Assembly (NCBI GenBank): GCA_963814585.1
Contig: CAWFDF010000003.1
Coordinates: forward strand, 192,001-256,000
DNA: 64,000 bases
Direction: 5' to 3'
Origin: an uncultured delta proteobacterium
GTDB taxonomy: Bacteria > Myxococcota > Myxococcia > Myxococcales > Anaeromyxobacteraceae
Part shown: one piece after another, positions 1 through 64,000 of the stretch
Position numbering within the stretch: the stretch's first letter is position 1
How the letters are laid out: every line of letters begins with the position of its first letter
Position numbers and translations under genes: made by a program
Notes under the pieces: generated by a model
The model's input: only the letters and a program-made list of their open reading frames with translations
Told to the model about the DNA's origin: nothing
Databases searched by the model: none

Positions 1-1172
1 CGCTGCTGGCCGCGCCGCCGCGCGAGTCACCGCTGGCGAAGGTCGCCGCCCGGGACGGCGACGCCGCCTTCCGCGCCGAGGTCGAGGGCGCGCTCGCCGG
101 CGAGCTCCTCCCGGCCATGCGGCGCTACCGCGACGTCCTGGCCGCCGAGTACCTGCCCCGGGCCCGGGCCGTTCCCGGGGTCCTGGCGCTGCCGGACGGC
201 GCGGCCTGCTACCAGGCGGCGGTGCGCCGGTTCCTCACGCTCCAGGTCCCGGCCGCCGAGATCCACGCCATCGGCCTGGCCGAGCTGGCCCGCCTCCGCG
301 GCGAGATGGGGGTCCTCGCCGAGCGGAGGTTCGGCAGCCGCGACGTGCCGGCGGTGCTGGAGCGGCTCCGCAGCGACCCTGCCTTCCGGTTCGGGTCGTC
401 CCGGGAGATCGTCGCGGCGGCGGAGGCGGCCGTCGACCGGGCCTGGGCGGCGGCGCCGCGGTGGTTCGCCAGGCTCCCCGCCGCCCGGGTGCGCATCGAG
501 CCCTACCCGGAGTTCCGGCGGGTCAGCGCGCCCATGGACTCCTACGACACCGGCACCTCGGCGAGCGGCGGTGACGGGATCTACCGGATCAACGCCTTCG
601 TCCCGCCGTCGCGGAGCCGGGCCGGGCTCGAGGCGATCGCCTTCCACGAGACCGTCCCCGGCCACCACCTCCAGACCGCCCTGGCCCGGGAGTCGGCCGC
701 CGCCCCGGCCGCGCAGTGGATCTGGAACTCCGGCTACGGCGAGGGCTGGGCGCTCTACACCGAGGGGCTGGCCGAGGAGATGGGGCTCTACACCTCCGAC
801 GTCGATCGGATGGGGCGCCTCTCCTCCGAGGCGCTGCGCGCCGCCCGGCTGGTGGTGGACTCGGGGATGCACGCGCTGGGGTGGTCGCGCCAGCGGGCCC
901 TCGACTTCCTGCTCGCCAACACCGCCGTGAGCGCCACGCTGGCCGCCTCGGAGGTGGACCGCTACGCGGCGGTGCCGGGGCAGGCCGTCTCCTACACGCT
1001 CGGGGCCCTGGAGATCGCCCGACTCCGGGCCGAGGCCGAGCGCACCCTCGGACCGCGCTTCGACGTCCGCTCGTTCCACGACGCGGTGCTCGGCTCCGGG
1101 ACGCTGCCGCTCCCGACGCTGCGCCAGCAGGTGGGGGCGTGGGTGTCGAGCCGGGCCCAGCGCCCTCCGTGA
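1..1172 (+). CDS. DUF885 family protein (putative metallopeptidase), 5'-truncated by window edge
   Basis: Frame is open from the window start into ORF 117..1172. Motifs HETVPGHHLQ, YGEGWALYTE, RAARLVVDSGMH, EVDRY..PGQA.SY.LG and FHDAVL..G.LPL are typical of DUF885. Confidence 0.85.
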   Translation, partial: LLAAPPRESPLAKVAARDGDAAFRAEVEGALAGELLPAMRRYRDVLAAEYLPRARAVPGVLALPDGAACYQAAVRRFLTLQVPAAEIHAIGLAELARLRGEMGVLAERRFGSRDVPAVLERLRSDPAFRFGSSREIVAAAEAAVDRAWAAAPRWFARLPAARVRIEPYPEFRRVSAPMDSYDTGTSASGGDGIYRINAFVPPSRSRAGLEAIAFHETVPGHHLQTALARESAAAPAAQWIWNSGYGEGWALYTEGLAEEMGLYTSDVDRMGRLSSEALRAARLVVDSGMHALGWSRQRALDFLLANTAVSATLAASEVDRYAAVPGQAVSYTLGALEIARLRAEAERTLGPRFDVRSFHDAVLGSGTLPLPTLRQQVGAWVSSRAQRPP

Positions 1173-1238
1173 GGCCGGCGGGAGAGCGGGCCCGGCGCGT
1201 CCTGGCCAGGGGCACCGCCGGCGCGGCGCCGTCGCCCG

Positions 1239-2403
1239 CTACAGCTCCGCCTCGCGCCGGCGGCCGAGCAGGCGGTCCTTGACCGCCACCAGCCCCAGCC
1301 CGGCCAGCACGGTGAGCGGCGGGCGCGCCAGCAGCGTGTACTGGGGCCACTTGGTGGGCCAGGCCAGCAGGAAGAGCAGGCCGACGACGGCCCAGGCCAG
1401 CCAGACCGGGCGGTGGCGCGCCGCGTAGGGCACGCCCAGCGCCGCGGCCGGCAGGAGCAGCAGGTCGAGCCAGCCGAAGGGGAAGACGCCGGGGTGCCAC
1501 CCGACCGGCGTCGATCGGGTCAGGTAGTAGAGCTGGTACCACCACGGCAGGCCGCTCTTCTTCACGTGCTCGGTCTGCGTGTACTGGAAGTGGAAGGCCA
1601 CCGAGTTCCAGAGCCGGTCCAGCGTGTCGTTCCAGAGGAACGGATCGGCGGCCAGGAAGGCGAGCAGCACCGTGGCGCCCGCGCCGGCCAGCAGCCAGGG
1701 GCGGTGGTGTCCGCGCTGGATCAGGAAGGGGAGGAAGGTCGCCAGCAGCACCAGGCCGTACGGGTACTTCCCGGCGGCGGCCAGCCCGACCAGCACGGCG
1801 GCCGCCAGCAGCGGGGCCGGCGAGAGCGTGGGCGGCCCCGGGAGCAGCCCGGGCGGCTCGCGCCGGCGCAGCGCCCGCTCGAAGAGCAGGACGGCGAGGA
1901 TGGCGAAGAGGCCGGGCAGCCCCTCGACGTAGGCCTGCGCCGTGTACTTGGCGTGGTAGGTGTCGAACGCCAGCCAGAGCGCGCCGAGCGGCGAGACCAG
2001 CGCCTCGAGGAGCACCTGGGCCACCCCGGTGGCGGCGGAGAGGATGCGCGGGCCGTGGAAGGCGGCCCGGGCCTGCCGGCGGGATGGGCCGGCCCACCTC
2101 CACCCGGTCCCACTCCGGCTCGGTGGCCCCGGTCCGCTTCAGCACCAGCCCGTAGGCCAACTTCACCAGGGGTGGATGCTCCTCGTTCTCCTTGACGTCG
2201 GCGATCTCGGCCCAGCGCCCCGGGACCATCCGCTCGGCGTAGCGGAAGCCGGCCGGGAGGTAGGCGAACTCGTCGTAGTCGGGTGGGAGCCGTTCGACGG
2301 CGACGCCGCGGACCCAGGTGGCGGCGGCGGCCGCGAGCAGCCCGACCAGGAGGGCGGTGAGGTGGCGAGGGCGCCGGGGCACGGAGTGGCCGCAGGAAAG
2401 CAC
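1239..2403 (-). CDS. Polytopic membrane glycosyltransferase-like protein (GT-C, ArnT/PMT-like), split by one frameshift near 2070
   Basis: The N-terminal frame has a TM helix followed by PDYDE..Y and EHPPLVK, typical of the GT-C first loop. The C-terminal frame 1239..2024 is hydrophobic and contains GLAAAGKY. Start may be the GTG at 2382. Confidence 0.6.
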
Positions 2404-2480
2404 GAACCGTGGCCGAGGTCACGATACCGGGCAGCCCGGGGAGTGGGTGGCGGGCCGGCTCCCGCGGTATAAGCCCTCCC

Positions 2481-4313
<1,833 letters not shown>

Positions 4314-4329
4314 CCCGGGGCCGGCGCCG

Positions 4330-5205
4330 TCAGTTGCGGGTGACGCGCTCCACCCGGAAGGTGCTCCCCACCTGGCGGTGGTAGTAGAGCGCCTTCCCGT
4401 CGGCGGTCGGCGCCGCCGCCTCCACCAGGCCGCCCGCCAGCGCCTCGATGGGCGCGGGGGCGCCCCACGGCGAGGCGGTGTTGGGCCGCCGGGAGCGGAA
4501 GACGGCGGTGGCGCCGGCGCCGACGATCCGCGTGAAGTAGAGCTCCAGCCCGTCGGCCGAGACCGCCGGGGCGTACGTCGTGGCGCCGAGCGGGTTGACC
4601 GCCTCGAGCAGGGTCACGCCGCCGGGCGAGCGGACGAAGCCGGTGGCGGTCCTCTCCGCCAGCCGAAGGGAGGCGGCGCCGAGGCTGCCGCTGCCGTAGT
4701 AGCCCTCGGCGAACCAGAGCTGGGTGCCGTCGCGGGAGACGAAGGCGTCGAAGATCACCCACCCCTCACCCTGCGACTCGAGCCCCGGCACCTCCTCCAC
4801 CCCGGTCACGGCTCCGGCCGCGAAGACCCCGCGGTGGACCGTGAAGCGGTGGGACGCGGTGTAGGCGCGCAGCGAGATGAAGTAGAGGTTCCCCGCCTCG
4901 TCCATCGAGGGGACGGCGTCCAGCGCCGTGGAGTTGGCGCCGGCGACGGGACCGTGGTCGACGAAGGTGAGGTCGTCGAGGCGCGTCGCCCATCGGAGGT
5001 CGGTGTCGACGCCGGACGCGTTGGAGTCGTTGAAGAACAGGAGCTGCCCGTCCGGGGAGAGCGCCGGCTCCATGGCGACGCCCGCGTAGCCCTGGATCGC
5101 CACCGGCCGGGGGGCGCCGAACGGGTTGGGATCGGCCGGCAGCCCCTCGCCGCAGGCCGCCAGCCAGACCAGCAGCACCGCGCCTCGCCGCGTCCCCAGC
5201 GTCAT
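4330..5205 (-). CDS. Lipoprotein with TolB/PD40-like (WD40-like) beta-propeller repeats
   Basis: GGAGGT precedes the ATG at 5205. Lipobox WLAAC. Repeats EPALSPDGQLLFF, VSRDGTQLWF, PAVSADGLELYF and PTADGKALYY. Confidence 0.7.
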   Translation of the reverse strand: MTLGTRRGAVLLVWLAACGEGLPADPNPFGAPRPVAIQGYAGVAMEPALSPDGQLLFFNDSNASGVDTDLRWATRLDDLTFVDHGPVAGANSTALDAVPSMDEAGNLYFISLRAYTASHRFTVHRGVFAAGAVTGVEEVPGLESQGEGWVIFDAFVSRDGTQLWFAEGYYGSGSLGAASLRLAERTATGFVRSPGGVTLLEAVNPLGATTYAPAVSADGLELYFTRIVGAGATAVFRSRRPNTASPWGAPAPIEALAGGLVEAAAPTADGKALYYHRQVGSTFRVERVTRN

Positions 5206-5237
5206 GCCGACCTCCGCGCCCATGATAGGGCGGCGGG

Positions 5238-6188
5238 TCAGCCGGCCGCCACCCGCAGCTCGCCGGCGGCCACCGCGTCGACCAGCGCCTCGCCGGCGCG
5301 CAGCCGGGTGCCGGGCCAGAGGACCGCCCGGTCCACCCGCGCGCCGGAAGGCACCACGCACCCCTCGCCGATGACCACCTCCTCGCCGACCCGGGCCCCG
5401 GGGTCGATCCGGGCGCTCCCGGCGATGCGCCGGGGCGCCGGCAGGCCGAAGCGGGCGAGCGGGAAGCGCCCCGCCGCGACGTCCAGGTTGGCGGCCAGGT
5501 AGGCGGCCGGCGTGCCGAGGTCGCTCCAGGCGCCGTGGGTGACGAGCCCGCGCACCAGCCCGCGGGCCATGAGCGGAGGGTAGACGTCGCGGTTGACGTC
5601 GCACTCGAAGGGAGCGGGCGGGACCAGCGCCAGCAGCTCGGGCGAGACGACGTGGAGCCCGGGGAAGTGCCACGGCGTCAGGTCGGCGCCGCCCGGCCCG
5701 AACCTCCCGCCGAGGCGCCGCACCCGTCCGCCGGCGTCGATCTCGACGCTCCCGTAGCCGGCTCCCGGCGGCATGGGCAGCAGCGCCATGGTGGCGAGCG
5801 CGCCGGTGGCGCGGTGAGCGGAGAGCGCGGCCCGGACGTCGGCGTCGAAGAGGACGTCACCGTTGAGGACCACCACCGCCTCGGCCCCGGCCAGCAGCGG
5901 CGTCGCCTCGCGCAGCGCCCCGCCGGTGCCGGCGATGACCGGTTCGCGGGAGACGGCGAGCTCCAGCCCCAGCTCGCCCGCCGCCGCGCGCGCCGCCGCC
6001 TCCATCGCCTCCGCCAGGTGGTGGACGTTGATCACCACGCGCCGGATCCCGGCGCCGGCCAGCAGGCCGAGCGCGTGGCGGATGAGCGGCCGGTGGCAGA
6101 CCGGCACCGCCGGCTTCGGGACCAGGCCGGTGAGCGGGCGGAGCCGGGTGCCGAGCCCGGCGCAGAGGACCACGCCAGCGAGCGCCAT
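5238..6188 (-). CDS. NDP-sugar pyrophosphorylase / nucleotidyltransferase (MurU / mannose-1-P guanylyltransferase-like)
   Basis: Motifs VVLCAGLGTRLRPLT...PKP, E..IAGTGGAL, NGDV and WSDLGTP..YL, with a C-terminal hexapeptide-like repeat. Confidence 0.85.
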   Translation of the reverse strand: MALAGVVLCAGLGTRLRPLTGLVPKPAVPVCHRPLIRHALGLLAGAGIRRVVINVHHLAEAMEAAARAAAGELGLELAVSREPVIAGTGGALREATPLLAGAEAVVVLNGDVLFDADVRAALSAHRATGALATMALLPMPPGAGYGSVEIDAGGRVRRLGGRFGPGGADLTPWHFPGLHVVSPELLALVPPAPFECDVNRDVYPPLMARGLVRGLVTHGAWSDLGTPAAYLAANLDVAAGRFPLARFGLPAPRRIAGSARIDPGARVGEEVVIGEGCVVPSGARVDRAVLWPGTRLRAGEALVDAVAAGELRVAAG

Positions 6189-6208
6189 GGTATGGGCCAC
6201 CCTACCAG

Positions 6209-7383
6209 ATGGCTCCGGCGTGGCGGCTGCGTCTCATCTACTTCCTCTATTACGGCGCGGTCGGGACCACCCTCCCCTACTTCGCCCCCTACCTGCGCGA
6301 CCTCGGCTTCTCCGGGAGCGCCATCGGCACCGTGCAGATGCTGGCCCCGCTGATCGCGCCGGCGGCCGCGCTGGGCTGGGCCGCGCTGGCCGATCGGACC
6401 GGCGCGCCGGAGCGGACCTTGCGGCTCGCCACCTCCGTGTCGCTGGCCGCGGCCGTCTTCCTGCCGGTGGCCCGGACCCCGCTGGCGGTCGGCGCGGTGG
6501 TGCTGCTCCAGTCGGTGGGCGACCGGGCGGTGGTGCCGCTGCTCGACTCGCTCACCATGGCGCACGTCCACCGGTCCCCGGGCCGGAGCTACGCGAGGAT
6601 CCGGCTGGGCGGGTCGCTCGGCTTCCTTGTGCTGGCGCTCCTGGCGGGCGGGCTGCTGGCCTGGCGCGGCGACCGGCCGGCCGACCCGCTGGTGCCGTGG
6701 CTGATCGTCTCGCTGGTGGCCGGCTACGCGCTCGCCGTCCGCGGCCTCCCCCACGCCGCGCCGCCCGGTGGCGAGCGCCCGGGCTGGCTGGCGGTCCGGA
6801 CGCTGCTCGCCGATCGCCGCCTGCTCCTGGTGCTGGTCGGCGGCGCCATCCACTGGCTGGCCTGCGCTCCGTTCCACCTCTTCTTCGGCCTGCTGGTGCG
6901 CGACCGGTCGCTGCCCTCGGCGGTGACCGGCCTGGGGATGGGGCCGGGGTGCTGGCCGAGATGGCGGTGCTGCTGGCCTTCCCGCGCCTGGCCGGGCGCT
7001 GGTCGCTGACCGGGCTCTTCGCCACCGCCTTCGCCGGGTCGGCGCTCCGCTGGCTGGCGCTCTCCCAGGCCGAGGGCGCCGCGGCGGTGATCGCGCTGCA
7101 GCTCCTGCACGGGCTCACCTTCGGCCTCTTCTGGAGCTGCTCGGTCGAGGCCATGTCGCGGCTGGTCCCGGCCCCGCTGCGCGCCACCGGGCAGGCCCTC
7201 TTCACCGCGGTGGTCTTCGGCGGCGGGAACGCCGTCGGCTACCAGCTGGCCGGGCTGGCGCTCGATCACTACGGCCGCACGCCGCCCCTGTTCGCCTGGG
7301 CGGGCGCCGTCGAGGTGCTGCCGCTCCTCGGCGCGATCCTGCTGCTGCGGCGGGTCAGAGCTGGCGCAAGGTCCTGGCCTTGA
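6209..7383 (+). CDS. MFS transporter (MFS_1-like, HcaT/YwbF-like), frameshift near 6940
   Basis: The N-half (6209 frame) has YFLYYG..G...PY and YARIRLGGSLGF. The C-half continues in another frame (GVLAEM...QLLHGLTFGLFW...GQALF) to the stop at 7383. The break lies in a G-run. Confidence 0.8.
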
Positions 7384-7954
7384 GCGCGCTGCGCAGGCAG
7401 AGGAAGAGCTCGGCGGTGGCGATGGCGTCGGTCAGGGCGTCGTGGGCCTGGTACTCGGGGAGGCCGAGGCGGCGCCGCGCCTCGGCCAGGTTGACGCTCG
7501 GATCGGCGTCCTGGTAGCCGGTGTGGGTGATGCGCCGCTTGCGGTCGAGCTTGAGGAGCAGCTCCACGGTGTCCACGATGGGTGGCGCCGGCCAGCGGCG
7601 GTCGAGGCGCTGGTAGGCCTGCCTGAGGAACGCCACGTCGATGGCCTGGTGGTGGACCAGCAGGGCCCCCTCTCGCACCCGCCGATCCACCTCGGCGAGG
7701 ACCGCGGGGAGCGGCGGCGCCTCGCGCACCTCCCCCTGGACCAGCTGGTGGGCGCACACCGACTCCGGCTTGATCTCGCGGCCGTCCTCGGGGCGCACCA
7801 GCGTCCGGTAGGCGTCCCCGAGACGGATGACGCCCCTCCGGATGGGGAGCATGCCCAGCGCGATGATGGGATCCTGCAGCGGGTCGAGGCCGCCGGTCTC
7901 GATGTCGAGGGCCCAGTAGGTGACCGCGTCCCAGGCCGGAGAGGTGGAGAACAC
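7355..7954 (-). CDS. DEDDh 3'-5' exonuclease (DNA polymerase III epsilon-like)
   Basis: Exo motifs ALDIETGGLDP, HHQAID.AFL and HDALTDAIATAELF. Confidence 0.9.
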   Translation of the reverse strand: MFSTSPAWDAVTYWALDIETGGLDPLQDPIIALGMLPIRRGVIRLGDAYRTLVRPEDGREIKPESVCAHQLVQGEVREAPPLPAVLAEVDRRVREGALLVHHQAIDVAFLRQAYQRLDRRWPAPPIVDTVELLLKLDRKRRITHTGYQDADPSVNLAEARRRLGLPEYQAHDALTDAIATAELFLCLRSALKARTLRQL

Positions 7955-7978
7955 GGGGCATCCTACCCCGTGCCTCGA

Positions 7979-9781
7979 TCAGAACGAGGCCTGGTAGTGG
8001 TAGGCGGCCATGTCCTGCCAGCTCCTGATGGCGCGGAAGGCGTCCTTGAGGCGGCTACGCTCGATGGCGCTGAGGTCGCCGAAGGCCAGCCTGTTGACGA
8101 CCGGCTTGCCCCCGGAGGCCTGCTTGAGCTGCTCGCGCAGGCGCAGCCCGAGCAGGAACTTGTAGGCCTCGCCCACCACGGCGAAGACCTCCTGGCTCAT
8201 CAACCCGGCCCTGACCGCCGCCTCGAGCCGGGCCCGGGTGTTCCGCTCGCGGCTGCCGATCTCCAGCCCGTAGCAGCGGGCCAGGAGCACGATGGGGGCC
8301 AGCCCCTGCATCTTCAGGTCGAGCGCGGCGGACTCCCGCAGCCGCAGCAGGAGGGCGTTGGGGGGCCGCAGGTCGAGCGCGGCGCGGGCCAGGTAGCGGA
8401 GGAAGACCGGGTGGCGAGCGGTGCCGCCCAGCGCCTCCTCCAGCGGCTCGAGGTCGAGCGCGCCCCCCACCTTGCGGAAGTCGAAGAAGGTGGAGGCCTC
8501 GAGCAGCTCCTGCGGCTGCCGGCTCTCGAACCAGGCGGCGAAGCGCTGGAGCCACTCCGACATCGTGCCCAGCCAGTTCCGCGCCATGTAGCCGCCGTGG
8601 CAGGGCGGGAAGCCGGCCGCCTCGAGGTCGGCGTTCACCCGCCCGGCCAGCGCCAGGTACCAGTCGCGGCGCGGCCCGCCGCCGTCGCCGAAGACCAGCG
8701 CGTTGTCCTGGTCGGTGAGGAGCGTCTGCTCCATCCGCCCCTCCGATCCCATCGCCATCCAGGCGTAGGGCGCCGGCGGGGGACCGAGATCGGCCTCGGC
8801 GAACGCCAGCAGGCGGCGCAGCAGCGCGTCGTTGAGCCGGGCCACGTAGCCGGCGATGAGGCCGGCCTCCAGCCCGCCGGCCAGCAGCGACGCCACCATC
8901 TCCATCACCTTGGCGGCGTAGCCCGGCAGCCCCGACCGATCGGCCATCCGCTCCACGCGGCGCAGCACGGCGACCGGGCCTGGCGCGTGGACCCGGAGCA
9001 GGTCGGTGGAGGTGAGGACCCCGGCGATCTCGTCGCCGCGGCGGATGGGCAGGTGGTGGCTGCCGGTGTCGAGCAGCGTGGTCCAGGCCGCCGAGATGGG
9101 CGTGCTGGCCTCCACGGCGCGCAGCGGGCGGGAGACGACGGAGGCGACCGGCGTGGCCGGCCCCAGCTCGTCGGCCAGCACCCGGTTGCGGAAGTCGCGG
9201 TCGGTGACGATGCCGGGCGGGTCGCCGCGCACCAGCACCGACGAGACCTTCTGGTCCCGCATGACGCGGGCCGCCTCGCCCACGGTGGCGTCGGCCTCCA
9301 CCCAGACGGCGGTGCGGCGCAGCAGCTGCCCCACCTCCAGCTGCAGGTCGGCCTTGAAGGTGGTGACCGGCGAGTGCTCGAGGCTGCTCTTGAGGCGCTG
9401 CGAGAGCCCCACCGCGAAGTGGCCGGCGAAGCGGGCGTCCCCCAGCAGCCGCTGGAACAGGTCCGCCGGCAGCCGGTAGGCGAGCAGGTCCTCCTCGACC
9501 CGCACGTCGAGCGTGGCCTTGCCGACGATCAGCGAGGTGTAGCCGAAGGTCTCGCCCTCCTCCAGCACCTGCAGCGTCTGCCCCTCGCGCTCCAGCCGGA
9601 CCGAGCCCTTGCGGATGACGTAGAGGTGCTGCAGCGGCGGCGCGCCGACGCGCACCAGCTGCGTGCCAGCAGGGTAGTAGCCGATCTCGAGCGAGGCGGC
9701 GGCCGCGTCGAAGAGCGAGGCGGGCAGGGCGTGGAAGGGCGGCGTCGAGCGGAGGAAGGCGACGGGATCGAGGGTGGCCAT
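7979..9781 (-). CDS. cNMP-binding + CBS pair + DUF294 putative nucleotidyltransferase
   Basis: N-terminal cNMP domain (LYVIRKGSV, GETFGY), CBS repeats (GIVTDRDFRNRV), the NTase motif MGSEGRMEQTLLTDQDNAL, and DUF294_C (FFDFR, LDLK). Confidence 0.9.
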   Translation of the reverse strand: MATLDPVAFLRSTPPFHALPASLFDAAAASLEIGYYPAGTQLVRVGAPPLQHLYVIRKGSVRLEREGQTLQVLEEGETFGYTSLIVGKATLDVRVEEDLLAYRLPADLFQRLLGDARFAGHFAVGLSQRLKSSLEHSPVTTFKADLQLEVGQLLRRTAVWVEADATVGEAARVMRDQKVSSVLVRGDPPGIVTDRDFRNRVLADELGPATPVASVVSRPLRAVEASTPISAAWTTLLDTGSHHLPIRRGDEIAGVLTSTDLLRVHAPGPVAVLRRVERMADRSGLPGYAAKVMEMVASLLAGGLEAGLIAGYVARLNDALLRRLLAFAEADLGPPPAPYAWMAMGSEGRMEQTLLTDQDNALVFGDGGGPRRDWYLALAGRVNADLEAAGFPPCHGGYMARNWLGTMSEWLQRFAAWFESRQPQELLEASTFFDFRKVGGALDLEPLEEALGGTARHPVFLRYLARAALDLRPPNALLLRLRESAALDLKMQGLAPIVLLARCYGLEIGSRERNTRARLEAAVRAGLMSQEVFAVVGEAYKFLLGLRLREQLKQASGGKPVVNRLAFGDLSAIERSRLKDAFRAIRSWQDMAAYHYQASF

Positions 9782-10095
9782 CCTGGAGGACAGCCTACGC
9801 GAGGCCGCTCACCGCCGCGAGCGGTTCGGCGCCGGCCGGAGGTCCACGCCACGGATCGCGACAATTGCGCGCACCCCCGGCGGTGGCGACGCGCGCCCCT
9901 GCGACAAGAAGGCACCCACGCCGCAGAGGCTGCGCGCAGGCATTGCGCCGTCGGCCTTCGTGGACCAATCCGATGGGCGAAGATTGACACCAGTCGGCGA
10001 AAATCCAATCGGACATTGGCAATCGCTAGGCGCGCCTCGAACTTTCTGCTAAGCGAATCGGCCTCACCTTTCCAACCCCTCCTCAGGAGACGACG

Positions 10096-10437
10096 ATGAC
10101 CGCCACCTCCAGGCCCGCCGAAGGCGGCAAGAGCCCGACCGAGCTGATCGAGTCCCCGGACTTCCGGGCGCTGGTGAAGACCCGCTGGTCGGTGAGCTTC
10201 ACGCTGCTGGCCCTGCTGTTCGTCGGCTACTACGGCTACATCCTGCTGGTGGCCTCCTTCCCCGCCGTGGTGGCGCGCCGCGTCTCCGACGCCCCGGGCG
10301 CCATCACCAACCTCGGCCTGGTGCTGGGCATCGGCACCCTGGTCTTCGCGTGGATCCTCACCGCCATCTACGTGGTCTGGGCCAACCGCGCCTACGACCC
10401 CGAGGTCGAGCGGCTCAAGGGCCAGCTGAAGCGCTGA
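10096..10437 (+). CDS. DUF485 (YjcH-like) small membrane partner of ActP
   Basis: Two TM helices, SPDFRALVK.R and YVVWANRAYD. AGGAG RBS. Sits directly upstream of the SSS transporter. Confidence 0.9.
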   Translation: MTATSRPAEGGKSPTELIESPDFRALVKTRWSVSFTLLALLFVGYYGYILLVASFPAVVARRVSDAPGAITNLGLVLGIGTLVFAWILTAIYVVWANRAYDPEVERLKGQLKR

Positions 10438-10467
10438 CGCCACCCGCGACCTCCGGAGCCCGACCAC

Positions 10468-12087
10468 ATGCCTCCCGCCACCGCCCCCGCCGCCGCCGCC
10501 GCCCCGGCCTTCGAGTCCTCGCTCGGAAGGCCGACCTTCGCCTCGATCGGCTTCTTCTTCCTCATCGTCCTCATCACGCTGCTGATCACCTGGTGGGCGG
10601 CGCGCAAGACCAAGACCTCGTCGGAGTACTACGCCGCCGGCCGCAGCGTCTCGGCGTTGCAGAACGGCTTCGCGCTGGCCGGCGACTACATGTCGGCCGC
10701 CTCGTTCCTCGGCATCTCCGGCATGGTGGCCCTGAAGGGCTACGACGGGATGATCTACGCCACCGGCTGGTTGATGGGCTGGCCGGCGCTGATGTTCCTG
10801 GTGGCCGAGCCGCTCCGCAACCTCGGCAAGTTCACCTTCGCCGACGTGGTGGCCTTCCGGCTGCGCCAGGGACCGGTCCGCATCGCCGCGGCCGTCGGCG
10901 GCATCCTCACCACCATCTTCTACACCATCGCCCAGATGGTCGGCTCCGGCTCGCTCATCGCCCTCATGTTCGGCATGCCCTTCGTGCTGGCCGAGCTGCT
11001 GGTGGGCGCGGTGATGCTGCTCTACGTGCTCTTCGGCGGCATGCTGGCCACCACCTGGGTGCAGATCATCAAGGCCGTCCTGCTCCTCTGCGGCGTGACC
11101 GTGCTGACTGCCCTGGTCCTGTCGAGGTTCGGCTTCAGCCTGCCGGCCCTCTACCAGGCGGCCAACGACCTCTACCCGGCCAAGAACCTGCTGGTGCCGG
11201 GCGACCTCACCAAGTCGCCGCTCGACGCCATCTCGCTCGGCCTGGCGCTGATGTTCGGCCTGCTCGGCCTCCCGCACATCCTCATGCGCTTCTACACCGT
11301 GCCCGACGCCAAGGCGGCGCGGGTCTCGGTGCTCTACGCCACCGGCCTGATCGGCTACTTCTACGTGATCATCCCCATCGTCGGCTTCGGGGCCGCGGTG
11401 CTGCTCTCGGTGAAGGACGCCTCCGGGACCATCACGACGCTGGGCGACAAGGTCGTGGCCGCCTTCGACAAGGGCGGCAACATGGCGGCGCCGCTGCTGG
11501 CCGAGGCCATGTGGGGCTCGGCCTTCCTCGGCTTCATCGCCGCGGTGGCCTTCGCCACCATCCTGGCGGTGGTGGCCGGCCTCACGCTGGCCGGCGCCTC
11601 GGCCTACTCCCACGACATCTACGTCAGCGTCATCAAGAAGGGGCGCGCCACCGAGGAGGAGCAGGTGAAGGCGGCCCGGATCGCCACCGTGATCTTCGGC
11701 ATCGTGGCCGTGGGTCTCGGCATCGCCTTCCAGGGCCAGAACGTGGCCTTCATGGTCGGCCTGGCCTTCGCCATCGCCGCCAGCGCCAACTTCCCGGCGC
11801 TGCTGATGTCCATCACCTGGAAGCGCTTCACCACCTGGGGCGCGGTCTGGTCGATCCTGGTCGGCGCCGTCTGCTCGGTCGGCATGATCGTCCTCTCCAA
11901 GACCGTCTGGGTCGACCTGTTCCACTTCGAGAAGGCCATCTTCCCCATGAAGAACCCGGCCATCTTCTCGATGACGGCGGCCTTCGTGGCCGGCATCGTG
12001 GTCTCGCTGCTCACGCCCGAGCCGGACGCCCAGCGCAAGTTCGAGTCGGAGAAGATCCGCGCCTACCTCGGCGTGGGGGCGGAGTAG
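10468..12087 (+). CDS. actP: Cation/acetate (monocarboxylate) symporter, SSS family
   Basis: Motifs QNGFALAGDYMSAASFLGISG, GGMLATTWVQIIKAVLL, GLPHILMRFYTVPDAK and AFAIAASANFP. Confidence 0.92.
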   Translation: MPPATAPAAAAAPAFESSLGRPTFASIGFFFLIVLITLLITWWAARKTKTSSEYYAAGRSVSALQNGFALAGDYMSAASFLGISGMVALKGYDGMIYATGWLMGWPALMFLVAEPLRNLGKFTFADVVAFRLRQGPVRIAAAVGGILTTIFYTIAQMVGSGSLIALMFGMPFVLAELLVGAVMLLYVLFGGMLATTWVQIIKAVLLLCGVTVLTALVLSRFGFSLPALYQAANDLYPAKNLLVPGDLTKSPLDAISLGLALMFGLLGLPHILMRFYTVPDAKAARVSVLYATGLIGYFYVIIPIVGFGAAVLLSVKDASGTITTLGDKVVAAFDKGGNMAAPLLAEAMWGSAFLGFIAAVAFATILAVVAGLTLAGASAYSHDIYVSVIKKGRATEEEQVKAARIATVIFGIVAVGLGIAFQGQNVAFMVGLAFAIAASANFPALLMSITWKRFTTWGAVWSILVGAVCSVGMIVLSKTVWVDLFHFEKAIFPMKNPAIFSMTAAFVAGIVVSLLTPEPDAQRKFESEKIRAYLGVGAE

Positions 12088-12123
12088 CCGGCCACCCGGG
12101 AGCGCCGACCTCCCCGGGCCCGG

Positions 12124-13167
12124 CTACCCGAGCTCGGGGACGTGGCGGGCCAGCAGCCGCCGCAGCGGCGTCAGCTCCGGCCGCCGCGCCAGGGCCTCGC
12201 GCACGTAGCGGAGCGACGCCGGGATCGAGCCCAGGAAGCCGGGGTTTCCGCGCACCCGGTCGATGAAGACGAAGCGGCCGGCGTCCTTGAGCTTGCGCTG
12301 CACGGTGAGCAGGTCGAAGGTCTCCCGGAACGGCCCCTCCTCGAGCCGCGGGCCGCCCTCGGCCTCGAGCCGCGCCAGGTAGCGGCGCAGCATGGCCTCG
12401 ACGAGGTCGGCCGGCAGCTCGACGTAGCTGTCGCGCAGCAGCGCCACCAGGTCGTACTGGCGCGGACCCAGCAGGGCGTCCTGGAAGTCGATGACCGCCT
12501 GCTCGCCGCCCGGCAGCACCATCAGATTGCGCGACTGGTAGTCACGATGGGTGAAGCCACGCGGCTCGGCGGCCAGCCTGGCGGCGATCCGGTCGAACCA
12601 CCCGTCCAGCTCGGCCCGCTCGGCGGCGCCGAGCGCCGCCCCCCTCCACGCCTCCAGCAGCCACTCCCGGAAGTGGTCCAGCTCCCAGCGGTAGAGCCCG
12701 GCCTCGAAGGCGCGGGTGAAGGCCACGCAGCCGCCAGGGCGGTCCTCGGCGCGCGCCCGCAGCCGGGCCAGCTGGTCGACGGCCCGGTGGTAGAGGCCGG
12801 CCCGGTCGTCGCCGGCCAGCAGCCGGGACTCCAGCATGTCGTCGCCGAGATCCTCGAGGACCATCAGCCCCTCGGCCTCCTCGAAGGCGAGGATGGCGGG
12901 CACCCGCACCCCCAGCCCGGCCAGGTAGCGCTGCACGTCGACGAAGGGGTCGACCGGGGAGGGGCCGCCGGCCGTCACCTCCTCGGGCGCGGCCCCCACC
13001 GGCATCACCATCACCACCAGGGACGAGGGCGACGCCCCCACCCGCCAGTAGCTCCGCATCGAGGCGTGGCCGGCCAGCCGCTTCACCGGAAGTGACGTGG
13101 CGGCGCGCCCGGTGGCGCGAGCCACGGCGCCGCGGACGCGCTCCTCGGTGGGGATGGGCTGGCTCAT
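12124..13167 (-). CDS. Aminoglycoside phosphotransferase-family kinase (AmgK-like anomeric MurNAc/GlcNAc kinase)
   Basis: Motifs LAGHASMRSYWR, LEDLGD, HRDYQSRNLM, IDFQDALLGP..YDLVALLRD and QRKLK..GRF. Confidence 0.85.
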   Translation of the reverse strand: MSQPIPTEERVRGAVARATGRAATSLPVKRLAGHASMRSYWRVGASPSSLVVMVMPVGAAPEEVTAGGPSPVDPFVDVQRYLAGLGVRVPAILAFEEAEGLMVLEDLGDDMLESRLLAGDDRAGLYHRAVDQLARLRARAEDRPGGCVAFTRAFEAGLYRWELDHFREWLLEAWRGAALGAAERAELDGWFDRIAARLAAEPRGFTHRDYQSRNLMVLPGGEQAVIDFQDALLGPRQYDLVALLRDSYVELPADLVEAMLRRYLARLEAEGGPRLEEGPFRETFDLLTVQRKLKDAGRFVFIDRVRGNPGFLGSIPASLRYVREALARRPELTPLRRLLARHVPELG

Positions 13168-13198
13168 GCGGTGCACTTCTCGGCGGCGCGGGCGCGCG

Positions 13199-13227
13199 TT
13201 GACGCCCCCCGGGGCCACGCCTATAAG
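13199..13227 (+). promoter_or_regulatory. Putative sigma70-type promoter for the cbs-cgl operon
   Basis: TTGACG (13199-13204), a 17-nt spacer, then TATAAG (13222-13227), about 30 nt upstream of the ATG at 13257. Confidence 0.65.
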
Positions 13228-13256
13228 GGCTCGACTTCCTGCCTCGGAGCGCACCC

Positions 13257-14639
13257 ATGGCCTACCACGAGAACGTCCTGTCCGCGATCGGCCACACCCC
13301 GCTGGTCAAGCTGAACAAGGTGGTCGGCCCCAGGTCCGCCACGGTGCTGGTGAAGCTCGAGTACCTGAACCCCGGCGGCTCCATCAAGGACCGCATGGCC
13401 GTGCACATCATCGAGAAGGCGGAGCGGGCCGGGCTGCTCAAGCCGGGCGGCACCATCGTCGAGAACACCAGCGGCAACACCGGCGTGGGGGTGGCGCTGG
13501 CGGCCGCCGTGAAGGGCTACCGCTGCATCTTCACCATGCCGGACAAGATGTCGAAGGAGAAGCAGGACACGCTCAAGGCCTTCGGCGCGCAGGTGATCGT
13601 GACGCCGACCAACGTGCCGGCGGAGTCGCCGGAGAGCTACTACTCGGTGGCCAGGCGCATCGCCGCCGAGACGCCCAACAGCTTCTACCTGAACCAGTAC
13701 CACAACGCCGACAACATCGAGGCCCACCAGCTCATCACCGCCCCGGAGATCTGGGAGCAGACCGGCGGCCGGTTCGACGCCTTCGTGGCCGGCCTCGGGA
13801 CCGGCGGCACCATGAGCGGCTGCGCCCGGCACTTCAAGGAGAAGAACCCGGCCATCCTCGCCATCGGCGCCGATCCGGTGGGCTCGGTCTACCACTCGAT
13901 GTTCAAGACCGGGAGGCTCTCCACGCCGCACGTCTACAAGGTGGAGGGGATCGGCGAGGACATGATGTGCGGCGCCATGGACCTCTCGGTGCTCGACGAC
14001 GTGCGGCAGGTGAACGACGCCCAGGCCTTCGCCATGGCGCGCCGGCTGGCCCGCGAGGAGGGGATCTTCGCCGGAGGCTCCTCCGGCGCGGCGGTCCACG
14101 TCGCCGTGCAGGTGGCGGCCGAGCTGGGCGCCGGCAAGGCCGTGGTGGTGCCGCTGCCCGACGGCGGGCGCAGCTACATCTCCAAGTTCTTCTCCGACGA
14201 GTGGATGCGCGACAACGGCTTCCCCCTCTCCGACGGCGGCCCATCGGTCTCGGCGGCCACGGTGAAGGACGTGCTGGGGGCCCGACGCGGCGCCGTCATC
14301 ACCGCCAGGAAGACCGACAAGGTCGAGGCGGTGGTGAAGAAGCTCAAGGAGCACGACATCTCGCAGATGCCGGTGGTCGACGACGGCGGGCGCGTCATCG
14401 GCATGATCCACGAGTACGACCTGCTCAACTTCCTCATCGAGGGCAAGCACCGGCTCTCCGAGGTGGTCGAGCCGCTGGTGCAGCCGCTGCAGGGCACGGT
14501 GGGCCCCGACACGCCGGTGAGCAAGCTGCGCGACATCTTCAACGACGACAACGTGGCGGTGGTCCGCGAGGGCGAGACGGTGACCGGCATCCTCACCAAG
14601 ATCGACCTCATCGACTTCCTCGGGCAGCGGATGAAGTAG
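13257..14639 (+). CDS. cbs: Cystathionine beta-synthase (PLP domain + C-terminal CBS pair)
   Basis: Motifs KLEYLNPGGSIKDR, TSGNTG, GTGGT, YKVEGIG and DGGRSYISKFFSDEWM, with C-terminal CBS domains (ISQMPVVD, GILTKIDLI). Confidence 0.9.
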   Translation: MAYHENVLSAIGHTPLVKLNKVVGPRSATVLVKLEYLNPGGSIKDRMAVHIIEKAERAGLLKPGGTIVENTSGNTGVGVALAAAVKGYRCIFTMPDKMSKEKQDTLKAFGAQVIVTPTNVPAESPESYYSVARRIAAETPNSFYLNQYHNADNIEAHQLITAPEIWEQTGGRFDAFVAGLGTGGTMSGCARHFKEKNPAILAIGADPVGSVYHSMFKTGRLSTPHVYKVEGIGEDMMCGAMDLSVLDDVRQVNDAQAFAMARRLAREEGIFAGGSSGAAVHVAVQVAAELGAGKAVVVPLPDGGRSYISKFFSDEWMRDNGFPLSDGGPSVSAATVKDVLGARRGAVITARKTDKVEAVVKKLKEHDISQMPVVDDGGRVIGMIHEYDLLNFLIEGKHRLSEVVEPLVQPLQGTVGPDTPVSKLRDIFNDDNVAVVREGETVTGILTKIDLIDFLGQRMK

Positions 14640-14665
14640 CCGCGGCCCCGCCGCGAGAGGACGCC

Positions 14666-15829
14666 ATGGCCGACCCGAGGAGCCGCTTCGACACCCTGGC
14701 GATCCACGCCGGGCAGCAGCCCGACCCGACCACCGGCGCGGTGATGACGCCGGTCTACCTGACCTCGACCTACGTGCAGGACGGGCCGGGGAACCACAAG
14801 GGCTTCGAGTACGGCCGCACCCAGAACCCGACCCGCCACGCCCTGCAGGACTGCCTGGCCGCGCTGGAAGGGGCCCGCTTCGGGCTGGCGTTCGCCTCGG
14901 GCCTGGCGGCCACCGACGCCATCCTCCACCTGCTCTCCGCCGGGGATCACGTCCTCGCCAGCGACGACGTCTACGGCGGCACCTTCCGCCTCTTCGACAA
15001 GGTCTTCAGGCGCCACGGCCTCGAGTTCAGCTACGTCGACATGACCGACCCCGCCAACGTGGAGCGCGGGCTCCGGGAACGCACCCGGCTGGTCTGGATC
15101 GAGAGCCCGACCAACCCCATGCTCAAGGTCGTCGACCTGGCGGCGGTGGCGAGGCTGGCCCGCGCCCACGGCGCCCTGAGCGTGGTCGACAACACCTTCG
15201 CCACCCCGTACTTCCAGCGGCCGCTCGCCCTGGGCGTCGACGTCGTCGCCCACTCGACCACCAAGTACCTGAACGGCCACTCCGACGTCATCGGGGGCGC
15301 GGTCATGCTCGGCGACCCGGCCCTCCACGACCGGCTCAAGTTCCTGCAGAACGCGGTGGGCGGCGTGCCCTCCCCCCTGGACTCGTTCCTGGTGCTGCGC
15401 GGCCTGAAGACGCTGCACGTCCGCATGGCCCGCCACGCCGAGAACGCCATGGCGCTGGCCCGCTTCCTCGAGGGGCACGCCCAGGTGGAGCGGGTCATCT
15501 ACCCGGGTCTCCCCAGCCACCCGCAGCACGCGCTGGCCGCGCGCCAGATGACCGGCTTCGGCGGCATGCTGGCCTTCACCATCCGGGGCGGCCTCCCCGC
15601 CGCCAGCGCCTTCCTGCGGGCGGTGAAGGTCTTCGCGTGCGCCGAGTCGCTCGGCGGCGTGGAGAGCCTCATCGAGCACCCGGCCATCATGACCCACGCC
15701 AGCGTGCCGCCCGAGGCGCGGGCCGCGCTGGGGATCTCCGACGGCTTCATCCGGGTCTCGGCCGGGATCGAGCACGTCGACGACCTGCGCGAGGACCTGG
15801 AGCGGGGGTTCGCGGCGGCGCGCTCGTAG
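14666..15829 (+). CDS. Cystathionine gamma-lyase/synthase (Cys/Met metabolism PLP enzyme)
   Basis: Motifs DPTTGAV..PVY.TSTY, YGRTQNPTR, FASGLAA, ESPTNP, DNTFATP, HSTTKYLNGHSD and AESLGGVESL. Confidence 0.92.
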   Translation: MADPRSRFDTLAIHAGQQPDPTTGAVMTPVYLTSTYVQDGPGNHKGFEYGRTQNPTRHALQDCLAALEGARFGLAFASGLAATDAILHLLSAGDHVLASDDVYGGTFRLFDKVFRRHGLEFSYVDMTDPANVERGLRERTRLVWIESPTNPMLKVVDLAAVARLARAHGALSVVDNTFATPYFQRPLALGVDVVAHSTTKYLNGHSDVIGGAVMLGDPALHDRLKFLQNAVGGVPSPLDSFLVLRGLKTLHVRMARHAENAMALARFLEGHAQVERVIYPGLPSHPQHALAARQMTGFGGMLAFTIRGGLPAASAFLRAVKVFACAESLGGVESLIEHPAIMTHASVPPEARAALGISDGFIRVSAGIEHVDDLREDLERGFAAARS

Positions 15830-15898
15830 CCCGTCGCGCCGGGGCGCGGTCCCCATTCACGGTCGCGGCCCTTCGCGCCGGGGTGCGGTCGCCCCCAT

Positions 15899-16150
15899 CG
15901 AGAGGCTCCCGGGAGCGGCGGGGCTCCGCCGGCCGGGAGCGAGCCGCGCAGCCCCAGCTCCGCTCGCACCAGCGGACCGGCACCTGGCGAGCGGGCGCGC
16001 CGCAGGCGGGACGAGCTCCCCGGCCCGGCGGGGCTCCGTCGCGACCATGGGAGCCGGCTCTGCGTGACCGAGAGGCTCCCGGGAGCGGCGGGGCACTGCC
16101 GCGACCATGGGAGCCGACTCGCGACTTCGAGAGGCTCCCGGGAGCGGCGG
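15899..16150. repeat. Intergenic palindromic (REP-like) repeat cluster
   Basis: CGAGAGGCTCCCGGGAGCGGCGG occurs at 15899, 16069 and 16128, with the palindromic core GCTCCCGGGAGC. A degenerate copy lies near 16012. GCGACCATGGGAGCCG occurs at 16041 and 16101. Confidence 0.8.
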
Positions 16151-16202
16151 AGTGTCCGGCGCGAAGGCCCCGGAGCGAGCCGGCCGGGTTATGGTGCGCG
16201 CC

Positions 16203-18305
16203 ATGCTCGCCGCCACCGCGCTGCTCCTCGCCCTCGCCGCCCCGGCCGCTGCCCCGGCGCCGCTTCCCGCCACCGCCGCCGCCGCCACCACCGTTCCTGC
16301 CCCGCTGCGCGCCGCGGCCGACCGGGCGGTGGTGGCGCTGCGGCAGCGCCACGGCGACGGGGAGCGGGCGCGCATCGAGCGCGGCGTCGCGCAGGCGGCC
16401 GCGGCCTGGCGTCCCTCCGACGGCGACGCCGCCGCCTTCGAGGCCCTCTGCGCCACGCAGTTCGCGCCCACCGGCCCCCCGCTCGACGCCCTGCTGGCCC
16501 GGCTCGAGGCCGCCCTGGAGCAGCTCGACGGCCACGCCGTGGAGGTGAACCGCGAGCTGGCGCGCTGGGCGGTGCTCGAGACCGGCCCGCTCCAGCCCGT
16601 CGACCCGCTGCTCTCGGCCTTCGACGCCGGCGCCCACGTCGTCGACGACCTCTTCGCCGGGAAGATCGCCTTCGTGGCCCTGCTCAACTTCCCGCTCACC
16701 ACGCTCTCCGAGCGGCTCGGGCCGGGGAGCGGCTGGAGCAGGCGGCAGTGGGCCGAGGCCCGCCTGGCGGGCCGCTTCGCCCGGCGCGTCCCGGCCGCGG
16801 TGAACCAGGAGATCGCCGCCGCCGCCTCGCGGGCCGACCTCTACGTGGCCGGCTACAACATCTACCCCCACCACCTGCTCGACGCCGATGGGCACCGGCT
16901 CTTCGAGAAGGGGCCGCGGCTCCTCTCCCACTGGAACCTGCGCGACGAGATCAAGGCCCAGTACGCCCGGCCCGGCGGGCTGGCGCGCCAGCGGGCGCTC
17001 CAGCAGGTGATGAGCCGCATCGTCGACCAGACCATCCCGCTGGCCGTCATCGACGACCCCTCCGCCGACTGGAACCCTTGGAGCAACGCGGTCCAGCCGG
17101 CCCCGGCCGCCGAGCTGGAGCGGGGCGCTCCGCGCGCCACGGTGGACGGGGCGCGGGAGCCGGACACCCGCTACGCCCGCCTGCTCGACGGCTTCCGGGC
17201 CGTGCGGGGCGCCGACCCGTACTCGCCCACGGCGCCGACCTTCATCGCCCGCAAGTTCGAGCTGGAGCGCGAGCTCCCCGAGGACCGCGTGGTGGCGCTG
17301 CTGGAGGAGGTGCTGGGCGCCCCCGAGGTGAAGCGGGTGGCGGCCCTGATCCGGCAGCGGCTGGGCCGGCCGCTCGAGCCCTTCGACGTCTGGTACGACG
17401 GCTTCCGGCCGCGCAGCCGCCACGCCGGGGCCGACCTCGACGCGCGGACCCGGGCCCGCTACCCGACCGCGGCCGCCTTCGCCGCCGACCTGCCGCGCAT
17501 CCTCGGCGCCCTCGGCTTCTCGCCGGACAAGGCCGCCTGGCTGGCGGCCCGCATCGAGGTCGACCCGGCCCGCGGATCGGGCCACGCCCTCGGCGCCGGC
17601 CGGCGCGGCGACCGGGCCCACCTGCGCACCCGGGTCGGCACGGCCGGCATGGACTACAAGGGGTTCAACATCGCCATCCACGAGCTGGGGCACAACGTCG
17701 AGCAGACCTTCTCGCTCCAGGAGGTCGACTCGACGCTGCTGCAGGGCGTCCCCAACACCGCCTTCACCGAGGCGGTGGCCTTCGTCTTCCAGTCCCGGGA
17801 TCTCCAGGTGCTCGGGCTCCCCGCCCCCAGCGCCGAGGACCGGCGGCTGCTGGCGCTCGACGACCTGTGGATGACCTGGGAGATCTCCGGGGTGGCGCTG
17901 GTCGACCTGGGCGTCTGGCGCTGGATGTACCGGCACCCGGAGGCCACGCCCGCGCAGCTTCGCGAGGAGACGCTCCGCCTGGCCCGGGAGGTCTGGAACC
18001 GCTGGTACGCCCCGGTGCTGGGCCCGCGCGACGCCACGCTGCTGGCCGCCTACTCCCACCTGGTCAACTCCTTCCTCTACCTGCCCGACTACCCGCTCGG
18101 CCACCTCATCGCGGCCCAGCTGGAGGCCCACCTCGCCACCCGGCCGCCGGGGTCGCTGGGCGCGGAGGTGGAGCGGGTGACCCGCTTCGGCGCGGTGGCG
18201 CCCGACCTGTGGATGAAGAACGCGGTCGGCCAGCCCATCTCGGCCCGGCCGCTCCTCGACGCCGCCGCCGCCGCCCTGGCGACCCTCGGGGAGGGCGCCC
18301 GGTGA
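16203..18305 (+). CDS. Secreted protein with HEXXH zincin motif (M3/M32-like peptidase?)
   Basis: Signal peptide MLAATALLLALAA. Contains IHELGHNVEQ and, downstream, PNTAFTEAVAF and YLPDYPLGHLIAAQL. Confidence 0.6.
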   Translation: MLAATALLLALAAPAAAPAPLPATAAAATTVPAPLRAAADRAVVALRQRHGDGERARIERGVAQAAAAWRPSDGDAAAFEALCATQFAPTGPPLDALLARLEAALEQLDGHAVEVNRELARWAVLETGPLQPVDPLLSAFDAGAHVVDDLFAGKIAFVALLNFPLTTLSERLGPGSGWSRRQWAEARLAGRFARRVPAAVNQEIAAAASRADLYVAGYNIYPHHLLDADGHRLFEKGPRLLSHWNLRDEIKAQYARPGGLARQRALQQVMSRIVDQTIPLAVIDDPSADWNPWSNAVQPAPAAELERGAPRATVDGAREPDTRYARLLDGFRAVRGADPYSPTAPTFIARKFELERELPEDRVVALLEEVLGAPEVKRVAALIRQRLGRPLEPFDVWYDGFRPRSRHAGADLDARTRARYPTAAAFAADLPRILGALGFSPDKAAWLAARIEVDPARGSGHALGAGRRGDRAHLRTRVGTAGMDYKGFNIAIHELGHNVEQTFSLQEVDSTLLQGVPNTAFTEAVAFVFQSRDLQVLGLPAPSAEDRRLLALDDLWMTWEISGVALVDLGVWRWMYRHPEATPAQLREETLRLAREVWNRWYAPVLGPRDATLLAAYSHLVNSFLYLPDYPLGHLIAAQLEAHLATRPPGSLGAEVERVTRFGAVAPDLWMKNAVGQPISARPLLDAAAAALATLGEGAR

Positions 18306-19468
18306 ACGAGCCGGTCGTCGAGATCACGCGGCGAGGCGCCGAGCGGCTGCAGAAGGGCCACCTCTGGATCTACCGCGGCGACCTGGCCAAGGCCCCGGGG
18401 GCCGCGGCGGGCGACGTGGTGGCGGTGGTGGACGGCCGGCGCCGGTTCCTCGCCAAGGCCTGGTACTCGGAGAAGTCGCAGATCGCCCTGCGCGTGGTGA
18501 CCCGCCAGGAGGAGGCCGTCGACGAGGCGTTCCTGGCGGCCCGCCTCGCCTCGGCCCTGGAGCACCGGCAGCGGACCTTCCCCGGCGAGACCGCCTGGCG
18601 GCTGGTCCACGGCGAGGCCGACCTGCTCCCCGGCCTGGTGGTGGATTGGTACGGCGACGTGGCGGTGATGCAGACGCTGGTGCCGGCCACCGAGCGGCGC
18701 AAGTCCCTGCTGGCCGAGCTGGTGGTGGCGGCCACCGGGGTCGCCACGGTGGTGGAGCGGAACGACGTGCGGGTGCGCGAGCTGGAAGGGCTGGTGCAGG
18801 TGAAGGGCGTGCTGCGTGGTCCGGAGCCGGCGCCCCTGGAGTACCGCGAGGGCGAGGTGAGGCTGCGCATCGACGTCCTCACCGGCCAGAAGACCGGGGC
18901 CTTCCTCGACCAGCGCGAGAACCACCTCCGCGCCGGCGAGTACGCCCGCGGCCGCTGCCTCGACTGCTTCAGCTACGCCGGTGGCTTCGCGCTGCAGCTG
19001 GCCCGGCGCGGCGAGCAGGTCACCGCCGTGGAGATGCAGCCCACCGCCTCGGCGCTGCTGCGCGCCAACGCCGAGCTCAACGGCACCACCAACCTGGAGC
19101 TGGTGGAGCTGAACGCCTTCGACTACCTGCGCGACCGCGCCGAGGAGCCGCCCGCGTTCGACACCGTGGTGCTCGATCCGCCCGCCTTCGCCAAGAACAA
19201 GGAGTCGCTGCCGGCCGCGCGGCGCGGCTACAAGGAGATCAACCTGCGCGCCTTCCAGGTGCTGAAGCCCGGCGGCATCCTGGTGACCGCCTCCTGCAGC
19301 TATCACATGTCGGAGGCCCTGCTGGAGGAGCTGGTGCTGGAGGCCGCCCGGGACGCCGGGCGCGACGTGCAGCTGCTGGAACGCCGGGGCGCCGGACGCG
19401 ATCACCCCGCGCTGATGGGCGTGCCCGAGACCAGGTACCTGAAGGTGCTCTTCCTCCGGGTGATCTGA
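18302..19468 (+). CDS. Class I SAM-dependent rRNA methyltransferase (RlmI-like)
   Basis: GTG start overlaps the upstream stop. Motifs GHLWIY, RLVHGEAD.LPGLVVD, GQKTGAFLDQRENH, LDCFSYAGGF, VLDPPAF and TASCS. Confidence 0.9.
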   Translation: MNEPVVEITRRGAERLQKGHLWIYRGDLAKAPGAAAGDVVAVVDGRRRFLAKAWYSEKSQIALRVVTRQEEAVDEAFLAARLASALEHRQRTFPGETAWRLVHGEADLLPGLVVDWYGDVAVMQTLVPATERRKSLLAELVVAATGVATVVERNDVRVRELEGLVQVKGVLRGPEPAPLEYREGEVRLRIDVLTGQKTGAFLDQRENHLRAGEYARGRCLDCFSYAGGFALQLARRGEQVTAVEMQPTASALLRANAELNGTTNLELVELNAFDYLRDRAEEPPAFDTVVLDPPAFAKNKESLPAARRGYKEINLRAFQVLKPGGILVTASCSYHMSEALLEELVLEAARDAGRDVQLLERRGAGRDHPALMGVPETRYLKVLFLRVI

Positions 19469-19564
19469 GCGCGCCACCGGCCGCGACGGCCCCGGCCGGT
19501 GCTTCCTCGCGCCGGGGACCCGGGGGTACGATGGCCCTCCTCCGTTCCCGGGAGCGTGGCGGCG

Positions 19565-21721
19565 ATGTTCTTGCGCAGGAGCGACCTCGAAGCCCGACAG
19601 CGGGCGGTGCTCGACGCCGCGCCGATCCTCTCGCGGCTCGAGCCCGCCGAGCGCGACGTGCTGCTCGAGCGCTTCGACTACCTCCGCCAGGCGGCGCGGG
19701 TCTGCATCCACGGCGACGACGACGCCGGGCGCCACCTCTACCTGGTGGTCGAGGGGCAGGCGGTCTGGCGGCGCGAGCAGCTGGCGGTGCGCCACCTCGG
19801 CCCCGGAGATCACTTCGGCGAGCTGGCGCCGCTGGGCGAGCGCCACCTCGGCGAGCAGGTGACCAGCGAGACGCCGCTCCTGCTGGCTCGGCTCTCGCCG
19901 GAGCAGTTCGCCGCCCTGGAGCGCGAGGCGCCGGCGGTGGCGCTCAAGCTGGCGCTGGCCGCCGCCGACGTGCTGGGGCGGGAGCTGGCGCGGCTGGCCG
20001 GCGACGCCGCCACCGGGCTGCGGGGCCGCTCGGCGCCGCGCGCCAGCACCATCCGCGTCGCCATGCTCGACGACGTCCGCGAGGTGCCGACCGGGACCCG
20101 GCTGCGCAGCATCCTCCCGGCGCGCCACCAGGGGGCGCTGGTGGTGGCCGGCCTCCTCAACTCGCGCCCGGTCTCCCTGCTCACCCCGGTCCACACCGAC
20201 AGCTCCTTGGCCCCGCTCACCGTCGCCCACTGGGAGGGGCGGCAGATCTACGCCCACTCGGTCGGGCTGCTGCTGCTGGAGGCGGCCCTGGCCGAGGCGC
20301 CGCTGCTGCGGGTCCGGATGGGAGCCTCGCGCGGGCTGATCCAGGTGGTGCAGCTCGAGGCGGACGGGCCGGGCGCGCCGGCCGGCCACCTGACGGCCGA
20401 CCTGGCACCCCGGCTCCTCGCCGCCATGCGCGCCCACGCCGCCACCGACGCGCCGTTCCGGGTGGAGTTCTGGGCCACCGACGAGGCGCGCGCCTGGTTC
20501 CGCGAGCACGCCTGGGACGACGCCGCCGAGCTGCTGCGGCTGCGCCGCCAGTCGACCGTCCCGCTGGTCTCGTGCGGCCAGTGCTACGCCCTCTCGATGG
20601 GACCGCTGGTCCCCTCCACCGGCCTGCTCACCGGCTTCAGCCTGGAGCCACACCCCGAGGGGCTGGCGCTCGGCCTCGGCCCCGAGGATCCGCGCAGCCA
20701 GGGCCGCGCCCCGCCGCCGGCCCGGGCCGACCGCGACGGCGGGATGGTGCGGGAGCACCAGCGCTGGCTGCGCTCGCTCGAGCTGCGGAGCGTCGGCGCC
20801 TTCTCCGAGCGCTGCATCGACGGGCGCGTCTCGCAAATCATCCGGGTCGCCGAGGGGTTCCACGAGAAGCAGATCGGCCGCATCGCCGACCAGGTCGCGG
20901 CGGCGCGGGAGCGGATCCGCGTCATCTCCATCGCCGGCCCGTCCTCCTCGGGCAAGACCACCTTCATCAAGCGGCTCACCGTCCAGCTCCAGATCGACGG
21001 CGTCAACCCGGTGGCCTTCTCGCTGGACGACTACTACGTCGACCGGGACAGGAACCCGCGCGATCACCTGGGCGAGTGGGACTTCGAGGCGGTCGAGGCG
21101 CTCGACCTCCCCCTGCTCCAGGATCACGTCCGGCGGCTGCTGGCGGGGGAGGCCGTCCGCACCCCCCACTACGACTTCACGACCGGCCGCTCCCACCCCG
21201 CCGGCGGCCCCGAGCTGCAGCTCCGCCGCGGCGACCTGCTGATGCTGGAGGGGATCCACGGGCTCAACCCGCGCCTGCTCGACGGCTTGCTGGGACCGGG
21301 CGAGCACTTCCGCGTCTTCGTCCACCCCGCCACCACCCTCCCCTTCGACCGGCTGACCCGGGTGAGCGCCACCGACCTGCGCCTGCTGCGGCGCATCGTC
21401 CGCGACCGCCACCAGCGCGGCTCCCGCGCCGCCGAGAACATCGTCCGCTGGCCGGCGGTCCAGGCCGGCGAGCGCGAGCACATCTTCCCGTTCCAGGGCG
21501 AGGCCGACGTGGTGTTCGACTCCTCGCTGGTCTACGAGCCGGCGGTGCTCAAGATCTACGCCGAGCGCTACCTGCTCGAGGTGCCGCCCGATCACGCCGC
21601 CTTCCCGACGGCGCACCGGCTGCGCCACCTGGTCGACCGGTTCGTCTCCATCCACCCCGATCACGTGCCCCCCACCTCCCTGCTGCGCGAGTTCATCGGC
21701 GGCAGCGGGTTCGAGTACTAG
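19565..21721 (+). CDS. cNMP-binding domain + ThrRS-N-like region + uridine/nucleoside kinase fusion
   Basis: cNMP motifs LYLVVEG and GPGDHFGELA. Middle region has EGRQIYAHSV. Kinase part has the P-loop IAGPSSSGKTT, SLDDYY, EGIHGLNP, RLLRRIVRD and the C-terminal SLLREFIGGS.F.Y. Confidence 0.85.
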   Translation: MFLRRSDLEARQRAVLDAAPILSRLEPAERDVLLERFDYLRQAARVCIHGDDDAGRHLYLVVEGQAVWRREQLAVRHLGPGDHFGELAPLGERHLGEQVTSETPLLLARLSPEQFAALEREAPAVALKLALAAADVLGRELARLAGDAATGLRGRSAPRASTIRVAMLDDVREVPTGTRLRSILPARHQGALVVAGLLNSRPVSLLTPVHTDSSLAPLTVAHWEGRQIYAHSVGLLLLEAALAEAPLLRVRMGASRGLIQVVQLEADGPGAPAGHLTADLAPRLLAAMRAHAATDAPFRVEFWATDEARAWFREHAWDDAAELLRLRRQSTVPLVSCGQCYALSMGPLVPSTGLLTGFSLEPHPEGLALGLGPEDPRSQGRAPPPARADRDGGMVREHQRWLRSLELRSVGAFSERCIDGRVSQIIRVAEGFHEKQIGRIADQVAAARERIRVISIAGPSSSGKTTFIKRLTVQLQIDGVNPVAFSLDDYYVDRDRNPRDHLGEWDFEAVEALDLPLLQDHVRRLLAGEAVRTPHYDFTTGRSHPAGGPELQLRRGDLLMLEGIHGLNPRLLDGLLGPGEHFRVFVHPATTLPFDRLTRVSATDLRLLRRIVRDRHQRGSRAAENIVRWPAVQAGEREHIFPFQGEADVVFDSSLVYEPAVLKIYAERYLLEVPPDHAAFPTAHRLRHLVDRFVSIHPDHVPPTSLLREFIGGSGFEY

Positions 21722-21728
21722 CAGGCCC

Positions 21729-23384
21729 ATGCGGCTCTTCCGAAAGCGCGCCGGCGAGGGCGAGACCGAGCGGCGCCTGCGGGCGCTGGTTGGCCAGGCG
21801 CCCAGCATCTTCTTCGTCCTCGATCTCGACGGCCGGGTGGTGATGGCCGAGGGGCGTCTGCTGCGGGCCCTGGGGCGGCGCGCCGCGCCCGGGGTGGGGC
21901 GCACCATCGCCGAGCTCTTCCCCGACGCCACCTGGGTGCAGGAGGCCGTCCAGCGCGCCATCAGCGGGCGCACCGGGTCGGCCCGTGGACCGATCGGCGA
22001 CCGGTACTACGAGGGGCGCTTCGCGCCGGTGCGGGACGAACAGGGGCGGCTGCTCGAGATCGTGGGGCTGGCCTCGGACACCACCGAGCTGCACGAGGCC
22101 GAGGAGCGGCTGCGGCGGCAGGCCTTCCGGCTGGAGGCACAGGCCGAGGCGTCGCGTGCCTTCACCAGCGGCCTCGACGAGGGCGCCACGCTGGAGACGG
22201 TGGCCCGGAGGCTCTCCGAGCTGATCGGCGACGGCTCGCTGATCCGACTGGTCTCGCCCGACGGCCGCATGCTGGTCCCGGCGGCGCTCCATCACCCCGA
22301 CCCGGCCCGCCGGGCGCTGCGCCAGGAGGTGCTCCAGCTGGCCCCCCAGCGCATCGACGAGGGGATCACGGCGCGGGTGCTGGCCACCGGGGAGACGCTG
22401 CGCATCCCCGAGATGACCCGGGAGTACGTCCACGCCAACATGAAGCCGCAGTACTGGCCCTACCTCGAGGGCTCCACCTCGATGCTGATCGCCCCGCTGG
22501 CCCGGCGCGGGCAGGTCTTCGGCCACATCACGCTCACCCGCGATCGGGGTGGCCCGGCCTACACGCGCGAGGACGAGACCCTGCTCGACGACCTGGCCCA
22601 CCGCGCCGCCCAGGCCATCGAGAACGCCCGGCTCTACGGCCAGGCACAGGCCGCGGTGGTGGCGCGGGACGAGTTCCTCTCCATCGCCTCGCACGAGCTG
22701 CGCACGCCGCTCACCTCGCTGCGGCTGGCGCTGGAGAACCTGCGCCGGGTGGCGGGCCGCGAGGGGCTGACCGGCGCCGCGGGGAGCTCCGTCGACCGGG
22801 TCCTGACCGCCTCGGAGCGGGCTGGCCAGCGGCTGGAGAAGCTGGTGGAGGCGCTGCTCGACGTCTCGCGCATCCACATGGGCCGGCTCGAGCTGGAGGT
22901 CGCCGAGGTGGAGCTGGGGGCGGTGGTGGCCGAGGCGGCCGCCGAGCTGGCCGACGAGCTGGCGCAGGCCGGCTCCCTCCTCGACGTCCGCGGCGAGCCC
23001 GTGGTGGGGCGCTGGGACCCGCTGCGGCTCGGGCAGGTGGTGGTCAACCTGCTGGCCAACGCCGCCAAGTACGGCGCCGGCAAGCCGGTGGAGATCCGCT
23101 ACGGCGCGCGCGGGGACCGCGTCTTCCTGCAGGTGCGCGATCGCGGCATCGGCGTGGCCGAGATCGACCAGCACCACATCTTCGAGCGGTTCGAGCGGGC
23201 GGTGTCGAGCCAGAACTACGGCGGGCTGGGGCTGGGGCTGTACATCGTGAGGCGGATCATCGAGGCCCACGGCGGGTCGATCCGGGTCGAGAGCACGCAG
23301 GGCGCCGGAGCCACCTTCCTGGTCGAGCTCCCTCGCCAGCCGGCCGCGCCGGTGCCGCCGCCCGAGCCGGCCGGCGAGCCCTGA
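21729..23384 (+). CDS. PAS-GAF sensor histidine kinase
   Basis: H-box SIASHELRTPLT, N-box NLLANAAKY, G1 DRGIG, F-box IFERFER and G2 GLGLGLYI, with PAS and GAF regions upstream. Confidence 0.92.
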   Translation: MRLFRKRAGEGETERRLRALVGQAPSIFFVLDLDGRVVMAEGRLLRALGRRAAPGVGRTIAELFPDATWVQEAVQRAISGRTGSARGPIGDRYYEGRFAPVRDEQGRLLEIVGLASDTTELHEAEERLRRQAFRLEAQAEASRAFTSGLDEGATLETVARRLSELIGDGSLIRLVSPDGRMLVPAALHHPDPARRALRQEVLQLAPQRIDEGITARVLATGETLRIPEMTREYVHANMKPQYWPYLEGSTSMLIAPLARRGQVFGHITLTRDRGGPAYTREDETLLDDLAHRAAQAIENARLYGQAQAAVVARDEFLSIASHELRTPLTSLRLALENLRRVAGREGLTGAAGSSVDRVLTASERAGQRLEKLVEALLDVSRIHMGRLELEVAEVELGAVVAEAAAELADELAQAGSLLDVRGEPVVGRWDPLRLGQVVVNLLANAAKYGAGKPVEIRYGARGDRVFLQVRDRGIGVAEIDQHHIFERFERAVSSQNYGGLGLGLYIVRRIIEAHGGSIRVESTQGAGATFLVELPRQPAAPVPPPEPAGEP

Positions 23385-23435
23385 TCCGCCGGCAGGGACC
23401 CCCGGTCCCGGAGGCCCGGGCCAGCGGCGGCCCGG

Positions 23436-24460
23436 TCAGGAGTCGAGGAACCCGGCCGCCGGGAACAGCAGGACGTCGGCGATCCCGGTCGCGCCGGTCA
23501 GGAGCATCAGCAACCGATCGAAGCCGACCGCCACGCCACCGGCGTCCGGCATCCGCGCCAGCGCGGCCAGGAAGGCCTCGTCGAGCGGCAGCACCGGCCG
23601 CCCGAGCCGCCGGCGCTGCGCCTGCTCCTCGACGAGGCGCGCCCGCTGCTCCACCGGGTCGTTCAGCTCGGTGAAGCCGTTGGCCAGCTCCAGCCCGCCG
23701 GCGTAGAGCTCGAACCGCTCGGCCCAGCGCGGGTCGCCGGCCTTCAGCTTGGAGAGCGCCGCCATCGAGGCCGGCCACTCGACCAGGAAGGTGGGGCGGG
23801 CGACGCCGAGCCTCGGCTCCACCGCCGAGAGCATGAGCCGGAAGAAGGCGTCCTCGAACGGCTCGCCCGCCGGCCCGGCGTCGAGCCCCGCGGCCCGGGC
23901 GGCGGCGCGGAGCCGGCCGCCGTCGTTCCGGCAGTCCGCGAGGTCGACGCCGGCGTGGCGGGCGAAGGCTTCCTGCACCGTGAGCCGCTCGAACGGGGCG
24001 GACAGGTCGACTCGCCTTCCCCCCGCTCGACGTGCGGCGGCCGGCCTGGCCGGAGCGCCCGCGCCGCCGCCTCGACGAGCCGCTCCAGGTCGGCCATGAT
24101 CCCACCGTAGTCGGTCCCCGCCCGGTAGAACTCGAGCATGGTGAACTCCGGGTTGTGCGCGGCGGAGAGCTCGCCGTCGCGGAAGACGCGGGAGAGCTGG
24201 AAGATCCGCGCGAAGCCGTCCGCCAGCAGCCGCTTCATGGCGTACTCGGGGCTGGTGATGAGCCAGAGCGGCCGCGGCGCGCCGCCCCCCTCGGGGTGGA
24301 ACACGGCCTCGAAGGGAGCGAGGTGCGGCTCCATCCCCGGCGCCGGCACCAGCGTCGGCGTCTCCACCTCCTGGTAGCCGAGGTCGCCGAGGACGCGGCG
24401 GGTCTCGGCGGCCAGCCGGGCGCGGGCGCGGGCCATCTCCTGCCGGTTCGGTGCGTTCAC
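23436..24460 (-). CDS. epmA: EF-P lysine aminoacylase EpmA/GenX, frameshift near 24020
   Basis: The N-part has EVETP, TSPEYAMKRLL, FRDGE and HNPEFTMLEFY. The C-part, in another frame, has ERFELY..GLELANGF.EL.D and GVAVGFDRLLM. The break lies at a C-homopolymer. Confidence 0.9.
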
Positions 24461-24506
24461 GGGGCCGAGTGTAGCCGGTCGCGCGGCGGTGTAGCATGCG
24501 GCCGCC

Positions 24507-26087
24507 GTGAGACCTCCCATCGCCGGCCTCCTGCTGCTCGCCGCCTGCGCCCACGCCCCGCCGGCGAGCGGCCCCCCGCCGGGACCGTCCGCGGCCAGCG
24601 CTCCCGGCGCTGGCTCGGCGACGCCGGCGTCCCCTGCCCCGGCCGCCACCGATCGCTTCAGCCCCCTCCGCGAGGCGGGCGAGGAGCTGCTCCGGGCGCA
24701 GGGCGAGGCGACCTGGCGTGGCTGGACCAGCGGAGAGCCGGCCGACCAGGCCGCGCTCTGGAAGGGGCGCGAGGCGCTGCTGGATCCAGCCGTGCCCGGC
24801 CAGCTCGGCGAGGCCATGGCGACCGCCCCGGACCCCGAGCGCGGCCGGCTGGAGCGTCTCCGCGCCTTCCTGCTGGGGGAGCAGCTGGCCCGCGCCACGG
24901 CGGCCCAGACCCAGGCGCTGGCGGCGGCCCGGGCGGCCTCCAGCTTCAGCTGGGAGAAGCGGAGCATCCCGCTCCGGCAGCTCCACGCCCTCCTGGCCGG
25001 CGAGCCGGAGGCGCCGCGCCGCAGGGCCGCCGCCGAGGCGTGGAGGGCCTCGGTCCTCAAGCTCGAGAGGCTGACCGCGGCGCGCGACGACGCCCTGCGC
25101 CGCGCCGGCGCCGAGCGGGGCTTCCCCACCACGCTCGCCCTGGCTGGCGCGCTCCGCCTCGAGGATCCCCGGGCCCTGGGGACGCTGGCCGAGGCCACGC
25201 TGGCCGCGGGCGACTCCACCTGGCCGGCGACGCTCGACGCCCTGGCTCGCTCCGAGCTCGGCTCGAGCGCCTCGCGGATCCGCGAGCAGGACCTGCCTCG
25301 CCTCTTCCGCACCACCGCCGCGCCGGCGTCCTTTCCGGCGGAGCGGCTGATCGCCGACGTGTCCGCGCTGCTCTCCGGCCTGGGCCTCGAGCTCTCCGCC
25401 GGCGGCCGGCTCACCGTCGACGAGGCCCCACGCCCGGGCAAGCTGCCCCGGCCGCTGGCGGTGCCGGTGGAGGTGCCGGGCCAGGTCCGCCTCTCGCTGG
25501 TTCCCCTGGCGGGCCTCGACGCCATGCGCTCGGTCCTCCACGAGGTCGGCGCCGGCCTCTCGCTCGCGCTGGTCGCCCCGGCCGCCTCCTTCGAGGATCG
25601 GCGGCTGCCGCCGGCGTGGCTGACCGAGGCCTGGGGGCTCCTCTTCGCGGGAGTCGCCTCGGATCCCGACTGGCTCCAGGCGCACGGCCTCACCGCCGAG
25701 GCGGCCACGCGCGAGGCGAGCCTGGAGGCCGGCCGCCGCACCCAGGCGACCCGCGCCGCGGCGGCCACCGTGCTGATCGAGCTGGACCGGGCCCGGGATC
25801 CGGCCGGCGCCGCGGCCCGATGGGCCGCGCTGGGGCCGCGCGCGCTCGGCCACCCCATCGACCGGGGCGACCCGCCCCCCTGGCGGCTGGAGCCCGATCC
25901 GCTCCTGCGGGCCGCCGACGCGCTGCGCGCCCACCTGCTCGCCGGCCAGCTCTCGGCCAGGCTGGCCGCCCTGGCCGGCGAACGGGCCTGGTGGCGCTCG
26001 CCCGCGGCTGGCGACTGGCTGCGCCGGGCCTGGTCCGAGGGCGGCGGATGGGACTGGCACGCGGCCGACCCGGCCGCTTCACGGTAG
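24507..26087 (+). CDS. Lipoprotein, peptidase M3/zincin-like fold with degenerate metal motif
   Basis: Lipobox LLLAAC. Contains RPGKLPRPLAVPVEVP..VRL, LHEVGA (HEXXH with the second His lost) and LTEAWG. Confidence 0.5.
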   Translation: MRPPIAGLLLLAACAHAPPASGPPPGPSAASAPGAGSATPASPAPAATDRFSPLREAGEELLRAQGEATWRGWTSGEPADQAALWKGREALLDPAVPGQLGEAMATAPDPERGRLERLRAFLLGEQLARATAAQTQALAAARAASSFSWEKRSIPLRQLHALLAGEPEAPRRRAAAEAWRASVLKLERLTAARDDALRRAGAERGFPTTLALAGALRLEDPRALGTLAEATLAAGDSTWPATLDALARSELGSSASRIREQDLPRLFRTTAAPASFPAERLIADVSALLSGLGLELSAGGRLTVDEAPRPGKLPRPLAVPVEVPGQVRLSLVPLAGLDAMRSVLHEVGAGLSLALVAPAASFEDRRLPPAWLTEAWGLLFAGVASDPDWLQAHGLTAEAATREASLEAGRRTQATRAAAATVLIELDRARDPAGAAARWAALGPRALGHPIDRGDPPPWRLEPDPLLRAADALRAHLLAGQLSARLAALAGERAWWRSPAAGDWLRRAWSEGGGWDWHAADPAASR

Positions 26088-26099
26088 CATCGCCAGATC

Positions 26100-27844
26100 G
26101 TGGCAGACGCGCCGGCCAGCACCGAGTTCAAGCCCCACGCCTTCGGCAAGTTCTTCCTCCTCCAGCGGCTGGCCGTCGGAGGCATGGCGGAGATCTTCCG
26201 GGCCCGCGTGGTGGGGGCCGCCGGCTTCGAGAAGGAGCTGGTGGTCAAGCGCATCCTGCCCAGCCGCTCCCGCGACCAGGGCTTCATCTCCATGCTGGTG
26301 AACGAGGCCAAGCTCACGGTCCAGCTCACCCACTCCAACATCGCCCAGATCTACGAGTGCGGCGTCATCGACGGGGACTACTTCATCTCCATGGAGCTGG
26401 TGAACGGCGTCTCCCTGAAGGAGGTGATGCAGGCCTTCGCGCGCACCGGCGCCACGCTCTCCCCGGAGCAGTGCATCTTCATGGTGCTGCAGCTGCTCCA
26501 CGGGCTCGACTACGCCCACCGCAAGTCCGACGGGCAGGGCAACCCGCTGCAGGTCGTCCACTGCGACGTCTCCCCCGACAACTGCCTGGTCTCCTTCGAC
26601 GGCGAGCTGAAGCTGCTGGACTTCGGCATCGCGCGGGCCGCCACCAGCCTCTCCAACTACAAGGAGGGGATGCTGATGGGGAAGCTCGGGTACGTGGCGC
26701 CCGAGCAGGCCTCGCTGGAGATCCGCTGGGACCACCGCGTCGACATCTTCGCCGCCGGCATCGTCCTCTACGAGCTGCTCACCAGGCAGAAGCCCTTCCC
26801 CAAGGCCACCGACGTCGACTCGCTGGTGATCTCGCGCAGGGCCAGGGTGGTGCCGGTCACCACCATCGACCCCCGCCTGCCCAAGGAGCTCGACCAGATC
26901 CTGGCCAAGGCCCTGGCCTACGATCCGGCCAAGCGCTACGCCGACGCCCGGGCCTTCGCCGAGGCGCTGGTCGACCTGCTCTTCCCGACGCCGCACTCCG
27001 CCATCTCGGATCACCTCAACAAGCAGCTGCACCAGGCCTTCGCCGACCGGATCGCCAAGCAGCGGCAGGCCCGGGCCCACGATGCCTTGATCATGAAGGT
27101 GCTGGCCAACCTGGCGGACCGGCCCGGCGCCGCGCAGCGGCTGGCGGCGGGCGCGGCGGCCTCCACCACGCCCGTCCCACCCGGGGGCGTGGAGGCGCCG
27201 CCGGAGCTGGAGCCCGTGCCCGCGGCCGCCGAGCCCTCCCCCGACATCCGCACGCCCTCGGGGTCGCGCCAGGTGCGCCGGCCGGTGGTGGTGCAGCGGG
27301 GCCTGGCCTGGTCGACGGCGCTGCTGGTGGCGCTGCTCTCGGCCCTCGCCGGCGCGGGCGGCACCTGGTTCGGTGGCCCTACCTGCGGCGCGGCGCCCTG
27401 GTGGTGACCAGCGAGCCCAGCGGCGCGGAGATCGCCCTCGACGGCGTGCCGACCGGACAGCGGACGCCGGCGGTGCTCGAGGACGTCGAGGTCCAGCGGC
27501 CCCACGAGGTGCTGCTCTCCGGTCCCCGGCTCCGCCCGACCCCGGTGGTGGTGGTCCCGGAGCCGGGACGCCTCTCCCTGCGGGTCCACGCGCAGCTCGG
27601 CTCGGCCTTCGGAACCATCGAGGTGGTGAGCGCCCCGCCGGGAGCCGAGGTCCGGCTCGACGACCGCCCGGTGGGCGTCACGCCCATCGCCATCCGCGAG
27701 ATCCGGCTCGACCAGCGCCACCGCATCGACCTGAAGCTCCCTGGCTACGAGATCGACCAGGTGGTGGTCCTCCCCGAGAAGGACGGCACCCGCTTCGAGC
27801 GCAAGCTCACCCCGGCCTCGCCGGGCGGACCGAAGGGCCGGTAG
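26100..27844 (+). CDS. Membrane Ser/Thr protein kinase with C-terminal PEGA domains, frameshift near 27372
   Basis: Motifs LAVGGMAEIF, VVKRIL, HCDVSPDN, DFGIA, GKLGYVAPEQ and DIFAAG, followed by a TM helix. PEGA repeats (VTSEPSGAEI.LDG, VVSAPPGAEVRLD) follow in a second frame. Confidence 0.85.
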
Positions 27845-27856
27845 GGACCCCACCCG

Positions 27857-28381
27857 ATGCGACTCGTGATCGAGGACGAGGCGGGCACCCGGACGGTGGT
27901 CCCGTTCACGGCCGACGAGATGATCATCGGCCGCGCCGCCGAGGGCGTCGGGTGGCGGCTCCCGGACCGGAACGTCTCCCGCCGGCACGCCCGGCTCTCG
28001 CGCGCCAGCGGCAACATCTTCATCGAGGACCTCGGCAGCCTCACCGGCACCAGGCTCAACGGCGAGCGGATCGGCTCGAGACGGAGGGTGCGCCCCGGAG
28101 ACCTCGTCGAGATCGGCGCCTTCGACCTGGTGGTCCTGCCCGAGGACATGGCCGTGACCGGGCCGGACACCCCACCGCCGCTGCCGGCCCAGACCCGCCC
28201 GGAACCGATGCCGGCGGTCACGGCGCCGGCCGCCGCCAGGACCGGCAGCGTGACCCCCGGCCTGGCGGACCCCGGCACCGCTCCGGCCACGTCGCGCCGC
28301 GCCGCGCTGATCCGGCTCGGCGTCGCCGCGCTGCTGGGTGGGCTGCTGGCCGGCGTGCTCCTGAGGAAGCTGCTGACATGA
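27857..28381 (+). CDS. FHA-domain membrane protein
   Basis: Motifs IIGR, NVSRRHARL and IEDLGSLTGTRLNG, with a C-terminal TM helix. Confidence 0.9.
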   Translation: MRLVIEDEAGTRTVVPFTADEMIIGRAAEGVGWRLPDRNVSRRHARLSRASGNIFIEDLGSLTGTRLNGERIGSRRRVRPGDLVEIGAFDLVVLPEDMAVTGPDTPPPLPAQTRPEPMPAVTAPAAARTGSVTPGLADPGTAPATSRRAALIRLGVAALLGGLLAGVLLRKLLT

Positions 28382-29787
28382 CCCCCGGTGTGACGGGCAG
28401 CTTCCCGCTCCCGCTCGACCGGTACACCGGAGAGGATGGGCTGGGGCTGGCCGCGGTGCTGGCCTCCCGCGCCGCCGCCGATCCGCTCAACCTGGCCGCC
28501 ACCGCGATCTTCGGCCTGGCCATCCTCCACACCTTCCTGGCCCCCAGCCTGCTGGCGGCCTCGCACCGGCTGAAGCACCGGCTCGACGAGGCGCGCGGCG
28601 CCGAGGGGCACAGCTTCCGCGTCGAGCTGCTCCACTTCCTCGGCGAGATCGAGGCCGTCTTCGGGATCTGGGTCTTCCCGCTCCTGGTGGTCCTGGCGGG
28701 CGCCCACGGTGTCCGCGCCGCGGAGCGGTTCCTCGGCACGGTCAACTTCACCGAGCCGCTCTTCGTGGTGGTGATCATGGCCATCGCCTCGACGCGGCCG
28801 GTGCTCGGCTTCGCCGAGCGGGTGCTGGGGCTGGCGGCTCGCCTCGGGGGCGACACGCCGCTGGCGTGGTGGCTCTCGGTGCTGACCCTCGGCACGCTGC
28901 TCGGCTCCTTCATCACCGAGCCGGCCGCCATGGTCATCTGCGCCATGCTGCTGGGGCGGCGGGTGTTCGACCTCCAGCCCAGCGCCACCTTCCGCTACGC
29001 CACGCTCGGCCTGCTCTTCGTCGACGTCTCGGTGGGCGGCACGCTCACCCACTTCGCGGCGCCGCCGGTGCTCATGGTGGCCGGGAAGTTCGGCTGGACC
29101 ACCGGCTTCATGCTGTCGAGCTTCGGCTGGAAGGCGGTGGTGGGCATCGTGGTCGCCAATGCCGGCTACGCGCTGGCCTTCCGCAAGGAGTTCGCCGAGC
29201 TGGCCGGCCGCGCCCTGGCGCAGGCGCAGGGGCTCCGGCCGACACCGGAGCCCCCGGTGCCGGCCTGGATCGTCGGCGTCCACCTGCTCTTCCTCGCCCT
29301 GACGGTCTTCGTCGCCCACACCCCGGCCGTCTTCATCGGCGGGTTCCTCTTCTTCATCGCCTTCCAGCAGGCCACCGCGCCGCACCAGCAGGCGCTCGAC
29401 CTGCGCCCCCCCTTGCTGGTGGGCTTCTTCCTGGCCGGCCTGGTGATCCACGGCGCCGGCCAGCAGTGGTGGATCGAGCCGGTGCTCTCCCACCTCGACG
29501 AGCTGCCGCTCTTCTTCGGCGCCATCGGGCTCACCGCCTTCAACGACAACGCCGCCATCACCTACCTGGCCTCGCTGGTGCCCGGCCTCTCCGCCTCGAT
29601 GAAGTACGCCGTGGTGGCCGGGGCCGTGGTGGGCGGCGGCCTGACGGTGATCGCCAACGCGCCCAACCCGGCCGGTCAGTCGGCGCTGGCCAGGTACTTC
29701 CCGGATGGCATCGCGCCGGGCGGCCTGCTGGCCGGGGCGCTCTTCCCCACGCTGGTGATGGCGGCCTGCTTCCTGCTGCTGCCCTGA
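28378..29787 (+). CDS. Putative Na+/H+ antiporter (DUF1504-like)
   Basis: Polytopic. Motifs HFLGEIEAVFGIW, LGSFITEPAAM, GGTLTHFAAPPVLMVA, TAFNDNAAITYL and GGGLTVIANAPNPAG. Confidence 0.8.
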   Translation: MTPGVTGSFPLPLDRYTGEDGLGLAAVLASRAAADPLNLAATAIFGLAILHTFLAPSLLAASHRLKHRLDEARGAEGHSFRVELLHFLGEIEAVFGIWVFPLLVVLAGAHGVRAAERFLGTVNFTEPLFVVVIMAIASTRPVLGFAERVLGLAARLGGDTPLAWWLSVLTLGTLLGSFITEPAAMVICAMLLGRRVFDLQPSATFRYATLGLLFVDVSVGGTLTHFAAPPVLMVAGKFGWTTGFMLSSFGWKAVVGIVVANAGYALAFRKEFAELAGRALAQAQGLRPTPEPPVPAWIVGVHLLFLALTVFVAHTPAVFIGGFLFFIAFQQATAPHQQALDLRPPLLVGFFLAGLVIHGAGQQWWIEPVLSHLDELPLFFGAIGLTAFNDNAAITYLASLVPGLSASMKYAVVAGAVVGGGLTVIANAPNPAGQSALARYFPDGIAPGGLLAGALFPTLVMAACFLLLP

Positions 29788-29812
29788 CCGCGCCTCGGCC
29801 CGGGGCGCGGCA

Positions 29813-31249
29813 CTAGAACTTCAGCGCCGTGAAGAAGTCGATGGAGCCCCCCAGCGAGTGGGCCGGGACCTCCTGGAACTCCTGCTCCTGCAGCCCCGGC
29901 AGGATGGGGAGGACGCTCGAGGCGTAGTCGAAGGGGACGACGGTCATCCCCGGCCCCTTGCCGACGCCGTACGCGCAGCGCACGGCGATGCCGGTGATCA
30001 GGTCCCAGGAGTCCCCGCCCCCGAGCGCCTCGACCACCTTGGCCGGCCGGTAGTCGACCCCGCCGGCGAGACCGTAGGTGTCGAGCGCCAGCGTGCCGTC
30101 CGACGCCTGGGAGCGGGCGCCGTCGCGGAAGAGCCCGGCGCCGACGCGCAGGTCGGGGCTCCACTGGTAGGTGGCCCCGGTGCGGGCGCTCCAGTTGGCG
30201 GTCTCGGCGTTCCGGTTGCGCCTCAGCGCCGGGCCCCAGTCCCCCTCGAGCCGCACGCTCCACCGGCCGCTGGACCAGGCGGCGCCGCCATACACCCTCC
30301 CCACGTCGATGACGGAGAGCCCGGCCGAGGGCTCGATCTCCTCGATGCCCTGCGACTGCTGGATGTCGTACCCGGGCAGGAGCACGGACACCGAGGTGAC
30401 CCGGGTGGTCTGGCCCCAGGCGACGGCGCGGACCGAGGGGCTGCGAACCGCCAGGGCCAGCCTCAGCGCCTCGGTGACATCCCACTGCACGCCGACCAGG
30501 GCGCGCGCCGCCAGGATCGACTGGTCGTCGCGAATGCTGACGTTGATGATGGCTCCCTGATCGCGCGGGTTGGTCGAGGTGGTCTGCAGGCCGGTGTCGA
30601 GGTCGATCACCGAGGTGGACGACGAGTAGGCGCCCTGCAGCGAGGCCCCGACCCGGATCGTCGGGAGCGCCTGCCAGCCGACGGAAGCGCCGGCCCAGGT
30701 GTCGTCCCACCGGTAGGAGAGGCCGTAGATCTGCTCGTAGGTGGCCTGCAGGGCGGGGTCGCCGGGGTAGGGACCGGACGAGCTCCCGACCAGGGTGGCC
30801 GAGTAGGTGTCGTGGTACGGCGTCCAGACGCCGACGGCGACGCCGAGCCCCTCGCGGACCCTGTAGGAGAGCGACAGGACCGACGGGACCGAGACGTAGT
30901 GGGTGTCGCGGGCGGTCCCGTTCATGGGGCCCCAGCCCGGGGGGAGCACCGTGACCAGCGCTCCCTCCACCGAGACGGTGGCGACGGAGTAGGCGCTGGC
31001 TCCGAGCTGGAAGCTGCTTCGCCGGATGCCGCCCAGCGCGGCCGGGTTGTACCAGCCGCCACCGGACGGATCATCTCCGGCGAGCACCGCCCCGGCCGTC
31101 AGCGCCGCCTCGGCCGACATGGGCGTGTTCTCGGGGTTGGCGGCGCGAGCACCCGCCGGCGCCAGCAGGGCGGCGGCGAGGAGGCCGACGAGGACTCGGG
31201 GCCGCGACGCCGTCGCCGGGGCGCCCGACCGGGAAGCGCAGTGATCCAT
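29813..31249 (-). CDS. Outer-membrane beta-barrel protein (FadL/OmpP1-like)
   Basis: Signal peptide, N-terminal WYNPAAL motif, amphipathic beta strands and a C-terminal Phe. Confidence 0.6.
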   Translation of the reverse strand: MDHCASRSGAPATASRPRVLVGLLAAALLAPAGARAANPENTPMSAEAALTAGAVLAGDDPSGGGWYNPAALGGIRRSSFQLGASAYSVATVSVEGALVTVLPPGWGPMNGTARDTHYVSVPSVLSLSYRVREGLGVAVGVWTPYHDTYSATLVGSSSGPYPGDPALQATYEQIYGLSYRWDDTWAGASVGWQALPTIRVGASLQGAYSSSTSVIDLDTGLQTTSTNPRDQGAIINVSIRDDQSILAARALVGVQWDVTEALRLALAVRSPSVRAVAWGQTTRVTSVSVLLPGYDIQQSQGIEEIEPSAGLSVIDVGRVYGGAAWSSGRWSVRLEGDWGPALRRNRNAETANWSARTGATYQWSPDLRVGAGLFRDGARSQASDGTLALDTYGLAGGVDYRPAKVVEALGGGDSWDLITGIAVRCAYGVGKGPGMTVVPFDYASSVLPILPGLQEQEFQEVPAHSLGGSIDFFTALKF

Positions 31250-31332
31250 CCTGGCGGAGTCTAGGCGGGGCCCCTCCGCGTTCCCACCCCTGATTCGCGC
31301 ACCGGACGGAAGGGTTGCAGGAGGGTCGGTCG

Positions 31333-32376
31333 TCACCGCCCGCGCCGCCGCTGCAGGTCGCGCAGCGCCCGCTCCATGATCCGCCCGGTCCGCCGCTCGG
31401 CCTGTCGGGCCGCCGCGTCGTGCCGGGCCGCCAGCGCGGCCGCCTCCCTCGCCAGCTTCAGGTAGCTGGCCAGCCGCGAGGCGTCGAGCGCCCCCGAGGC
31501 CACCGCGGCCAGCACGGCGCAGCCGGGCTCGTCCCCGTGGCGGCAGTCGTTGAAGCGGCAGCCGGCCGCCAGCGTCGCCACGTCGGCGAAGGCGGCCTCC
31601 ACGCCCTCCCCGGTCCAGAGCTGCAGCTCGCGGATCCCGGGACCGTCCACCAGCAGCCCGCCCGAGGGGAGCGGCCAGAGCCGGCGCCAGGTGGTGGTGT
31701 GGCGGCCGCGACCTTCGGCGTCGAGCTCGCCGACGGCCTCCACCGCGCCACCCAGCAGCGCATTCACCAGCGTCGACTTGCCCACGCCGGACTGGCCCAT
31801 GAGCACCGCGGTGGTGCCGGGCGGGACGAGGTCCCGCACCGCCTCCAGCCCCTCTCCGGCAGCTGCCGACACCACCACCACCGCGGTCCCCGGGGCCAGG
31901 GCGCTGACCGTGGCGGCGGCGTCCTGCGGGGCGGCGCAGCGGTCGGCCTTGGTGAGCAGGACCGCCGGCTCGGCGCCGGAGGCCCGCACGGCGGCCAGCA
32001 TCCGCTCCAGCCGGCGCAGGTTGGGGCCGGTGTCGAGCGGCTCGACCAGCATCACCAGGTCCACGTTGGCGGCCAGCACCTGCTCGCCGGTGGCGGCTCC
32101 GGCCGACTGGCGCGAGAGCGCCGAGCGCCGGGCCAGGACCCGGCGAAGCACCGCGCCCCCGTCCGGCAGCCGCTCGCAGAGGACCCAGTCGCCCACCGCG
32201 GCGGCGCCGTGGAGCGCCGCCGGCAGCATGGCCGGCCGCTCCTCGCCGCCGAGGTCGAGGAGGAGCCGCGCCCCGAGATCGACGAGGACGCGCGCGGGGG
32301 CGAGCCCGGCCTCGGCGGGCAGGTCGAGCTGCCGTGAGAACCATGGACCGAAGCCGAGAGCTTCGAGCGGCGTCAT
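31333..32376 (-). CDS. rsgA: Ribosome small subunit-dependent GTPase A
   Basis: Motifs AVGDWV, AANVD, LTKAD, GQSGVGKSTLVN, GRHTTT and DGPGIRE, plus the Zn finger CRFNDCRHGDEPGC. Confidence 0.95.
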   Translation of the reverse strand: MTPLEALGFGPWFSRQLDLPAEAGLAPARVLVDLGARLLLDLGGEERPAMLPAALHGAAAVGDWVLCERLPDGGAVLRRVLARRSALSRQSAGAATGEQVLAANVDLVMLVEPLDTGPNLRRLERMLAAVRASGAEPAVLLTKADRCAAPQDAAATVSALAPGTAVVVVSAAAGEGLEAVRDLVPPGTTAVLMGQSGVGKSTLVNALLGGAVEAVGELDAEGRGRHTTTWRRLWPLPSGGLLVDGPGIRELQLWTGEGVEAAFADVATLAAGCRFNDCRHGDEPGCAVLAAVASGALDASRLASYLKLAREAAALAARHDAAARQAERRTGRIMERALRDLQRRRGR

Positions 32377-32613
32377 GCGGACGGGATGCTAGCCCGTGTT
32401 CGACACCGGCAGGGATCCCTGGGCCGGCGGCCTGTCCGGGGGCGGGTGGGCCGGGCGCGCCATGTAGGTGATTGTCTTCCTTTTCCCCTGCCCCCTCGGG
32501 GCGTTGGCGGCGTCCGCGGCTCCGTGGGAGCCTGTCCCTCGATCGCGTGACGGACCCTTCTCGAGCCCGTCCCGGCGATCGACGACCTGCATCGCCGCAC
32601 GGGGAACCGCCAC

Positions 32614-34182
32614 ATGCGCCACCGCCTCACGCCCATCGCCGCAACCGGCCTCACCCTCCTCCTCGCCGTCCTCCTCGCCGCCTGCGGGCAGGCCACGGTC
32701 ACCGAGACCGTGCCCTCCATCGCCGTGGCGATCGACCCGGCGGCCGCCACCCTGGTCGTCGGCGGCACCCGCACCTTCACGGCCACGGTCACCGGGACCG
32801 GCAACACCAGCGTGAACTGGACGGTGCGGGAGGGCGCCACGGGCGGGGGCATCTCGAGCGGGGGCGTCTACACCGCCCCTTCCCTGCCCGGCACCTACCA
32901 CGTGGTGGCGACCAGCGTGGCCGACGCGACCAGGAGCGGCGAGGCCACCGTGACGGTGACCGCACCGGCCGGGGTGAGCCTGGTGGTGAGCCCGCCAGCC
33001 GCCACCCTGGTCGTCGGCGGCACCCGCACCTTCACGGCCACGGTCACCGGGACCGGCAACACCAGCGTGAACTGGACGGTGCGGGAGGGCGCCACGGGTG
33101 GCAGCGTCTCGAGCGGGGGCGTCTACACCGCCCCTTCCCTGCCCGGCACCTACCACGTGGTGGCGACCAGCGTGGCCGACGCGACCAGCAGCGGCGAGGC
33201 CACCGTGACGGTGAGGGCCCCGCCCACCGGCGGGTGGCTCACCGTGGTCGGCAACCAGATCCGGACGCCGGACGGGCTCCCCTGGCGCGGCCGCGGCGCC
33301 AACCTCCACGACACGCGCGGCTGCAATGCCTGCACCTGGAACGCCCCGAACCCGGCCGAGGTCAAGCGGCGCGTCGACGAGCTGGTGGAGGGCTGGAACG
33401 CCAACTTCATCCGGCTGGACCTGGAGAGCTACGGCTCGGCCGGCGGCCGGGTCCACTGGCAAGGCGTCCTGGACGACCCCGGCTACCTGGCCGACATCCA
33501 GGACATCGTGGCCCACGCCACGGCCAAGCCGGGCGTCTACGTGCTGCTCTCGCTCTGGATCGACCCCAGCTTCACCGCCTCGGGCTGGCCGACGCCGGCC
33601 ACCAACCTGGTGTGGGCCAGGCTGGCGGAGGTCTTCAAGGACGAGCCGGGCGTGCTCTTCGGCCTGGTCAACGAGCCGCAGTCCAACTCCAACGGGGCGC
33701 AGGACGCCCAGGTGTGGGCCGCCATGGACGAGGCGGTGCAGGCCATCCGTGACGTGGAGACCGCGGCGGGCACGCCACCCCACGTCGTCGCCGTGCAGGG
33801 CACCCGGTCCTGGGCCAGGGTCCTCGACTACTACCTGACCCACCCCATCACCGCCGGAGGCGGCGTCAACATCGCCTACGAGACCCACGTCTACGATCCG
33901 TCCAGCACCTTCGCGGCCCGCTTCGAGACCCCCTCGGAGACCGTGCCGGTGATCATCGGAGAGTTCGGGCCGGCCTCCGGCTACATGACCGAGGCCGACA
34001 CCGCCGAGCTCATGGCCCGGGCCGAGGCCCACGGCGTCTCCTACCTGGCCTGGACCTTCCACGGGCGCTGCCCGCCCAACCTGCTGGTGGACAACTCGGG
34101 CGGCGGCTGCGGCGTCGGCATGCCGCTGACGCCGACCTCCTGGGGCCAGCAGCTGAAGACCCGCCTGGCCACGCCCTGGTGA
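32614..34182 (+). CDS. Lipoprotein: two Ig-like domains + GH5 (cellulase-like) glycoside hydrolase
   Basis: Lipobox LLAAC and two 85-aa Ig-like repeats. GH5 motifs NFIRL, VNEP (acid/base), YETHVY, PVIIGEFG (nucleophile) and YLAW. Confidence 0.85.
   Translation: MRHRLTPIAATGLTLLLAVLLAACGQATVTETVPSIAVAIDPAAATLVVGGTRTFTATVTGTGNTSVNWTVREGATGGGISSGGVYTAPSLPGTYHVVATSVADATRSGEATVTVTAPAGVSLVVSPPAATLVVGGTRTFTATVTGTGNTSVNWTVREGATGGSVSSGGVYTAPSLPGTYHVVATSVADATSSGEATVTVRAPPTGGWLTVVGNQIRTPDGLPWRGRGANLHDTRGCNACTWNAPNPAEVKRRVDELVEGWNANFIRLDLESYGSAGGRVHWQGVLDDPGYLADIQDIVAHATAKPGVYVLLSLWIDPSFTASGWPTPATNLVWARLAEVFKDEPGVLFGLVNEPQSNSNGAQDAQVWAAMDEAVQAIRDVETAAGTPPHVVAVQGTRSWARVLDYYLTHPITAGGGVNIAYETHVYDPSSTFAARFETPSETVPVIIGEFGPASGYMTEADTAELMARAEAHGVSYLAWTFHGRCPPNLLVDNSGGGCGVGMPLTPTSWGQQLKTRLATPW
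32743..33214 (+). repeat. Intragenic tandem duplication, 255-bp period
   Basis: 32743-32959 and 32998-33214 are nearly identical (about 5 mismatches by my count). Confidence 0.9.
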
Positions 34183-34216
34183 GCGGCGGCCGGCGGGCCC
34201 GCCCCGGGGTGCGGCC

Positions 34217-35080
34217 CTACCCCGCGGTCCCGTGCCCGGCGCCGCGGGTGTAGTCGTACTCGGAGCCGAAGATGCTGTGCGGGATGAAGTAGACCGCCAG
34301 CGTGACCGCCAGCGCCAGGACCACGGCCGCCCGCACCCGCCTGGCGTCCCGCGAGGTGAGGAGCGCGCCGCCCGCCAGCAGCCAGGCCGCCAGCTCGACC
34401 ACCACCTTGTTGTCGGTCCAGTCGTAGCCGAACGGGAACCCCGACCACCAGACGCCGAAGGCGTACCACTGCACCAGCGGCCCGAGCGCGAAGGCGCCCA
34501 GCAGCAGCGACCCCACCGTGGCGGGGAGCAGCCGCCCCAGCGGGCCACCGGAGAGCGCCGCCAGCCCGGTACGGACCGCCAGCGTCATGGAGAGGAAGAC
34601 CACCAGGATGTGCGGCACCAGCACGAACGGCGGCACCGGCGCCTTGTAGCGGGCGAAGATGGGCCTCTCGCCGGTGACCGACCTCGGCCCCGAGCCGTCG
34701 TCGAGGTCGACGAAGAACTCGTACTTGCCGGCCCGCTCGGGGAGCGATGGCAGCGAGGCGCCGACGCCGCGCAGCTCCTCGCTGCTGCCGCGGCGCGTGA
34801 AGCGGAAGGTCCCTGGCGCCATGGACGTGGTCCGCCACGCGTCGTGGGACTTGTGCCGCCGCCAGCGGATCGACCCGGCCACGCCCGCCGGCACCGGGTC
34901 CGCCAGCATGAGCTGGAGCGGCGTGCCGATCTCCTCGCTGCGCAGGAACTTGTAGCGCACCGGGCCACGCGCCGTGTCGACGGTCCCCTCCAGCGGGTAG
35001 GTGGGGCCGGTCCTGTTCTGGAAGACGAAGCAGGCCACCGTCAGCGCCGCCGCGGCCAGCCACAGCAACATGCTCTTCAC
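34217..35080 (-). CDS. Hypothetical membrane protein (N-terminal TM, soluble domain, four C-terminal TMs)
   Basis: Protein-like ORF with RTGPTYP and GPLVQWYAFG..WSGFPFGYDWTDNK. No family recognised. Confidence 0.7.
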   Translation of the reverse strand: MKSMLLWLAAAALTVACFVFQNRTGPTYPLEGTVDTARGPVRYKFLRSEEIGTPLQLMLADPVPAGVAGSIRWRRHKSHDAWRTTSMAPGTFRFTRRGSSEELRGVGASLPSLPERAGKYEFFVDLDDGSGPRSVTGERPIFARYKAPVPPFVLVPHILVVFLSMTLAVRTGLAALSGGPLGRLLPATVGSLLLGAFALGPLVQWYAFGVWWSGFPFGYDWTDNKVVVELAAWLLAGGALLTSRDARRVRAAVVLALAVTLAVYFIPHSIFGSEYDYTRGAGHGTAG

Positions 35081-35108
35081 GTGGTGCTCCTCGTTCCCCT
35101 GGCGCCGT

Positions 35109-35900
35109 TCACCTCCCCAGGAACCTCGGCGCGCGCCGCTCGGCGAAGGCCCGCCGCCCTTCGAGGATGTCCTGGCTCTCGAAGGCGCGCCGGCGCAGCT
35201 CGGCGATCTCGCCTCGCTCCGCCCCGGTCAGGCCGCGTTCGTGGGCCGTCTCCAGCAGCCGCAGGATCCGCTTCATCCCCTGCACCGCCAGCGGCGCGTT
35301 GCCCGCGATCTCGGCGGCCAGCGCCAGGGCCGCCCCTTCCGCCCCCTCGGCCGGCACCAGCCGGTTCACCAGCCCCCAGGCGTGGGCCACGTGGGAGTCG
35401 ATGGGCCGGCCGGAGAAGAAGAGCTCGCGCGTCCGCGCGCCGCCGACCAGCTGCAGGAAGCGGCGCAGCCCGCCCTCCGGGTAGACCACGCCCAGCTTGG
35501 CCGGCGGCAACCCCAGCAGGATCCCCTCCCGCGCCACGCGCAGGTCGCAGGTGGCCGCCAGCTCGAAGCCGCCGCCGTAGGCCGGCCCGTTGAGGTAGGC
35601 CACGGTCGGGCAGGCGACCGCCTCGAGCGCCTCGGCGGCCCGCTCCACCGCCTCGTCCGGCCGCTCGCCGCGCCCGTTCACCTGGCCCATCTCGGCGAGG
35701 TCGAAGCCGGAGGAGAAGGCCTCCTCGCCGGCGCCCCGCAGCAGCAGGCAGCGCACCCCGGCCAGCGCCGTGGTCGTGCAGGCCGCCTCCAGCTCGTCGA
35801 GCGCCCGGAAGTCGAGCGCGTTCCGCTTGGAGGGGTTGTCGAGGAGCAGGACCCGGACGGCCCCGAGGTCCTCGACCCGGATCCGGGCCGGCGGGCTCAT
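35109..35900 (-). CDS. Enoyl-CoA hydratase/isomerase (crotonase superfamily)
   Basis: Motifs KRNAL, AFSSGFDL, GPAYGGGFELAATCDLRVA and EGRRAFAERR.PRF.G. Confidence 0.9.
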   Translation of the reverse strand: MSPPARIRVEDLGAVRVLLLDNPSKRNALDFRALDELEAACTTTALAGVRCLLLRGAGEEAFSSGFDLAEMGQVNGRGERPDEAVERAAEALEAVACPTVAYLNGPAYGGGFELAATCDLRVAREGILLGLPPAKLGVVYPEGGLRRFLQLVGGARTRELFFSGRPIDSHVAHAWGLVNRLVPAEGAEGAALALAAEIAGNAPLAVQGMKRILRLLETAHERGLTGAERGEIAELRRRAFESQDILEGRRAFAERRAPRFLGR

Positions 35901-36112
35901 CCCAGGATGACGAGGAGGTCGCCCTCGTTGACGGCCTGGGCGGTGACGCAGCGGATCTCCAGCACCGTCCCACCCACCAGCGCCTCGACCGGCATCTCCA
36001 TCTTCATCGACTCGAGGATGACCACCACGTCCCCCGGCGCCACGGTGTCTCCCATGGCCTTCTCGATGCGAACCACGGTCCCGGTGATGTGGGCTGCCAC
36101 CTTCTCGGCCAT
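35897..36112 (-). CDS. Small biotin carboxyl carrier protein
   Basis: 71 aa with the biotinylation motif ILESMKMEMPV. Stop overlaps the start of the hydratase. Confidence 0.85.
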   Translation of the reverse strand: MAEKVAAHITGTVVRIEKAMGDTVAPGDVVVILESMKMEMPVEALVGGTVLEIRCVTAQAVNEGDLLVILG

Positions 36113-36203
36113 GTGGATCTCCTCACGTGATGCAGTGGGTCCCGGAAGGCTAGCCGCTCCGGGAGCGGCTGGCCACCACGGGTTGCAGGGCAGGTGGGGG
36201 AGC

Positions 36204-37064
36204 TCAGCCGCGCGCGGTGGGCTTGGGCGCGCCCGGCCGGGCGCGGCTCTCGTCCGAGTCCACCAGGGACTTCGGGTTGGGCTCGACCGGCGAGACCACG
36301 GCGGCGCGCGGCGGGGTGGTGACCCGGCCCTGCCGCGCCCTGAGGAGGAAGCGCACCGTGTCGGCGAGATCGAGGTACTTGATGGGCTTGTGCAGGAAGA
36401 GCGTGACGCCCATGGCGGCCAGCTCCTCGCGCTCCCGCTCGCCGCCCGAGGTGATGACCACCACCGGCAGGTGGGCCAGGCGGGGCTCGGCGCGGATGCG
36501 GTCCACCAGCTCGGTCCCGGAGACCTCCGGCATGAAGACGTCGGTGACCAGGACGTCGATGGACGGCCTCCGCAGCAGCCGGTCCCAGGCGGCGGCGCCG
36601 TCGTTGACCACCTCCACCGCCATCCCCTCCAGCTTGTCGGTCTCCGCCATCCGGCGCAGCGCCGCGGCGTACATGTTGGCCACCAGCCCGTTGTCCTCGC
36701 AGAGGAGGATGCAGCAGGTCGGTGTCGGGCGGCGCGAGGCGTTGGCGACGAAGCGGGTCACCTCGGCGAGCCGGGCCCGGTGGTCGGGCAGGTCGTCGGG
36801 CACCCGCACCGCCACGCCGCCGGGCTGATCGCCCTGTCCCGGCATGGAGCGGACCACCTCGACCGTCAGCTCGACCGGCTCGAGCAGCTGCGGAAAGGAG
36901 AGGACCAGCGTGGTCCGCTCACCGGGGGAGAAGTGCCGCTCGGTCCTGATGAGCAGGCCACTGCCGGAGAGGTTCTCCGTGTAGTCGAACACCGACTCGG
37001 CGTCGGGATACTTGACGGAGAGAACGAGTGGAAAACGGGGAAAGGCTCGGCGCTCCCTGGACAT
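36204..37064 (-). CDS. PilZ-domain (TIGR02266-like) + response-regulator receiver protein
   Basis: PilZ motifs RRAFPRFP and ENLSGSGL. Receiver motifs ILLCED, VTDVFMP..SG, VITS and FLHKP. Confidence 0.85.
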   Translation of the reverse strand: MSRERRAFPRFPLVLSVKYPDAESVFDYTENLSGSGLLIRTERHFSPGERTTLVLSFPQLLEPVELTVEVVRSMPGQGDQPGGVAVRVPDDLPDHRARLAEVTRFVANASRRPTPTCCILLCEDNGLVANMYAAALRRMAETDKLEGMAVEVVNDGAAAWDRLLRRPSIDVLVTDVFMPEVSGTELVDRIRAEPRLAHLPVVVITSGGEREREELAAMGVTLFLHKPIKYLDLADTVRFLLRARQGRVTTPPRAAVVSPVEPNPKSLVDSDESRARPGAPKPTARG

Positions 37065-37307
37065 CTCGACTCCCGTAGGTCCCCCGGCGAACTGGCGTGA
37101 TCCGCGAGTCCGTGCAACACCTACATCCTAGCCCAGAGCCCTTCGGGGCTGAATTTTCTGCCCAAATTTTCTCTGGCATCCCCCATGGCCCGGCCCGGGT
37201 GGCAGCCCGGCGGCCGGCCTCGCCGCTGCGACGGCCGGCACTCCTGGCTTGACGAGGCCCGTCCGGCGTTGCCTAATCGACGGTTCCCCCCGCCTCACGA
37301 GGACCTC

Positions 37308-38663
37308 ATGCAGACCAAGTTCCTGCTCGGCGAGAACCGGATCCCCACCCACTGGTACAACGTCGTCGCCGACCTGCCTGCGCCCCCGGCCCCGGTGCTC
37401 CACCCCGGCACGCTCAAGCCGGTCACGCCCGCCGACATGCTCCCGCTCTTCCCGCCCGGCCTGCTCGAGCAGGAGATGTCGGCGGAGCGCTGGATCAAGA
37501 TCCCCGACCAGGTCCGCGAGATCTACCAGCTCTGGCGCCCCAGCCCGCTCATCCGCGCCCATCGCCTGGAGAAGCTCCTGGGCACGCCGGCCAAGATCTA
37601 CTTCAAGTACGAGGGGGTCTCGCCGGCCGGCTCGCACAAGCCCAACACCGCGGTGCCGCAGGCCTACTACAACAAGCTGGCCGGCACGAAGCGGATCGCC
37701 TCCGAGACCGGCGCCGGCCAGTGGGGGTCGTCGATCGCGCTGGCCTGCCAGATGTTCGGCCTGGAGTGCACCATCTACATGGTGAAGATCTCCTACGGCC
37801 AGAAGCCCTACCGGAAGTCGATGATGGAGCTCTGGGGCGCCGAGGTGCTGGCCTCGCCCAGCCCGCGCACCAACGCCGGCCGCTCCATCCTGGCCCGTGA
37901 GCCCGACAACCAGGGCTCGCTGGGCATCGCCATCTCCGAGGCGGTGGAGGACGCCGCCACCCACGACGACACCCGCTACGCGCTCGGCTCGGTGCTCAAC
38001 CACGTCTGCCTGCACCAGACCGTCATCGGGCTGGAGGCGAAGGAGCAGCTCAAGGACGCCGGCGACTACCCCGACGTGGTCATCGGCTGCCACGGTGGCG
38101 GCTCCAACTTCGCGGGCATCGCCTTCCCCTTCCTGGCCGACAAGGCGGCCGGCAAGCAGGTCCGCCTGCTGGCGATGGAGCCGACCTCCTGCCCCACGCT
38201 GACCAAGGGCGTCTACGAGTTCGACTTCGGCGACACCGCCAAGATGGCCCCGGTGGCCAAGATGTACACGCTCGGTCACGACTTCATGCCGCCGGGCATC
38301 CACGCCGGCGGCCTGCGCTACCACGGCGCCTCGCCCCTGGTCTCGCAGGTGGTGCACCACGGCCTGGTGGAGGCCCGCGCCGTCGGCCAGCTGGCCTGCT
38401 TCGAGGCGGCGGTGATGTTCGCCCGCGCCGAGGCCATCATCCCGGCCCCCGAGTCCTCGCACGCCATCCGCGGCGCCATCGACGAGGCGCTGGCGGCCAA
38501 GGCGGAGGGCAAGCCGCGCACCATCCTCTTCAACCTCTCCGGCCACGGTCACGTCGACATGGGCGCCTACGACGCCTACTTCGCCGGGAAGCTGGAGGAC
38601 TTCGAGTACCCGGCCGAGAAGGTCAAGGAGTCGCTGGCCCACCTGCCCAAGGTCGCGGTCTAG
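37308..38663 (+). CDS. trpB2: TrpB-like PLP enzyme (tryptophan synthase beta, type 2)
   Basis: Motifs [47 protein letters not shown] and HAGGLRYHG. No trpA nearby. Confidence 0.93.
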
Positions 38664-38684
38664 TCCAGGCGGCGTCGGGTCGGC

Positions 38685-39587
38685 TCAGCGCGGGACCTCG
38701 CCGAAATGCCAGGTGAAGTCGAGCCAGGGGACCGGGAAGCTGCTGCCGCTGGTGAAGAGGAACCCGGCGTCGACGCCGAGCCGGTCGCCGATGAAGCGCA
38801 CCGCGGCGCTGCCGAGCCACTCGGTCGTGCCCTCCACCTGGACGAACCAGTTCTCGCTCACCAGGGCGATGGGGCGGGCGACGCGCCAGTTGCCGGAGAC
38901 CGAGACCACCACCTTCCCGAGCTCGCTGGTGCCGCTGCCGATGGCGAAGGCCGGCCCGGCCGAGACCCCGAGGTTCAGGTTCTCGGTCCCCAGCGTGACG
39001 GTGCCGAAGACCAGGCCGGCCGCGCCGGTGGCCAGGCCTGGCGCGGCGAAGGCCTGGAAGCCCAGCGCCAGGTGGAGGTGGTCGGAGGGCGAACCGCCCG
39101 CCTTGAGGGCCACGGAGAAGGGCAAGGTGGACGGCTCGTAGATCAGCCAGGGGAGGATCGTCCCGGCCTGCAGCGTGAGCCAGTCGGTGAGGCCGAAGCC
39201 GACGGTGGTGAGGATCAGCTCGGTCTGGGAGAGATACCCCTCGCCCTGGCGGAGCATGAAGCCGGTCGGGGAGTAGAGGTAGCGGGTCCGGTTGGGATCG
39301 CGCGGCCAGGCCCCCTCGGCGGCCTCGCTGCCCGGCAGCGCCAGCACCTGGATCGAGCCGGCGGGGACCAGCATGCGCGCGCCCGAGGACTCGATGGTGA
39401 CCCCGCTGGCGTCCTGGCTGACCAGCCTTCCCTTCAGCTTCTGGCCGTCCTTCAGCACCAGCACCACGTCCTGGCCGGGCTGTGGCGCGGGCGCGGCGGC
39501 GGGAGCGGCCGGCGGCGGGGCGGACTGCGCCCGGGTCACCGGGGCGGCGAGGGTGAAGCAGGCCAAGGCGGCGAGCCAGCGGTGCAT
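38685..39587 (-). CDS. Hypothetical exported protein, probable outer-membrane beta-barrel
   Basis: Signal peptide, an LKDGQKLKG small domain, DPNRTRYLYSPTG and beta-strand-rich C-terminus. Confidence 0.6.
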   Translation of the reverse strand: MHRWLAALACFTLAAPVTRAQSAPPPAAPAAAPAPQPGQDVVLVLKDGQKLKGRLVSQDASGVTIESSGARMLVPAGSIQVLALPGSEAAEGAWPRDPNRTRYLYSPTGFMLRQGEGYLSQTELILTTVGFGLTDWLTLQAGTILPWLIYEPSTLPFSVALKAGGSPSDHLHLALGFQAFAAPGLATGAAGLVFGTVTLGTENLNLGVSAGPAFAIGSGTSELGKVVVSVSGNWRVARPIALVSENWFVQVEGTTEWLGSAAVRFIGDRLGVDAGFLFTSGSSFPVPWLDFTWHFGEVPR

Positions 39588-39700
39588 TCGCGAACTCCTC
39601 CTGGCGCCAGCCTACCGGACGGACGCCGGCCCGCAAGTGTGCGGACGGCACGATCCGCCCGGTCGACGGCCGGGCCCGGTCCCGGCCCGCAAGGAGTCTC

Positions 39701-39730
39701 TGGACAATTCCAGCAAAAGCGTACCAGAAT
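39701..39730 (+). promoter_or_regulatory. Putative promoter for the iorA operon
   Basis: TGGACA, an 18-nt spacer, then CAGAAT, in an AT-enriched patch about 30 nt upstream of the iorA ATG. Confidence 0.4.
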
Positions 39731-39760
39731 GCCTGCTATTCCGGATCGGGAGCCGACGTG

Positions 39761-41392
39761 ATGGAGAAGAGACTGCTGTCCGGCGACGAAGCCGTCGCCC
39801 TCGCCGCGCGCGACACGGGCATCGCCCTCGGGACCGGGTATCCCGGCACGCCCTCCACCGAGATCCTGGAGGCCTTCGGGGCCCTCGGCGGCCGCGCCCA
39901 GTGGGCGCCCAACGAGAAGGTGGCGCTGGAGGTCGGGCTGGGGGCCGCGTACGGCGGTGGCCGGGCCCTGGTGACCATGAAGCACGTCGGCCTCAACGTC
40001 GCCGCCGATCCGCTCTTCACCGCGGCCTACACCGGCGTCACCGGCGCCCTGGTGGTGGTCTCGGCCGACGACCCGGGCATGGCCTCCTCGCAGAACGAGC
40101 AGGACAACCGGCGCTACGCCATCGCCGCCGGCCTGCCGATGCTCTACCCGGCGGACCCGCAGGAGGCCTACGACTACCTCTTCCGGGCGGTCGAGCTCTC
40201 CGAGCGCTGGTCGACTGCCGGTCCTGTTCCGGATGACCACCCGGGTGTGCCACTCCAAGTCCCTGGTCACGTCGCGGGACCGGCCGATGGCGGCCCGCCT
40301 GCCCAGCTTCGAGCGGGACATCCCGGGTCGGGTCATGGTCCCGGCCTTCGCCCGCCCGGCCCACCGGAAGCTGCGGGCCAAGCTGGCCGACATCGCCGCC
40401 TTCGGCGAGACCAGCGATCTCAACACCGTCACCGAGGGAAGCCGGGACCTGGGGATCATCACCGACGGGGTCTGCGCCCTGCACGCCGCCGAGGCCTCGC
40501 CCGGGCGCCAGCTTCTTCAAGATCGGCCTGGTCCACCCGCTCCCATCTCAGCCGGCTCCGTGCCTTCGCCGCCAGCGTGAAGCGCTGCGTGGTCATCGAG
40601 GAAGGGCGACCCGGTCATCGCCGACGCGCTCCGCGCCGCCGGCATCGACGTCGAGTCGAAGCCGGAGATGTTCCGCTTCGGCGAGCTCGACGTGGGCCGG
40701 GTCCGCCGCATCCTGGCGGGCGACGTCTCACCCGAGCCGCCGCTCCCCAAGGGGAAGCCGCCGGAGCTCTGCGCCGCCTGCCCCTACCATCCGGTCTACG
40801 CCACGCTGCGCAAGCTCGACTGCATCGTGGCCGGCGACATCGGCTGCTACACGCTCGGCGTCATGGAGCCGTACCGGGCCATGGACACCTGCGTGGCCAT
40901 GGGCGCCTCGATCGGCGTCGGCCTCGGGCTGCGCCACGTCCTCCCCGCCGACCAGGCGCGGCGGGTGGTCTCGATCATCGGCGACTCGACCTTCATCCAC
41001 TCGGGCGTCTCCGGGATCATGGAGATGGTCTACAACCCGCCCGCGCATCGGGCACGTGGTCATCGTCCTCGACAACGGCATCACCGCGATGACCGGGCAG
41101 CAGGAGCACCCCGGGACCGGCCGCACCCTCGAGCACGAGGCGACCGGGAAGGTCTCCATCGAGGGGATGTCCAGGGCCATGGGGATCGAGACCATCGATC
41201 ATCGATCCCTTCGCCGACCCGGCCGGCTTCGAGAGGCTGCTGGTCGAGCGGCTGGCCGTCCCCCGGCTCTCCCTCATCGTCGCCCGCCGCCCCTGCGTGC
41301 TGGCGGCGGCCGACATCCGCGGCTGGGAGAAGGCGGCGGAGACGACCCGGGCGGCCCAGGCCTGCGGCGGCTGCGCCGCGGAGGACGCATGA
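39761..41392 (+). CDS. iorA: Indolepyruvate (aryl-2-oxoacid):ferredoxin oxidoreductase alpha subunit, multiple frameshifts
   Basis: Motifs GYPGTPSTEI, NEKVALE, MKHVGLNVA.D, SSQNEQDNR, C.ACP, GDIGCYTLG, GDSTF.HSG and LDN.ITAMTGQQ are spread over several frames. The stop overlaps the iorB start (ATGA). Confidence 0.88.
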
Positions 41393-41896
41393 GCGCCAGG
41401 GTCACCAACGTCATCCTGGCCGGGCTGGGAGGACAGGGCGTCATCAAGGCCTCGGACATCCTCGCCGACGCCGCGGTGCGGGCCGGGTACGACGTCAAGA
41501 AGGCCGAGGTCCACGGCATGAGCCAGCGCGGCGGCTCGGTCACCTCCGACGTCCGCTTCGGCCCCAAGGTGCTCTCGCCGATGATCCCCGCGGGGCGAGG
41601 CCGACTTCCTGGTGGTGCTGGCCCCCTCCGAGGTCGAGGTCACCCGGCCGCTGCTGCGCCCGGGCGGCGTGCTGTTCGCGCCCGACTTCGTCCCCGAGGA
41701 GGAGCTCGCCAACCGGCGCAGCCTCAACGTGGCCCTCCTCGGCGCGCTCTCCGCCCACCTCGACATCCCCGAGGGGACCTTCCTCGACGCCGTGAAGGCC
41801 GCGCTGGCGGAGCGCCTCCACGCCGCGAACGAGCAGGCCTTCCGCCTCGGGCGTGCCCGCGGGGCGAGGACCGGCGCGGCTGCGGTCGGCACATGA
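41389..41896 (+). CDS. iorB: Indolepyruvate oxidoreductase beta subunit, frameshift near 41595
   Basis: NVILAGLGGQG, EVHGMSQRGGSV.SDVRFG, then in a second frame NVALLGALS and NEQAFRLG. Confidence 0.88.
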
Positions 41897-41939
41897 CGAA
41901 GGACTCGACGAGGGGCGCCCACGCCCCGGGAGGTCGACG

Positions 41940-43263
41940 GTGAGCACCTGGAACGATCCGGCCAGCGGCTTCCATCCCGTGAGCGCCGCCGACTACCTGC
42001 CGCGCCCCAAGCTGGAGGAGCTCCAGCTCCAGCGCCTCCGATCCACCGTGGCCCTCGCCTACACCCGGGTCGAGCACTTCCGGCGCCGGATGGAGGAGCG
42101 GGGCCTCTCCCCCAGGGACGTCGCCACGCACGCGCGACCTGTCCCGGCTGCCCTTCACGGTCAAGGCCGACCTGCGCGACACCTACCCCTTCGGCCTCTT
42201 CGCCTGCCCCATGGAGGAGATCGTCCGGCTCCATGCCTCCTCCGGCACCACCGGCCGGCCCATCGTGGTCGCCTACACCCAGGCCGACATCGAGGTCTGG
42301 AAGGAGGTCATGGTCCGGGCCTTCGCCTCCTTCGGCGTCCACCGCGGCGACATCATCCAGAACGCCTACGGCTACGGCCTCTTCACCGGCGGGCTGGGCG
42401 TGCACTACGGCGGCGAGGCGCTCGGCGCCACCGTCATCCCCATCAGCGGCGGCAACACCGAGCGGCAGATCATGGTGATGCAGGACTTCGGCGCCACCGT
42501 CATCTGCTGCACGCCCTCCTACTTCCTCCACCTGGTCGAGCGCGCCCAGGAGGAGAAGATCGACTTCTCCCGGATGCGCGTGGGCGTCTTCGGCGCCGAG
42601 CCCTGGAGCGAGGCGATGCGGCAGCGCATCCAGAAGGACACCGGCGTCCGTGGCTACGACATCTACGGCCTCTCCGAGATCATCGGCCCGGGCGTCGGCG
42701 CCGAGTGCGTCCACCAGGCCGGCCTCCACCTCTACGAGGACCACTTCTTCCCGGAGATCATCGATCCGGCCACCGGCGCGGTCCTGCCGGACGGGAGCGA
42801 GGGCGAGCTGGTGCTCACCACCCTCTCCAAGCAGGCCATGCCGATGATCCGCTACCGGACCCGCGACGTGACCACGCTGATCGCCGAGCCGTGCGCCTGC
42901 GGCCGGACGCTCCGGCGCATCAAGCGCATCGAGCGGCGCTCCGACGACATGTTCATCATCCGCGGCGTCAACGTCTTCCCCTCCCAGGTCGAGACGGCGC
43001 TGCTCAAGGTCGAGGGAACCATGCCGCACTACGCCATCGTGCTGACCCGGGAGAAGGGGCTCGACGACATGGAGGTCCAGGTCGAGGTGACGCCAGAGGT
43101 CTTCTCGGACAAGATGCGGGCCATGGAGACGCTCCACCGGAACCTCGGGCTGGCGCTCGAGCAGGTGCTCGGCGTCCGGGCCAAGGTGACCCTGGTCGAG
43201 CCCCGGACCCTGGCGCGGAGCGAGGGCAAGGCCAAGCGGGTGATCGACAAGCGCACCATCTAG
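41940..43263 (+). CDS. paaK: Phenylacetate-CoA ligase family protein, frameshift near 42130
   Basis: GTG start after GGAGG. Motifs [41 protein letters not shown] and [17 protein letters not shown]. Confidence 0.9.
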
Positions 43264-43303
43264 CGGGCCGGGGGCAGCGCCCCGGGTCCCAGGAGGAGGG
43301 CAC

Positions 43304-43729
43304 ATGGAAGTCGCGCAGGTCTCGGTATTCCTGGAGAACCGGTCGGGTGGGCTCGTCGAGGTCGTCGACGTGCTGGCCAAGAACGGCGTCGACATGAAGG
43401 CGCTCTCGCTCGCCGACATGGCCGACTTCGGCATCCTCCGGCTCATCGTCGACGACCCGGAGGAGACCCGGCGCATCCTCAAGGAGGCCGGCTTCACCGT
43501 GGACAAGACGCGGGTGGTGGCCGTCCAGGTGCCGGATCGGCCGGGCGGGCTGAGCGAGACGCTCCACGCCCTCCGCCGCAACAACATCAACGTCGAGTAC
43601 ATGTACTCGGCGGCCCGGCGCCAGGGAGAGAGCGCCATCATCATCTTCCGCTTCGACGAGATCGGGCGCGCCCTCGACGCCCTGCGTGGCGCCGGCGTCA
43701 CGGTGCTCGATCGCCTCGAGCCGCTCTAG
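43304..43729 (+). CDS. ACT-domain protein
   Basis: Motifs QVSVFLENRSG, DFGILRLIV, DRPGGL and INVEYMY. Confidence 0.9.
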   Translation: MEVAQVSVFLENRSGGLVEVVDVLAKNGVDMKALSLADMADFGILRLIVDDPEETRRILKEAGFTVDKTRVVAVQVPDRPGGLSETLHALRRNNINVEYMYSAARRQGESAIIIFRFDEIGRALDALRGAGVTVLDRLEPL

Positions 43730-43753
43730 CGATCGCGGCCGACGACCTCCCCG

Positions 43754-44632
43754 GTGACCGCCCTCTTCTTCCAGTACCTGATGGCCGGTCTCACCTACGG
43801 CATGATCTACGCCGTCGTGGGGATGGGCTTCAACATCATCTACAACGCCACCGGCGTCATCAACTTCGCCCAGGGCGAGTTCGTCATGCTGGGCGGGATG
43901 ATCGCCGTCTCGCTCGTCACCTGGCTGCCGCTCCCGCTCGCCATCGTCCTGGCGGTCATGGCCACCATGGTGATCGGGGCGCTGGTGGAGCTGCTCTTCA
44001 TCCGCTGGCTCGCCAGCCCCTCGGTGCTGCGGATGATCATCATCACCGTCGGCATCTCCATCCTCATCCGCGAGGCCGCCATGCTGGTGTGGGGCCAGAA
44101 CGTCCGGGCGCTGCCCTACTTCACCGGCACCGAGGTCACCTCGCTCTCCATCGGCGGCGCCCGCGTCTCGCCCCAGGTCCTCTGGACGCTGGGCGCCTGC
44201 TCCGCCCTGGTGGCGCTCACCACCGCCTTCTTCCGCTGGAGCAGCACCGGGAAGCAGATGCGGGCCTGCGCCTCGAACCGGGTGGCCGCCTCGCTCTGCG
44301 GGCTGCCGACCCGCAACCTGATCACCGCCTCGTTCGTCCTGAGCGCCGGGATGGGCGCCCTGGCCGGCTGCGTGGTCTCGCCCATCACCTACACCCAGTA
44401 CAACATCGGCACCGGCCTCGCCATCAAGGGCTTCACCGTCGCCATCCTCGGCGGCCTGGGAAGCAGCCTGGCCGCGGTGACGGCCGGGCTGGTGCTCGGC
44501 GTCCTCGAGGCCTTCGCCGTCTCGGTGCTGCCCTCGGCCTACAAGGACGCCGTCTCCATCGCCCTCCTCCTCGCCATCCTCTTCCTCAGGCCCACCGGCC
44601 TCTTCGCCGCCCGGGTCGCCTACCGGCCGTAG
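43754..44632 (+). CDS. Branched-chain amino acid-type ABC transporter permease (LivH-like)
   Basis: Motifs GVINFAQGEFVMLG, GKQMRA, KGFTVAILGGLGS and RPTGLF. Confidence 0.9.
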   Translation: MTALFFQYLMAGLTYGMIYAVVGMGFNIIYNATGVINFAQGEFVMLGGMIAVSLVTWLPLPLAIVLAVMATMVIGALVELLFIRWLASPSVLRMIIITVGISILIREAAMLVWGQNVRALPYFTGTEVTSLSIGGARVSPQVLWTLGACSALVALTTAFFRWSSTGKQMRACASNRVAASLCGLPTRNLITASFVLSAGMGALAGCVVSPITYTQYNIGTGLAIKGFTVAILGGLGSSLAAVTAGLVLGVLEAFAVSVLPSAYKDAVSIALLLAILFLRPTGLFAARVAYRP

Positions 44633-44639
44633 GGGAGCC

Positions 44640-45722
44640 ATGCGAGTCAACCGCTACGGCCAGGTCGGGCTCTTCGTGGCTGCCGCCGTGGGGATCCAGC
44701 TCGCCGCGGCGGCGGCGGGGAAGGGCTTCCTGCTCACCCAGCTGACCATGTCCGCCTACTACACGCTGGTGGTGGTGGGGCTCACGCTGCTCATGGGCTA
44801 CGCCGGCCAGATCTCGCTCGGCCACGCCGGCTTCTTCGCGGTGGGCGGCTACACCTCGGCGGTGCTCACCACCCTCGACCTGGCCCCGTACCGGACCCAG
44901 CCGCTGGTCGCCGTCTCGGAGCGGCTGGGGCTCCTGGTGTCCCGCCCCGACCTGTACGGGAGCGAGCTGCTGGTGGTCCAGCCGCTCGTCGCCTGCGTCC
45001 TGGCGATGGTCCTGGCGATCGCGCTGGCCGTGGTGGTCGGGATCCCGGTGCTCAAGCTCAAGGGGCACTACCTGGCGATGGCCACCCTCGGCGTCGGCAC
45101 CATCGTCTACAGCGTCGCGCTCGGGACCCAGTGGCTGGGCGCGGCCGACGGCATCTCCGCGGTCCCGCCCTTCCCGCTCCCCTTCGGCGCCAGCGTGGGT
45201 GGCCGGGCCGCGGGCCGGGTGGTCAACTACTACGTCGCCGTGTCGCTCCTGGCCGTGGCCATGCTGCTGGCGCTCAACCTGGTGCAGGCGCGGGTGGGCC
45301 GCGCGCTCCGCGCCATCCACGGCGCCGAGGACGCGGCGGGCGCCATGGGCGTCGACACCGCCAGCCTCAAGCTGAAGACCTTCGTGCTGAGCGCGGCCCT
45401 GGCCGCGCTGGCGGGCGTGTTCCTCACCCACTACAACGGCGGCATCGGGCCCTCCGAGGCCTCGGTCATGAAGTCGGTGAAGTACATGGCCATCGTCGCG
45501 GTGGGCGGCATGGGGAGCCTCTGGGGCACGCTGGGGATGAGCCTGACGCTCACCTTCCTCTCCCTCCGCGGCACCTTCGGCATCTTCGACGACGTGGTCT
45601 TCGGGCTGATCCTCGTCGGCATCATGCTCTTCGCGCCGGACGGCCTGCTGGCGCTCGAGCCGCGCCGCGCCCTGGCCGCGCTCCGGGCCCGGCTGCGCGG
45701 CGCCCGGGAGGAGCCCCGGTGA
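44640..45722 (+). CDS. Branched-chain amino acid-type ABC transporter permease (LivM-like)
   Basis: Motifs GYAGQISLGHAGFFAVGGY, LKGHYLAMATL, GRALRAI and GGMGSLWG. Confidence 0.9.
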   Translation: MRVNRYGQVGLFVAAAVGIQLAAAAAGKGFLLTQLTMSAYYTLVVVGLTLLMGYAGQISLGHAGFFAVGGYTSAVLTTLDLAPYRTQPLVAVSERLGLLVSRPDLYGSELLVVQPLVACVLAMVLAIALAVVVGIPVLKLKGHYLAMATLGVGTIVYSVALGTQWLGAADGISAVPPFPLPFGASVGGRAAGRVVNYYVAVSLLAVAMLLALNLVQARVGRALRAIHGAEDAAGAMGVDTASLKLKTFVLSAALAALAGVFLTHYNGGIGPSEASVMKSVKYMAIVAVGGMGSLWGTLGMSLTLTFLSLRGTFGIFDDVVFGLILVGIMLFAPDGLLALEPRRALAALRARLRGAREEPR

Positions 45723-46486
45723 CGCCCTTCCTCGAGGTGGGCGGGGTCTCCAAGCGCTTCGGCGGCGTCCAGGCCGTCAGCAGCGTGAGCTTCCAGCTGC
45801 GCCAGGGGATGATCAAGGCGGTCATCGGCCCCAACGGCGCGGGCAAGACCACGCTCTTCAACATGGTCTCGGGCTTCTCGTCGCCCGACCGCGGCTCCAT
45901 CGCGTTCGGCGGCCGCCCCATCCACGGCCTCCTTCCGCACCAGGTCGCCGGCCACGGGATCTCCCGGACCTTCCAGAACATCAGGCTCTTCGAGCACCTG
46001 TCGGCGCTGGAGAACGTCATGGTGGGCCGCCACCGGCGCGCCCGGGCCGGCTTCCTGGCCGGCATGCTCGACCTGGGCTGGGCCCGGCGCGAGGCGGACG
46101 CGGTGCGGGGCCACGCCCTGGAGACGATGGCCTTCCTCGGAATCGAGGCGCTCGCCGATGCCGAGGCGACCAGCCTCGCCTACGGGCAGCAGCGCGCCGT
46201 GGAGCTGGCCCGGGCCCTCGCCTCCGACCCGCTGCTGGTGCTCCTCGACGAGCCCGCCGCCGGCCTCAACATGCGGGAGACCCGGGACCTGGCGGGGCTC
46301 ATCACCCGCATCCGCGACCGGGGCATCACCGTCCTGCTGGTCGAGCACGACATGTCGCTGGTCATGGAGATCTGCGACGAGGTGCTGGTCCTGAGCTACG
46401 GTGAGAAGATCGCGGAGGCCGATCCCGCCACCGTGCAGCGCGACCAGAAGGTGGTGAAGGTCTACCTGGGTGAAGAGGAATGCTGA
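45719..46486 (+). CDS. ABC transporter ATP-binding protein (LivG-like)
   Basis: Motifs GPNGAGKTT, RTFQN, LAYGQQR, LLDEPAAG and VEHDM. Confidence 0.92.
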   Translation: MTPFLEVGGVSKRFGGVQAVSSVSFQLRQGMIKAVIGPNGAGKTTLFNMVSGFSSPDRGSIAFGGRPIHGLLPHQVAGHGISRTFQNIRLFEHLSALENVMVGRHRRARAGFLAGMLDLGWARREADAVRGHALETMAFLGIEALADAEATSLAYGQQRAVELARALASDPLLVLLDEPAAGLNMRETRDLAGLITRIRDRGITVLLVEHDMSLVMEICDEVLVLSYGEKIAEADPATVQRDQKVVKVYLGEEEC

Positions 46487-47226
46487 CCATCCGCACACTC
46501 GACGTGGCGTACGGCGCGGTCACCGTGCTCCGCGGCGTCTCCCTGCACGTCCGGGAGGGGGAGGTGGTGGCGATCGTCGGCGCCAACGGGGCCGGCAAGA
46601 CCACGCTCCTCAAGGCCGTGACCGGCCTGGTCCGTCCCCAGCGCGGCGACATCCGCCTCCGCGGCCAGTCGATCCTGGAGGCCGGCACCGGCCGCATCGT
46701 CGCCAGCGGGTGCTCCCTGGTGCCGGAGGGGCGCCAGATCTTCGGCGACCTGTCGGTCCGGGACAACCTGCTGCTCGGCGCCTACGTCCAGTTCCGGCGC
46801 GGCAAGGCCGGCGAGGTCGACGCCGACCTGGCGCGGGTGATGGGGATGTTCCCCATCCTCGAGACGCGGGCCGACCAGCTGGGCGGGACCCTCTCCGGTG
46901 GCGAGCAGCAGATGCTGGCCATCGGGCGGGCCCTCATGGCCCGGCCCACCCTGCTCATGCTCGACGAGCCGTCGATGGGGCTCGCGCCCCTGGTGGTGAA
47001 GGAGATCTTCGAGGTCATCTCCCGGATCAGCCGGGCCGGGTGCACCGTGCTCCTGGTCGAGCAGAACGCCCGGGGCGCCCTCAAGATCGCCAACCGCGGC
47101 TACGTGCTGGAGACCGGTCGCATCGTCCTGGAAGGATCGGCCGAGGACCTGCTCGCCAGCCGGGAGATGCAGCGCGCCTACCTGGGCCGGGACGTCCACT
47201 CGGAGTCAGAGAGGATCACCACATGA
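46480..47226 (+). CDS. ABC transporter ATP-binding protein (LivF-like)
   Basis: Motifs GANGAGKTT, VPEGRQIF, LSGGEQQMLAIGRALM, LDEPSMGLAP and VEQNA. Confidence 0.92.
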   Translation: MLTIRTLDVAYGAVTVLRGVSLHVREGEVVAIVGANGAGKTTLLKAVTGLVRPQRGDIRLRGQSILEAGTGRIVASGCSLVPEGRQIFGDLSVRDNLLLGAYVQFRRGKAGEVDADLARVMGMFPILETRADQLGGTLSGGEQQMLAIGRALMARPTLLMLDEPSMGLAPLVVKEIFEVISRISRAGCTVLLVEQNARGALKIANRGYVLETGRIVLEGSAEDLLASREMQRAYLGRDVHSESERITT

Positions 47227-48542
47227 CCGCCACCTTGACGCCGGCCGGCTTCTGGCAGCCGGACGAAGAGTGCATGCACCGCGAGGACCTCGGGCAGCTC
47301 CAGCTGGAGCGGCTCCAGGCGACGCTGAGCCGGGTGGCGCGCAGCGTCCCGTTCTACCGGTCGGCCTTCGACGCCATCCGCTTCGACCCGGACGACCTCC
47401 GGTCCCTCGACGACCTGCGGCGCCTCCCCTTCACCACCAAGGCCGACCTGGCCGAGGCCTACCCGTACGGCTTCCTGGCGGTGCCGCTGCGGGAGGTGGT
47501 CCGCCTCCACGGCACCGGCGGCTCGGGGAGCTCCGGCATCGTCATGGGGTACACCCGCAACGACATCAAGACCTGGGCCAACCTCAGCGCCCGGAACCTG
47601 GTGGCCGAGGGGGTGACCAAGGACGACGTCCTGCAGATCACCTTCGACTACGGCCTCTTCACCGGCGCCTTCGGCGTCCACTTCGGGGCCGAGCGGCTCG
47701 GCGCCTCGGTGATCCCCATCTCGAGCGGCAACACCAAGCGCCAGATCAAGATCATGGTGGACTACAAGACCACCGCCCTGGTCTCGACGCCCAGCTACGC
47801 GCTCCACCTCATCGAGGCGATGCGGGCCGCCAACCTCAGCACCAACGCGCTGTCGCTGCGGCGGGTCCTGGTGGGGGGCGAGCCCTTCCAGGAGGAGACG
47901 CGGCGGCAGATCGAGGAGGCCCTCCACGTCACCGTCACCGACAACTACGCGGTGAGCGAGCTGCTCGGGCCGGGCGTCGCCTCCGAGTGCCTCGAGCGCA
48001 ACGGCCTCCACCTCAACGAGGACCACTTCATCCCCGAGATCGTCGAGCCCGGGACCTTGAAGCCCGTGCCGCCGGGCGCCCAGGGGGAGCTGGTGCTCAC
48101 CTCGCTCACCAAGGAGGCCTTCCCGCTCATCCGCTTTCGCACCCGGGATCTCACCAGCCTGGACACGGCGCCGTGCCCGTGCGGACGGACCTCGGCGCGG
48201 ATCACGCGGATGGAGGCCCGCACCGACGACATGCTCATCATCAAGGGCGTGAACGTCTTCCCCTCCCAGGTCGAGGCGGTGCTCCGCGCCGTGGACCAGT
48301 CCGCGCCCCGTTACCAGCTGGTCATCGAGCGGAGGGAGGCCCTCGACGTGGCCACCGTGCTGGTCGAGGTGTCGCAGTCGGTGTTCTTCGACGAGATGCG
48401 GAGGCAGGCCGGCTACCGCGACCTCCTCCGGCACCGCCTGGCGTCGGACCTCGGCGTCAGCTTCGACGTGAAGCTGGTGGAGAAGAGCACCATGGACGGC
48501 GTCGCCGCCAAGGGGAAGGTCGTCGACCTGCGGAGGCGGTGA
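47223..48542 (+). CDS. Second phenylacetate-CoA ligase-like protein (divergent)
   Basis: Motifs [22 protein letters not shown] and [17 protein letters not shown]. The P-loop reads HGTGGSGSS instead of HASSGTTG. Confidence 0.85.
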   Translation: MTATLTPAGFWQPDEECMHREDLGQLQLERLQATLSRVARSVPFYRSAFDAIRFDPDDLRSLDDLRRLPFTTKADLAEAYPYGFLAVPLREVVRLHGTGGSGSSGIVMGYTRNDIKTWANLSARNLVAEGVTKDDVLQITFDYGLFTGAFGVHFGAERLGASVIPISSGNTKRQIKIMVDYKTTALVSTPSYALHLIEAMRAANLSTNALSLRRVLVGGEPFQEETRRQIEEALHVTVTDNYAVSELLGPGVASECLERNGLHLNEDHFIPEIVEPGTLKPVPPGAQGELVLTSLTKEAFPLIRFRTRDLTSLDTAPCPCGRTSARITRMEARTDDMLIIKGVNVFPSQVEAVLRAVDQSAPRYQLVIERREALDVATVLVEVSQSVFFDEMRRQAGYRDLLRHRLASDLGVSFDVKLVEKSTMDGVAAKGKVVDLRRR

Positions 48543-48548
48543 CCGGGT

Positions 48549-49259
48549 CTAGACATACTGCCCGGCGTCGACGCGGATCACCTCGCCGGTGACCATCCGG
48601 GCGGCGTCGGACAGCAGGAAGAGCACCGCCGCGGCCACGTCCTCCACCTCCGGGAGGCGCTTCAGCAGGGTCTCGTCGAGGGCCCGCTGCCGGTGCTCCT
48701 CGGCCAGGGCCAGGGTCATCTCGGTGAGGACCATCCCGGGGGCGACGGCGTTCACCGTGATCCCCCTGGGGCCCAGCTCGCGGGCGGCCGTCTTGGTGAG
48801 CCCGACCAGCCCGGCCTTCGAGGCGCTGTAGTTCGCCTGGCCGAACTTGCCCCGCAGCCCGTTGATGGAGACGACGTTGACGACCCGGCCGTACCCCGCC
48901 GCCACCATGCCCGGGGCCACCGCCCGCAGGACGTGGAAGGCGCCGGTGAGGTTCACGCCGATCACCGAGTCCCACTCCTCGTCGCTCATCTTGAGGAGGC
49001 TGCGATCCCGGGTGATCCCGGCGTTGTTGACGAGGAGGAGCGGCGGGCGCGGCAGCGCCCCGACCGCCGCCGTCACCGCCCCGCCGTCGGTGATGTCCAC
49101 GGCGTGGAAGTGGATCCCGTCGCCGCCGGCCCCGGGCTCCCGGTCGAGGACGTGGACCTCGGCGCCGAGCCCGGCCAGCCGCCCGGCGATGCCGCGGCCG
49201 ATGCCGCGGGCGCCGCCGGTGACCAGGGCGCAGCGGCCGTCGAACCGACCCGTGGCCAT
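48549..49259 (-). CDS. SDR oxidoreductase (FabG/PhaB-like; candidate 3-hydroxyacyl-CoA dehydrogenase)
   Basis: Motifs TGGARGIG, NNAGITRD, YSASK and NAVAPG. Confidence 0.88.
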   Translation of the reverse strand: MATGRFDGRCALVTGGARGIGRGIAGRLAGLGAEVHVLDREPGAGGDGIHFHAVDITDGGAVTAAVGALPRPPLLLVNNAGITRDRSLLKMSDEEWDSVIGVNLTGAFHVLRAVAPGMVAAGYGRVVNVVSINGLRGKFGQANYSASKAGLVGLTKTAARELGPRGITVNAVAPGMVLTEMTLALAEEHRQRALDETLLKRLPEVEDVAAAVLFLLSDAARMVTGEVIRVDAGQYV

Positions 49260-49273
49260 GGGCGCCGGCCCGG

Positions 49274-50212
49274 TCACGTGACCGGCCTCGGGACGGCGGG
49301 CCCCGCGATGGGCCGGGTGAAGGCGATCCGCTGCGAGTGGGTGAAGCCGGTCCGCGACAGGAAGGCGAGGAGCGGGATCTCCCGCCAGTCCGCCTCGGTG
49401 ACCACCTGCTCGGCCCGCAGCCCCTCCAGGTTGAGGAGGAGCTGCTCGAGCAGGGCCCGGCCGACGCCCTCGCCGCGGTCGTCCGGATCCACCGCGATGG
49501 TGTCGAGGACGGCGGTCGGCTCGGTGCGGCCGAACTCGCCGAACTCGACCCGCGCCATGAGGAACCCGGTCAGCCGGGTGCCCTGCTCCGCCACCAGCCC
49601 CATGCGGATGGCGGAGCCGCGCAGCGCCTCGGCCACCATGCGGGCGTAGTAGGCGGAGCGATCGCGGCGGGTGACCTTGCGGTCGAGCCGGATGATGGCC
49701 CTCAGGTCCCTCTCGGTCATCGATCGGACCGGGAGCTCCACGCCCGCGGTCTCCTCGTCGGGGAGCCGGTCGAGGGAGCGCTCCAGGACCAGCCGCGGCG
49801 CCAGGCGGAAGCCGGCGCGGGCGAAGAAGGTGGCCAGCCCGTGGTCCGTCCACTCCACCTGGGTCCTCAGCTCGCGGGCACCGCGAGTCGAGAGCTCCCC
49901 CTCCAGGGCCGCCAGCACCTCGGTGGCCACCCCCTGGTGGAGCGCCCGGGTGTCGACCCCGACGGCGTCGAGGACGCCCACCGGCGCCTGCCCGCCGAAC
50001 TCGCCGTCGAGGACGCGGGCGAAGGCGAACCCCGCCGGCCGGCCGCCTCGCTCCGCCACCACCGCCACGCCGCCACCCGGCTCCTCCGCCAGCCCCCGGA
50101 TCCGTCTGGCGTAGAACTCGCTCCGGGCGCGCCCGGACCGCTCCCGGTCGATGGCCACCACCGCGTCGAGGTCGGCGGCGACGAGGGGACGCGTCGTCGG
50201 GCGATCGGTCAT
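49274..50212 (-). CDS. Tandem GNAT acetyltransferase (two BadL-like domains)
   Basis: Two repeats of DL.A...D...R..YY / GF..ARV..GEFG / LD...VD....GV. Directly downstream of bcrD. Confidence 0.8.
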   Translation of the reverse strand: MTDRPTTRPLVAADLDAVVAIDRERSGRARSEFYARRIRGLAEEPGGGVAVVAERGGRPAGFAFARVLDGEFGGQAPVGVLDAVGVDTRALHQGVATEVLAALEGELSTRGARELRTQVEWTDHGLATFFARAGFRLAPRLVLERSLDRLPDEETAGVELPVRSMTERDLRAIIRLDRKVTRRDRSAYYARMVAEALRGSAIRMGLVAEQGTRLTGFLMARVEFGEFGRTEPTAVLDTIAVDPDDRGEGVGRALLEQLLLNLEGLRAEQVVTEADWREIPLLAFLSRTGFTHSQRIAFTRPIAGPAVPRPVT

Positions 50213-50224
50213 TCGGTGGCCTCC

Positions 50225-51088
50225 CTAGGTGGCCAGCGCGCCGGCCGGGCGCGCCGAGAGCTTGTGGTGACGGAAGGCGCCCCACAGCGCGGCGCCGATG
50301 GCCCCGGCGTAGATGGCGTCGGGGTGGCTCCTCACCTGGACCGGGAGCTGGGCCTCGGCGCCCGCCTCCTGGATGGCGGCCACCAGCCCGCCGTCGAGCC
50401 CCAGGCCGCCGGTGACCAGGACCGTCCCCTCCAGCGCGCCGATCCCCCGGACCAGCGCGGCCAGGCGCTGGGCCATGGAGACGTGGATCCCCTTGAGGAT
50501 GTTGGCCGCCGAGATGCCGCGCGAGACCATGTTGATGACGTCGGTCTCGGCCAGCACCGCGCAGATCGAGGAGACCTTCTCCGGCGCCGTCCCCTGCAGC
50601 GAGAGGGTGCCGATCTCGTCCTGGGCGATCCCGAGGTAGCGGGCGATGTTCTCCAGGAACTGCCCGGAGCCCGAGGCGCACTGGCTGGTCATCTTGTAGG
50701 AGAGCACCTTGCCGCGGGCGTCGGTGCGGATGGCCCGCCCGTGGAGCGCCCCGACGTCGAGGACCAGGCGGGTCGAGGGGTCGAGGTGGATGGCCCCGCG
50801 AGCGTGGGTGGTCATCGAGTAGAAGTGGCCGGTCGCGAAGGAGATGCTCTCGCCATCGCCGGTGGTGGCGACGTAGGCGAGGTCGGCGCGGCGGAGGCCG
50901 GCCTCGGCCAGGACCGCGTCGAAGGCCTCCCCGGCCAGTGCGTAGGGATCGCGCTGCCGGATCCGATCGACGCGCCGTCCCACCCAGCGCGACGTCCCGC
51001 CGCTGGTCTCGAAGAGCGCCACCTTGACGCACCCGGTGCCGACGTCGATGCCCGCGGTGATGGTCATCTGCGCTCCCTGGCCGCTCAT
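50225..51088 (-). CDS. bcrD: Benzoyl-CoA reductase subunit D (ATPase module)
   Basis: Motifs [52 protein letters not shown] and [15 protein letters not shown]. Start is at 51088 or 51067. Confidence 0.93.
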
Positions 51089-52416
51089 GCCGTGGCGCCG
51101 CGCCGGGCGAAGGCCGCCGCCCCGAGCGCGCCGGTGTAGATCGAGTCGGGGTTGATGTTGATGGTGACGTCGCCGTAGTTCTCCTTCACCAGGTTGCGGA
51201 GCTCCCGCACCGCCGCCTCGTTCTTGGCGACGCCGCCGGTGAAGGTGAACTGGTCGCGGATCCCGCCGGAGCGGGAGATGATCGACATGGCCCTGAGGAT
51301 GATGGCGCGGTGGAGGCCGGCCAGGATGTCCTCGCGCTTGTCGCCCAGCGCCAGCCGGTCGCGGAGCTCGGCGCCGGCGAAGACCGTGCAGGTCGAGTTG
51401 ATGCGCAGCGTCTTGGTGGCCTGGAGCGCCATGGGGCCGAGCTCGTGGAGCCCCATCTGCATCTCGTCGGCCACGTACCCCAGGTAGCGCCCGGTGCCGG
51501 CCGCGCAGCGGTCGTTCATCTGGAAGTTCTCGACGATGCCGTTCTCGTCGACCTGGATGGCCTTGGTGTCCTGGCCGCCGATGTCGAGGACGGTGCGCGT
51601 CCCCTCGTGCATCAGGTGGGCGCCGAGCCCGTGGCAGAGGATCTCGGAGCGGATGTGCTCCTTGGGGAACGGGAGGCGGACCCGCCCGTACCCGGTCCCC
51701 ACCACGTAGGCCTCCTCGAGCGGGATCTCCAGCGCCGCCCGCACCGGCCGGATCACCTCGTCGGCGCCGAGCGGTGGCCCGGCCGCCTCCCCGCCGGCGG
51801 TGCGCGTGGCGAGGACGCTGTCGAGCGCCTCGAGGAACTTCCCCTCCATCCCGTCCTCGCCCTTGCGGTTCTCCACCTCGATGATCGACTTGTCGTAGAC
51901 GTTGAGCAGCAGGTCGAACGAGAGGCCCGACGCCTTGCAGACCGGATCGGCGGCCGTCATGAACCCCGACCCGGCCAGGTCCCGGAAGAAGTCGGAGCGG
52001 CGGCGGGCCCCGGGCGCGAACAGCGCCGTCGACTCCTCGCGAAGCCTTCGGAACACCTCCCCGAGCGCCTCGGCCAGCGCGCGCTCCTGCCCGGCGAAGC
52101 GCAGGCCCCCGCTGTGGCGCAGGCAGGTCTCCTCCAGGTCGCGGAGCTGGGACCGGAACTGCACCAGCCTGAAGTGGCGCTCGAGGTCGACGAGGAGCCC
52201 GTCGACCCGGCCGGCCAGGGCCGGGGCGGCGGAGAGGGCGCGACGGAAGAGCGTGAAGCGGGCGGCGACGAAGGCCTCCTGCTTGGAGACCGCCGCGGCG
52301 GTGTCGTAGTTGGAGCGGGAGTTGGTGATGCCCCGCCCCAGCACCCTGGCGTCCTCGTCGACGACCACCGACTTGGTGGTCGTCGAGCCGAGATCGATGC
52401 CGATGTAGCACTTCAT
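51085..52416 (-). CDS. bcrA: Benzoyl-CoA reductase subunit A (ATPase module)
   Basis: Motifs [53 protein letters not shown] and NSTCTVFA. Long Thauera-type form. Confidence 0.93.
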
Positions 52417-52436
52417 GGAGGGCCTCCACCCATCGG

Positions 52437-53756
52437 TCAGGCCGCGGACGGCGCGCTGCCGCGCTTCTGGTCGATCATCTGGAAGTAGCTCTCGAGCCGG
52501 TTCTTCACGTTGGCCGCCGAGAAGTAGCGCGGGTCGACCAGGTCGGTCTCGATGAAGGCGGCCGGCTTCCCGGTGCGCTTCTCGACCTCGCGCATGATCA
52601 TGAGCTGGCCGGCCGAGAAGCTGTTGCAGCTCTTGATGGAGTTGATGAGGAGCCCGTCGGCCTGGTACTCGTCCATGTACTTCTCGAGCAGGTCGATGCG
52701 CTGCGGCAGGTTGCGGTTGGTGTAGACCCCCATGCAGTAGTCGGCCAGCGACTCGAGGGGATGATCCGGATCGTGGCGGAAGCCGAGGTCGTAGGTGCCG
52801 CCGACCTTGGTGTAGCTCGAAGCCACCACCACCGCGCCGTCGTCGTAGAACATCTTCCAGAACTCGCGGAAGCTGGTCCAGTTGGGCGGCCCCTCCACCA
52901 CCAGCCGGTAGCGCTGGCTCTTCATGTCGCCCTCCGGCGTGATGGGCCCCAGCCCCAGCCGGATCCGCTCCTCGATCTCCGCGCGCAGGAGCCGGTAGTA
53001 CTCGGTGGCGTCGGGGGTGCCACGGAAGGCCGTGAAGATGGGGCCGATGTAGTAGACGCCGCCGAAGTAGGCGTCGATGGGCGCCGGCGTGGTCTTGGCG
53101 CTCTCCAGGACCCAGACCAGGTCGTCCTCGGCGCGCGCCGACTCCCGCAGGTACTCGCGGAGCCGGTCGATGTCGAACTTCACGCCGGAGACCCGCTCCA
53201 GGGCCGGGATGACCTCCTGGCGGAGCTGCTTGACGATGTAGTCCCGCATGTTCCTCGTCGTCTCGCCGTCCCCCTGGTAGGGAACGTGGAGCATGACGGT
53301 CGGGCACTTGTACTCCTCGCGGAGGAGCTCGAACCACTTCATGAAGGTGAAGCAGCCGGTGTAGGAGAGCAGCAGCAGGTCGGGGCGCGGCAGCGGCTTC
53401 CCGTTGGGCGAGACGTTGCCCCTGGCGATCATCCCCAGGTCGGCCTTCACGTAGGTGCAGACGTCCTCGGAGTGGCCGCGCTTCTCCGCCTCGGCGATGT
53501 AGTCGCCGGACACCTTTCGCATCCCGTTCTGGATGGCGTTGATCTCCGGGAGGTTGTTGAGCATGTCGAAGCACATGATCAGCTCGTTGAGGTTGCCCGG
53601 GACGAAGGTCGAGGCCACCTTGCGGCCGTGCTCGGCGGTGCTGGTGAGGAGATCGTAGTTCCGCGCGATCATCTCCTTCTGCTTCACCATCGACGCCTCC
53701 TTCACGACCTCCCGGGCCGGCGCCTGCGGGCGGTGCGACGAGGTCCTGGTCGTCAT
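52437..53756 (-). CDS. bcrB: Benzoyl-CoA reductase subunit B
   Basis: Motifs [47 protein letters not shown] and [11 protein letters not shown]. Confidence 0.93.
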
Positions 53757-54955
53757 GGCGTGCTCCAGAGCTTGATCGAGTCGGCGAAGGTGCCGGCCTG
53801 CTCCCGCACCGGCTGCATCTGCGCGGAGTTCTCGGCGTACTTGAAGCCGATGTGCGGGACGTCGACGCGGTCGAGGACCGCCTCGAGCATGGGCCGCTCG
53901 AGGAGCGCCGGGTCGCAGAAGCTCGGGGCGGCGAAGATGACCCCCTCGGCGGCGTTCCCCTTCACCGCGTCGAGGATGTAGCGCCCCTTGAGCTCCTGGC
54001 GCGGCTGGTACTTGGCCCCGGTCTCGGTCGAGCCGCTGAGGAACGCCGTCGCCAGGGCGGCGATGGGGTCGCCGCTGGTGGGGAGGTCCTCGAGCAGCCA
54101 GCGGTTCACCAGCATGAAGTCGTCGTCGACGATGTAGCAGCCCGACATCTCGATGGCCTTGATGAGGCTGAGCGGCGGCTGCTCGCAAAAGACGCCGCTC
54201 AGGACGATCCGGCAGTTGTCGCGGCGCGGGCGATCCTCGGCCCGGGCGGCGGCCAGGTAGTCGGCCAGCAGCTGGTTGTGCTCCTCGACGGGGAGCACCA
54301 TCCCGGCCCGCAGCACCAGGTACAGCTCGGAGGCCGGCGCCCGCCAGGGCGCCTCGGCGCGGAAGGCGTAGAGCTCGCGGACCAGCCGCCGGTTCTGGTT
54401 GTAGAGGGCGAACGAGGCCCGCAGCGCGTCGTCGCTGACGGGCCGGCCGGCCAGCCGGGCCAGGCCCTCGCGGAGCTCCTGGAGCTCCTGGCGGTAGAAG
54501 GTCCCGCCCACCTCCGGGTCGAAGTTCTGGGGGACGTCGAAGTACCGGACGTAGACCTTGGGGAAGAGGATCTTCCAGATGCCGGAGAGGTTGCGGATGA
54601 CGTCGCAGATGGAGGGGAAGAGGAACCCGTCGACGAAGTCGAGCCGGCCGGTGATCCCGAGGTCGAGGGTCGAGCGCGGGATGCGGCAGATGTAGCTCTG
54701 GTAGTAGGCGTCGCCGTGGATGACCTCGAGGTTCTCGCCGGCCCCCAGGATCCCCAGCGGGAGCATCCCGGCCGCGTGGATCAGCTCCAGGGGCACGTAG
54801 ATGGGCATGTAGGCGACGACCTTCCGTCCCGGGGCGGCGGCCTTCCACTGGCGCGCCGCGCCGAAGGAGATGTCGTCGAAGAGGGCCTGGCACCGCGCCA
54901 CCAGGGCCGCGGTCGTGGTGGTCGCCGGGGCGGCGCCGGTCGTGGTGGTCGCCAT
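53753..54955 (-). CDS. bcrC: Benzoyl-CoA reductase subunit C
   Basis: Motifs [46 protein letters not shown] and [25 protein letters not shown]. Confidence 0.93.
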
Positions 54956-54957
54956 GT

Positions 54958-55782
54958 TCAGCGGTCCTCCCAGCGGGCCGGGCGCTTCTCGAGGAAGGCG
55001 GTGAGCCCCTCCACCGGGTCGGCTCGCCTCATGAGCTCGTCGAGGTAGATGGTCTCCAGGGCCGCCAGCTTGGCGCGGACCCGCTCGACGAGCCCCATCC
55101 GGGAGGCGCGGGCGGCGAAGCCGAGCGAGACGGCGGAGCGGCCGGCCAGGTGGGCGTCGAACCAGGCGAGCGCGGCGGCCTCCGGGTCGGCGGCCACCGC
55201 GCAGGCCAGGCCGAGGCGGTGCGCCTCGGCCCCGTCGATGGCGCGGCCGGAGAGGAGGAGGTCGTCGGCCGCGGCCGGGCCGATCCGCTCGGGGAGCAGG
55301 CAGGAGGCCGCCGGGGCGAAGACCCCGAGGACGATCTCGGGCTGGCCCAGCTTCGCCTCCGGGGCGGTGAAGAGGAGGTGTGCGGCGCTGGCCAGCTCCA
55401 GCCCGCCGCCGAGGCACTGGCCCCTCACCGCCACCAGGATGGGGACCGGGAGCTCGAGCATGCGGAGGAGGAGCGCGTGGAAGCCACGCAGCATGGCCGC
55501 GCAGGTCGCCGGGAGGTGCTCCTCGACGCTGGCGCCGAAGCTGAAGTGCGGGCCCTCGGCGTCGAGGAGGATGGCCCGCAGTGCGGGCTGGCCGTCGGCC
55601 CGCAGTGCGGGCTGGCCGTCTCCCCGCCGTGCTGGCGCCTCCGCGGCGGCGCCGGCGAAGGCGGCGTCGAGGGCCGCCACCATGGCCGCGTCGAGGACGT
55701 TGGCCTTGGGCCGGTCGAGCCGGATCCGGAGGAGCCGGCCCTCGCGCTCGCGCCAGGCGCGCACCGGAGCGGCGGCGCCCAT
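54958..55782 (-). CDS. dch: Cyclohexa-1,5-diene-1-carbonyl-CoA hydratase
   Basis: Motifs RPKANVLD, GPHFSFGASVEEH, GQCLGGGLE and GQPEIVLGVFAPAAS. Located in the bcr operon. Confidence 0.9.
   Translation of the reverse strand: MGAAAPVRAWREREGRLLRIRLDRPKANVLDAAMVAALDAAFAGAAAEAPARRGDGQPALRADGQPALRAILLDAEGPHFSFGASVEEHLPATCAAMLRGFHALLLRMLELPVPILVAVRGQCLGGGLELASAAHLLFTAPEAKLGQPEIVLGVFAPAASCLLPERIGPAAADDLLLSGRAIDGAEAHRLGLACAVAADPEAAALAWFDAHLAGRSAVSLGFAARASRMGLVERVRAKLAALETIYLDELMRRADPVEGLTAFLEKRPARWEDR
55573..55620. repeat. Perfect 24-bp tandem duplication inside dch
   Basis: GGCCCGCAGTGCGGGCTGGCCGTC occurs twice, encoding DGQPALRA twice. Each unit contains the inverted repeat GCCCGCA-G-TGCGGGC. 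Confidence 0.9.
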
Positions 55783-56927
55783 CACCGCCCTCCGCCCGAC
55801 CTGGCGGCGGGGAGCAGGCTCTCGACCAGCTCGGGGCTCCAGGGCGTGGCGCGGGCCAGGGCCTGCCGGAGGGCCACGAAGTCGGCCTCGCGGTCGTCCT
55901 TGGTCCCCTCGTTGAAGGCCCGGAAGCCGGTGCGCGCCTCGGTCATCATGTTGAGGGCCAGCCAGGCACGCGAGTTCTCCTTGTTGGCGGTCCAGGCCTG
56001 CAGCTTCGGCTTGCGCAGCTCCTCGATGGTCTTGGTGGTGCAGTCGGGGAAGGTGAGGAGCAGCTTGGCGCAGAGCTGCTCGACCCGCTCGTCGAGCATG
56101 GCCAGGTCCACGGTGCCGCGCTTCATGAGCTCCTTGCCCTCGGCCAGGGCCGTTCCGGTCTTGGGCTCCCCGTGGAGGTAGCGGCCGTACTCGTCGAGGA
56201 GGCGATCGGTCCAGACCAGCGGGTTGGCGACGTACTTCCCGTCGACCCGGAGGGCCGGGACCACGTCGCTGATCATCCCTTCCCGGTAGGCGCGGTGGGC
56301 CGACCACGGCTCGCAGAGCAGGCCGGTCTCCATGGCCCGCTCGCCGCCCAGCAGGACCGGGAGGAAGTCGGTGGCCCCGCCGATGGGCGCCGACCCGTGC
56401 TTCGGCCCGGCCTGCCCGAAGCGGGCCAGGTCCTGGGCGACGGAGAAGTCGCAGGCCATCCCGATCTCCTGCCCGCCGCCGATGCGCATGCCGTTGACGC
56501 GGCAGATCACCGGCTTGTCGCAGCCGAGGATGGCGCTCACCATGTCGTTGAAGAGCCGCATGTACTGCCGGTACTCCTGGGGATTCCCGGCGTAGTACTC
56601 GGCGTACTCCTTGGTGTTGCCGCCGGTGCAGAAGGCCTTGTCCCCGGCGCCGGTGAACACCACCGACACCACGTCACGCGCGCTGGAGGCCGCGCCGAAG
56701 GCCAGGATGACCGCCTTCACCATGTCGGTGGTGTAGGAGTTGTACTGGGCCTGGTTGTCGAGGACGATCCAGGCGTTGAAGAGCCCCGCCACCTCGGTCC
56801 CGTCGGGGCGGCGCGCCGGGCGCTTCTCGAAGCGCACGCCCACGCCGGCCGGCATGGGCGCCAGCTGGTGATCCCTGGCCTGGCTGGGCGCCGTCGATCG
56901 AATCACCTCTTCCGTCCTCTTCGACAT
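55782..56927 (-). CDS. oah: 6-oxocyclohex-1-ene-1-carbonyl-CoA hydrolase (ring opening)
   Basis: Motifs QYNSYTT, FCTGGNTKEYAEYYAG, NGMRIGGGQEIGMACD, GQAGPKHGSAP.GGATDFL and NKENSRAWLALNM. Confidence 0.95.
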   Translation of the reverse strand: MSKRTEEVIRSTAPSQARDHQLAPMPAGVGVRFEKRPARRPDGTEVAGLFNAWIVLDNQAQYNSYTTDMVKAVILAFGAASSARDVVSVVFTGAGDKAFCTGGNTKEYAEYYAGNPQEYRQYMRLFNDMVSAILGCDKPVICRVNGMRIGGGQEIGMACDFSVAQDLARFGQAGPKHGSAPIGGATDFLPVLLGGERAMETGLLCEPWSAHRAYREGMISDVVPALRVDGKYVANPLVWTDRLLDEYGRYLHGEPKTGTALAEGKELMKRGTVDLAMLDERVEQLCAKLLLTFPDCTTKTIEELRKPKLQAWTANKENSRAWLALNMMTEARTGFRAFNEGTKDDREADFVALRQALARATPWSPELVESLLPAARSGGGR

Positions 56928-56944
56928 GTCGGGTCTCCGCGGGT

Positions 56945-58003
56945 TCAGGGGATGAGGATGGCGCGGCGGGAGAGCTTCTTCTGGTGGGCCAGGCCGAAGA
57001 CCGCGTTGGCCTCGGCCAGGGGATGGCGCTCGACGTACGGGGCGAGCTGGACCTTCCCGTCGAGGACCAGGTCGAGGGCGGCCGGGTAGAGCTCCGGCGC
57101 GCAGCCCCAGTTCCCCAGCGCCCGGGCGTGGAAGGCCATCAGGTTGGAGAGCCGCAGCTCGACCTTGTCCATGGTGAAGCCGACCACCGCCAGGGTGGCC
57201 CCGTGGACCAGCAGGCCCCAGGCCGTGAGCTGCCCGGCGGCGGTCCCGGAGCACTCGAAGATGGCCCACTCCCGCGCCGAGGCCCCGCTCTTCCTGGCGT
57301 GCTCCCCGATCTCCTTCTTGAGCGCTTTGGGATCGAGCAGCCTCGGGTTGAACCCGCGGGCCACCCCCCGGGACTCGAGCTGGTCGAGCCTGGCCTGGTC
57401 GACGTCGAGGGCCACCACCGTGGCCCCGAAGGCCCTGGCGATCTGCGCCGCGTAGGAGCCGACCCCGCCCACGCCGATGACGACGGCCAGGGTGCCGGCG
57501 GCGACGCCCGCCTGGACCACCGCCTGGTACGGGGTGGTCACCGCGTCGGCGACCACCGAGACGTCGGCCAGGGTCAGCCCGGCCCCGGCCAGCCGGGTCT
57601 CGTCGACGGCGCAGAGGCCGCGGGCGGGAACGGCGACGTGGGTGGCGAAGCCGCCGTGGATGTCGTTCCCGGGCATCTGCTGGGCGGGGCAGATGGTCCC
57701 CTTGCCACGCCGGCAGGCGTCGCACTGGCCGCACGGGATGACCGCCGGGACGATGACGGCGCGCCCCAGCCACGGCTCGGCGCCGGGCCCGGCGGCCGCC
57801 ACCCGGCCGCTGATCTCGTGGCCGAGCGCCAGCGGCAGCGCGTGGTTGGTCCTGACCCCGTCGTAGTAGAATCCGAGGTCGGTATGGCAGACCCCGCAGC
57901 CGGCGACCTCGACCCAGACGCCACCAGCCGGCGGCGCCTCCAGCGCCATCGGCTCCATGGCCAGCGGCTCGCCCGCCGCCCTCATCACCCAGCGATGCGC
58001 CAT
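56945..58003 (-). CDS. had: 6-hydroxycyclohex-1-ene-1-carbonyl-CoA dehydrogenase (Zn-dependent MDR)
   Basis: Motifs [51 protein letters not shown] and [10 protein letters not shown]...GNWGC. Confidence 0.93.
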
Positions 58004-58069
58004 GGCCTCGGCCTCCCCTGGTGAACCGCTCCCGGCAGCCCCCCGGTCAGGCCGGGACCCGGTCGCCGA

Positions 58070-58127
58070 TTGACTGGATCGATCTCAAAGTGGTAAACTA
58101 GTACCAGAATCCAACGTTCGCCGTCAA
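58070..58127. promoter_or_regulatory. Dyad-symmetric divergent promoter/operator between had and gcdH
   Basis: The + strand reads TTGACT-N18-TAAACT and the - strand reads TTGACG-N18-TACTAG, both with TGn before the -10. The palindrome TGGTA-N6-TACCA (58091-58106) lies on the same symmetry axis. Confidence 0.65.
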
Positions 58128-58181
58128 CGGTCGTCGTCCACCTGGTCCCGGGTCCCCCGGAACCACCCCGAGGAGGCCCGA

Positions 58182-59366
58182 GTGAGTGCCAGCGATCCCG
58201 TGTTCCGCTGGGAGGACGCGCTGCGGCTCGAGGACGAGCTCACCACCGAGGAGCGGCTGGTGCGCGACAGCGCCCGGGACTACTGCCGCGACCGGCTCAT
58301 GCCGCGGGTGCTCGAGGCCAACCGGCAGGAGCGCTTCGATCGCGAGATCCTCCGCGAGCTCGGCGAGCTCGGCATGCTCGGGCCGACCATCGAGGGGTAC
58401 GGCTGCGCCGGGGCCTCCCACGTGGCCTATGGCCTGGTGGCCCGGGAGGTGGAGCGGGTCGACTCCGGCTACCGCTCCGCCATGAGCGTCCAGTCCAGCC
58501 TGGTCATGCACCCCATCCACGCCTACGGCACCGAGGCGCAGCGGCAGAGGTACCTGCCGCCGCTGGCCCGCGGCGAGCTGGTCGGCTGCTTCGGCCTCAC
58601 CGAGCCCGACGCCGGGTCGGACCCGGGGAGCATGCGGAGCCGGGCCCGGAAGGTCGGCGACGGCTGGGTGCTCACCGGCACCAAGATGTGGATCACCAAC
58701 TCGCCCATCGCCGACGTCTTCATCGTCTGGGCCAAGGACGACGAGGGGGTGGTCCGCGGCTTCATCCTCGAGAAGGGGATGAAGGGGCTCTCGGCGCCCA
58801 CCATCGAGGGCAAGTTCAGCCTGCGAGCCTCGGTCACCGGCGAGATCGTCATGGACGAGGTGGCGGTCCCGGAGGCCCAGCGGCTCCCTGGCGCCTCCGG
58901 CCTGAAGGGGCCGTTCGGCTGCCTCAACAAGGCCCGCTACGGCATCGCCTGGGGTGCCCTGGGCGCCGCCGAGTTCTGCTGGCACGCCGCCCGGGCCTAC
59001 ACCCTGGACCGCAAGCAGTTCGGGCGGCCGCTGGCCGCCACCCAGCTGGTCCAGCTCAAGCTGGCCGACATGCAGACCGAGATCACCCTGGGGCTGCAGG
59101 CCTGCCTCCGCGTCGGGCGGCTCATGGACCGCCACGAGGCGACGCCGGAGATGGTCTCGCTCATCAAGCGCAACAGCGCCGGCAAGGCCCTGGCCATCGC
59201 CCGCCTCGCCCGGGACATGCACGGCGGCAACGGCATCTCCGACGAGTTCCACGTCATCCGCCACCTCATGAACCTGGAGTCGGTGAACACCTACGAGGGC
59301 ACCCACGACATCCACGCCCTCGTCCTGGGCCGGGCCCAGACCGGCATCCAGGCCTTCTCGACCTGA
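58182..59366 (+). CDS. gcdH: Glutaryl-CoA dehydrogenase (decarboxylating type)
   Basis: Motifs [48 protein letters not shown] and [19 protein letters not shown]. Confidence 0.93.
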
Positions 59367-59412
59367 GTCATCGAGGCGGGGGCCAGGGGCCCCTGCCAGC
59401 GGGAGCGTCCAC

Positions 59413-60600
59413 ATGGCCGAAGCCTGGATCGTCGACGCCGTCCGCACGCCCATGGGGCGCTACGGCGGGGCGCTGGCCGGCGTCCGCCCCGACGACCTCG
59501 GCGCCGTGGTGCTCCGCGCCCTCCTCGCGAGGACCGGCGTCCCCGCGGCGGACGTCGAGGACGTCTACCTCGGCTGCGCCAACCAGGCCGGCGAGGACTG
59601 CCGCAACGTGGCCCGGATGAGCTCGCTCCTGGCCGGCTACCCCATCGAGTCCGGCGCCTGCACCGTGAACCGGCTCTGCGGGTCCGGGCTCGAGGCGGTC
59701 GCCGCCGCGGCGCGCGCCGTCATGGCCGGCGAGGCCCACGTCTACGTCGGGGGGGGCGTCGAGTCGATGTCGCGCGCGCCCTGGGCCATGGCCAAGCCCG
59801 ACCGGGCGCTCCCCCGCGGCAACGCCACGGCCCACGACACCGCGCTCGGCTGGCGCTTCACCAACCCGGCCCTCGAGGCGCTCGGCCACACCGACTCGCT
59901 GGGCCAGACGGCCGAGAACCTGGCGGCCGAGCTCGGCATCTCCCGGCAGGCCCAGGACGCCTACGCCCTCCGCAGCCACCAGAAGGCGGTGGCGGCGCAG
60001 GACGCCGGCCACTTCGCCGCCGAGCTGGTCGGCGTGAAGGTGGAGGGTGGCGAGGTGACCGCCGACGAGGGGCCGCGGCGCGACACCACGCTGGAGCGGC
60101 TGGCCCGGCTCTCCGCCGCCTTCAGGAAGGGCGGCACCGTGACCGCCGGCAACTCCAGCACCCTCAACGACGGCGCCGCCGCCGTGCTGGTGGTCTCGGC
60201 GGACTACGCCCGGGCCCACGGCCTCGAGCCGCTGGCGCGCATCCGCTCGATCGCCGTGGCCGGCGTCCCGCCTCGGACCATGGGGATCGGCCCGGTCCCG
60301 GCCACCAGGAAGGCGCTGGCGCGCGCCGGGCGAACCCTGGCGGAGCTCCACCGCATCGAGCTCAACGAGGCCTTCGCGGCGCAGTCGCTGGCCGTCCTGG
60401 CCGGCTGGGAGCTCGAGGCCGACGACCCGCGGGTCAACGCCAGCGGCGGGGCCATCGCGCTCGGCCACCCCCTCGGCTGCTCGGGGGCCCGGCTGCTGGC
60501 GACGCTGGTCCACGGCCTGGTGCGGACCGGCCAGGCGCTCGGCCTGGCGACGATGTGCATCGGCGTCGGGCAGGGCATCGCCATGGTGGTGGAGCGGTAG
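59413..60600 (+). CDS. Acetyl-CoA C-acyltransferase (thiolase, PcaF/PaaJ-like)
   Basis: Motifs [47 protein letters not shown] and MCIGVGQG. Confidence 0.92.
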   Translation: MAEAWIVDAVRTPMGRYGGALAGVRPDDLGAVVLRALLARTGVPAADVEDVYLGCANQAGEDCRNVARMSSLLAGYPIESGACTVNRLCGSGLEAVAAAARAVMAGEAHVYVGGGVESMSRAPWAMAKPDRALPRGNATAHDTALGWRFTNPALEALGHTDSLGQTAENLAAELGISRQAQDAYALRSHQKAVAAQDAGHFAAELVGVKVEGGEVTADEGPRRDTTLERLARLSAAFRKGGTVTAGNSSTLNDGAAAVLVVSADYARAHGLEPLARIRSIAVAGVPPRTMGIGPVPATRKALARAGRTLAELHRIELNEAFAAQSLAVLAGWELEADDPRVNASGGAIALGHPLGCSGARLLATLVHGLVRTGQALGLATMCIGVGQGIAMVVER

Positions 60601-60656
60601 CGGTCGCCGCTCCGGGGCCGCGGCGCGGCCGGTGCCCGGCCGGCAAGGTCTCGGGA

Positions 60657-61016
60657 CTAGTTGGGGGTCCAGACGCCGGCCGGCGGCTCGAGGCAGAAGG
60701 CCTCGGCGTCGGCGGCGACAATCGGAGCGTAGAAGCTGTAGACCTGCTCGGGGTTGGTGCCGGGCATCCTGCACCGCCCGACCCGGTTGGCGGTCGGGCA
60801 ACCCGATCCCGCGGTGCCGCCGGCCGTGGCGCACTCCGCGTTGAACGCCGAGGTGTCGGCCGCGGTCGGGGTCCCGGTGGCGGCGAGGCAGTACGCCTCG
60901 GCCGGGACGTTGCAGCTGAGGGTGACGGTGGCCGGGGCGGGGGGGTCGTCGCTGCCACCGCAGGCCGCGGCCAGGATGGCGAGCAAGCCAGCGGCGGCGA
61001 GGTTCTTGGCGTTCAT
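60657..61016 (-). CDS. Small Cys-rich lipoprotein
   Basis: MNAKNLAAAGLLAILAAAC lipobox with six further Cys. AAAGG upstream. Confidence 0.7.
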   Translation of the reverse strand: MNAKNLAAAGLLAILAAACGGSDDPPAPATVTLSCNVPAEAYCLAATGTPTAADTSAFNAECATAGGTAGSGCPTANRVGRCRMPGTNPEQVYSFYAPIVAADAEAFCLEPPAGVWTPN

Positions 61017-61197
61017 GGGGATTGGACCTTTCGGGGTGGAGAGGAGCGCCTCGATCTGCTGACCTGCGCCAGCGCCCGGTGTGACATCCCCGGGGCCGAA
61101 AGAGCGCTCGCCCGCCACGCCGTGGGTCCCGCCGCAGCGACTCCTTCCGGCCAGGGAAGCATGCGAAGCTGCAGGCTGGAGCCTGACGGGGGGACCC

Positions 61198-62592
61198 ATG
61201 CCCAGCCTCGCCGAGACCCTTCGCGCCGCCGGGATGGCGGCCACCGACGCCGGGCGCCCCGAGGCGCTGCGGCCCGCGCTGGGCCGTGATCTGCAGGCCG
61301 ACTGGGCGGTGGCCGGTCCGCACCTCCAGGCCTGCGTCGACCTGCTGCGTCAGCTGCCGGCCAGGCCCCGTCGCAGCCCGCCCGAGCAGGCGGCCGCCGC
61401 GGCGCTGCTGGAGGAGGGCCGCTCGGCCCGCGAGGCCCTGCTGCGGCGCCACGCCCCCGCCATCTACGCCCGGCTCACCGCCGGTCGAACCCGCCTGGTG
61501 CGCATGGTGGAGCTGGCCGAGGCGGCGGCCGCCGCCTTCCCGGGCCTGGTGCCGGACGCCGGGCAGGTGGCGTCCGAGCAGCACCACCCGCTGCCGGAGC
61601 AGGACGGCCTGCAAGTCGACCAGGGGATCTTCTTCGCGCACGTGCTCGCCAATCCGGCCTCGGGCCTGCACCTGCTCCAGGCCATGGGACAGGCCACCCC
61701 GGCGGCGCTGGAGCGGCTCCCCGCGCTGCGGGCCGCGGGACGGGTCGAGCTGCCCCAGGCCACGCTGGAGCGGGTCGGGGTGCGGGGGCACATCACCTTC
61801 CACAACCAGCCCTGGCTCAACGCCGAGGACGACGAGACCGAGGAGGCGCTGGAGACGCTGGTGGACCTGGTGCTGCTCGACGACGCCATCCAGGTGGGGG
61901 TGATGCGCGGCGCGCCCATGACCAAGGCGAAGTACGCCGGGCGCCGCGTCTTCGGCGCCGGCATCAACCTGACCCGGCTCTATCACGGCCAGATCTCGCT
62001 GGTGCGCTTCATGCTCCAGCGGGAGGCCGGCCCCCTCGCCAAGGTCTACCGCGGCCTGGCCCGCCCCGAGCCGGATCGGGCCGGCGACGACGATCGCACC
62101 GAGAAGCCCTTCATCGGAGCGGTCGACGCCTTCGCCATCGGCGGCCACTGCCAGCTGCTGCTGGTGCTGGACCGGGTCATCGCCCAGCGCGACGCCTACT
62201 TCAACCTGCCGGCCCGCAAGGAGGGCATCGTCCCCGGCCTGGCCAACCTCCGCCTGCCACGCTTCGTGGGCGAGCGGGCGGCGCGCCAGGGCATCTTCTT
62301 CGACCGCCCCTTCCAGGCCGACAGCCCGGAGGGCCGGCTGCTCTGCGACCAGGTGGTGGACGGGGACGCCGAGATGGAGGCGGCCGTCGCCACCGCCGCC
62401 GCCAATCTGCTCGGCGCCGGCACGACCAGCCTCACCGCCAACCGGCGCGCCCTCCGGGTCGGGGCCGAGCCGCTCGACCTCTTCCGCCGCTACCTGGCCA
62501 CCTACGCCCGCCAGCAGGCCCACTGCGTCTACAGCCCGGCCCTCATCGACAACCTGGTGCGCCACTGGAACGCCCAGCAGCGCGCCACCTGA
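61198..62592 (+). CDS. DpgC-like crotonase-superfamily protein (cofactor-independent arylacetyl-CoA 1,2-dioxygenase homologue)
   Basis: Long N-terminal extension with DQGIFF. Motifs LNAED, RVFGAGINL, ISLVRF..QRE.G, EKPFIGAVDAFAIGG.CQLLLVLD, LPARKEGIVPGLANLRL and ANRR match DpgC as I recall it. Confidence 0.8.
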   Translation: MPSLAETLRAAGMAATDAGRPEALRPALGRDLQADWAVAGPHLQACVDLLRQLPARPRRSPPEQAAAAALLEEGRSAREALLRRHAPAIYARLTAGRTRLVRMVELAEAAAAAFPGLVPDAGQVASEQHHPLPEQDGLQVDQGIFFAHVLANPASGLHLLQAMGQATPAALERLPALRAAGRVELPQATLERVGVRGHITFHNQPWLNAEDDETEEALETLVDLVLLDDAIQVGVMRGAPMTKAKYAGRRVFGAGINLTRLYHGQISLVRFMLQREAGPLAKVYRGLARPEPDRAGDDDRTEKPFIGAVDAFAIGGHCQLLLVLDRVIAQRDAYFNLPARKEGIVPGLANLRLPRFVGERAARQGIFFDRPFQADSPEGRLLCDQVVDGDAEMEAAVATAAANLLGAGTTSLTANRRALRVGAEPLDLFRRYLATYARQQAHCVYSPALIDNLVRHWNAQQRAT

Positions 62593-62739
62593 TGGCGCCC
62601 CCGGCCGGGTCGAGGTGGCCGGGCCGGCCGGCGCCCACCCCGGCACCCCGCGCTCCAGCGTGGCACGGCCGACCAGCGGCCTCCGGTCCAGCCTCCGGTC
62701 GCTCGTCACGGCCCGCGGCGCCGGACGGGCCGAGGCGCC

Positions 62740-63189
62740 TCAAGCCGGCGTCTTGACCGGTCCCTGCCGCCCGCCTGCCGCGCGCCGCTCCTCGTCGACC
62801 AGCGCCAGCATGGTCGCCAGGGAGATCGAGCTCAGGGTGGCCCGGGCGATGTCGTCGATCTCGTCGAAGACCCGGTGCAGGGACCGGCCCTCGGCCGAGA
62901 GCCCCTCCGCGTCGCGCGCTCCCTCGCCGGCGCCGATGGGCTCGAAGAGCTCGATGACGTCGAGGAGCGTCACCCGCCGTGGGTTGCCGCGGAAGCGATA
63001 GCCCCCGCCGGCGCCCCGGAGCGCCTCGACCAGCCCGGCCCGACCGAGGACCCGCAGCACCTTGGAGAGGTGGTTCACCGAGATCCCGAAGCGGCTGGCG
63101 ATCTCGGCGGCGGCCAGCTGCCGGCGCGGGTCGGCGGCCAGCTGGAAGACGGCGAAGAGCGCGAGGCGGGTCGCCACCTGGACCCTCAT
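62740..63189 (-). CDS. Rrf2-family transcriptional regulator (BadM-like)
   Basis: Winged-helix pattern AEIA.RFGIS.NHLSKVL..L.RAGLV...RGAGGGY, TLLDVIELFE. No Cys, so no Fe-S ligands. Confidence 0.88.
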   Translation of the reverse strand: MRVQVATRLALFAVFQLAADPRRQLAAAEIASRFGISVNHLSKVLRVLGRAGLVEALRGAGGGYRFRGNPRRVTLLDVIELFEPIGAGEGARDAEGLSAEGRSLHRVFDEIDDIARATLSSISLATMLALVDEERRAAGGRQGPVKTPA

Positions 63190-63671
63190 GGCTCGAGCCT
63201 CTTCTCGAGCTGGATGAACGGGCCGGCCATCATGCCCTGGCTCCGGAAGAAGGACATGATGAGCCGGTCGTCCTTGGCGAGCATGGTGCGGACCTCCTTG
63301 ACGCCGGCCTTGCGGAAGCGCACGCACATCTCGTCGAAGAGCATGGTCCCCAGGCCGTGGAGGCGCGCCTCCGGGCTCACTCCGATGGCGAAGACCCAGC
63401 CGCTCGGCGGCGAGCCGAACTCCCAGGCGCGGACCTCGCCGACGATGAAGCCGAGCATCACGTCCTGCCGCTCGGCGACCAGGAAGAAGCGGTCCGGGCG
63501 GCGACCCACGTACCACTCGAAGCGGCTCTTCCAGTAGGCGGGCTTGGTGATGCCGGTGTCGGCGGCGTCGATGGCGACCACCGCGGCCAGGTCCGAGAGG
63601 TTGGCGGCGCGGATCCGGACGTCGCCGTGCCCGGCCCGGGACGCGCTGGTCTTCTGCTGCGAATTGGCCAC
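63186..63671 (-). CDS. GNAT acetyltransferase (BadL-like)
   Basis: Motifs KPAYW, GFIVGEVRAWEFGSPP.GWVFAI, RTMLAKD...MSFFRSQGMMAGPFIQLE. Stop overlaps the Rrf2 start. Confidence 0.82.
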   Translation of the reverse strand: MANSQQKTSASRAGHGDVRIRAANLSDLAAVVAIDAADTGITKPAYWKSRFEWYVGRRPDRFFLVAERQDVMLGFIVGEVRAWEFGSPPSGWVFAIGVSPEARLHGLGTMLFDEMCVRFRKAGVKEVRTMLAKDDRLIMSFFRSQGMMAGPFIQLEKRLEP

Positions 63672-63687
63672 GTGTGGCTCCCCTTCC

Positions 63688-64000
63688 CTACGCCGAGGCG
63701 GCGCCCGCCGACTCGAGCACGACCGAGATCCCCTGCCCGCCGCCGATGCACATGGTCACCAGCCCCCAGCGCGCGCCGGTCCGGCGCAAGGCGTGGGCGC
63801 AGGTGAGCGTCAGGATGGCGCCGGTGGCGCCGAGCGGGTGCCCCAGGGCGATGGCGCTGCCCATGGGGTTGACCCGCTCCGGGTCGATGCCCATCCCGGC
63901 GAAGTCCTTGATGCAGGCCAGCGCCTGCGGCGCGAAGGCCTCGTTGAGCTCCACCATGGTCGACGTCGGCGCCGCGGATCCCGGCCCGCTCCAGGGCGCG
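63688..64000 (-). CDS. Thiolase, C-terminal part (gene continues beyond window; apparent frameshift near 63958)
   Basis: Motifs [24 protein letters not shown] and TMCIGGGQG. The upstream [14 protein letters not shown] is one base out of frame. Confidence 0.85.

Follow-up and report, generated by a model that had tools for sequence, protein, structure and literature searches.

A DpgC-like protein encoded in a benzoyl-CoA gene cluster of an uncultured member of the Anaeromyxobacteraceae, a putative catabolic and cofactor-free arylacetyl-CoA dioxygenase

Phenylacetate is a hub in the breakdown of phenylalanine, styrene and plant aromatics, and two bacterial routes for it are generally taught: in Paa the ring is epoxidized, and in Pad the alpha carbon is oxidized anaerobically with molybdenum. 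The former begins with PaaK, followed by the use of O2 on phenylacetyl-CoA by PaaABCE, and the latter (PadJ, PadBCD, PadEFGHI) passes, in the accessible part of the source, through phenylacetyl-CoA, phenylglyoxylate and benzoyl-CoA (PMC5109826). The closest described relatives of the protein reported here are biosynthetic: DpgC, the (3,5-dihydroxyphenyl)acetyl-CoA 1,2-dioxygenase (PDB 2NP9; NCBIfam NF042432), for which the accessible text gives a kcat of 0.15 per second (PMC4618494), and PglA, encoded in the pglA-E set for phenylglycine biosynthesis, whose oxidation of phenylacetyl-CoA is only "suggested" in the accessible text (PMC7089894).

We analyzed a stretch of 64,000 nucleotides (hereafter the window) from the genome of an uncultured member of the Anaeromyxobacteraceae (G000; 4.34 Mb, 73% GC, 18 contigs, 91.7% complete). 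It carries at 61198..62592 (+) a single intact open frame with normal codon bias, its ATG start preceded by a GGGGG stretch, which encodes a DpgC/PglA-family crotonase-fold protein of 464 aa that we propose, from its PDB and NCBIfam matches, residues and AlphaFold model, to be a (hydroxy)phenylacetyl-CoA 1,2-dioxygenase. The PDB match is DpgC itself (E 1e-95, residues 31-455), and the AlphaFold model (pLDDT 90.4), which shows the crotonase fold with its N-terminal helical extension at full length, superposes on DpgC with a TM of 0.84-0.85 at 45% identity, versus 0.47 or less on ordinary crotonases. With NF042432, the DpgC equivalog model, the protein scores 422.9 bits and stays below the cut-off of 530, while a dpgA-linked control reaches 717.9 and a PglA-type control 490 bits. 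By the criteria tested the protein lies outside the glycopeptide-type DpgC, but it would work like DpgC. Some relatives are named "thioesterase DpgC" in databases, which is an automatic label, and the "DPGC" in the accessible text of PMC10470551 was dismissed as the acronym of an unrelated cyclohydrolase.

The core active-site residues of DpgC are found again in this protein, and a Q/A pair occupies both crotonase catalytic glutamate positions, as in DpgC. E189, I235, L237, R254, E255, G296, Q299, P318-A319, E322 and I324 (DpgC numbering) are conserved, and we take them to have the roles assigned to them in DpgC, E189, R254 and E255 presumably being its hydroxyl-binding residues; E189, L237, R254, G296, Q299, P318, A319, E322 and I324 are invariant among the protein and all 80 related proteins. 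Compared with DpgC, the protein carries the exchanges F412Y, V425L, K428N, G297H, A298C and A320R. The first two separate the described types, since, among controls taken from plasmid records, F412/V425 stand in all four dpgA-linked proteins (L102, L137, L139, L140, each with dpgA-dpgB) and Y412/L425 in all four of the PglA type (L101, L103, L135, L136), which were assigned via their NRPS-pglA-E gene order and not via the S. pristinaespiralis sequence. Our protein lacks the DpgC-type F412 and V425 and has Y436 and L449 as the equivalents of Y412 and L425, found respectively in 79 and in all of the 80 relatives. His and Cys at 297/298, where DpgC has Gly at the former position, and Arg at 320 are specific to the clade. 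The O2-gate residues that the accessible part of PMC4618494 names for DpgC are altered as well (K428 to N, F432 to H, V429 to L, A112 to P), and the PglA types likewise differ at such residues. Three positions that seemed diagnostic with one DpgC control, namely K238, V429 and the one following F432, proved variable among four and were dropped.

In a FastTree phylogeny of 94 sequences, from which L022, L072, L097, L133, L134 and L104-L128 were omitted, three groups come apart: the DpgC types, the PglA types with a support of 1.0, and 86 others with a support of 0.886, among them the long-branch L138. The protein is like PglA in identity (~45%), length and Y412/L425, but it falls outside the PglA clade, in a 12-member subclade (support 1.0), and is a member of a large clade that is not biosynthetic; neither does it form an operon with NRPS, pglB/C, pglD or pglE, and its product is proposed to go to benzoyl-CoA, not to an amino acid. 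L138, from Tistrella mobilis, is a divergent DpgC-like gene located after genes for an adenylation-domain protein and an acyl-CoA dehydrogenase, and its protein has R320, Y412, L425 and N428 in common with the catabolic clade. The family is large: the genome scan yielded at least 588 relatives, the best 80 of which were retained as loci, 3691 of 8000 scored candidates match the query at E 1e-40, and 7790 of 8000 match an alphaproteobacterial member at E 1e-100. No named cultured strain occurs among the best 120 nearest alphaproteobacterial relatives.

The neighbors of these genes are catabolic. For the best 80 of the at least 588 relatives, 79 loci had a called gene, and a PaaK-like gene lies within 2.5 kb of it in 41 of them, directly adjacent in 34; of 25 additional loci, 15 also have PaaK within 1.5 kb. 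Other neighbors are another AMP-forming ligase (9 loci), a fused IOR (3) and a 2-oxoacid dehydrogenase E1-alpha subunit (4), and the adjacent gene is of one of four CoA-thioester-forming kinds in 46 of the 79 loci, while a CoA-thioester-forming neighbor is missing from 14 of the 59 loci that extend more than 2 kb to either side. One representative per cluster was typed, and PaaK, fused IOR, BoxB, BoxC, benzoylformate decarboxylase and PobA all exceed their cut-offs. According to their titles, the PaaK-linked loci come from Alpha- and Betaproteobacteria, Chloroflexota, Actinomycetota, Dormiibacterota and Kofleriaceae. A gene for benzoylformate decarboxylase comes at most two genes later in L020, L023, L025 and L026, box genes adjoin in L019, L096 and L162, and PobA-like genes are near in L025, L040, L053 and L062; no match to DpgA, DpgB, PglD or PglE was found at E 1e-20 in loci L016-L100. 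Four unrelated types of acyl-CoA-making enzymes on the substrate side and a benzoylformate-consuming enzyme on the product side bracket the predicted reaction. In ten loci of one alphaproteobacterial group (L044, L046, L047, L049, L052, L054, L057, L059, L063, L085), genes for an IPP isomerase, a small thioesterase-like protein and a MarR protein are nearby, along with CoA transferases and genes of the UbiD family and of UbiX-like type, which hints at one more pathway for aromatic acids.

Presence and absence across whole genomes point the same way. Searches were performed in 53 carriers; 50 of these come from the 80 loci and were selected for longer contigs and a variety of contexts, and the other three are G000, G013 and G024. 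None of the 53 has paaA (3 of 14 control genomes do), whereas boxB occurs in 35 and is missing from 18, and a fused IOR occurs in 34 and is missing from 19; MdlC exceeds its cut-off in seven carriers and in only five of the 19 without a fused IOR. The dpgA gene was found in none of 75 carriers and in both positive controls. As a background we drew 80 genomes evenly from the alphaproteobacterial family of G063. In these incomplete MAGs, with at most 19 candidates scored per genome in the carrier and PaaK searches, 22 genomes carry the DpgC-like gene and 28 carry paaA, and the two sets do not overlap at all (7.7 genomes expected). PaaK is encoded in all 28 paaA genomes, in 19 of the 22 carriers and in only 4 of the 30 genomes with neither, and two of the three PaaK-less carriers have another CoA ligase gene right behind the DpgC-like gene; boxB is present in 21 of the 22 carriers versus 29 of the 58 others (16 of the 28 paaA genomes and 13 of the 30 with neither). 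Fisher tests give p-values of 1e-5 and 9e-5 for these patterns, which overstate the significance because the genomes are kin. The original prediction of a catabolic role on PaaK-made arylacetyl-CoA, ending at benzoyl-CoA, is supported by these data. A general linkage to bcr did not hold: bcrB is present in 9 of the 53 carriers, that is in 7 of 8 from the query's own subclade and in 2 of 45 elsewhere, and the usual partner is Box.

At the locus itself the gene order is as had been claimed, a full-length DpgC-like gene between a gcdH-thiolase pair and two regulators. The pair consists of an acyl-CoA dehydrogenase which we take to be GcdH-like (58182..59366, +; no NCBIfam model above cut-off) and a thiolase (59413..60600, +) whose closest profile match, 3-oxoadipyl-CoA thiolase, remains under its cut-off, and the regulators are GNAT and Rrf2 genes (62740..63671, -; profile matches) convergent on the DpgC-like gene, for which the names BadL and BadM are presumed by analogy. 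Overlooked before was a gene for a Cys-rich protein of 119 aa with a lipoprotein-like N-terminus (60657..61016, -; no Pfam or NCBIfam match), which lies on the opposite strand between the thiolase and DpgC-like genes and is missing at the same site in locus L129 and in three congeners. The benzoyl-CoA gene set is complete, with bcrC, bcrB, bcrA and bcrD for a class I benzoyl-CoA reductase (50225..54955, -) and had, oah and dch for the ring enzymes of the pathway (54958..58003, -) all exceeding their cut-offs; genes for a tandem-GNAT protein and an SDR (48549..50212, -; profile matches) form the end of the bcr operon. On the plus strand, iorA and iorB (39758..41896), with three and one assembly indels, respectively, and under their equivalog cut-offs even when intact, are followed by PaaK-like ligase 1 (41940..43263; one assembly indel near 42128; below the PaaK cut-off), an ACT-domain protein and a livHMGF-type ABC transporter (43304..47226; profile matches), and PaaK-like ligase 2 (47223..48542), which with 453 bits does not reach the cut-off of 646. 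Both Ior subunits are short: IorA has 540-545 aa in congeners and extends only to position 558 of the 595 in the model, the C-terminal ferredoxin part apparently lacking, whereas IorB has 168-170 aa (for iorAB see also L142:11228-13350).

A sigma-70-like promoter followed by the motif GTACCAGAAT was recognized in the sequence at 58070..58110 (+). The motif occurs at window position 39721 before iorA, at 58101 before the gcdH-thiolase unit, and at G000:C3:259050 before an operon outside the window (ApbA-HGD operon); its 9-letter core has seven intergenic matches genome-wide, three of which precede operons of the aromatic cluster. The motif is a candidate for an operator or a promoter element and might serve the Rrf2 regulator. 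No shared motif was found directly upstream of the DpgC-like gene, nor any terminator-like site between 57900 and 63000, the latter saying little because the DNA has 73% GC. The ApbA-HGD operon lies just right of the window (L001:6997-19748) and is conserved, occurring in G001, G009, G012, L131 and L149; it encodes a fusion of a PanE/ApbA-like reductase with a 2-hydroxyacyl-CoA dehydratase subunit, along with two activases, another dehydratase subunit and a CoA ligase, and it also contains hcrCAB-like genes, whose products score under the Hcr cut-offs; opposite to it are genes for a hydratase/dehydrogenase and a thiolase. Together with IorAB and PaaK, this operon could provide an O2-independent route from phenylacetate or phenylpyruvate via phenyllactyl-CoA and cinnamoyl-CoA to benzoyl-CoA.

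Several of these genes appear broken in the assembly. Relative to a congener, iorA has three frame changes and iorB and paaK1 have one each; short-read contigs, from best-matching runs that may be the source sample, have one base fewer at each of the five sites, so that these frameshifts are assembly errors and a true pseudogenization of iorAB and paaK1 is ruled out. The essential murE is also broken into three pieces, and single-base indels are many across the assembly (murE, an hcrA-like gene, a thiolase gene; e.g., C3:277066-278489), so apparent pseudogenes or missing genes in this genome need care. With that proviso, the genome-wide search (91.7% complete) gave the following: PaaA, PaaC and DpgA have no orthologue, PadE has none above cut-off (best 46 bits versus 300), and a DmsC-type anchor, which we take PadD to be, was not found. 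The lack of dpgA and dpgB extends from the window to the genome, as DpgB, along with PglD, PglE, fused IOR, BoxB, PobA and a close MdlC, gave no genome match by tblastn; the sole type III PKS (34%) was rejected as DpgA with a score of 192 versus a cut-off of 425. A genome scan with PF00384 gave five loci, of which two matched no Pad model when profile-scanned, one is NarG and two were judged by gene context only. A cluster for a DMSO reductase family type II enzyme, with its alpha subunit split in the assembly, lies at G000:C16:39900-46200 (L151), and a VorB-type oxidoreductase is encoded on contig C12. NarG exceeds its cut-off and a ccoN-like gene (cbb3-type oxidase subunit) scores 511 versus 583, and the organism therefore probably meets O2.

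The DpgC-like gene is present in only 3 of 40 relatives. A fused IOR is found in 3 of 24 family members, exactly the three carriers (G013, G016, G024), where it is encoded directly upstream of the DpgC-like gene; boxB accompanies the two in all three genomes, and box genes adjoin in two. Among 12 congeners, five have bcrB, and none of these five has the DpgC-like gene, which speaks against a conserved part of the bcr cluster. Three inspected congeners keep the whole iorAB-paaK-liv-bcr-gcdH-HGD-hcr-like cluster in synteny, with the DpgC-like gene missing before Rrf2. An 89%-identical copy occupies the same site in L129, about 100 bp behind the thiolase gene, while in L131 and L132 (68-69%) the gene stands at a second site, directly before hcrCAB-like genes; the 7-kb contig of L130 (85% identical) has no bcr gene. 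Absence from syntenic congeners and two different sites within bcr clusters indicate an accessory gene that entered such clusters more than once, and the gene here represents an accessory insertion into an aromatic cluster of otherwise anaerobic character.

We consider it probable, from fold, residues and gene contexts, that the protein is a catabolic, metal- and cofactor-free arylacetyl-CoA 1,2-dioxygenase which replaces the Paa epoxidase and feeds benzoyl-CoA via phenylglyoxylate. PaaK, another AMP-forming ligase or a 2-oxoacid oxidoreductase would supply phenylacetyl-CoA, possibly also its 4-hydroxy form; the dioxygenase would form the thioester enolate and place O2 onto the alpha carbon, giving phenylglyoxylate and CoA; the carboxyl group would then be removed by a fused IOR, yielding benzoyl-CoA, or by benzoylformate decarboxylase, yielding benzaldehyde and then benzoate, and benzoyl-CoA would be degraded mostly by Box and, in the query's lineage, also by Bcr. 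In the source genome, where fused IOR, MdlC, Box and Pad were all not found, IorAB or the VorB-type oxidoreductase would be the candidates for the third step, and the DpgC-like enzyme would be an O2-dependent shortcut in an organism respiring nitrate and O2. In the IOR-dioxygenase-box operons one IOR may catalyze two steps, one on either side of the dioxygenase. Such a route would share the Pad intermediates, with one cofactor-free, O2-using protein in place of the membrane molybdoenzyme. Like Paa it would begin with PaaK and use O2 on phenylacetyl-CoA, but the enzyme standing in for PaaABCE would attack the alpha carbon of the side chain, not the ring, and by analogy to DpgC would require no NADPH, di-iron center or reductase. 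Against this reading stand the altered O2-gate residues, the His at 297, the loci without a CoA-thioester-forming neighbor and the carriers lacking boxB or fused IOR; unsubstituted phenylacetyl-CoA is also said to be a poor substrate for true DpgC.

How far the reaction is integrated into the local cluster is a separate matter. The original prediction had IorAB turn the arylglyoxylate into benzoyl-CoA for BcrCBAD in a micro-oxic pathway, the oxygenase step also shielding Bcr from O2. The fact that iorAB and the two paaK genes are intact apart from assembly errors, the motif shared by iorA and the gcdH-thiolase unit, the two positions of the gene in bcr clusters and the prevalence of bcrB in its own clade are in favor of this local route; yet three congeners without the gene have a complete iorAB-paaK-bcr set, so the retention of IorAB does not depend on the gene's product, and bcr is rare among other carriers and missing from the L130 contig. 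IorAB-type enzymes are moreover described, in the accessible part of PMC5109826, as converting arylpyruvates to arylacetyl-CoA, and would therefore sit upstream of the dioxygenase, the dedicated partner in the family being the fused IOR not found here. O2 scavenging is unsupported and unlikely to matter given the slow turnover of DpgC and the presence of a terminal oxidase subunit, and we regard the local route as a tentative possibility at best. Slightly less probable still, though compatible with the catabolic dioxygenase, is that its main substrate is a hydroxylated arylacetyl-CoA (e.g., 4-hydroxyphenylacetyl-CoA) feeding Hcr or PobA, as the presumed hydroxyl-binding role of E189, R254 and E255, the hcrCAB-like genes right behind the gene in L131 and L132 and the nearby PobA-like genes might suggest; the three residues are also found in PglA types, the hcr-like subunits stay under their cut-offs, and the exclusion of paaA and co-occurrence with boxB point to an unsubstituted ring. 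The gene might instead have come without its fused IOR and Box partners, as a stranded passenger whose product is a dead end or exported. Both partners accompany it in the three carriers of the wider family and were not found in the source genome, a gene on the opposite strand lies between it and the thiolase gene, and no shared motif directly precedes it; the intact frame, normal codon bias and conserved copy in L129 make this unlikely, and the source assembly is 8% incomplete.

Other readings concern the reaction itself. Activity as a thioesterase, hydratase or isomerase on arylacetyl-CoA would be in line with the crotonase fold, the altered O2 gate, the clade-specific H/C and R320 and some of the automatic database names, but with Q and A at both catalytic glutamate positions such a non-oxygenase is a poor fit; a plain thioesterase next to PaaK would run a futile cycle and leave the exclusion of paaA and the links to MdlC, IOR and Box unexplained. 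We find it highly improbable that the enzyme supplies arylglyoxylate for phenylglycine or for a quinone precursor of the 4-hydroxybenzoate type. DpgC and PglA are indeed biosynthetic, and UbiD-family, UbiX-like and IPP isomerase genes flank some alphaproteobacterial loci, yet DpgA, DpgB, PglD and PglE had no match in the loci searched or, beyond the type III PKS mentioned, in the source genome, and the neighbors are uptake and catabolic genes.

For the family as a whole, we lean towards a third general bacterial phenylacetate route beside Paa and Pad, which would consist of PaaK, the cofactor-free dioxygenase, a fused IOR or benzoylformate decarboxylase, and Box or Bcr, and which, if so, would be widespread among uncultured bacteria of soil and sediment from several phyla (the gene is in 22 of the 80 genomes from one alphaproteobacterial family). 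No description of a catabolic DpgC-like enzyme was found in the literature searched, most subscription papers lying outside its reach; within that literature the chemistry is already known (DpgC) or proposed (PglA), and neither a catabolic role nor a replacement of Paa was found. If true, a one-protein, cofactor-free oxygenase would link the Pad intermediates to Box or Bcr and account for the many genomes with paaK yet without paaABCE, and thousands of "DpgC" annotations now taken as antibiotic biosynthesis would need correction. The enzyme would also be a simple catalyst for phenylglyoxylate production and a model for cofactor-less O2 activation by a non-phenolic substrate.
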